Origin: Nemertoderma westbladi
Taxonomy: Eukaryota > Animalia > Xenacoelomorpha
Reading direction: 5' to 3'
NCBI GenBank assembly: GCA_032718475.1
Contig: JAUCBJ010003607.1
Coordinates: 1-48,491 of the forward strand
Length of the DNA: 48,491 nucleotides
The translations under genes and the position numbers were made by a program. This document shows positions 1-48,491 of this stretch, piece by piece. The notes under the pieces were generated by a model, which made no database searches, was not told where the DNA came from, and saw only the letters and a program-made list of their open reading frames with translations. Each line of letters begins with the position of its first letter. Positions within the stretch are counted from its first letter, which is position 1.

Positions 1-210
1 CTTGGTAGCGAGTTCCAAATCGGAACATTGCGATTACTTGGTAGCGAGTTCCAAATCGGAACATTGCGATTGGAGAATGAATTTTGCACGGCGACGTTAC
101 CACAATTGCTTTGTATTAATTTATAAGGATGACCCCTCAGATAAGAAAGATGGCCTCCTAAACATATTAATAGATTAGCCTACTGTATTATCCATAATTT
201 ATAAACTGTA
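1..210 (-). mobile_element. CR1-like LINE, 3' end of ORF2 (degenerate fragment) with a 36-bp tandem duplication at 1-71
   Basis: Minus strand reads LRGHPYKI...*RRRAKFFSNRNVPIWNSLP, matching the RGH..K / FFSNR...WNSLP C-terminus of CR1 ORF2. It has an in-frame stop; CTTGGTAGCG...CGATT occurs at 1 and 37. Confidence 0.7.
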
Positions 211-1644
211 CCGGTAGTTAAGTTATTGTGGATACGACGAAGTTCTAGAGGCTCTAGAGACGTGTGGCTAAGTCACACGAATAGTTCCCAAAAGGCACTT
301 TATTGGCCTTCTGGCATTTTCCAGGTACCTAAATAATTGCAACCAGCGTAAATGCCAGAGTGCTGTTGGGAAACTGTAGAATGATTCTAACAGTTCCCCA
401 AAGGCACTTTGGCATTTAGTTGAAATTCATTATTTGCTGAGATCCGGGTAATGAATTTTATCTTTTTTTTAAGAACACTTACTGTATAGTATAAGTGTAA
501 AGTGTGTAGGCCTATAATGTACTCATAACATGCAATAATACTTAATTGATTAAGTATTACTTAGTTTTTGTATGTTGTAGTTCAACATACTATTAATAAA
601 AATATACAGTATATTAGGCTACAATATTATAATATAGGCCTAATATAAAACAATGCTCTAACATTTATTATGAACAATATTCAATGGATAATAATATTAT
701 GTACCCTACTTGCTACTGGTAACGTCGAGATATATTTAGTCCAGTAAGTCGTTAATTAGTTTATTATTAATTATTATTCGCGTCAGTGTGGTGATATTAC
801 AGTATTAGTATTAGAATATGACTTGGTACATTTCTAAATTATACTGCGCAGAAGAAGAATTGTAATTTAATGTAAAACTAAAAGGACTTATAATTATTAT
901 TAATTCGAATAAATGCAAAATGGTACCATCCGATAAACTAAACTGTACTGGCGGGTGTTGGCTGTTGGGCTTGGGATGTCTAAGAGCGAAGTTATCATTC
1001 ACAGTATTGACTGAGTCTGTGTCTGATTAGTGCCTCCACCACATCATGCAGAATAAGGTGGATAGCAATAGCGTCTACCAGCTCTGCTAATTAGCTAACC
1101 TGCCTTTCCGTTTCCCTTCCCTGATCCTGACTCTCAAAATCTACCTACATTATATTTCATTGTAAGTACCGGTACTTATACGTGGTGTTAGGGTGCAATT
1201 ATTTTTTACTTCACGTTCACGTGCCGTAATAATAAATGAATACACATAATTTAAATTAATCGAGCGATAATGTTATTGTAGGGCCTAGGTATATAATACA
1301 AATTTAATATTAACAGTTTCATATTATAATCTGGAACGTTTTTTATAAAAGATTTACATCTCATTTCATATAACTTCCAGTCTTCTGACCCTTTTAAATT
1401 CTTCGTTTAATCTCATAATTAGCACGGTCTTTTTGAGACCAATTACATAAAGCAATATTTTTAATTCGGTGTATTTTAATGTACCTTAATTAATTATTAA
1501 CTCATATTTTAAACTACGTAATGTATGTAATCAATGTAATGTATCTTTTATGGGGGAAACCCCATCATCATATAATACTATAGTTAATTTGTCTACATAC
1601 CGTATGATATCTTTGTTCGGTTCTAAGTTATGGTGTAAATATAT

Positions 1645-1645
<1 letters not shown>

Positions 1646-1696
<51 letters not shown>
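1646..1696. repeat. (AAT)n microsatellite
   Basis: Pure AAT run seen directly. Confidence 0.95.
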
Positions 1697-1697
<1 letters not shown>

Positions 1698-2179
1698 GCT
1701 AACAGATGCACAGCTTTTACTAAATAAAGTGGAGAGGGCTGCTAAGGAGGTTGGATTGCATATAAATGCTACCAAGACCGCATTCATGACCCCTTTAATG
1801 TTGATGGAGACTTGACAAACATTGATAATAATCAACTAAGGAAGGTCGACGACTTCCAGTACCTTGGATCGGGGATAGAGAGTAGCAAAAAGGACATAGA
1901 AGTTAGGAAAGCAAATGCTTGGGTCGCTCTATCAAAAATGGATACCATCTGGAAATCATATCTCTCCAGGCACCTGAAGACTAAGTTCTTTCGAGCCACA
2001 GTGGAAAGTGTATTTTTATACGGGCAGACGGGGGTGAGACCTGGACACTCATATATAGATCAACTTGAAAGGGATTCTGAACTTGAGAGAAACGAAATTG
2101 CGACAACTATGGAGAATCGGGAAGCCTGGAAGGATCTCATTTCCACTGTCCGAGTTCGCTCGACCTAGTAGTAGTAGTA
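1697..2179 (+). mobile_element. RTE-clade LINE 3' fragment (5'-truncated, internally deleted) with (TAG)n tail
   Basis: KVDDFQYLGS...DIEVRKANAW...FFRATVESVFLYG post-RT motifs. Nearly identical to 47335-47870. Ends CTCGACC(TAG)n. Confidence 0.85.
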
Positions 2180-2788
2180 AAGTACCAGTATCGCTGTTCG
2201 GACTCCAGTTTGTCAGTTTAGCCAAGGAAGGGTCTAGCCTTTACAAACGGATTCCATATAGCACTACCGTTCTCTAAAATAGGGCGAGCATAGACCTTGT
2301 AATTCAATAATAACGTTTCAAAATTATTAGTTGAAAAGCAACAGAATAAACAATTAATTACCTTATGACATTTCAGCATTTAGCAAATATGTTATATATA
2401 TATGAGTTTGAAAATAAAGCTTACTGTCTGTCTACCTCTAGCTCGACCCATATCACAGAACGGTGACACGTTATTAAGAACTTTGTTTAAACTATATTCA
2501 GCACCAATAATATTGGAATTACCTATGGCAAGCACATTGCATTTGTGAGTCGCCACATTTCAGCATTTAGTTGCGCTTGCCATGTAGGACCAGTTAGAAA
2601 AAGGATCTAAGTCACATTGTAAATAAAATTGTAGACTTTCACGTTCACTACTACACTTAAAAGAAGAGTAAAGTTTAGTAACATCGGCATATAAACGAGC
2701 ACTGGTAGACTGGTCAGCTGGTGTATAATTAGTCCCTACTTTGGGGACCGAACTTTTATATACCGATATAATAGGAATAGGCCTATAA

Positions 2789-3637
2789 GGGTACGGGTCG
2801 ATTCGCCACTCGACCTTTTCACCCCAAGTCGATTAGCCCCACGCCCACATTTTAGGGGCATATGGTTGTATGGACCTGGGGCGAATCGACTTGGACAGTT
2901 GACTGATTCGCCCCACCCTCCAAGTCCATTCGCCCCAGATGATATTATTGAATGTTTTACTAATATTCTTTGATATTAGATATTGTATTACTGTATTAGA
3001 CTACATATTACAATGATATTAGAAAGTGCAATATTGAAATCTTGTTACAAACACATTTTTTACCCTCGATTACGCATAATATTTTTTAGACCTTCAATCT
3101 ATCTGTCTATTGCAATAAATTACAGTAGAAATCTTGTTACCAACACTTTTGAACCTCGATTACGCGTAATATTTTCTGAAGATCTTATAATGTGAAACAA
3201 ATTGATAAGGTAAATCAAGCAAATCCAAATGTTGTTTCTGTCCTGCTGTCTACTTTCCTTTTAAGCTTCAACATATTGAATCACGTGACTCACATGCAAT
3301 AGTGGTAACTCTCATAGGCAACTCTTGTGGCCCAGCAAGGGTTCGAACCCGTGGGACCTAGAAGCATATATAATGAATTACATGTGAAACAAATTGATAT
3401 GGTAAACCTCTGGCAGTCTGGTTATCATCTGGTAGGCCTACTTCTGCACTCTACCTAAAAAGAATATTAGTAAAACATTCAATAATATCAGCTGGGGCGA
3501 ATGGACTTGGAAGGTGGGGCAGTGGGGCGAATCGGTCAACTGTCCATGTCGATTCGCCCCGACGCCCCAGGTCCATACAGCCATATGCCCCTATAATGTG
3601 GGACGAATCCACTTGGCACTTGGGGCGAAAAGGCCGA
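2789..3637. mobile_element. MITE-like element with ~170-bp imperfect inverted arms
   Basis: ~2797-2970 (GATTCGCCCC...GATATTATTGAATGTTTTACTAATATTCTT) is the reverse complement of ~3460-3635. Exact termini and TSD not resolved. Confidence 0.7.
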
Positions 3638-4358
3638 CAAATATATTTTGGTTTCATGCATGACTGCATGAAACCCACAGACTAAAGACTTTTAAGTTTC
3701 TGTCTTTAATGTAACATCGTTTTAGGATCCAATGTAACATAATTGAGGTTACGTTCGATTCATAAAAACTATGTTACATTCGATACTGATTACTGGATTA
3801 CGTTCGGTCTGTCTGTCTGTCACCCAAAATGGGTCCGACGAATTTGTACAAAAAAGTACAAAAAATTCAAAAGAATACAAAAGAGTACCGGTACAATAAA
3901 GTGCAAAAATAGTACAAAAGAGTGCAAAAATAGTACAAAAGAATACAAACGAGTAAGAAACGCTTGCAAAACGTGTATGCAAGTGTAGTTCAAATCGTTT
4001 AGAGGGGCGCACACGATGTGCAAAATAAAACAAAGCATTGTCTGATTGTGGGGCGAGCCATGCATTGAGCGGGGGCTGATCTAGCTGTCTAGCAGTCAGA
4101 GAGTAGGCCCCTATCTACCTATTACAATACAATCTTATGAGTTTTAATGCAGCCCTTTGCGTTCAAAAAACGGCCCCAAGTGCAGAAGTGCCAAGCCCGC
4201 AAAATTGCAGAGGGAGAACTCCTGAACTCAATAAAGTTGCAGATTGAGGCGTACCGTACATACAGACATACATAGCCTACATAATGTAGCATACAGTCTA
4301 TCCTTCTACGGAAGCCCACAGTGGCCACTAATCTTCACACATAAGAACTGCTCTCAAT

Positions 4359-4710
4359 ATGTGTGAGAGGTTGTCTTTGTGTGTGAGAGGTTGTCTTTGT
4401 GTGTGAGAGGTTGTCTTTGTGTGTGAGAGGTTGTCTTTGTGTGTGAGAGGTTGTCTTTGTGTGTGAGAGGTTGTCTTTGTGTGTGAGAGGTTGTCTTTGT
4501 GTGTGAGAGGTTGTATTTGTGTGTGAGAGGTTGTCTGTGTGTGAGAGAGGTTGTCTTGGTGTGTGAGAGGTTGTCTTTGTGTGTGAGAGGTTGTCTGTGT
4601 GTGAGAGGTTGTCTTTGTGTGTGAGAGGTTGTCTTTGTGTGAGAGGTTGTCTTTGTGTGTGAGAGGTTGTCTTTGAGTGAGAGGTTGACTTTGTGTGTGA
4701 GAGGTTGTCA
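4359..4710 (+). repeat. Left subterminal minisatellite, ~20-bp unit GTGTGTGAGAGGTTGTCTTT (~18 copies)
   Basis: Tandem array directly internal to the left TIR. Confidence 0.95.
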
Positions 4711-4989
4711 GCTCCGCAATTCAACAATTATATTAAAAAATGCGCGAAATTTGCCTGTAGGCTTAGCACTTAGCTATAAATAGGCCTGTATGCTTACGGC
4801 TGTAGTAGTGCAGTAGTGCATACTGTAGTACTGCTGTCGTGTGGTTAACGCTGTAACGGTAGGCCTACTGCTGTGTGCTGTACTGTTGCTGTGTTGGTTG
4901 GTTGTAGTTCTACCTGTCTGTCGCCTGTTGGTTCGGTACCAATTCTTAAATTCGAACTGTATTTGTAAACACCGTCTTACAATGTCAGA

Positions 4990-7017
4990 ATGTTGTGTTC
5001 TAGATGCCACAGTGTTGTACCTATCGGATCCGTATTTTGTAACCTCTGTGGGGAATCGATTCAACGCGGCAGCGACGAGAGATTGACCACTCTGGAGGAG
5101 CCGCTAATGCGATTTCGGGAATTTCTATCAGAGAAGAAGAAAGGCCATCTTCAGCCGGTGCCGTCGTCCAGTCCAAAGCGCTCAAAAACGGATGCTGATG
5201 TGTCAGTGAATATCGGAGCCTGTGTTTATACCAACAATATTCGCATTTTAAAACAAGTCTGGTGGAAGACTATACAACTAACTATCTCTAAAAATGCAAA
5301 TTATGGTGAACTTCTCGAATTATCGATACGGAAATACCGAGCCCTTTATAAAGATGTATTTAAATCCTCCATTCCTGATGATAGATTAATGCTATTATAT
5401 ATGGACAAGACACCCGCAGATAAGTTGCCGATTGACAAGGGGGACTTTATATTAACAAAATATCAGACGGAAATTGGAAAACAGTTCCGGCGATTAACCT
5501 TTCTGCTTTGTGATAAAGCCGACTATGAACTCTCCTTAAACACTGAGGAAGGACAAACAGGAAGCGATACCGGTAGAGATGAGCGGAGTGGAAGTGAAAA
5601 TGATCCGAGTGGAAGCGATACCGGTAGAGGATGCGAGCTAAGACGAGACCATACAGCCGGGCAGCCTCCAGTTCCTACGGAGAGGAGTACACCTCAACTA
5701 GTTACTACAAATCATCCCAATGGAGGCCGGATTAGTGGAACTTCGCAGGTAGGTTGTCATCAACCCGACTTTCAAACAGATGAAATTTATGTTATTGATG
5801 ATGATGATGAAAATAGCAACGGTACCGGTAATCCTAATCATGGTATTAATATCAACCAATCAGATGAACCTGCTAAAGATTTTATAACTTTTAATAAAAA
5901 CTACTTTGAATTATCTCGTAGTGATATGGAGATTATTCAGAGCGCGGCTGTTGAGTATGATTATTATGTATTGGATGATAATGTCGAAATAGCATATAAT
6001 TATATTCGCGTTAGAAGGAGAAACCTGTTAAAAGATATGCTAAATAAGGTCGAGCATTTAAATCCCCGTGGCTACTTGAAAATTAGATTTATTGGCGAAC
6101 CTGGGGAAGATCAAGGTGGCCTCCGAAGGGATCTATTTGGCTCTATTATCACTAATCTACACTCGAGTGCTCTCTTTTTTATTTACGACGATTTGTTGGC
6201 GCCATCTTGTGCAGACATGTCTTTGGTTGTTAATGGGACTTTCAACAAACTTGGAAAGCTCATAGCAATGTCATTTTACCACGGTGAACAATCTTTTGGG
6301 ATCATGCATCCTGTCGTTAGTGCTTATATAGTTTATGGACAGTTTATCGATATATTAAGTATTATTAAAACTCATCCAACCTTGTCTGATGGAAACTTAA
6401 TGGACAAATATTTATCAGATAGTGTTCGTGATAGCTATGATGTTGGACTGATTCCACCAACTCTTGAAGCCTCTCTAGCAGAAAAGGAAAAGTTCATTTG
6501 CAATTTCTTGAAGGTTAAGTTAATACTACACAATAAGGCTGCTCTGGATTGTATCAAGGACGGAATTTTTGATTGCATGCCGAATGTTAGTAAATATATT
6601 CTATTCAAGTTCCTGTGTTCTTCGCCCACTGTCGACCTTGTCGATGTCTTTGACTCAGCTATTATCAATAACCGAACCGAAGTTGGTTCCAATAACCACA
6701 TGAGAGAGGAGGACGTTCTATTCTGGCTAGGAGAACTAATGGAAGATTTAGTTTCACAGGGTTACCTGGCTGATGGTGAATTACAAATGGATATTTCGAG
6801 CCTAAAGTGCTGGTTTTTTGGCTCACCGAGACCAACTAATATTCCAAAGCTAACAATTGAATTTAAGCATTGCCAACCAGCATGTAACTGCCGAATGACA
6901 TTTTCAACATGTGCATTTCAACTCTCGCTTCCGATTCATTTTAATTCAAAACACGATCTATGCAAAGGAATTGTTAGCGCCGTCCTAGAAAGTGGGGCAG
7001 CCTTCGGATTGATATAA
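4990..7017 (+). CDS. Transposon-borne HECT-domain E3 ubiquitin ligase-like protein (G2E3-like), 675 aa, with N-terminal Cys4 zinc ribbon
   Basis: Uninterrupted ORF. N-terminal CSRC-x10-CNLC; HECT N-lobe IRVRRRNLL...IRFIGEPGEDQGGLRRDLF; catalytic-type FSTCAFQLSLP (Cys641, codon 6910-6912); terminal FGLI places the conserved Phe at -4. AATAAA at 7101. Confidence 0.85.
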   Translation: MLCSRCHSVVPIGSVFCNLCGESIQRGSDERLTTLEEPLMRFREFLSEKKKGHLQPVPSSSPKRSKTDADVSVNIGACVYTNNIRILKQVWWKTIQLTISKNANYGELLELSIRKYRALYKDVFKSSIPDDRLMLLYMDKTPADKLPIDKGDFILTKYQTEIGKQFRRLTFLLCDKADYELSLNTEEGQTGSDTGRDERSGSENDPSGSDTGRGCELRRDHTAGQPPVPTERSTPQLVTTNHPNGGRISGTSQVGCHQPDFQTDEIYVIDDDDENSNGTGNPNHGININQSDEPAKDFITFNKNYFELSRSDMEIIQSAAVEYDYYVLDDNVEIAYNYIRVRRRNLLKDMLNKVEHLNPRGYLKIRFIGEPGEDQGGLRRDLFGSIITNLHSSALFFIYDDLLAPSCADMSLVVNGTFNKLGKLIAMSFYHGEQSFGIMHPVVSAYIVYGQFIDILSIIKTHPTLSDGNLMDKYLSDSVRDSYDVGLIPPTLEASLAEKEKFICNFLKVKLILHNKAALDCIKDGIFDCMPNVSKYILFKFLCSSPTVDLVDVFDSAIINNRTEVGSNNHMREEDVLFWLGELMEDLVSQGYLADGELQMDISSLKCWFFGSPRPTNIPKLTIEFKHCQPACNCRMTFSTCAFQLSLPIHFNSKHDLCKGIVSAVLESGAAFGLI

Positions 7018-7175
7018 TGGTTGTTGTATTTAGTATTGTTTTAAATGGGGTATTGATGGTTTTAGTTGGATTTTAATAATTGTAGATATTGCCTCTTTTA
7101 AATAAAAGTTCACTGTTGTTTTTTATTAATTATAATTTCAAATTTTTGTTTTTTTTATTTGAAAAACAATGAGTT

Positions 7176-7896
7176 AATGCCGAAATTTCGGTTCCGGCCG
7201 GAACCGGAACCGGAATTACAATTGCCGGAATATTCCGACCGGAACTGGAATTTTCATAAACTAACCCCTTGGTATCATAGAATCCACGAAATAGTTAGGG
7301 TGGGGTCTAGCATTTTTTTTCTTTAAAACTTAGATTTAAATTTAAATAAAACTCATATTCAAATAGTTATCAAAAGAACAGTACAGCACATACAAAATAC
7401 AGCACGTAAAATCTAAATAATTACTCACCAACCACCACCAGCTGTATTTGACGGCTGCCTAGCAACCAGATTGCTATTTAAACTTCCAGTATGTACTGCT
7501 GTACTGTGTACTGCTTACCACTGCACTGCCATTCAGCCTGTTGGGTCCGAGTTTGCATTAGCCAGGAGAATGGAGATTGTTTTAGTTAATTGGATATGAA
7601 ATTAAACTATGTAACCTTTTATTTCAATTTATTGTTTTAAAAAAATGCTTATTTGTTAAAGTTTAAAAATAATAATTGTAATATCCAAAATTAATACTAT
7701 CAGCACGATTAATACTAAATACTATCAACTTAAATTAATACTATCAGCTCGTTTTGTAGAGGGTATAAAGGTATATTATTTAGAAGAAAAAAAAACGAAA
7801 ATTCCGGCATTCCGGCGCCGGAATCTCTGTAATTCCGGCCGGAATCGGTCAAAAACTGCCTAATTTCGGCCGGAACGGAATTCCGATACATCCCTA
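7176..7896. mobile_element. hAT-like MITE (left end eroded) inserted between the two transposon genes
   Basis: CCGGAA(C)-rich subterminal blocks at 7178-7252 and 7800-7886. Right end ...GATACATCCCTA matches the TAGGGATGT terminus seen at 22847. No TSD found. Confidence 0.55.
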
Positions 7897-8097
7897 AATC
7901 TTGGGTGTAATCCCACCCCCCCCCCCTTTTTTTTTTACTATGGACTCAGATTCAGGTGGATAAACGGTACTGTGGTGGAGAGCGTGACTGTATTTATTGA
8001 GGACCGCCAATGATTATTTTTATTATTAATTATCATAACATAATATAGTATTATATCATAAACTTAAAGCAAAAGAGCAACAAGGGTAGGTACCAAA

Positions 8098-9234
8098 TCA
8101 TTGGTAATGATTTGCTTTGATGAAATAGAATCGCTGCAGCGCTTCTTTGCAATTACTTGGAGTGGACCAACCGAGTGTTCGACTCAAGTAGCAGCAATAT
8201 TCTGTAACTGTGCTGACCTGAGATGGATAAACAAGTTCATCAGCTACAATAGCTATACTGCAATTGGGCACAGTGACACTGAGTCTATCTTGACCATTCC
8301 GGTCACCAGGGTTGAAATAATTGTAGATAGGTCTTCCATTAACCGTGTTACGATGGGACCTACGAATGTAATGTGTGTTCCAATGGTGAATAACATTGTC
8401 AAGTTCGGACTGAATCAGTTGCGAGAACGAGAACCACATTATATCGCATTGTGCCGAGTCTGATGGGTCGTAAACACCTACTTCAATTAAGTCTTTGAAG
8501 AAATTAATCCAGAAATTTCCCCAGGATCTGCGCAAGTAAGACCACCATCCCTCTATACGCTGGTTTCGATGAGAGCCGATGTATTGATGAGCATCAATGT
8601 TGTCATTGAAAAAAGCTTGTGTGGCAGCCATAATCCCATTTTCAGTTCCCTTCCTGGGACACCCATAAAGTTTTATAGTTTCTAAGAACAATGAGCAGAT
8701 AATGTTGGGATTATTGTTCGATCTTAGAACTCTGAGCCACATAATATATCGAGACCAGCCATCAATAGCACCGTGGATGGCAAAACCGTAGGGTTTCAGT
8801 TTATCGTGTCCATCCGCATGCCAAACAGCATTCGGCCCAATCGTAAAGTACTGCCGTCGCTGAAGGCGATGCCGTCGACGCAACTCAGTCGAGTTCGGAG
8901 ATAGAGTTCGTAATATCAGAGCTACATCTCTTCTCGGAATTTGGAACCCTTTAAGTTTAAGTTGATGCCATACACTTCTGTAGCCCCAGCACGAGGAAGA
9001 ACCTTGAGTTATTGTGGTTATCTCTCTTACAATTGTATCGAGATCGTAAGTATTCCCGGTATTCCGCCGAGAAAGTCCTAGATCGTGCAAGCGGCGGCGT
9101 AAAGTTCGCTTAGTCAAAATTATGCCGTGATTTCGAGAAATAATACTAATGAGTTCTTGATGAGTATGACCTTAGCGAAAGTAATAACTTAGAATGTTAT
9201 GGAGATCATTATTATTACTAGTTGGCATACTCAT
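8098..9234 (-). pseudogene. IS3/integrase-like DDE transposase with premature stop and in-frame deletion
   Basis: In-frame ATGs at 9234/9228 give MSMPTSNNNDLHNILSYYFR*GHTHQELISIISRNHGIILTKRTLRRRL (HTH-like), with TAA at 9174-9172. Core VWHADGHDKLKPYGFAIHGAIDGWSR and NQRIEGWW are present. GCPRKGTEN lacks the usual P..xRxDxGxEN aspartate. Confidence 0.85.
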
Positions 9235-9407
9235 TTTTCAGTACAAAGTACAGAATTACAGAATTATAAGTATGTTCACTAATACTGTATAATAGCAAGC
9301 CATACTGCTGTACTGCAGCCCTACAGGGCTAAATAAATACTGTCAATTCGCCTATGAATACAATTCAAATTTCGCGCCTATTTTGTGTTACCATGGAGTT
9401 GTGGAGC

Positions 9408-9661
9408 TGACAACCTCTCACACACAAAGACAACCTCTCACACAAAGACAACCTCTCACACACAAAGACAACCTCTCACACACAAAGTCAACCTCTCACA
9501 CAAAGACAACCTCTTACACATAATGGACAACCTCTCACACAAAGACAACCTCTCACACACAAAGACAACCTCTCACACATAATGGTCAACCTCTCACACA
9601 CAAAGACGACCTCTCACACATAAAGACAACTTCTCACACACAAAGACAACCTCTCACACAT
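9408..9661 (-). repeat. Right subterminal minisatellite (inverse of left array, ~13 copies)
   Basis: AAAGACAACCTCTCACACAC units, more degenerate than the left array. Confidence 0.95.
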
Positions 9662-11045
9662 ATTGAGAGCAGTTCTTATGTGTGAAGTTTAGTGGCCACT
9701 GTGGGCTTCCGTAATCCTTCAGTATATGGGCTACTTTAAGACTATGACATAAATTTTGAGTTTCAGTTATAGGCTGATAGGAGTTTTATCTACCCACTGC
9801 ATAGTATTGCATTATATTGCAGTATTGTGTATTACATATTATACGAACTGTAGCCTATTTCTACTTGTAAGCCAGTCAAAATCTACATGAATCAAAGTTC
9901 TGTCAATCATTTCGTACTCACCACAGAACCAAGGCCGCTAGTGATTGACACTGTAGCGGCGCATATTTCGGTCCCATTGCATTTGCTTACAATTATTATA
10001 TTTATATACAAGTGTAGTGTACCGTACGTAGTGTATACTACAGTACTACACTGGTACCTATACACGTTTATCACTCGTTTGTACTCTTTTGTAGGCCTAC
10101 TATTTTTGCACTCTTTTGTACTATTTTTGCACTTTATTACAATAAAGTACAATATAGTAAAATAAAGTAAATTACGAATTAAAATATATTAATTTAAGTA
10201 AATTAAGTAAATATTAATTAGTAAATTAACAATAAAGTAAAATAGTACAATATAGTACAAAAGAGTAGGCCTACAGGCCTACTCTTTTGTACTTTTTTGT
10301 ACAGATTCGTCGGACCGCCCAAAATACGGCAGTACGGGGCAGGGCAGATGCTGGCTGAGGCTGATATGGACTTGCTGACTTAGGGCGAATAAGTTAGACT
10401 CACCTTTTAACCTTTAGAACAGTAGAATGATGTTAGGCCTACTGCTGTACTGCGCAGCGCTTGATACTTCTGTACTTGGTACTTGAAGTCGCAGTTTGCT
10501 GTGTAGTCCAGTCTGCAAGTGGGCTAGGCCCTACTAAATCCAAACGCTACTTCTACAGTTCTACGACTTCTGAATTGGAATTCCTTGCTGAGTTGCTTCG
10601 GGTCCAATCTGGTAATCCAGTAATCTAATGCCAGAATGCAGAATGCTGTATGTACCCTGTAGTACCTGTAATGCAGTACCGGTACAGCAGTAAATGCACA
10701 CGTTTCGCTGTCAGACCACAGGCTGATACCAGAGACAGTCGACGTCAGACAGTGATTATTGGTATCGGTTACCGGTTACCGCTATTTAATAGCTCGTTTA
10801 GTTTTCAAGTTATAACTATTTCCATTTAGGGAATCCTATTGAAATTACTATTACTATGTATAATGAAAGGTCGATTATCTCCAAATATTTTTTTTATGAA
10901 ATTGTCAACTTCAAAACCCTACTACTTCTACAATTTTTGAGCAATTAGTCTGAAACTTTCTGTGGGTGTCTATTAGCCACCCTGCATAAAAGTATCAGAC
11001 AACTTTTCGAAATTTTTTGTTAATAAAATTTAATACTATTTATAA

Positions 11046-12866
11046 CGAGAAAGGCATTTCCTAAAGGAAATGCAACCACGAAGCTAAGGAAAATTAAACA
11101 AACGGCCACACTTTGGTTCGTTGCTTAGCTTCGTTTAGTAGCATTTGTCAATAAATTAACTTCTATTCCCATGGAAACTAGAGTTCTCTGGAACTGTTGC
11201 TTTAACCTTTGAAAAAAAAATCAGTACAGATTGTGGTTCAGATAACACATATACTGAGTTTCAGAAAATATTGTAGTTTATGTCCAAATTACCGATTTTC
11301 TATCAAAATGCATCTGTTTGCAGTGGTTGTCATGGAAACTGAAAAATAGAACAATGTAATTCGGATGCAGAATAAGTCATATAGTGGGGGTAGGTCTTGG
11401 TCCCAAGTCATAATACTATTAACTTGTACTTCAAATTATCATTTTATAAATTTTAACATCTGTTCAGACTTGTTGCTATGGTAACTGTATTTTCTAATTA
11501 GCCTCAAACGGCTTGGATATGGATCTTATAGATGAGTTGCAAAACCCCAAGTTTATATATATTACAGTTTTGCTACAAATAGAGTTATCAATATAGACTT
11601 GAATGATATAGAGTTTAATAAACTACAGTTACCATGGTAACTAAATTTCTGGAATAATTTAAGTTTCACTAAAAGTTCCAACTAGTGGTCCAGATAACAC
11701 ATACCCAGTTTTGTAAAATTTTATCGCGAAGTCTATGTCCAAATGAATAATTTTTGTATAAAAACATCTGTTTACTGCGGTTGTCATGGTAACTGAAGAA
11801 TAGAACAATGTAATTCGGATGCAGAATAAGTTATATAGTGGGGGTCTATCAAAATGCATCTGTTTGCAGTGGTTGTCATGGAAACTGAAAAATAGAACAA
11901 TGCAATTCGGATGCAGAATAAGTCATATAATGGGGGTAGGTGTTGGTCCCAAGTCATAATACTATTAACTTGTGCTTCAAATTATCATTTTATAAATTTT
12001 GACATCTGTTTAGTCTTGTTGCGATGGTAATTGGATTGTGTAAATAACCTCGAACGGCTTGTACAGTATATGGACCTTATAGATGAGTTGAAAAACCCCA
12101 AGTTTATATATATTACAGTTTTGCTACAAATCGAGTTATGAATATAGACATGAATAATATAGACTTTAATAAACTACAGTTACCATGGTAACTAGATATT
12201 TCTGGAATGATTTGAGTTTCACTAAAAGTTCCAACTAGTGGTCCAGATAACACATACCCAGTTTCGTAAAATTTTAACATGAAGTCTATGTCCAAATGAA
12301 TAATTTTTGTATAAAAACATCTGTTTTCAGCGGTTGTCATGGTAACTGCAAAATAAAACAATCAAATTCGGATGCAGAATAAGTTATATAGTGGGGGTAG
12401 GGGTTGGTCCCAAGACATAACACCTTGTCCTTAGACTTCAAATTATCATTTTAAAAATTTTAACATCTGTCTAGCCCGGTTGCCCTGGTAACTGGATTTT
12501 CTATTTAACCTCAATCGGCTCTGCTATGGACCTTATAGTTGTGTTGAGAAACCCCAAGGTTATATGTATTATAGTTTTCCTACAAATAGAGTTACAAGTA
12601 TTGACTTGAAATACATAGACTTTTTTCTAAGTCCGTTGCCATGGAAACCAGATTTTTCCTGGATATGAGACCCATCCCACACGACGCGCCTTGATGAGTT
12701 GTATATACATGCAAAATTTCAGGGTACTTTTAAAGGCTAGTTTTTTCACCTATCAAAAAACACTAAATCTGCTCCATACAAGTAAAACAGCCCACTATGA
12801 ATAGACCATCTCAGCTAAGGAAAATCTTTCTTAGCGAAAGTAGTTGATTTTCCTTAGCTTCGTGGA
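11046..12866 (-). mobile_element. Non-autonomous Helitron copy A (1821 bp, internal ~0.55-kb duplication)
   Basis: Minus strand starts TCCACGAAGCTAAGG and ends hairpin GCATTTCC-TTTA-GGAAATGC + CTTTCTCG. Inserted at A|T with no TSD. Confidence 0.85.
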
Positions 12867-12962
12867 TAATGCACCATTGAATGGTGTTTCCAAATCTGAA
12901 AACCGCTATTTAATAGCTCATTTAGTTTTCAAGTTATAACTATTTCCATTTAGGGAATCCTA

Positions 12963-14239
12963 CGAGAAAGGCATTTCCTAAAGGAAATGCAACCACGAAG
13001 CTAAGGAAAATTAAACAAACGGCCACACTTTGGTTCGTTGCTTATAGCCTAGTTTAGTAGCAATTGCCAATAATTTACGTCTATTCCCATGGAAACTAGA
13101 GTTCTCTGAAACTGTGGGTTTTACCTTTGAAAAAAGATTCAGTCCAGATTGTGGTTCAGATTATAACACATATACCGAGTTTCAGAAAATATTGTAGTTT
13201 ATGTCCAAATTACCGATTTTCTATCAAAATGCATCTGTTTGCAGTGGTTGTCATGGAAACTGAAAAATATAATAATGTAATTCGGATGCAGAATAAGTCA
13301 TATAGTGGGGGTAGGTCTTGGTCCCAAGTCATAATACTATTAACTTGTGCTTCAAATTATCATTTTATAAATAGTAACATCTGTTTAGTCTTGTTGCTAT
13401 GGTAACTGTACTTTCTAATTAACCTCAAACGGCTTGGATGGATATGGAAATTATAGATGAGTTACAAAACCCCAAGTTTATATATATTACAGTTTTGCTA
13501 GAAATAGAGTTATCAATATAGACTTGAATGATATAGAGTTTAATAAACTACAGTTACCATGGTAACTAAATTTCTGGAATGATTTAAGTTTCACTAAAAG
13601 TTCCAACTAGTGGTGCAGATAACACATACCCAGTTTTGTAAAATTTTATCGCGAAGTCTATGTCCAAATGAATAATTTTTGTATAAAAACATCTGTTTTC
13701 GGCTGTTGTCATGGTAACTGAAAAATAGAACAATGTAATTCGGATGCAGAATAAGTTATATAGTGGGGGTAGGGGTTGGTCTCAAGTCATAACACCTTGC
13801 CCTTAGGCCTCAAATTATCATTTTATAAATTTTAACATCTGTTTATCCCGGTTGCCAACGTAACTGGATTTTCTATTTAGCCTCAATCGGATCTGCTATG
13901 GACCTTATAGTTGTGTTGCGAAACCAAAAAGTTTAAATCTATTATAGTTTTCCTACAAATAGAGTTATAAATATTGACTTGAAATACATAGACTTTTTTT
14001 GAAGTCCGTTGCCATGGAAACCAGATTTTTCCTGGATATGAGACCCGGCCCAAAAGATGCGCCTCGCCGAGTAGTATATACATGCAAAATTTCAGGGTAC
14101 TTTTAAAGGCTAGTTTTTTCGCCTATCAAAAAACCCCAAATCTGCCTCACACAAGTAAAATAGCCCACTATGAATAGACCATCTCAGCTAAGGAAAATCT
14201 TTCTTAGCGAAAGTAGTTGATTTTCCTTAGCTTCGTGGA
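12963..14239 (-). mobile_element. Non-autonomous Helitron copy B (1277 bp)
   Basis: Same 5'-TC / hairpin / CTCG-3' termini as copy A. Confidence 0.85.
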
Positions 14240-14652
14240 TACTACTCGGCGAGACGCATCTTTTGGGCCGGGTCTCATATCCAGGAAAAATCTGGTTTCC
14301 ATGGCAACGGACTTAGAAAAAAGTCTATGTATTTCAAGTCAATATTTGTAACTCTATTTATATGAAAACTATAATAGATATAAACTTGGGGTATCTCAAC
14401 ACAACTATAAGGTCCATAGCAGAGCCGATTGAGGTTAAATAGAAAATCCAGTTACCTTGGCAACCGGGCTAAACAGATGTTAAAATTTTTAAAATGTTAA
14501 TTTGAAGCCTAAGGTTAAGGTGTGATGACTTGGGACCAATCCCTACCCCCACTATATAACTTATTCTGCGTCCGAATTTGATTGTTCTATTTTGCAGTTA
14601 CCTTGACAACCGCTGAAAACAGATGTTTTTATACGAAAATTATTCATTTGTA
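14240..14652 (+). mobile_element. Inverted internal fragment (C) of the same Helitron family
   Basis: Reverse complement of the family segment represented by ~13665-14076; neither terminus is present. Confidence 0.85.
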
Positions 14653-15916
14653 CTAGAAAGGCATTTCCTAAAGGAAATGCAACCACGAAGCTAAGGAAAA
14701 TTAAACAAAGGGCCACAATTTGGTTTGTTGCTTAGCCTAGTTTAGTAGCATTTGCCAATAAATAACTTCTATTCCCATGGAAACTAGAGTTCTCTGGAAC
14801 TGTTGGTTTTACCTTTGAAAAAAGATTCAGTCCAGATTGTGGTTCAGATAACACATACGAGTTTCAGAAAATATTGTAGTTTATGTCCAAATTACAGATT
14901 TTCTATCAAAATGCATCTGTTTGCAGTGGTTGTCATGGAAACTGAAAAATAGAACAATGTAATTCGGATGCAGAATAAGTCATATAGTGGGGGTAGGGGT
15001 TAATCCCAAGTCATAATACTATTAACTTGTGCTTCAAATTATCATTTTATTAATTTTAACATCTGTTTAGTCTTGTTGCTATGGTAACTGGATTTTCTAA
15101 TTAACTTCGAACGGCTTGTATATGGACCTTATAGATGAGTTGCAAAACCCCAAGTTTATATATATTACAGTTTTGCTACAAATAGAGTTATCAATATAGA
15201 TTTGAATGATATAGAGTTTAATAAACTACAGTTACCATGGTAACTAAATTTCTGGAATAATTTAAGTTTCACTAAAAGTTCCAACTAGAGGTCCAGATAA
15301 CACATACCCAGTTTTGTAAAATTTTATCGTGAAGTCTATGTCCAAATGAATAAGTTTTGAATAAAAACATCTGTTTTCAGCGGTTGTCATGGTAACTGAA
15401 AAATAGAACAATGTAATTCAGATGCAGAATAAGTTATATAGTAGGGGTAGGGGTTGGTCCCAAGTCATAACACCTTGCCTTTAGGCCTCAAATTTACATT
15501 TTATAAATTTTAACATCTGTTTATCCCGGTTGCTAAGGTAACTGGATTTTCTATTTAGCCTCAATCGGATCTGCTATGGACCTTATAGTTGAGTTGAGAA
15601 ACCCCAAGTTTATATCTATTATAGTTTTCCTACAAATAGAGTTATAAATATTGACTTGAAATACATAGACTTTTTTTGAAGTCCGTTGCCATGGAAACCA
15701 GATTTTTCCTGGATATGAGACCCGGCCCAAAAGATGCGCCTCGTCGAGTAGTATATACATGCAAAATTTCAGGGTACTTTTAAAGGCTAGTTTTTTCACC
15801 TATCAAAAAAAAACAAATCTGCCTCATACAAGTAAAATAGCCCACTATGAATAGACCATCTCAGCTAAGGAAAATCTTTCTTAGCGAAAGTAGTTGATTT
15901 TCCTTAGCTTCGTGGA
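14653..15916 (-). mobile_element. Non-autonomous Helitron copy D (1264 bp)
   Basis: 5'-TC...hairpin...CTAG-3' on the minus strand. Confidence 0.85.
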
Positions 15917-15934
15917 TTGAAATTACTGTTACTA

Positions 15935-16879
15935 CGAGAAAGGCATTTCCTAAAGGAAATGCAACCACGAAGCTAAGGAAAATTAAACAAACGGCCACAC
16001 TTTGGTTCGTTGCTTGCTTAGCCTCGTTTAGTAGCAATTGTCAATAATTAACTTCTATTCCCATGGAAACTAGAGTTCGCTGGAACTGTTGCTTTAACCT
16101 TTGAAAAAAAATTCAGTACAGATTGTGGTTCAGATAACACATGTACTGAGTTTTAGAAAATATTGTAGTTTATGTCCAAATTACCGATTTTCTATCAAAA
16201 TGCATCTGTTTGTAGTGGTTGTCATGGAAACTGAAAAATAGAACAATGTAATTCGGATGCAGAATAAGTCATATAGTGGGGGTAGGTGTTGGTCCCAAGT
16301 CATAATACTATTAACTTGTGCTTCAAATTATCATTTTATAAATTTTAATATCTGTTTAGTCTTGTTGCTATGGTGACTGGAATTTCTAATTAACCTCGAA
16401 CGGCTTGGATATGAACCTTATAGTTGAGTTGAGAAATTCAGGCTTAGGCTTCAAATTAACATTTTATAAATTTTAACATCTGTTTATCCCGGTTGCCAAG
16501 GTAACTGGATTTTCTATTTAGCCTCAATCGGATCTGCTATGGACCTTATAGTTGTGTTGCGAAACCCCAAGTTTATATCTATTATAGTTTTCCTACAAAT
16601 AGAGTTATAAATATTGACTTGAAATACATAGACTTTTTTTGAAGTCCGTTGCCATGGAAACCAGATTTTTCCTGGATATGAGACCCGGCCCAAAAGATGC
16701 GCCTCGTCGAGTAGTATATACATGCAAAATTTCAGGGTACTTTTAAAGGCTAGTTTTTTCGCCTATCAAAAAACCCCAAATCTGCCTCACACAAGTAAAA
16801 TAGCCCACTATGAATAGACCATCTCAGCTAAGGAAAATCTTTCTTAGCGAAAGTAGTTGATTTTCCTTAGCTTCGTGGA
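15935..16879 (-). mobile_element. Non-autonomous Helitron copy E (945 bp, internal deletion)
   Basis: 5'-TC...CTCG-3'; inserted at host TACTA|TGTA. Confidence 0.85.
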
Positions 16880-16883
16880 TGTA

Positions 16884-18139
16884 CTAGAAAGGCATTTCCT
16901 AAAGGAAATGCAACCACGAAGCTAAGGAAAATTCAACACTCTTTGACTCATCACTTCATTGCTTTACAGAGTTAAGAGGCATATGCCTTTAAAACTCATT
17001 ACCATGGCAACCGGAGTTTTCTAGAACTGCTGAGGATTACATTAAGATCCGGTTTGTGGTTCCAGGTGACACATACTTCAATTCAGTTTCATTGAGTAGT
17101 TAATGTGTAAAACAAAGGATTTAATTGTTAAAACGTCTGTTTGTAGTGGTTGTCATGGAAACTGAAAAATGCGACAAATTAAATTGGATGCGTAATTAGT
17201 GATATAGTGGGGGTAGGGATTGGTCCCAAGTCGTAATACCTTAATGTTATGCTTCAAATAACCATTTTATAAATTTGAACATCTGTTTAGCATGGTTGCC
17301 CTGGTAACTGGATTTTCTAATTAACCTGAATCAGCTCGACTATTGTCCTTATCATTGAGTTGAGAAACCCCAAGTTTATATCTATTGCGGTTATTCTATA
17401 AATAGAGTTATGAATATAGACTTGAATGATATAATCAGTAATAAACTCCAGTTACCACGGTAACTAGATATTTCTGGAATGTTTTTTAGTTTCACTAAAA
17501 GTTCCAACTAGTGGTCTAGTTAACACATAACTAGTTTCGTAACATTTTATAGCGAAGTCTATGTCCAAATTAGTAATTTTTGTATAAAAACATCTGTTTA
17601 CAGCGGTTGTCATGGTAACTGCAAAATAGAACAATCAAATTCGGACGCAGAATAAGTTATATAGTGGGGGTAGGGGTTGGTCCCAAGTCATAACACCTTA
17701 ACCTTAGGCTTCAAATTAACATTTTATAAATTTTAACATCTGTTTAGCCCGGTTGCCAAGGTAACTGAATTTTCTATTTAACCTCAATCGGCTCTGCCAT
17801 GGACCTTATAGTTGAGTTGAGAAACCCCAAGTTTATATCTATTATAGTTTTTCTACAAATAGAGTTATAAAGATTGACTTGAAATACATAGACTTTTTTC
17901 TAAGTCCGTTGCCATGGAAACCAGATTTTTCCTGGATATGAGACCCATCCCACACGATGCGCCTCGACGAGTAGTATATACATGCAAACTTTCAGGGTAC
18001 TTTTAAAGGCTAGTTTTTTCACCTATCAAAAAACCCCAAATCTGCCTCATACAAGTAAAATAGCCCACTATGAATAGACCATCTCAGCTAAGGAAAATCT
18101 TTCTTAGCGAAAGTAGTTGATTTTCCTTAGCTTCGTGGA
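16884..18139 (-). mobile_element. Non-autonomous Helitron copy F (1256 bp, divergent subfamily)
   Basis: 5'-TC...CTAG-3'; inserted at host TGTA|TAATG. Sequence next to the 3' end differs from A/B/D/E. Confidence 0.85.
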
Positions 18140-18318
18140 TAATGAAAGGTCGATTATCTCCAAATATTTTTTTTATGAAATTGTCAACTTCAAAACCCTA
18201 ATACTTCTACAATTTTTGAGCAATTAGTCTGAAACTTTCTGTGGGTGTCTACATAGCCACCCTGCATAAAAGTATCAGACAACTTTTCGAAATTTTTTGT
18301 TAATAAAATTTAATACTA

Positions 18319-19570
18319 CTAGAAAGGCATTTCCTAAAGGAAATGCAACCACGAAGCTAAGGAAAATTAAACACTCTTTGACTCATCAGTTCATTGATTT
18401 ACCGAGTTAAAAGAACTCCCGGTATTGCCAAGGTAACTGGACTTTTCTAGAGATGCTGAGTTTTACATTAAGATCTAGTTTGTGGTTCCAGGTGACACAT
18501 CGACTTCAAGGAAGCTTCATTGAGTAGTTTATGTGCAAAATTAATTATTAATTTGTTAAAAAGTCTGTTTGCAGTGGTTGTCAAGGTAACTGGCAAATAG
18601 AACAACGTAGATTGGATGCAGAATAAGTGATATTATGGTGGTAGGGGTTGGTCCCAAGTCATAATGCCTTTAACTTGTGTTACTAATTATAATTTTTTAA
18701 ATTATAACATCTGTTTAGCCTGGTTACCAAGGTAACTGGATTTTCTAATTAACCACAATTGGCTCCTCTAAGGACCTTCCTTATAGTTGAGTTGGGAAAC
18801 CCAATATTTATATCTAATACAGTTTTCCTACAAACAAGAGTTAAAAATATAGACTTGAATGATATTGACTTTAATAAGCTCCAGTTACCATGGTAACTAG
18901 ATATTTCTGGAATGTTTTGAGTTTCACTAAAAGTTCCAACTAGTGGTCCAGATAACACATACCCAGTTTTGTAAAATTTTATCGTGAAGTCTATGTTCAA
19001 ATGAGTTATTTTTGTATAAAAACATATGTTTTCAGCGGTTGTCATGGTAACTGCAAAATATAACAATCAAATTCGGAAGCAGAATAAGTTATATAGTGGG
19101 GGTAGGGATTGGTTCCAAGTCATCACACCTTAACCTTAGGCTTCAAATTAACATTTTAAAAATTTTAACATCTGTTTAGCCCGGTTGCCAAGGTAACTGG
19201 ATTTTCTATTTAACCTCAATCGGCTCTGCTATGGACCTTATAGTTGTGTTGAGAAACCCCAAGTTTATATGTATTATAGTTTTCCTACAAATAGAGTTAC
19301 AAATATTGACTTGAAATACATAGACTTTTTCTAAGTCTGTTGCCATGGTAACCAGATTTTTCCTGGATATGAGACCCATCCCACACGACGCGCCTTGATG
19401 AGTTGTATATACATGCAAAATTTCAGGGTACTTTTAAAGGCTAGTTTTTTCACCTATCAAAAAACCCCAAATCTGCCTCATACAAGTAAAATAGCCCACT
19501 ATGAATAGACCATCTCAGCTAAGGAAAATCTTTCTTAGCGAAAGTAGTTGATTTTCCTTAGCTTCGTGGA
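18319..19570 (-). mobile_element. Non-autonomous Helitron copy G (1252 bp, F-like subfamily)
   Basis: 5'-TC...CTAG-3'; inserted at host TAATACTA|TTTATAA. Confidence 0.85.
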
Positions 19571-19702
19571 TTTATAACAAACCTAAAATTTTGCATAAAT
19601 TTGCAGCGCCACCTAGCGGTGCAGAAATATTTTCACAAAATTTCGCCTGATAGTTATGTTGCCCTACTACTAGGATCGGCATGCTGCATTGCAGCTGCAT
19701 TT

Positions 19703-19910
19703 TTAAGAATGCTGTGCCGGCTTGTCAACAAAATTGCACCGCCACAACTCCCTATCACCCATGACATTTGCTAGATCATCCGCATATTTAAGGCCAGTGT
19801 CCTTTAAGATGCGTCTCAAGAAAGTCATGGGCTGTCCACCATGCTTATTCACTCCATGAGGCTGCCAAAGTACAAGATTATGCACTGGCTGGTCCTCACG
19901 GCGAAAGCAA
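19703..19910 (-). mobile_element. RTE-like LINE 3' fragment (second family)
   Basis: HNLVLWQP.G...GGQPMTF...LKDTGL...LANVMGDRELWR is a typical RTE ORF C-terminus. Related copy at 46365-46468. Confidence 0.75.
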
Positions 19911-19959
19911 AGGGGAAACTAATGGAACTTTGGAACACCTCCAATGTTGTATAGAGTCT

Positions 19960-22728
19960 GAACGCGGATTCAATTTATTTACTAAGTTTTATTGGATCCG
20001 GGAAGGGGTGTAAAACGCAGTTAATTACTAAGTGTTACTGGATCAGTGTAAAACGCGGATTCAATTTATTTACTAAGTTTTATTGGATCCGGGAAGGGGT
20101 GTAAAACGCAGTTAATTACTAAGTGTTACTGGATCAGTGTAAAACGCGGATTCAATTTATTTACTAAGTGTTTCTGGATCCGGGAAGGGGTGTTAATTAA
20201 AGAAGTTAAGTAAGGGAAAATAAAAATGAACAGTTTACAAGTCGAATATAATTAAACATCAATAAACACAAACATACTTTTTTATAATAAACAAACACAC
20301 CAACACTCATATAATGTAGGAATGAATTACCTGTTGTAACAATAATTGCAGGCCAGACGTCCCAACACTTTAATAAATAATTCATTGCGAACGGCTTGCT
20401 GGTAATGTTGTGAATAAACAGTAAATCTAAACTCTAAATAATCAATTGTAATTAAACTTTAAACCAAAGCGATTTTAAATAAGAAACTTAGTTAAACGTA
20501 ACTTATAATAAATTGAGCTGCCGGGGAGGCAGCGCTTATTATATATTGGTGTTGGTGTCTGTAATACAAAGCGAACAAATGTCTGGCCATTGACCTTGTG
20601 TCTTTGTGTGAAGCCGCGCTACCCAATAATAAGACGGTATAACAATTATTGGTTGTACAAGCAAAGGCAATGTATACGTTAATGTATAATAATATGTTGC
20701 TTGGCGTGGGTGGCTGAGGCCTTGGCATTGGTTGGTTAGTTTCAAGGGTGATATGTTCTAGAATATTAAATTATTTGCCTTGAGTGAACCAAACCAACCA
20801 ACCACTCAATGCTGAAGCACAGCACATTGTATCCCGGCCGGGCGGCGGCCGTCTGGCGCCTCCTACAACACAATGCAAGTAGCTCAATATTGGTTTTAAA
20901 TTCTCTTGTAAATATTTTCCAACTCAATAAAAAATATTCACTTAAAATTTTTTTTTTTTTTTTTACACATCGTTGCAGTGTATATTCATTATCAAAATTA
21001 CTTGTTTAACAAATTAAGTATTATAGTCAAACAGGTATTAAGTTAATCCAATGCAGCTGCCTAAAGTTAGTTATTCTAATAATGCCCGAAACGGCGGTTA
21101 GACTATGTAGTACAGTAGAGTTTAATCTACCACCCGTCTATACGTGCCTCCGCCACCGCTGCGCTGATGGCGGTCTCCCCCAAGCTACGCGAGTTCAACT
21201 TTGCCCTTGAACTCCGTGCGCCCCTCAAGCACATTATTGATGCCCGTAGTAGGGCAAAACTAAGTATGTATATAACTATAGAGGGGTGGGGAGGTGTTAG
21301 CGGTGCCGCAATAATTAACTTGAATCCGCGTTTTACACCTCTTCCCAGATCCCGGATCCAATTAAACTTAGTAATTAACTTCAATCCGCGTTTTACACCC
21401 CTTCCCGGATCCAATAAAACTTAGTAATTAACTTGAATCCGCGTTTTACACCCCTTCCCGGATCCAGTAACACTTTGTAATTAACTTGAATCCGCGTTTT
21501 ACACCCCTTCCCGGATCCAGTAACACTTTGTAATTAACTTGAATCCGCATTTTACACCCCTTCCCGGATCCAATGAAACTTAGTAATTAACGTAAATCCG
21601 TGTTTTACACTCCATCCCGGATTCACAAAATATATGAATCCGCATTTTACACCCCTTCCCGGATCCAATGAAACTTTGTAATTAACTTGACTCCGCGTTT
21701 TACACCCCTTCCCGGATTCATAAAATATATGAATACGCGTTTACCAGTAACACTTTGTAATTAACATGAATCCGTGTTTTACACCCCTTCCCGGATCCAG
21801 TAACACTTTGTAATTAACATGAATCCGTGTTTTACACCCCTTCCCGGATCCAATAACACTTGGTAATTAAAATGAATCCGCTTTTCACACCCCTTCCCGG
21901 ATCCAGTAACACTTGGTAATTAACATGAATCCGTGTTTTACACCCCTTCCCGGATCCAGTAACACTTTGTAATTAACATGAATCCGTGTTTTACACCCCT
22001 TCCCGGATCCAATAACACTTGGTAATTAAAATGAATCCGCTTTTCACACCCCTTCCCGGATCCAGTAACACTTAGTAATTAACGTAAATCCGTGTTTTAC
22101 ACTCCATACCGGATTCACAAAATATATGAATCCGTGTTTTACACCCCTTCCCGGATCCAGTAACACTTTGTAATTAACATGAATCCGTGTTTTACACCCC
22201 TTCCCGGATCCAATGAAACTTAGTAATCAACTTGTATCCGCGTTTTACACCCCTTCCCGGATCTAGTAACCCTTGGTAATTAAAATGAATCCGCGTTTTA
22301 CACCCCTTCCCGGATCCAGTAACACTTGGTAATTAACATGAATCCGCGTTTTACACCACTTCCCGGATCCAATAAAACTTGGTAATTAACGTAAATCCGT
22401 GTTTTACACTCCATCCCGGGTTCACAAAATATATGAATCCGCTTTTCACACCCCTTCCCGGATCCAGTAACACTTGGTAATTAACATGAATCCGCGTTTT
22501 ACACCACTTCCCGGATCCAATAAAACTTGGTAATTAACGTAAATCCGTGTTTTACACTCCATCCCGGATTCACAAAATATATGAATCCGCGTTTTACACT
22601 GCAATACGGATTGCTTATTTCAGAATCCGCATATTACACTCAGTTACGGATTGTATATAAATCCGGATCCGCCTTTTACACTCGCAAATCCGGGTCCTGG
22701 ATCCGGATCCGCGTTTTACACCTACCCC
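19960..22728. mobile_element. Foldback-like non-autonomous element with inverted minisatellite arms
   Basis: Left arm 19960-20195 (91-bp period, GGATCCGGGAAGGGGTGTAAAACGC) is inverse to the right array. Right end ...GGATCCGCGTTTTACACCTACCCC. Left terminus missing. Confidence 0.6.
21312..22600. repeat. ~53-bp minisatellite (~25 units) GAATCCGYGTTTTACACCCCTTCCCGGATCCARTAACACTTDGTAATTAACWT
   Basis: Period measured 21435 to 21488 = 53 bp. A shorter variant (...GGATTCACAAAATATAT) recurs several times. Confidence 0.92.
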
Positions 22729-22846
22729 AAATGAAGTAGATTGAGATTTGCTGTAACTGTTTTAATTTTGCATTATTGTGTTTAATGTAACCAAGTAACA
22801 ATCAGCTATGATGTGTAATAATAAATAGTGATTCTTGCCTACTTAC

Positions 22847-23323
22847 TAGGGATGTGGCGAATGTCCGCATCCGCATCCGCATCCGCGGATATCCGCATGA
22901 TTTTTCGCATCGGCATTCGCATCCGCATCCGCACCCATGGCATGCGGTTGTGACATGCGGATGTTACATGCACTATTCAAGCATCCTGTCTGAAGGACCA
23001 GCAACCACTCAATTAAATTTTCAATAATAATTATTTTTTCCCATATGAAATTTTTTTTATTTTATCTTAAAATTATCAAAGTATAAAATATCAAAATTAT
23101 TTCTTACAACTTGTTTCTTAATATAATTATATATGAATGAATTATTTCTTAATAATATTAAAATGCTGGTATAACCTTGATGTAAAAGGGAGGCCAGGCA
23201 AAAATATATATGTTTTAATAGACATCCGCGTCCGCGTCCGCATCCGCATCCGTGCGGATGTCACCTCAGACATCCGCATCTGCATCCGCGGATGTTAAAA
23301 ATATGACATTCGCAACATCCCTA
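22847..23323. mobile_element. hAT-type MITE, 8-bp TSD CTACTTAC
   Basis: TAGGGATGTGGCGAATGTC...GACATTCGCAACATCCCTA with (ATCCGC)n subterminal repeats. TSD at 22839-22846 and 23324-23331. Confidence 0.92.
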
Positions 23324-24383
23324 CTACTTACATCAAGTAAACAAATAAAACACCAAAGAAAATAACAATATACTGAGTTCTAAAAACATTGTTACAAAAA
23401 CTGCGATATAAATACCTACAAAAAATTATGAAAATAATCACACAAAATATTGCAAATACAACCAATTGGAACATTTGCAACTTAAATGGAAACAATAAAG
23501 TGACATGAACAGGGTTGCATGCTACACGTAGAGCCCCCCCCCCCCCCCCCACACTATATCATGCTCTACATCAATATAGTTACCAATTTAGATAGGGTCG
23601 CTACTTTATTGTTACATCTGGGATGGTACAACAATATAGCTGCATATAGGAATACTAGAATGGCCATTGAGACATATTTATTTTTCATTTCAAAGGTTAA
23701 ACCGGTCTCGCCGGCACTGTGTTTTAATCAAGATAAGATAGTAAAACACTAAAATAAAGAACTGGGGTGAGCAGTTTGATGCCATCAATATCGCGGGGAA
23801 ATCTGATGGCAATCACTGAATCTCCTAACAGGCGGTATTTAAGGCAGGACAACCAACCAGATGACCAGCTAAGATATTCCGCACTTCTCTCCTAGTAGGT
23901 GTACTTACTCCCATGTAGAAGAGTCAACTCTCCTAGAATAAACTATAAAGTCATTGTGAATATATTATTTCAATATTAATAAAAAGACGAATACAATAAA
24001 ATATCACCTACAACTGCAACGCAAACTATATAATGACTGACTAACACAAATCTATATTACTTGTATTGCCTTTGTTTCGTCGATTACTTATTGTGGGCTC
24101 GTGAGCGCACAGATTGGCGCATAAAATTGCAATGTTGACACCTCAAAATAATGAGAGTTAAAAGACAACCAAACCACTAAATATCAAAGTAAAATAAACT
24201 TAACATCAAAAACAAAGCCAAAGCTAAATCAAAATTAAGAAATTAAAAAAAACAATACGATTCAAATATAATTAAACTTAGTTTTATTAAAATGTTCTCA
24301 AGTTTAGATAAAACGAAGGTACTACTAAGATTTTATAATAAAATGTATTGCGTTTATACGCGGTAGTACAGGAAACAGCGATG

Positions 24384-27086
24384 TCATTGGTAGAGAACAA
24401 CCAACTGTTTGGCCGACTTGGCGATATCGTAAGCGGACTGTATCACTTGTTGGGATATGGAGCCCGAATCCACATCCTCCTCGTCGCCCGTGGCCACCGC
24501 CTGGCAGTCCCGTTGCAAGGCAGACAGACTGGACCGCATTAGATGGAGTACCTTCCGAGTGCTTTCGGACCGCGGTCGCTCCGGAAACAAACTAATCATA
24601 TCCTGTACGGAGGCGGCGATCCGAGTTGCGCACGGGATGAACCGCTCGCAGCGGCCCTGCTGCGCCAAACGCAGCAGCTCCTGGATGTTCTTCGTTATTC
24701 GTTCGGTTTTCGGTATCATTTCGTCGAGGCCCGGCTTGTCTTCAAGAAGCGAAGGTCGCAGTCGGATTGCGCTGGTCAAGGAGGCGGAGCGCAGGGCGCG
24801 GGTCTCCACCGGGGGTATTGTGGTCAGTGTTGCTTGGTTACCAGATAGATTCGCTTGGTTACCAGATAGATTCGCTTGGTTACCAGATAGATTCGCTTGG
24901 TTACCAGATTCTAACCCGTTGTTGATAACAGTGGGATCCAATCGACTGCTGGTTCGTTTAGGGGAAACGCACCCTTCCCCACGCGGGATCCCCCCATCCC
25001 CACGCGGGATTCCCCCATCCCCTCTCGGGATTCCCCCATCCCCTCTCAGGATGCCCCCATCCCCACGTGGGATCCCCCCATCCCCACGTGGGATCCCCCC
25101 ATCCCCACGTGGGATCCCACCATCCCCACGTGGGATCCCCCCATCCCTCTCCTCCTCACACCGTTCTAACAACCGCCGGTTCCTCTCCCCCGATCCCTCC
25201 CGCGAGCTGTACCGTCTGTGGACCGCTCCGTCGGACTGCGTGGCCGACGGCGTTGACGGCAGGGTGGAGGCGCCGTCCACAGCGGCCTGGAGGATGCGGG
25301 AGGCCGCGTTGCTGATCCGCGGGATATCGTAGTCAACGTCCACTGAGGAGTGGCGGTAAACGGTAGGAGGTGTAGCACGCGAGGGGCCCTTGTATGCGGG
25401 CGAACCGGGGTACACAGTCGGCTGACGTTTCGGAATCGGCGGTGAACCATAGTTGTGGCTGAGGGGAGCCACAGACGCCACCGGCGCCTCGCTGCCACCC
25501 AATGGGGAATCGCGCCGTTGATGCACCCATGTGGCGTTGTGGCTGTAGGTTAGCGGCGCTGCGTAGGAAGAGCGCGTTGGGGAGATAGGGGATGTCGTCG
25601 ATTGAAGATCGTCTGAAGGATCGCGTCTGTGAGGGAGTGTCTGCGATTGCCTGTCCGAATGTCCGGCTTGTCCGGTTTGTGTGTAGGAGTTTCTCGGGTG
25701 TCCGGGTTGCGTCGAGTGTCCCGGCGCGGCTGCGGACAGCGGGGACAATAGGGCGGCTGTGGATGGGACGGCGCCGGCGCGAGGCAGCGTGTGGTACTGG
25801 TTGAGGAACGGCGGATCGGTCATCGGGGCGGTGGCGGGATGAACGGTCACCGGGTAACCGTAGAAACCCCAGCCGCCGGCGGCCGGTGTGGCGCCGTTGA
25901 TTGCGCCACCCACGGAAGGCGTCAGCGGATAGAATGGCGACTCTACAACAGAGTAAGGACGGGCCGTGGCCAAGGGAACTAGAACCTGTGTGTCGGGACA
26001 CCGAGGCGGTGTTAGTAGATGGTGCAGGTCCGCGTACTGCTTTATCTGGAGGTGCAACCTCGCGTTATCCGCCATTAGTTTCTCTACGACATTCCGCATC
26101 ACCTCCAACTCTTTACTGAGTTTCTCTTTGTCCATCTCGGCGAGCTGGTTATCTAAAGTGGCGCGAGCGGCAGCCGCTTCCACGGCGCGATCCAGACTCA
26201 CCTTCAGTTCCGCGCACTCCGAACGGGAGTCCGCAAGGGCGCGGTTCAGCTCGGCACATTCGGATCGGGCTTCCGCGAGCTCGTGGCCGTCGGACGGTTG
26301 TCCGTCCGTTGGTAATGTCGGTGTCGGCGCCGGGCGCCGCACAGGGGCAACGGCCGATGCTGGTTTATCAACGGCGACGGAGACAACGAGTGGTGGACGG
26401 TCGGGTTCGACGGAAGGAGTTGTCGAGGTTCTCCCGATAAACTCCTCGATTGTGTCGACAAACACGTCTCCCTCGCTACTTACGGTACCCCGGGTGCTTA
26501 CTCTTTCCTCCTCTGGTGTCGGTACCAATGGGGATGTCGCAATCGAACCACCAATCTCTTGTATCCCGCTGCCTTCATCCCGTATCTCGAGCCCTTCCCC
26601 TGTTGCACCGGGACTTTCCACTGTTGTAACGGGACTTTCCTCTGTTGTACCGGGACTTTCCCCTGTTGTCCCGGGAACTTCCACCTGTACTCCACAAGCT
26701 TCCCCCTCCACCTCACCTCCCTTCCCATCCCCGATATTATCCCCCTGCCTCCCGTCTACCGCCGCCCTCACCTCGCAATCTGATGCAACCTCGTCGTATA
26801 CCGGTTCCGTGTCGCTCACGCATCGCGTTAGATTGCCGCCGCTGATGGAGGCCGTCAAACGGACGGAGGCGCTGTGGACCGGCGGCGATATTCCCGCGCG
26901 GTGCTGAGCCTCTATGAGGATGTCGACGATGAGAGAGGCGAACTCTTTGGCGTTGAACCTGGCGAGTTTCTGTCGTCCTTGGTTACGAGTTGACGAGAAC
27001 TCGGGATTGATTGGCAGATGGGCGCAGGTGTTAGTCTGGGATACCAGGGAACTGTGATTCTGAGTTGCCAGCCAAATTGTTTCCAC
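24384..27086 (-). CDS. GIT: ARF GTPase-activating protein GIT, exon 2 (second SHD repeat, coiled coil, long low-complexity region, GIT1_C paxillin-binding domain)
   Basis: IWLATQNHS...LPINPEFSSTRNQGRQKLARFNAKEFASLIVDILIEAQHR and C-terminal KTERITKNIQELLRLAQ...QQVIQSAYDIAKSAKQLV are GIT1/GIT2 signatures. Acceptor TTTGTGCAG|GTG at 27087/27086. Confidence 0.92.
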   Translation of the reverse strand: METIWLATQNHSSLVSQTNTCAHLPINPEFSSTRNQGRQKLARFNAKEFASLIVDILIEAQHRAGISPPVHSASVRLTASISGGNLTRCVSDTEPVYDEVASDCEVRAAVDGRQGDNIGDGKGGEVEGEACGVQVEVPGTTGESPGTTEESPVTTVESPGATGEGLEIRDEGSGIQEIGGSIATSPLVPTPEEERVSTRGTVSSEGDVFVDTIEEFIGRTSTTPSVEPDRPPLVVSVAVDKPASAVAPVRRPAPTPTLPTDGQPSDGHELAEARSECAELNRALADSRSECAELKVSLDRAVEAAAARATLDNQLAEMDKEKLSKELEVMRNVVEKLMADNARLHLQIKQYADLHHLLTPPRCPDTQVLVPLATARPYSVVESPFYPLTPSVGGAINGATPAAGGWGFYGYPVTVHPATAPMTDPPFLNQYHTLPRAGAVPSTAALLSPLSAAAPGHSTQPGHPRNSYTQTGQAGHSDRQSQTLPHRRDPSDDLQSTTSPISPTRSSYAAPLTYSHNATWVHQRRDSPLGGSEAPVASVAPLSHNYGSPPIPKRQPTVYPGSPAYKGPSRATPPTVYRHSSVDVDYDIPRISNAASRILQAAVDGASTLPSTPSATQSDGAVHRRYSSREGSGERNRRLLERCEEERDGGIPRGDGGIPRGDGGIPRGDGGIPRGDGGILRGDGGIPRGDGGIPRGDGGIPRGEGCVSPKRTSSRLDPTVINNGLESGNQANLSGNQANLSGNQANLSGNQATLTTIPPVETRALRSASLTSAIRLRPSLLEDKPGLDEMIPKTERITKNIQELLRLAQQGRCERFIPCATRIAASVQDMISLFPERPRSESTRKVLHLMRSSLSALQRDCQAVATGDEEDVDSGSISQQVIQSAYDIAKSAKQLVVLYQ
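24830..24910 (-). repeat. Coding 21-bp tandem repeat (SGNQANL x3-4) in GIT
   Basis: TTCGCTTGGTTACCAGATAGA repeated on the + strand. Confidence 0.9.
24976..25146 (-). repeat. Coding 21-bp tandem repeat (GDGGIPR x8) in GIT
   Basis: CCCCACGYGGGATYCCCCCAT units, in frame. Confidence 0.92.
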
Positions 27087-27742
27087 CTGCACAAACGAAA
27101 CCGCGCAAAAAAATAAATTGAATTTTTTTTCATACAATATTGAATCACTTTTTCACTAACTTTAATGATTTTTACTAAATTATCAACACTAACATTAGTA
27201 TTAAAGTAGGCTATAATAGGTTATATTTATGTCACTCTGATTATTTCGATATCAAATTTGTTCACCCAGGATGGTACCTTCCAAATGATGTAAACACCCC
27301 ATTTTCAGTGAAATTTGCCTTAATTTTGAAAATAAGTTTTATAGGCAGCAGTTTTCATACGACCTCGCCTAAAAATCGTTTTACGGACTCTAATGAGTTT
27401 CAATGGGAAGCAACTTTAATGGATGGGGCATTTATCTTAGTCGTCTGAGACCGATATTAGGCTCATTTGAATCGCAATGGTCGATATAGTGGGGGTAGAT
27501 GTGGGCTTTGTAATCTATTTCCAAATATTTTAAAAACTGGTGCTAGTTGTTATATTATTGGAAAGCCGGATAAGCCGGATAACTGTAAGCAGGTAAGAGA
27601 TTTAAGCTGGAAGCGGAAGGCTTCATCCCATGTGACTTTATGAACTTTCAGACATCATAGAAGGCTGATTATATATAGGCCTAGGCTAGGCTCATTCAAA
27701 CAAGTATTTTACGGTATTTTGATCACTTACCAAATATTTTGG

Positions 27743-29088
27743 GACATTGGCTTCATCCGAGGAAAATCCATTATGGCTGCAATTAAACAACCGCCATATC
27801 TACGCCGTATTTGTGGATTTTATTAAGGCCTTCGACTCGATTAGCAGAGCTATTCTTCTATATAAACTATACAACGCCGGCATAAAGGGGAAACTATATG
27901 ATACTATCAAAGCCCTAACCTCAAACTCAGTCCGAATTTATGACGGCTTAACCATGTCGAACATTATTAAACAACTACGTGGAGTTTTACAGGGGGATTG
28001 CCTTATCTCCTACGTGCTTTATCCTATATATTGCCGACTTAGCCAATGCAATTCGCAGGGCGGTATCGTTAATTAAATTTATATTCTACGCGGACGACCT
28101 TGTCTTCTATTCGGAAAACCGTGATGATATCCAGACAGCCCTCAATGCGCTACACAGCTGGTGTACCGTCAACGGAATGGTTGTCAACCTTGTTAAGACT
28201 AAAGTTGTAAAATTTAGGAAAGGTGGCCGGCTCGCCCAGAATGATAATTTCACATACAACGGCAATCCAGTAATAATCTCTAGCGAATACGAATACCTCG
28301 GAATCACTTTACAACCATCTCTCAGCTTCACTGTACATGTAAACTCTAAACTCAAATCAGCTTACAGCATCATCGGATCCATCAACCACCTCCCACTTTT
28401 ATCCGTCGAAACTGGAATGCAAATATTTAATATGAAAATTGCTCCAATTGCTACTTATGCCATTGAACAGATCGGCCCATTCCTCAAACTGATACATCTA
28501 AAAAACCTCGATAAAATAAAGAACGCGCACGTCAAACGCATGTTAGGACTACATACCTCAGCCTCCTCCACTCTTGCACTACATCTAATCGAAACGGATA
28601 CATTCATCAATGACATAATTTCAAAATCTCCAACCGTATTCAATACCGACGTTTTAATTGCCTATCAGAACTTCCGTGATGAACGCGAAACAAACTATAC
28701 AGAGGAAAGATACTCCCTTGGTCCCGCGTTCGCCAACCGCACCTGGAGACGTCCAGGGCAGCGAAACCGGCACATACTAACCCGGTGCACCTCCCACGGG
28801 TTCCACCACAAACTCTGCAGTAACTCTCAACCGTTTCACGAACTTGCTGCTAGTTGTGAGTGTAGATTCTGTGGCGACTCCTGCGAAAACCGCTACCACG
28901 CTCTCGTGTGCCCACAGAGCCCCACACTACCGGTCCTTGCGACTCTGTAACCCCACCCCCCCCCCCCCCCCCCCCCGCCTACCCACGGCACACGTAAATA
29001 GTTTTTATATATATTTTAATTAATTTTTATGATGAGTTAAATTTTACATTTTACCATTTGCCCCGATTGGGGGCGTATCTATAATTAT
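27743..29088 (+). mobile_element. 5'-truncated non-LTR retrotransposon (RTE-X-like RT, frameshifted) in the GIT intron, flanked by a 49-bp direct repeat
   Basis: FVDFIKAFDS, RGVLQGDCL / (frameshift) SPTCFILYIADL, FYADD, KTKVVKFRKGGRL, YEYLGI, and a C-terminal Cys/His knuckle CRFC..ENRYHALVC. Direct repeat at 27694-27742 and 29089-29137. Confidence 0.85.
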
Positions 29089-29283
29089 ATTCAAACAAGT
29101 ATTTTACGGTATTCTGATCACTTACCAAATATTTTGGAAACTACATGAATTCATAATTTACTTTCAGTTTCAATTCACTTCAGTTCAATAACACATTCTG
29201 ACATAACATTTCCATAAAAATATAACTGCATGTAGTTTCTTTAAAATTGGGAATGTGGTCAAAATACCACCAGCTACACCCAC

Positions 29284-29316
<33 letters not shown>

Positions 29317-29856
29317 GGTGTGCTGAAACAAGGCTTCTATTTCAGTTTTCCCAAACTTTTTGAAAAAATTCACTGACTGAAGTTTATACCTTTAATTTCT
29401 ATCTTAATTATATTTCTTACTTCTTGAAAAAAAAAATAATCTTCTTTATATTTATATTTAGTGATTTGAGGAAATGTAATATAATTTTTTTTACACATTC
29501 ACGCTTATACAACATGTCCGGCATATATATATATCACATTCCCTGACTTTTCCCTTATTTGTCCAATTTTTACTAGAATTCCCCTGACATTTCAAGAAAA
29601 AATTAAGTTTCCTGACTATCTCAGGTTTTCCAGTTGAGTGGCAACCATGCGGAAGGCTCCCATTTCTAAAGTCCGAGTTCGCTCGACCTAGTAGGGCCCC
29701 TACATTATATACGTATATATTTACCAATATATATAAATATTTAAATATTTTTATATATTTTGATTTAATTCACATACCGGTATATATTTTAATTGAATCA
29801 TTACATATATATATATTAATAATATCGAGTATATATTTATTGAATAGTAACTAACC

Positions 29857-30744
29857 CTCCCGTCTATCTAGTTCGTCATAAACATCCATACAAAGAGACT
29901 CAAACAGAGAAATAGAAAGCCGTTGGAGTTTGGCGCGAGCGAGTTGCCCAGTTTCTGTGCAGTCGATGGCTGCCGGCCGGGGGCTGATGTAATGCTCAGC
30001 CTTACCGTGGTCCGGCCAACGGCCACAGATGTAGTAGGAGAGTCTGTCCGGCAACTCGTACTGCAGTTCTACCAAACGGTTGGCGAGTTGCGTGTGTCCG
30101 GCCTGTCGCGCGTACTCTTCGGGGGTTATCCCGTTCACGTCGAGACAGCTCGGGTTGGCGCCGTACACGCACAGCAGTTCGGCCTGCGCCATCTGTCCGG
30201 CCTTGGCGGCGACGTGCAGCGGGAAGTTTCCCCTTTGCGGGACGTAACAATCGGGCTGCGCGCCGGCGGCTAGCAGCGCGAGCGTGCGATCGACGTGCGA
30301 CGAACCCACCGTGTTGTACAGCTGTCTCGAGCCATCCTGGGAAGAGCCGCTAATCGACTCATCCCGCCCCAAGGAAAGAGTTCGGCTCCTCAGTGTCAAA
30401 TCAACGTATTTTGTCTTGATATATTCGTGTTTATTCTTTCTCAACGAATCCACTGGTTTCTTTATTCGAGAGTTGCGCCCATCGCTTGTCATCGCGTGAT
30501 CCCATATCGAATTGGCGCTGCTACTAACCAGCGCATTGAGTAGATTACTAAGCGACGCTGGCCAATACGAGTGATGCAATGATTTAATTTGGGATATGTG
30601 ACGGCCAAAGCTACGGTGTATACTGCAACACTCGTCGCATAGAACAACCCCGCGGTTTACGGAGGCCCAGGCAGGATGTGAAGCGTTACAATCGCCACAT
30701 AACGCCTTAAGAATAGACGGAGATAACAGAAATGACTGTCCCAT
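29857..30744 (-). CDS. GIT: ARF GTPase-activating protein GIT, exon 1 (ArfGAP zinc finger, ankyrin repeats, first SHD repeat)
   Basis: CGDC-x16-CDECCSIHR ArfGAP motif; GNFPLHVAAKAGQMAQAELLCVYGANP ankyrin; LVELQYELPDRLSYYICGRWPDH; KLQRLS..LFESLCMDVYDELDRRE. Confidence 0.93.
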
Positions 30745-31318
30745 ATCGATGTCATATAAAGAATAAATGCATTACCGGTAAGTCAGTAAGTAATAATTAG
30801 CACTAGGCTAAATCAGTACCGGTACCAGTAGGCCTATATCTGTTATCTGTAGGTATATTACTGTATTATCAGATTATTGGCCCTACACAGCTACAGACAG
30901 CAACAGCCCTAGGCATAACAGCATAAATAATATTAAAACTGGTAGGCCCTGCGCCTGCCCTACCCAATGGAAATAAATAGGCCTATATAGCCTCGTGCGC
31001 TAAATAGGCTACTGAATTACGCTGAATTCCTTACATTTTTAGGGTTGACGACTTTAACCCAACACGATGCCCCCACAATTGCTGATGAATTCAACAAATA
31101 CTACACAACCATTGCCAAGGAGCTAGTAGCAAGTAGACCAGCTACCCCCAGCAGACAAAACCTATCGGACGCAAGTAGAACATTTCTACACCCTAAGACA
31201 GTAAGAGGAATCAAAGCCAATGCTTTTTCTCTATCCCCAATAGACCAAGAAACCATAACAGGTATTCTAAACGACTTAGACACATGTAAAAGCTGTGGCC
31301 CGGACAACATACCACCCA

Positions 31319-32060
31319 TTAAGTCAACCATACCACCCGTTTAAGATACTGTAGATTAAATACATTAACTATTTTCAAGTCTGAATGATTGGTGCTTATT
31401 TTATTAATCTATATTTATTTTAATTGAACTTACTTCTAGTTTTGGTGTTCCATATTCGCCTGTTTCACTCTTTTTTTTTCTCTATCGCGCCAATTTTTAA
31501 GTCTAAATAATTAATTTTAATTCATGTGTTGTCCTTTTAACACTAATTTTAATTCACTTTTTTATATTGTACACATTCTTAAATAATTTATTTTAATTTA
31601 TAAATAAATTTATGTAATTCCTACTTACACCTTATGTAATTCCTGATTATACCCTCAAAATGTTGTGATTTTATTTACTGCACATACAGGACTTCCCACT
31701 ATGTTTAATAACCGATTGTTCTTAATCTAATATTTACTAGCTAGTTGTAATACCATTCGGATATTTTATCTAATCAATTTGTTATTTTTAGTAATTTACA
31801 CGCTGCCCTCACTTTAATGCTGTGATTTTTAAAGAGACCTCCATGGAAACGAGGTTTATCCTCATGGAGCTATCCTAACATTGTATGTCTACAAGATATT
31901 CTATATTTTATTTATGAACTATGCACTATTTCTTTTATTAAATTAAAATATTATAGTCGATTCCAAATTATGCCGGTTATTAGTGTATTATGTTATGTTT
32001 TATGTCTTACATTTTATATGGCTTATGTACAATGTTAATAAAAAACTTCAACTTCAACTT
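31319..32060 (+). mobile_element. Probable LINE 3'-UTR insertion with (CAACTT)n tail
   Basis: Interrupts the CR1/L2 frame. GACCTCCATGGAAACGAG...CTCATGGAGCTATCC and the CTTCAACTTCAACTT tail recur at 41762-41930. Confidence 0.6.
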
Positions 32061-33227
32061 CATCATATTCCGTGATGGCTCCGACTTCCTCTCTGTATAC
32101 ATAACCAAAATCATAAACCTCTCAATAGGCCCTAGACAACTCAGTTTTCCCACTAATCTTCAAACTGGCAAAGGGGACACCCATTGCCCATCCACAAAAG
32201 TAAAAACACAACCCAAAGAACAAATTTTATACCAATAGCCCCCCTACAGATTATCTCAAAAGTCCTCGAAAAGGTTATATTCGACCAAGTAATGAAATAC
32301 TATATCACCAACAACATTCTTGACAATTTCCAATCTGGATCTAGACCTGGTTACTCCGTACAAACATGTGCATTATTCCTCGATAACTTTATCAAAGATG
32401 CTATGGAAAATGGAAAGTATGTTGGAATGATTGCAATTGACTTCCAAAAAGCCTTCGACACAGTCGACAGGAACCTCCTGCTTTTTAAACTACAATGCCT
32501 TGGATTCTCTCAAACAGCATTAGCATGGTTCAAATCCTACTTATCAAACCGTAGTCAATTTGTCCAGATTGGTAATACTACCTCCTCAACACGCCCATGC
32601 GACATCGGTGTCCCACAGGGAGCTGTCCTCGCAATGCTCCTCTTCATATCCTATATGAATGACTACTACTTAGGAGATGGGCTAGAAGTTAGTCACCAAA
32701 ACTTTTATAAACGGGAAGCTGATCCAACCACCTATACAGTACCTTTGGTACAGTACCTTTGGGCCATCAACAACCGACTAACGGACTAAGTATACTCTGC
32801 AACTCTGCAACTACACCCAACTTCAACCCAACAGCATCCAACTTACACCAAACTATACTGTATGGCACCAAAATTCCACAAATTACAATATGTAGCCTAA
32901 AGTAACAAACTCTGAACTTCTTTGAGGAATTGCTGATATATGAACTTTTAACAGTTGCATGTACTCGTTGCCATCACTGCCCTGCAATTATGAAAATAAA
33001 TGGGAATATGTCACACCCTTTAGGTGTGTTGCTACATAGTCGGATCCCAAGTGGGGTTTCCCATCGGGCTTTAATGTGGATCACTTGGCGATGTGGGGTT
33101 TCATTATGGATGCTGTAATTTTGGGATGTTGATTGTTAAATATTTGGTGCCATACAGTAGGTATAGTTTGGTGTAAGTTGGATGCAGAGTGGAAGTGCAG
33201 TGGAAGTTGGGTGTAGTGGGGTGGAAC

Positions 33228-33345
33228 TGTGTGGGTGTAGTTGGCTGAAAGTTGGGTGTAGCTGGGTGAAAGTTGGGTGTAGTTGGGTGAAAGTTGGGTG
33301 TAGTTGGGTGTAGTTGGGTGAAAGTTGGGTGTAGTTGGGTGTTTA
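33228..33345. repeat. GTTGGGTG(TA/AAA) tandem repeat; inverse degenerate arm at ~32797-32880
   Basis: Seen directly; probably the arms of a MITE interrupting the LINE. Confidence 0.7.
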
Positions 33346-33715
33346 GGCTGACCGCAACTTTAACGTTACTTACAACGATAAAACACTCCCCACAGTAAAG
33401 ACCATAAACTATTTAGGCTGCCCCTTTGACCCTACATTATCAGGCGAAAGTGCAGTGCGCCGTGCGATCCGAAAAGGAAACTCGATACTCCGCTTTCTCC
33501 ACCTCAATTCAAAAGCGCTTAGTAAACCAATTCGCCGCCTTCTGTGTAATTCCCTAATCCAGCCGCACCTTGATTCCGCTGCCCCATGCTGGTACTCTAG
33601 CACAACAGTCCAACTCCGCAGACGAGTCAACGCACTCCAGAGAAAGTGCATACGTTTCTGTAACTCAATGCTCCCACGACATCACATCGGCATCGACGAC
33701 TTTGTAGCAATGAAC

Positions 33716-35132
33716 TAGTGTTGAGAACTGTAACTGTAATTATACTGTAACTGCAACTGTAACTGAATGATTTTGATGATTTTTTGATACTGTAACCATA
33801 ACTGTAACCGTAATTGCGAATTTTGAATACTGTAACTGTAACTGAAACTGTAATTACGTATTTTGAATACTGTAACTGAAACTGAAATTAACAAAATCCG
33901 ATTCAGTTCTCAATCACACAATTAACATGAATGAGCATTTAAAACAGTATTGTAATAAAGTATAGAGTATAGTTTAATAAATGAATAACAGTGGTTACCA
34001 TAGGTATCATTTTTAAAACATTGTTATAAAAACAATCTCATTTTTTCCACTTCTGAACAAAACCATAATATTACACAATAAAAAAAGACCCATTGTCCAC
34101 TGAGCTCAAATGTGATTTATTTGGCGAGTCAAGTATGTGAACGAAGATCTACAGTAGCATATATATAGTCTATGTTTATCTGTCTCAACTATTCTATTAT
34201 CAGCCCTATCACCACTTTTGCTTCATATTAAATGTAAATGTTTTATATAAACAAAGAAAAGTTAGGCCTATTGGTAGAGGGATTTTAACGGATATATATT
34301 TTCATTATGAATTATTAATGTTACCGGTACTATTAATATCACAATCACACTAGAGGCACACTGGAAATTAAATTTTGATCAAGTTTAACATTATAAATTA
34401 CAAAATTAAACTTAAAAGTGAAAGGAGCAGCTTATCGAGGTGGGTCTAACCAAAACAATAAATTTATGATCACTAAAACAAATTTCGAATTAAGGAAAAT
34501 GAGCAGGATTCAGAAGCATGGCTTTTATAACCAAAACAATAAATGATAACAGTACTGTACAAGCACTGAAACAACATGTACAGTAAAATGTGGGTGCCTT
34601 AGTGTGATCTTGTGACGTGCCACTTTCATTACATACTATCAGTATATTAGTTACACAATATTACCATAGAGTGTGTCCAACTTTCCTACAATAACTACCT
34701 ATTAGCTCTAGAAAGAGGACGTTTCGTAATGAACATTATTATTAGCGTATATTACAGTAATATATTAAAGTGCCTCATTTTTAGTTTCAGATATATTTTT
34801 TTTATTTGGCAAGTGATTTGTTTGATTTTTTTGGGCAAGTGACTCATTGGGCAAGTGACTGCAATGCACCCAGCCCCGATGAGACTAGATTAATTCAATG
34901 ACTGCTTACTACGTGAGATCATATATATTGAATCTATAACTGAAACTGTAACTGAATTTTATAACGATCAAAACTGTAACTGAAACTGAAATGCTCAATT
35001 TTATAATACTGAAACTGTAACTGTAACTGAAATGTTACACTTTGTAATACTGAAACTGTAACTGAAATGCAAAACTTTGAATACTGAAACTGTAACTGAA
35101 ATTAGTCAAAATTGATTCAGTTCTCAACACTA
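33716..35132. mobile_element. hAT-type non-autonomous element, 8-bp TSD CAATGAAC
   Basis: TAGTGTTGAGAACTG...CAGTTCTCAACACTA with (AACTGT/AACTGA)n subterminal repeats. TSD at 33708-33715 and 35133-35140. The LINE frame resumes after it. Confidence 0.93.
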
Positions 35133-35914
35133 CAATGAACTGGTTACCACTCCGAGAACGCGTGCAGCAAGTAAAACACTTACTTACTTGTACCGAATTT
35201 ACACTGGGACCCCACCAAAGTACCTACGCGACCTGATTACGTTCTCCGAGACCCGCTACGTCTACGACGTAGCGAGTCTCACGCTGTAGTACCCTACCAC
35301 AAGACTGCCACAGGCAGCGAATCATTTGCACACCAGGGTCCAAAACTTTGGAACACGCTTCCAAACGAAATCACTAAACAGCTAAATCCCCATCACTGGC
35401 TGACTGGAGTCCTTCAAACATTTTACCTTTAACAAACGTATTTTACTTTTTAGCAATCAATACCTAGTAATCAATTAACTTTAATTTAAAAAGCCGCGCC
35501 CTTTTAGAACTTTGTACTAACTGACTAAATTTAATAATTTATATTTAGGCCTATCCGTCTAATTTGTTTATTTTATCACACCTATGTTCATTCTAAATTA
35601 CTGCAACTTGACTTAACTCCTTTGCAATATGTACATATGTAACACGTTCGTGGGGCCTTCGCGCAGCACGAGGCCCAGTTATGAGATACAAATTAAAATT
35701 GTGCGACTGTATCACAAAATCAGGTTATGAGAGATTAACCCACACCACCAATTAATCAAAGAAAGGGGGACAGCACGTGTTCACCCCCTTTAATCTGCAC
35801 CCCCCCCCCCCCCCCTCCCCCACCCACCAATACATAACCGCGACATCTACCACCCACGGAAGGGTAGCACGAACTTATTTCCAAACGCACGTTCAATATG
35901 CAAAGCCAGGTGGT

Positions 35915-36373
35915 TTATAGGAATATAATCAATGCAGTACTCGTTTTCATTATAAGCCTTTTTGCGTTCGACCTGTTTTGTATTAAAATATATTTATTAA
36001 ACGCAGGCTGACGCTCTTTATAATAATAATACCTAGGGATGCCAGCTTCCAGACTTTCAATCTTTACTGCCGCGCAAACCCCGCAGAGGAAGTTTTGGTT
36101 TGAGAGATCAAGCCCATCGGCAATTTGTGTTTCAATTTCGGTCCAGGAACTCTGACAATGGGAGCATTCAATCTTAGCTGTGGTCCATTCCCGTGGTTTC
36201 GGCTTCCTTTTCTTCGTCCCAATGACAGATTCTTCTGAAGACGTTCGATTCGCTTTCAGTTTATTGTTGGCGTTTGTGTTTTGAAGTTGTATTCGAGTGG
36301 ACAGTCGCGCCGGTTTCGAGGTAACCATGCCGACCTGTGATAAGCGTTGGTTATGTTGAGTGCCGGTATTCAT
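35915..36373 (-). pseudogene. Possible LINE ORF1 N-terminal remnant with partial PHD-like finger
   Basis: KIECSHC...W......NFLCGVC resembles the second half of a PHD finger; the downstream part degrades. Confidence 0.3.
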
Positions 36374-37247
36374 CTTCTCTCACCTCTTCAATGTCAGATG
36401 TTGCAAACACTGATAACACAAATAACGGTATATATTTCAATACTTGTCAATAGTAATATATATAATTTAGATAACATTTTATATCTGTACTGTTGAGCAA
36501 ACTCTACATAAATTTCAACCTGTGTATCGCCGGTAGTGCTGTTGCTGTGCAAGTGCTGAAGTGCTAGTTGCCACCGGTCACGCGGTCAGCCGGTAGTAGG
36601 GTGGTACCATGGCCTACTACACACAGGCCATGACAAGGACTTTGCTGTGAAATTAGCGTAGGCTGACTGATGAATTATCAAATATTATATATTCTATGAA
36701 TGCAGGGTCCATATTTAAAAGAAGATGACTAGATTTTCGTAAATAATTCAATTGAAACAGTATTTAATAATTAATAAATTAATTATCGCTCGAGTTCCTG
36801 CAGCTTTTATTCGTTTGTGGCTGCCTCTGGCTATGTTTGTGGCAGGAATGTTTGAACGCTAATAAGTCGGTCAATCATGGATGAAATGGAACCAAACTTG
36901 GTACACATGTAGTCTATAAAAAATTTAGAAATTCTACACACAGACAGACTTCTACAGTTCCCCGGTCTGCTGCTAGGGGGCGAATTAACAGAAACGTAAA
37001 AATAGCTGTAATTATAGAACCAACGATCAGATTCATCTGAAATTTAGTAGTAGTTACCTAAGAGCATTGCTTAATTAGAAATTCTACAGAGACTTTTACA
37101 GTTCCTGTCTGCCGCTCCGCTAGTGGGGAATTGTTAGAGCTCCAGTTCAACGTGCTTAGCACGGTTTAATAAACAATCAATTAATTATTTTATTCAATAC
37201 AGTAATTATAACAGTAAAATGCAATGTATTCTATTTTTTAGTGAAAT

Positions 37248-37504
37248 CAAGAGATAGGAGGGGGTGGGACTGGACGCAAATCCCATCTTGGCGAATTAAT
37301 ATCCCGCTTCAATATTAATTTCTCAATTTTGGGAAAGGAGCAGGTTACAGTGGCACGTTATTTTAACCAAAACAATAAAGTAAACACAATAGAATAGGTT
37401 ACAGTTTTATTCTTGAGAGAAATCAGCTGTTGTTATTTGCGTCCAATTTCCCCTGGAGAGGGATGAATTTTTATTGCGTCCAGCCCCCCACCCCCCCTAT
37501 CTTG
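37248..37504. mobile_element. Small MITE nested in the P-like element
   Basis: GATAGGAGGGGGTGGGACTGGACGCAA versus TTGCGTCCAGCCCCCACCCCCCTATC, imperfect inverted ends. Confidence 0.55.
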
Positions 37505-38326
37505 AAATCAAATACCAAAAATATATTTATTATATGAACAATCTATTTGGAAATTGTAAGTTCGGCCTATCTCTTTACCATAAGCTCAGTATCTTTATCT
37601 GGTGTGTTTTTATTATTTTACCAATTATTTAATATGTTTGATAGAATTGAACAACACCGCCCAACACAACCAACTCTCTATCCGCCTCGAGCATCGAGAA
37701 TACGAGAAACTCGATCGAAATACATGCTTATCCCAGTAGTATCCGTCCGTAGTCACCGGACTGCTGCGGTTTACTCCCGTAGAACAGTAGAATTCCCGCA
37801 GCTTCCGACCCAATTCGACAACGAATTCGCTTCACACTTCAGAGAACAGAGAACGTAATCCAGTGCGATAACGTCTGCCCAACGTTCAACCATTTCCCCC
37901 AGCGATCCCAGGATCCGGGCCGCCGCTAAACCCAGATCGCAATCCTCGTCGATTCGTCCAGGTAAGTCAGTAAGTGGGACTCTTCCCACCGCACTCCAAG
38001 GTGGGTGACCGGAGTGAGGCATGAGGAACTTGACAGTGGCCCGCATTACGATCTGACCGACCGCCGTATTCCCAGTGTCTGAGTGTAGTAAATATCCAAA
38101 TAGAATCGTACTGACAAACAAGCAATTCCGTAGTATTCCCCCGTTAATCACCTCTTGAAGCAACTCGGCTGCTCGGGTCCAGATACATCGCAGCATCGGA
38201 CTGTCGGGAGCGTTTCAGACAGTAATGGAGCGGCATTTGCGAATATTTCCAATGGTTTTATAATAAATAAGGGGATTCAACAGTTCAATGCTAAAACAAA
38301 TGGATTATTCCTAACCCCACCCCAAT

Positions 38327-38848
38327 CCAGACTGGAATCCATACACTTTGCGCCGGATTAATCCGGCGCACTTTACAATAAAAGCGCGCCAATGTGGCGC
38401 GTGGCGCGCTTGAAAATCGTAAAGTGCGCCGGTTTGGCGCGTGGCGCGCTCGGAAATCGTAAAGTTGGCGCTCCCAAAAATAAAAACCGGCGCCAATTTG
38501 TTGGTTTAACAATTACGGAAGTGCCTTAAAAATTGCATTAGCTGTTAAAAAATTTCGGCTCGCTTCGCTCGCCTTTCTTTTTTCTAGTGTGTGGTTACTG
38601 CTGTACTGCTGAAGCTGAACAGGGACATATGTACAGCTCTACAGCAGTACTGACATTGGCAGACTGGTTACACTCCTTCAAAATTGAAAATGCATTGGCG
38701 CGGCGCTCTTCAAAATTGTTTCAAATGTGCGGCACGCTTAAAAATATCGTTGGCGCAGGGTTTGCTTTGAAATTGCATCGGCGCGTGGCGCGCATAAAAA
38801 TTGGTTGGTGCGCTATCCGGCGCACTTTTTGGATGGATTCCATACAGG
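38327..38848. mobile_element. MITE with imperfect TIR (CCAGACTGGAATCC / CCTGTATGGAATCC), 8-bp TSD ACCCCAAT
   Basis: TSD at 38319-38326 and 38849-38856; TGGCGCG subterminal motifs. Confidence 0.8.
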
Positions 38849-40255
38849 ACCCCAATACAGCAATATACCTAACAGTATATAGCTTAGGTACCACAGTTTG
38901 ACAGTACCATAATCAGCACAGTCAGCCTACGCTAATTTCACAGCAAAGTCCTTGTCATGGCCTGTGTGTAGTAGGCCATGGGTGGTACCTACGGTGCGCA
39001 CTACAACGGCAGTACAGCAATACGGCATACCGTGCCAATGAGTGAATGATTAGCGGTAACTATCTAAACTATTAGGCCTATGTTACAGTATTATTATTAC
39101 CGGTGCCGGTAGGCCTACTGGGCTAATTACTGAATTAGGCCTAAACTATAATCACCGCAAGGGTTGCATGATATGGCATGTCTGCAGTGTATGGTACCGG
39201 TTGACCAGTATTGCAGTATTGAATGATTGCAGGATTCTCGATTCAGGGATTGAGTACAGCCTGACAGTACCGGTACACATGGTACATGCAGAATTGCAAA
39301 ATTTGTTAGAAACACAGCTGATTTATCCTACAGTAATAATAATTTAACGCATTTTAAATTTGGATAAATAATTTATTATAACTGCAATAACAGTTACACT
39401 GATGCTGCATGAAGGCCCCACGCAAATTCTACTTGGAAAATTTTCAAACTTTTGCCAAACAACATGTGTACCAAGTTTGGATAGATTTCATCAAGGATTG
39501 GTCGAGTTATTAACGTTTAAAATAAAATACTGAAAAAAAAACGCGACAGAACGACAGAACGACAGGTTGATTAATGGTACCACTACGCTAAGGCTCACTC
39601 ACTTCGTGGCTCGCCCCACACAGCCACATACTGTACCAACATCCATAGACCCTTTACCGATTTGAATATTTCCTAATATAGCGAGGACCTTCATGAAAAC
39701 GAGACATAGTCTCATGCTCTCAAGGGGTTATCCTCGACGGCAAATCACTACCTAATTAACTCTCAGTATATATATTATATGCATTGTCAGATTGTGTATT
39801 TATAATTCCTAACTCACAGACGCGGTAAACTTATTACAAATAAATACAGTACATAATATTTTATAGTAAAACAATAGAAATATATACAGTCAGACAGTAC
39901 ATAATATTTTAAAATAAGACAATAAACAGTAAATAAATACAGTTTTTAAAATGTATTAATAAGACAATGTAAACCTTTTGATTACTACAGTACTAATAGA
40001 TACATTTTATTGATGCCGAACGGTTTTATAATTATTGTGTTGTCGTTGTTGCTTTTATTTTAATTATACCTTACATATCTTATCCACTGTTTCCGTTTGT
40101 CCTAAATGTCTTATAATAATTACAATATTTTTTAGTAAAATTACAATAATTTTGTGGTTTGGTTATGATAGGCCTATGACATGACAGTACTGCAGTATGA
40201 CAGCGTACCGGTCAGCCGGTACCGGTAACAGGTAAGTTACCGGTACCGGCTGACC

Positions 40256-42241
40256 CCAGGTTGGAATTTATGTAGAGTTTGCTCAACATGTGTGGCGCGC
40301 ATTTAGGATCCTGGCGCGAAGGAACAGGGGCGTGTGGCGCGCATTTAGGATCCTGGCGCGAAGGAACAGGGGCGTGTGGCGCGCATTGAGGATCCTGGCG
40401 CGGAAATGGATGTCATGTACAGTAGCAAAATACATTGGCATGGCAACATATCCAGCCACTCCACTTCAAATTATATCGGTCTACCAGTAGAGTCTATTTT
40501 TAAAAAGAGTTAGGCCTAGGCCTTAAAAAATTTTCGCTCGCTTCGCTCGCGTTTGTGTATTATGCAGTTATGCCTGCCTACTGTACGCTCTTTTCTTATT
40601 CATCATTCTAATAACTATAATCTGTTAATAGAATAGGGATATTTGATTACATACAGTGATATTTTATTACAGTAATTGTTTATTAACCTATGTAAGTAGT
40701 TCCGTGCCTTGAACTGTTTTGCACTCCCACATTATGGACAAACCGACAGAATGAGCATTGAAGGTACCGTATCCAATCCACGTTAATCGTCATGGCCAAT
40801 CAGGCTAAAGTTTTAATGTCTTTCAAAATATGAGTTGTTTGAAAGGTTTTTCAATTGTTCACACCAATATAGCCTAAAACCACGATTCAGCAGATTTTCC
40901 GTACTCGCTACACTCCGATGTAATTCATAATCACATCTGTAGGTAAAAAATAGTCGGTTGACCAAAAAATGTTAAAATTTTCTTGCTGGCTACACTCAGA
41001 CACTCGCAATTTAATCACATCTGTAGCCTATTCATTCGGTTGACCTACTATCGGTTGGTTGGAACGGTCTACCATTGGTTACTCGCAGCTGTGAAACTCT
41101 GGAAACTTTCAAACACTCTGTAAAAAGATACCTTTTGTCAATGGCAGCTGAAAATGAAAATAATGACTACATTTTTATTTAAATTCAATAACAGATATTA
41201 GTCAATGGCCGCTGAAAATGAAAATCTATATTATTATTTAAATACTGTTATCATTAAGTTACAGTCAGCCAGTTAGAGCCCTATTAACTACTTATTTGCG
41301 TTGTTGAGAGCTTTAACCATTAAAACTCTTTTTTAAATATTTTAAGATTTTAATTTAATTCGCCTTAACTTAAATAAATAAATATTTTTAATAATAATAA
41401 AAATACTACGGTACTTTAAAATGGAATTTGTTCTGTTATATTAGGTGTATTATGTATTTTTGTGTACTATACAGAGGTGAATATGATTACCACAGTATTT
41501 TGCTTAGAGATGAATATAAGTAATACTACAGTATTTTGCTTAGAGGTGAACATGATTAATACTGTACCACAGTATATTGAATAGTGATCAATACTACGGC
41601 GATTAATACCAAATACCAGGATATTTCAACCGTATGTTATTATTTCGTCCAATTAATTTGCATATTACTGTATTATGACACTGTATATATTTTCATGTTT
41701 TATTTTATCCATATGTAATTTTAAACGATTTTAAATTTAAGCTGCATAAATCATTTTAAGAGGGGACCTGCATGGAAACGAGTTCTATGAACTCATGCAG
41801 TTATCCCCGTCAGAACATTTTATTAGATAATCTTTAACATATAAATGTATATTATGTATATGTTCTTATGTATATGTATTTCTGTGTATTTCATGCGTTT
41901 CTGACAATAAACAACTTCAACTTCAACTTCATCTGAATATCACAGTATTAGAGTATTACTGTACGCCTATTCATGTTTACATTTCAGCAAAATTTTCTTG
42001 CTCGCTCCGCTCGCATTTTCATTTTAAAATACTGTAGGAGTGGGTCTAGCTCTAGGTCTGTAGCGTAGGTAGCCTACTGCCTGACTGCAGTATAAACTGA
42101 TAAATGCAGAAATGATTACAATAATTGCAAAATTTAATGGTCAATCTTACAATGGTTGGCGCGCATTGAATGTCATGGCTGGCGCGCTTTTCGTTTAACC
42201 AGAATCCGTGTGGCGCACTTTTTGTCAATATTCCATATAGG
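40256..42241. mobile_element. Larger element of the same terminal type (CCAGGTTGGAAT / CCTATATGGAAT), 8-bp TSD GGCTGACC
   Basis: TSD at 40248-40255 and 42242-42249. Contains a 42-bp tandem repeat (2.6 copies) at 40290-40402 with TGGCGCG motifs and a (CAACTT)n-tailed fragment ending 41930. Confidence 0.78.
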
Positions 42242-42637
42242 GGCTGACCGGGCTGCCGGGACACTGTCATACAGTCATACTGCAGTACCGGTACAATACC
42301 GGCACCCACCGGTACTGACTGTCATGACAGCATGACATACTGCCAGACTGCAGTAAACTGCTGAACTGCTCCCGGCACCGCACCCTCTTCTCTTGGGCAA
42401 CGCACCGGCATGTACGGTCTGACGGTAGTAAAATACGAAATACGCACCGCAGATGCGATTATTACTGTATTAATTCACTGTCACTGATTCACTGTCCGGT
42501 CAGCCGGTACACTAGTATTAAGTATATTACTGTTGTACTGTTGTACTGTATTACAGTATTACATATTACAGTATTAACTGATCAATGGATGATTGGTAGG
42601 ACAGAGTGGGAGTGACTGATGGATGATGCATGATCTG

Positions 42638-44550
42638 GGGCGGTATTCATAGTGTTATGTTTCATCTTTTTCTAACCTCTATTAAAACTTTTTTACCATT
42701 TATTCCATTTAACTATACACATATTAGACCTCGTTAATATTTAATATCTTAATAACTAATTGACAAACTGCATTTATCTATTTTTATCCTATATAATCGA
42801 CGTTTTTAACTATGTACATTTAATAGTTTTTACTCGCGGCTTTACTGTTCTTTATTAATTTAATTTTTTACTTTCTTTTAATTTTAACCAAATAATTAAA
42901 TATAAGTTTTAAAAATGCAACCTATAATTAAATCAAGTTTTTAAATATATAAATTTGTTCGTCCTATTTGTGTAAACCATAATTTTATTTCACGTTCGAC
43001 TTTGTGTAATTTAAGATATTTTTAAGCCCTATGCTCCACAGCCATAATTTACATTACTTTTCACACTTTTCACAATTTTTGCTACATACTTTCTTTTACG
43101 TACTCTCCTATAAACATTAATTAGTGCTAGGTAGTCTGGTAGTTTCAGTTTAAATATTTTGACAGTACTGTGTAGTTTTATATTATGTCTGCACAGGTGC
43201 AATAAGCTTCTGCTTCCTCCACCTCATTATTAAACATTAAACATTAGTATTAGTTACAGCTACTTAGTGACAGATTTTAGTAAGAGCTGCAACTATGTTT
43301 AGTAAGAGCTATCTTGTTACTAAAAATAACTGATTTTAGTAAAAGCATTGATTTAACTTAGTTTCAACTAGCCCTTAAAAATATCAGTATTCATAAACTG
43401 TTACTAAACTTAGTTCTAGCCTATTTGTAGCAGTGCCGGTACTTTAACTTATGTTTATCAAAAAGCTTTCAGTTTCAACTTAAGGACGGTAGCTAATGTA
43501 TGCCCTGCATGTCTCTATGTTTACTGTTTTACTAGTATTGGTAGCCTACATTAATGATTAAACCCATTAATTTTATTGGTCACTAAAACAATTCCTGTTT
43601 TTCAGTAAATTTTTTTCGTTATCAAATATACTGTATACTGTATTACCTCCACTCAATTTAATTATCGCTAAAATATATTTTTGAATCATCAAAAATAAAT
43701 CTGTTACGACCTGTTGTAATAAAATCCCTTCATTATTTAGGTTAGACTAACGTAGCACTGTAACCTGCCCTTTCCCACATTTTAGCAATAATTTATTTAT
43801 AATTAATAGATTTAATGTTAATTAATAGATTTTAGTGGAAACTGAATATTATAGTGATTTCCTGTTAAAACTTTAGTGAAAAATTATTATTTTTAGTAAG
43901 GTAAGTAATTAATAAGTAATTAGTAAGTAATTTGTCATTGATAAATCAATTGGCTACCATTATCGAATACCATTATTTACATTCGGTAATAGAGAGGAAA
44001 AGAAAGAAGTGGGAAAGCTACCGCTTTTTCATCTTGCGAAAGTTCGCGAATGGTAGAATTCTTTAGTGAAACACATTTTTCCCGTTCGGGAGCAATCTCA
44101 CCATTCAAGAATGTAACTGAAATTTGGAAATTTAAGTCGGATATATGTTTAAAAAACAAAAAGCTTTATCTCGTTACATTTGACAGTTTCTCTGCAACAA
44201 CACATTTGCAATGAACACAGAATGCTAGAAAAACAAGAAAGGGTATAATGTGGCCGGAGTCGACAGTAACATAATAAGCATAGGCCTACTGTATGTATGA
44301 AGGCCAACATAGAATAAGTAAGCGTTCTTACCAACTTAGTCACATCTTAATGTGACTAGAAATTTAAGTTACAGCTAATACTAACTTAAGTAAGACTAAA
44401 TTCTATGAATACGAGTTTAGCAACAACTAGTACTAAATACGTTAGTAATAAGTAGCACCAACTTCTCTGAATACCGAATTAGTACCTTACTTACTAACTT
44501 GATGTGACTAGGACTAAGTTCCTAGTTAGTCACATTTATGAATACCGCCC
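42638..44550. mobile_element. PIF/Harbinger-like non-autonomous element, 3-bp TSD CTG
   Basis: GGGCGGTATTCATA...TATGAATACCGCCC, with CTG at 42635-42637 and 44551-44553. The left arm appears interrupted by an insert ending (AAACATT)n near 43245. Confidence 0.75.
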
Positions 44551-44633
44551 CTGATGATGAAAACACAAGATACCGGTAAGTACAGGTAGGATCCATTCGA
44601 CCAGAGTTATTCACTTCAATGGCATTCAGATAA

Positions 44634-44915
44634 GGGTGTTTGAAAAAGGTGGACTGGACACAGAAAACATCAACAGTGGACAGACCATTGAGAAACATAA
44701 TAAGCAAAGCAGTTTGTTGCGATTGGTCTGTCCACCTTTTTCAAGTTTTCGCTTTCTTAATTACATAATTGGGAATAAGATGTGTGTTTGAACTTGAAAA
44801 AGGTGGACTGGACACAGGAACATAAAATATAGATAATAAATAGTCTGGCCAATCAGAAACGTATCAAGCAATGCTGTTTTGTAGTGATAGGATTGTCCAC
44901 CTTTTTCAAGTTTCA
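44634..44915. mobile_element. Solo terminal arm of the adjacent Mutator-like family
   Basis: GGGTGTTTGAAAAAGGTGGACTGG...; near reverse complement of 45960-46223. Confidence 0.75.
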
Positions 44916-44940
44916 CTGTAGGATACAGTATCACAGGGAC

Positions 44941-46223
44941 GGGTGTTTGAAAAAGGTGGACTGGACACAGAAAACATGGACAATGGACAGACCAATCACG
45001 GGCAATTTGCGTCACACCGCATCACACCTTTTTCAGCTTTGTTGTCCACCTTTTTCAAATTTGAATAAGGTGGCCTGGGTTGAGAAAGAACAGGCAATGA
45101 ATTGACCAATCAGATTGATTTGCACATTATAGCAGCTCTGTCCACGTTTTTCAAAATATTTCAGAAGGTTTTTATGGATTATTAATGTTATTATTATCCC
45201 ATACTTACTGTCACTGTGAACAACCAGCCAACCGAAGTTGTCGAAATAGGCCTAGTTCAATCATGGGGCGAGCCACGCGAAGTCTGTGACCTGAGCCTTA
45301 CAGCCTTAGCATCAATATTTGAACGTCAATATTCTAACTCATTACAGTATAAAGTTAATTATAATAACTAGGCCTACCTATTGTACTGTGCTGCCATGAG
45401 GGAAATATAATATGCTTTATTTACCGTCCTTCCCGAGATCTGTTATTAAACGACCGAGCGCAGCGAGGGAGGTAAATAAGTCCCCATATTTTGGGAGTGG
45501 CGGTCCGAAACCCTAATTCAAAGTGGAAATGGAGGCCCAAAATCTTAATTAAAACTGTCATGTAACGAATTGTAACCCGCCCTTAAATATTTAAACCACT
45601 TAAATATTTTGGGTCCTAAATTCCACAAAATTTCTTAAATTAGAGCATCGGGACTTTAAGGTTACCGGTATAGGGTTAATGACAGTTTTAATTAAGGTTT
45701 GGGCCTGCGCCTGACCAAATAACCCAACCACAAAAATAAACCAACAAATCTAAGTTAAAGTGCTGTACGGTACGCTAGACCTACTATTTATTATTATACC
45801 GGTACTGTAAGTCTATAGGGCTATGGGGGGGGGGGGGGGGGGGGGGGCAATCCGCGCGCGGGGCGGGGGGGGGGGGTAGATACTCCTACAGTAGGACACC
45901 GGCAGCATTCTTAATGCAGCTGCTTCCAGCATGCCCATTATAGATAGATAATTGAAACCTGAAAAAGGTGGACAGTCCAATCACTAATAAATAGCATTGC
46001 TTTAATACGTTTTTGATTGGTCAGACTATTATCTATGTTTTTTGTGCATGTGTCCAGTCCACCTTTTCAAACACACATCTTATTCACAATTATGTAACTA
46101 AGAAAGCGAAACTTGAAAAAGGTGGACAGACCAATTACTACAAACTGCTTTGCATAATACGTTTCTGATTGGTCTGTCCGTTGTCCATGTTTTCTGTTTC
46201 CAGTCCACCTTTTTCAAACACCC
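44941..46223. mobile_element. Mutator/MULE-like non-autonomous element, 9-bp TSD CACAGGGAC
   Basis: TIR GGGTGTTTGAAAAAGGTGGACTGGA.ACAGAAAACATGGACAA.GGACAGACCAATCA. TSD at 44932-44940 and 46224-46232. Confidence 0.85.
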
Positions 46224-46364
46224 CACAGGGACAGGGTTATGGGCAAACGGTAATAAGATTTGCATTATTCACCCGGGTAAATGGGGATTATTACAGTACT
46301 CTTCATCTTCAATTATCTATCTATAATCGGCATGCTGGAAGCAGCTGAATTATCAATACTGTAC

Positions 46365-46468
46365 TATGCCGGGCTGTCAACAACTTCCTATTTACCCATG
46401 ACTTTCGCGAGATTATCCTCAACTTCAAGGCCAGCGTCTTTTAAGAGGCGTTTCAAGAAAGCCATGGT
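46365..46468 (-). mobile_element. Short RTE-like 3' fragment
   Basis: Aligns by eye to 19714-19830. Confidence 0.6.
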
Positions 46469-46519
46469 CTTCAATTAGTCAACTGTATACCGGTATTACA
46501 GTATATATGGCGGGTATAT

Positions 46520-47870
46520 ATATGACAAGGCACTACCTATAGAAACAGGGGACTTCACACCTGCCGAACTCCAAAGAAGCATTAAAGGCATGTCCAATAA
46601 TAAAGCGAGTGGATTAGATGAAATCCCAGCGGAGGTATGGAAAACCGGAGTGCTAAACAGACCATTATTGAATGTTTGCAACCGGATGTTAAAAGGGGAA
46701 AAGCCACCACCAATTTGGACTAAAGGTCAACTAAAGCCTCTCCCCAAGAAAGGAGACCTCGGCATACCAACAAACTATCGTGGGATCTGTCTGCTTGAGG
46801 TAGCTGCCAAAATATACAATAAAATGATTCTATATAGGATTAGGCCTCACATAGAGAAACTACTGCGTAAGAGCCAAAACGGATTTCGACCAAGTAGATC
46901 AACAATAGCTCAGATACTTGCACTACGGAGACTGATTGAAGGAATTAAGTCAAAGAATCTCCCCGCAGTCATGAATTTTATGGACTTCAAGAAGGCATTC
47001 GACTCCATCCATAGAGGTAAAATGCTTGAAATCCTAAGAGCTTATAGAATACCAGAAATAATTGTTGCTGGCATTGGATTGTTATATTGTGACACAGAAG
47101 CGCAGGTACTCTCACCAGATGGTGAAACTGAGTTTTTCTCAATCCTGGCTGGCGTACTGCAAGGTGACACATTAGCACCATTACTATTTGTAATTGTGCT
47201 GGATTACGCAATGAGGACGGCCACAAAGGGTGAAGACCTGGGATTCACACTTCAAGAACGCAGAAGTAGTAGATATCCGGCAACTACAGTCACAGACACC
47301 GACTTTGCGGATGACATCGCCCTGCTCTCTAATACCCTAGCAGATGCACAGCTTCTACTAAATAAAGTGGAGAGGGCTGCTAAGGAGGTTGGATTGCATA
47401 TAAATTCTACAAAGACCAAATTCATGACCTTTAATGTTGATGGAAACTTGACAACCATTGATAATAATCAACTAAGGAAGGTCGATGACTTCCAGTAACT
47501 TGGATCATGGATAGAGAGTAGCAAAAAGGACATAGAAGTTAGGAAAGCAAAGGCTTGGGTAGCTCTATCAAAAATGGATACCATCTGGAAATCAGATCTC
47601 TCCAGGCACCTGAAGACTAAGTTCTTGAACGCAGATTAAGATTCAGTGGGCACTGCTGGCGAAGTAAAGACGAGGTCATACCAGATCTACTTTTCTGGCA
47701 ACCAACTCATGGAAAGCGTAGTCCTGGACGACCGGCCATAACATATATAGATCAACTTGAAAGGGATACTGAACTTAGGAGAAACGAAATTGCGACAACT
47801 ATGGAGAATCGGGAAGCCTGGAAGGATCTCATTTCCACTGTCCGAGTTCGCTCGACCTAGTAGTAGTAGT
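46520..47870 (+). mobile_element. RTE-clade LINE, 5'-truncated, RT pseudogene with (TAG)n tail
   Basis: KASGLDEIPAEVWK, PKKGDL...NYRGICLL, QNGFRPSRST, DFKKAFDS, GVLQGDTLAPLLF, DFADD. TAA at 47496-47498 where the copy at 1860 has TAC. Internal deletion near 47627. Confidence 0.92.
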
Positions 47871-48329
47871 ATACCGGTACTGCTATATTGTAATAAATAA
47901 TATTCTGGAATATTTTGTTTATAATAATGAGTAGCTAAGCAATATTAAATTGACATCAAACTATTAATTAATAGTCGTCAAACAAATAAATACAGTAGGG
48001 CCTAAATAATAATGTCTACAAATTGTGTGTATGTATGAAATAGATTAAATAGCCTGCAGGTAGCAGCGGAAGCAAATACCTGCCATTTTTGAACGACACT
48101 ATCTCGGCTATTTCTCATCGAAACTAATAATGTAGTTATATTTACATATTTAGAATCGTTGCAACGACAGCTTGCCATTGAAGAATATCTGCGGTGCAAT
48201 ATTGACAAAATAATTAATTAATTAAGTAATTAATTGATTATTTAATACAGTAATTATAATAATAATAAGCATGATTGTGACAATAAAACTACATAGAGGG
48301 CCGATTGTACAACAAATAAAATACTTTAT

Positions 48330-48436
48330 TTACCTTTCCGCGCCTCGATCTGACTTATTTAAATACCATCGCTGCGCTCGGTCGTTTAATATCAGATCTC
48401 GGGACGAACGGTAAACAAAGCATATTATATTTACCG
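48330..48436. repeat. Dispersed repeat end, inverse copy at 45400-45478
   Basis: CGCTGCGCTCGGTCGTTTAATA.CAGATCTCGGGA...AAAGCATATTATATTT is shared in reverse complement. Confidence 0.7.
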
Positions 48437-48491
48437 TACACTAGATACATTAGTTATTAATTAACGTTATAATTAATGCGTTATAATATTA

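Follow-up and report, generated by a model that had tools for sequence, protein, structure and literature searches.

The closest described relatives of the element considered here are the IS3EU/GingerRoot DNA transposons, which have TA..TA ends, long terminal inverted repeats (TIRs) and an integrase-type DDE transposase, are distributed in aquatic animals, and in GingerRoot usually have a target-site duplication (TSD) of 6 bp, with 7 bp in 5 of 77 copies (Kojima and Bao 2023, PMC10045372; Cerbin et al. 2019, PMC6839031). The words "HECT" and "ubiquitin" are absent from the main texts of these two papers. Some fungal IS3EU families, termed TET+, have TAYGG..CCRTA ends and a protein-modifying enzyme gene, an alpha-kinase, placed opposite to the transposase, together with a TET/JBP protein that has been proposed to act in anti-silencing (PMC12730594). 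A related idea is that of Kapitonov, as reported in PMC3520738, that accessory host-derived proteins of DNA transposons, including the IS3EU-derived Intons, are conserved and regulate transposition; we share this idea, while the passage that reports it names no ligase. A search of published papers found no description of an IS3EU element paired with a HECT gene, and the matches to "HECT" in PMC3520738 and PMC13644484 were spurious (trophectoderm, hectare). Labels such as _1p/_2p on Repbase IS3EU proteins hint at a second protein.

A disabled IS3EU/GingerRoot copy

The window, i.e., the whole stretch of 48,491 nucleotides of Nemertoderma westbladi DNA that was analyzed, contains an element spanning 4307-9713, with the following features:

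4300..4306, no strand, left TSD copy, 7 bp (sequence; one-copy empty sites in runs X1 and X2)
4307..4709, plus strand, left TIR (TACGG end) with a 20-bp subterminal array at 4360-4709 (sequence)
4990..7017, plus strand, ORF2, an open frame of 675 aa encoding a Cys4 zinc ribbon, a ubiquitin-like domain, a disordered linker and a HECT domain
4996..5049, plus strand, Cys4 zinc ribbon, C3, C6, C17, C20 (weak Pfam Zn_Ribbon_1, E=0.027, below cut-off)
5176..5550, plus strand, predicted ubiquitin-like beta-grasp domain, residues 63-187 (model and structure alignment)
5980..7014, plus strand, HECT domain with Cys641 as the predicted catalytic residue (codon 6910-6912) and a Phe at -4 (family profile, Foldseek, conservation)
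~7186..7900, no strand, high-copy MITE-like repeat between both genes, limits approximate (contig depth)
8098..9234, minus strand, IS3EU/GingerRoot DDE transposase, disabled (PF24764, E=1e-25; stop 9172-9174; 15-nt deletion near 8649)
9409..9713, minus strand, right TIR with a 20-bp subterminal array at 9409-9660 (sequence; multiple flanks in runs X1, X3 and X4)
9714..9720, no strand, right TSD copy (sequence; empty sites)

The termini, TACGG..CCGTA, belong to inverted ends of 127 nt (4307-4433 and 9587-9713) with 97% identity, both of which are extended by the subterminal arrays. The 7-mer ATCCTTC adjoins the element on each side, and at empty sites in contigs the left-flank sequence runs straight into a single copy of it, so ATCCTTC is a genuine target-site duplication. 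The right end, in turn, was found next to several distinct flanks, and the fully bounded element of the preliminary description, with long TIRs and a TSD, was borne out. The TSD, at 7 bp, falls within the 6-8 bp accepted for IS3EU, but differs from the usual 6 bp (PMC10045372, PMC6839031), the length seen in the relatives L017, L024 and L053. The core motifs of the transposase match those of Repbase IS3EU protein rows in a by-eye comparison and, with the PF24764 match, the ends and the TSD, fit the IS3EU identity that had been suggested. Judged by these sequence features, the element is an IS3EU/GingerRoot DNA transposon, a known kind of animal mobile element.

What did not hold was the notion of an intact transposase gene in this copy. 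The TAA at 9172-9174 is codon 21, counted from the ATG at 9234, and the 15-nt deletion removes five residues, among them the second catalytic Asp, which is invariant in 41/41 transposase homologues; in most of the contigs compared, the sister sequences have neither lesion. The window copy therefore has neither the open transposase frame nor the full set of three catalytic residues of an autonomous element, and with its transposase dead it is unable to transpose by itself. Both genes are called intronless from their open frames alone, and they do converge, as had been described, but they are not all that the element holds, since the high-copy repeat sits between them. Contig depth, which was never read as copy number, reached hundreds to thousands at 7065-7532 and 7845-8000 versus ~40-220 across most of both genes. 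An E2F-like site upstream of both genes (4742 and 9370) was rejected as a family feature, as it occurs in 2 of 38 clusters where 1.8 would be expected. No relatives were found in the viral contig collection.

The second gene and its predicted HECT fold

HECT E3 ligases form a thioester with ubiquitin, which they then transfer. ORF2 has every motif that had been listed for it, i.e., the CxxC..CxxC of the zinc ribbon, the GExGxDxGG motif (GEPGEDQGG at 369), C641 and the -4 Phe (F672), with the Cys placed in its 675 residues as in HECT ligases (~30-35 residues from the C-terminus). The call of a HECT domain, in contrast, failed by the direct route, as Pfam HECT (PF00632) gave no match to ORF2 at E<=0.1 (it matches 10 of 80 scanned relatives), and stood by two others: a profile of the ORF2 family matched 64 solved sequences, the best being E6AP (E=9e-25), and all rows listed by Foldseek for the ORF2 model were HECT ligases, the best being the HUWE1 HECT (E=1.2e-11, target TM 0.55). 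Identity to solved HECTs is 11-18%, and the best database matches of ORF2 are at 23-41%. A word-index protein search found no match with ORF2 itself and two WWP1 records alone with the ORF2 alignment. Among aligned relatives reaching those columns, the catalytic Cys is kept in 22/22 and the -4 Phe in 20/22, and the spacing from motif to Cys is 272 residues versus about 282 in E6AP. The model has low confidence in the E2-binding part of the HECT N-lobe (pLDDT<50 at 454-486). ORF2 is thus predicted to have a bilobed HECT fold and to be a ubiquitin ligase.

ORF2 shares the fold, the GExGxDxGG motif, the Cys and the -4 Phe with cellular HECT E3s such as E6AP, Rsp5/NEDD4 and HUWE1, but differs from them in having an N-terminus composed of a zinc ribbon and a ubiquitin-like domain, and in being encoded inside a mobile, multi-site element. 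Zn_Ribbon_1 passes the Pfam cut-off in several relatives. The ubiquitin-like domain was modeled at pLDDT 94, and its VIA-align match list consists of ubiquitin-like folds (best: Z 9.6, rmsd 3.2, 88 aligned).

G2E3 has N-terminal PHD/RING domains, for which Pfam gave no match in ORF2, and its gene would be expected in single copy with host synteny. The ORF2 gene instead lies within a TIR element that occurs at several sites, which argues against a host orthologue with conserved synteny. Three of 20 looked-up ORF2 relatives are annotated as "G2/M phase-specific E3 ligase-like", and share HECT features with ORF2 in a comparison that included no true G2E3 orthologue; a quick tree places them among HECTs linked to transposons. 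The earlier suggestion that many "G2E3-like" models may be such elements is thereby narrowed to some that belong to the ORF2 protein family.

The predicted ligase gene in related transposons

The HECT gene lies downstream of the transposase gene and convergent with it in 22 of 27 related loci with at least 2 kb of downstream DNA (19/22 transposase clusters; 18/27 loci by an independent profile alone). It was on the same strand in no locus and upstream in none of the 10 with at least 2 kb of upstream DNA. Both genes are present in L017 and L024, which are complete relatives bounded by TIRs and 6-bp TSDs. HECT is missing from 5/27 loci; L053, a complete 2.9-kb element with a TSD and an open transposase frame, is without it, and in L078 a kinase occupies its place, as fungal IS3EU have an alpha-kinase in the opposite orientation (PMC12730594). 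Among loci from the genome contig collection, only 1/8 has HECT. Thus, the view of the ligase as a fixed part of the element stands for its frequency and its constant position and orientation, but not as a universal rule. Because the gene occupies this position in most related elements, it is likely that these transposons make use of the protein-tagging system of the cell to aid their own movement.

The HECT gene is under purifying selection, with dN/dS of 0.19 (L002-L011) and 0.20 (L002-L013), and ~0.5 in three pairs, two of which involve the frameshifted L017; of the 14 HECT pairs, 8 were saturated and 1 was identical. Together with the locus counts, this supports the view that the ligase gene is a standing member of the family, as opposed to a one-off capture. 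The HECT and transposase trees are correlated overall (r=0.34, p=0.002), yet they disagree in places, and HECT modules have been exchanged between transposase lineages. No such swap is claimed for the window element, as a tree that keeps its HECT with its own transposase clade could not be rejected (p-AU 0.40). The idea of a second C-terminal type, other than HECT, among the relatives was dropped because those proteins align as divergent HECTs. Frameshifted HECT variants are present in the same species.

Ahead of the HECT domain, 4/80 scanned proteins have a CUE domain, and three (L040, L048, L050) a UBX-like domain (E 1.5e-4 to 0.047), UBX being a p97-binding domain. These three form one transposase clade (support 100/100), even with the L050 HECT being sister to that of L035, which lies outside this clade, so the N-terminal type appears to follow the transposase. 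Tracking of the transposase and mere TIR adjacency were left unseparated by a test on 6 sequences.

Candidate substrates of the ligase

Our leading interpretation, at a probability of about 0.42, is that the window holds a non-autonomous IS3EU/GingerRoot copy whose family keeps a convergent HECT ligase gene acting on the transposition complex. The ligase would likely tag the transposase of the element itself, or proteins retained at its ends, and the tagged complex would then be cleared by the p97/proteasome machinery of the cell; we infer an ORF2 protein that is expressed, nuclear and catalytically active, with this complex as its substrate. That a host can take apart a stable DDE product complex has a precedent in ClpX and MuA. 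The keeping of a protein-modifying enzyme across hosts with very different silencing would fit a constant substrate, and the ubiquitin-pathway modules (CUE, UBX-like) added in relatives point the same way, as do the constant position and orientation of the gene, its purifying selection, the retained catalytic Cys and the kinase that takes its place in L078. Against it are the low-confidence E2-binding region, the frameshifted same-species variants, the HECT-less L053, the 5/27 loci without the gene and its presence in only 1/8 genome contig loci, the fast divergence of ORF2, and an N-terminus that may track the transposase through TIR adjacency. A complex prediction for the transposase and the ubiquitin-like domain, made without alignments and with the broken transposase of the window copy, gave no answer either way (score 0.00).

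Quite possible, if on balance doubtful, is an active ligase aimed at the host, which would act in trans on factors of silencing or chromatin (piRNA, H3K9 or DNA-methylation readers), by degrading or modifying them, and so keep the family expressed. The divergence of ORF2 far outpaces that of the transposase (~20% versus 40-49% identity to relatives), which would suit an arms race with host proteins too; HECT modules swap between transposase lineages; L053 could get help in trans; and anti-silencing is what was proposed for the fungal TET/JBP (PMC12730594). On the other hand, we found neither a host substrate nor any motif known from anti-silencing, in the few available cases the N-terminal type tracks the transposase clade, and a trans benefit is shared with non-carriers, which would make a fixed linkage harder to maintain.

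It is improbable that ORF2, with little or no catalytic activity, works at the transposon ends as a scaffold or decoy for E2, ubiquitin or p97; the HECT of human G2E3 is not known to be active, and the missing direct Pfam match and the poorly modeled N-lobe region would suit such a role, but the retention of Cys641 and the -4 Phe, and a spacing close to that of E6AP, do not. Passive cargo, i.e., a captured host gene like the Selaginella GingerRoot gene fragments (PMC6839031), is largely refuted and very improbable, for despite the places where the trees conflict, position and orientation are identical in 19/22 clusters, the HECT is under purifying selection, the trees correlate, and GingerRoot captures are incomplete genes that share 79-98% identity with their host counterparts, well above the best ORF2 matches.

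A broader form of the transposition-complex reading is on the unlikely side: that IS3EU/GingerRoot consists of a transposase and a fixed but exchangeable enzyme slot (HECT in animals, a kinase in some others), that the ligase ubiquitinates the transpososome for extraction by p97 as a self-encoded eukaryotic counterpart of ClpX on Mu, and that transposon genes make up most of the "G2E3-like" expansions annotated in invertebrates and fish. More narrowly, mobile DNA may account for some of the "G2E3-like" genes tallied in animal gene-family expansions, a warning for such counts. The element type is already known and the window copy is disabled, but its family supplies a large and very divergent set of HECTs that Pfam often misses. 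A transposon lineage with its own HECT ligase would be a testable handle on how eukaryotic DDE complexes are regulated and dismantled or, alternatively, on how transposons disarm host silencing.

Boundaries and surroundings of a disabled element

The preliminary description had placed a DNA transposon between long terminal inverted repeats (TIRs) and a target-site duplication (TSD), and these boundaries held: the window carries a real, well-bounded, disabled copy of an IS3EU/GingerRoot element. Its TIRs span 127 nt with 97% complementarity; toward the interior, inverted 20-bp arrays (17.8 and 12.8 copies) continue them, and ATCCTTC is found at either flank.

4307-9713: IS3EU/GingerRoot element, ends TACGG..CCGTA, with TIRs and TSD
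4990-7017 (+): ORF2, predicted HECT ligase gene, 675 aa; from N- to C-terminus zinc ribbon, basic stretch, ubiquitin-like domain, disordered linker, HECT
8098-9234 (-): DDE transposase gene, convergent with ORF2
24384-26135 and 29851-30744 (-): part of a GIT1/2-type ArfGAP gene (large exons, the C-terminal one containing short peptide repeats)

The element and its flanks were compared with four public contig sets from the same organism (X1-X4; at most three samples, X1 possibly being the window's own source). In X1 and X2, contigs join the left-flank sequence directly to one ATCCTTC, i.e., an empty site, and in X1, X3 and X4 the right end lies next to several different flanks, so the 7-bp TSD is real and the family occupies more than one site. 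An apparent internal deletion derivative is seen in X4, where a contig passes from ORF2 sequence straight into the right array. The insertion lies within a host repeat of high copy number whose ends are inverted (3846-4306 and 9714-10316; flank depth >1000). Beyond it, at 11000-19600 and 21244-22682, lie a long higher-order array, with units of ~460 bp and one inverted segment, and a separate 53-bp tandem array. The GIT-type ArfGAP exons are consistent with an animal host. An identical E2F-like octamer is present at 4742 and 9370, upstream of each gene, and is not conserved in relatives.

The transposase matches PF24764 (E = 1e-25) and has 417 relatives out of 1978 candidates, with 40-49% identity among the 120 matches listed. 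It had been described as one of two convergent intronless genes; in this copy, however, it is dead: a TAA stop is codon 21 of the minus-strand frame starting at the ATG at 9234, and a five-residue gap removes the second catalytic Asp, kept in all 41 relatives aligned. Contigs of X1, X2 and X3 have 15 additional letters at the gap, and most or all of the depth they contribute shows a sense codon in place of the stop; therefore, an intact-looking transposase sequence is present in the species, known from partial contigs, none of which spans the whole element.

The HECT fold of ORF2

Direct comparison of ORF2 with Pfam gave no HECT match, and phmmer reached E6AP only at E = 0.009, but the proposed HECT-like domain emerged from the family profile and the predicted structure. 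A full HMMER search produced 293 relatives (150 of them listed), and Pfam HECT was passed by 10 of 80 scanned. A profile built from the window protein and 31 relatives matched 64 solved sequences across both lobes, led by E6AP and Rsp5 at ~1e-24. The AlphaFold model (mean pLDDT 68.6, pTM 0.42) matched solely HECT ligases among the structures listed, the best being HUWE1 (E = 1.2e-11). Among relatives reaching those columns (nine rows stop earlier), the predicted catalytic C641 is conserved in 22/22 and F672, the Phe at -4, in 20/22. As modeled, the ORF2 product is a HECT-fold protein. Residues 63-187 (pLDDT 94) form a ubiquitin-like beta-grasp (best Z 9.6, rmsd 3.2, 88 aligned), for which many tied matches leave the subfamily without a name.

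A further Cys/His cluster, HCQPACNC (6868-6891), shortly precedes the catalytic Cys; it and related clusters in two HECT subgroups may bind metal. HECT gene variants with frameshifts and nonsense changes also occur in N. westbladi contigs.

Transposase-HECT pairing among relatives

A transposase-alignment scan of metagenome contigs yielded at least 517 confirmed stretches, the best 80 of which were kept; these loci probably derive from animal host DNA, since their named relatives are corals, jellyfish, a tunicate, a mussel and fish. HECT lies downstream on the opposite strand at 34 of these best 80, a set in which many loci are too short to show it. Where at least 2 kb of downstream sequence was available, HECT was downstream and convergent at 22 of 27 loci (19 of 22 transposase clusters) and on the same strand at none; upstream, HECT was absent from all ten loci offering 2 kb or more. 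Because the second HECT profile was seeded from the tested loci, the cautious counts for this set are preferred: 18/27 by the first profile alone, and 21/27 by the first profile or Pfam. At two loci, L017 and L024, the element is complete, and both genes lie between TIRs flanked by 6-bp TSDs.

The ligase had been proposed as a fixed part of the element, not chance cargo. The convergent counts speak for a regular companion, but L053:296-3180, complete at 2.9 kb, with a 6-bp TSD and a transposase frame open over 412 codons, has no HECT gene. HECT-negative L005 contains a LINE insertion and L010 a GPCR fragment, and at L078:2956-4352 (-) the HECT slot beside an IS3EU-type transposase is taken by a convergent gene for a protein kinase (Pfam E = 3e-41); element ends were looked for at L078 and not found. 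In genome_contigs, eight loci (L081-L088) have eukaryote-type IS3EU transposases in GTDB MAG contigs, probably host contamination, with a HECT piece in one; L085-L088, whose transposase match is in pieces as if intron-split, had no HECT within the contig stretches searched. The pairing is a family trait, with the ligase common in the clade though not universal.

The suggestion that many 'G2E3-like' gene models may be such elements found support as regards the protein: three of 20 checked ORF2 relatives (one Mytilus, two Paramuricea) bear the name 'G2/M phase-specific E3 ubiquitin-protein ligase-like', another four are labeled as hypothetical, as uncharacterized or by gene number, and the remaining 13 are unnamed. 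In a quick tree (one outgroup, weak deep support), the three group among transposon-linked HECTs. Literature searches (IS3EU with HECT or ubiquitin ligase, HECT with transposon, G2E3 with transposase) found no description of the pairing, and 'HECT' is absent from the main texts of PMC10045372, PMC12730594, PMC6839031, PMC6431247, PMC5718144 and bioRxiv 2021.09.26.461848. The pairing was thus not found in print in the literature covered, and may already be annotated in Repbase Reports, a 2019 review or supplements.

Selection, exchange and a possible role

The dN/dS values are low for two HECT-gene pairs (L002-L011, 0.19; L002-L013, 0.20) and ~0.5 for three other unsaturated pairs, while eight pairs were saturated and one identical. 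For 21 transposases and their partner HECT domains, the two trees are correlated overall (patristic Mantel r = 0.34, p = 0.002, no proof of co-evolution as kin share traits), yet they also conflict. L035+L050 and L033+L074, sisters by HECT, do not stand as clades on the transposase side (rejected at p-AU 8e-43 and 0.001), and the transposase clade L047+L056+L050 is rejected for HECT (p-AU 1e-4); each tested group was chosen from the tree of the opposite gene, and chimeric contigs call for caution. Between L002 and L011, dS is 1.49 in the transposase but drops to 0.27 for HECT, a difference suggestive of later exchange. In one transposase clade (L040, L048:3225-4889 and L050:7325-8560), a UBX-bearing N-terminus replaces the zinc ribbon and ubiquitin-like type.

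Since the gene is kept and selected and its catalytic residues are present, ORF2 most likely works as a ligase benefiting the element. Its target would, with a probability of roughly 0.4, be the element's own transposition complex, which p97 or the proteasome would then clear. This reading is favored by UBX and CUE modules in relatives, by an N-terminal type that tracks the transposase clade, and by fungal IS3EU elements, which likewise hold a protein-modifying enzyme in the same slot (PMC12730594). Nearly as likely, the ligase may attack host silencing factors, in keeping with the fast divergence of ORF2 and the exchange of HECT modules between lineages. As a feature of the family, the HECT companion gene is genuine, under selection and exchangeable.
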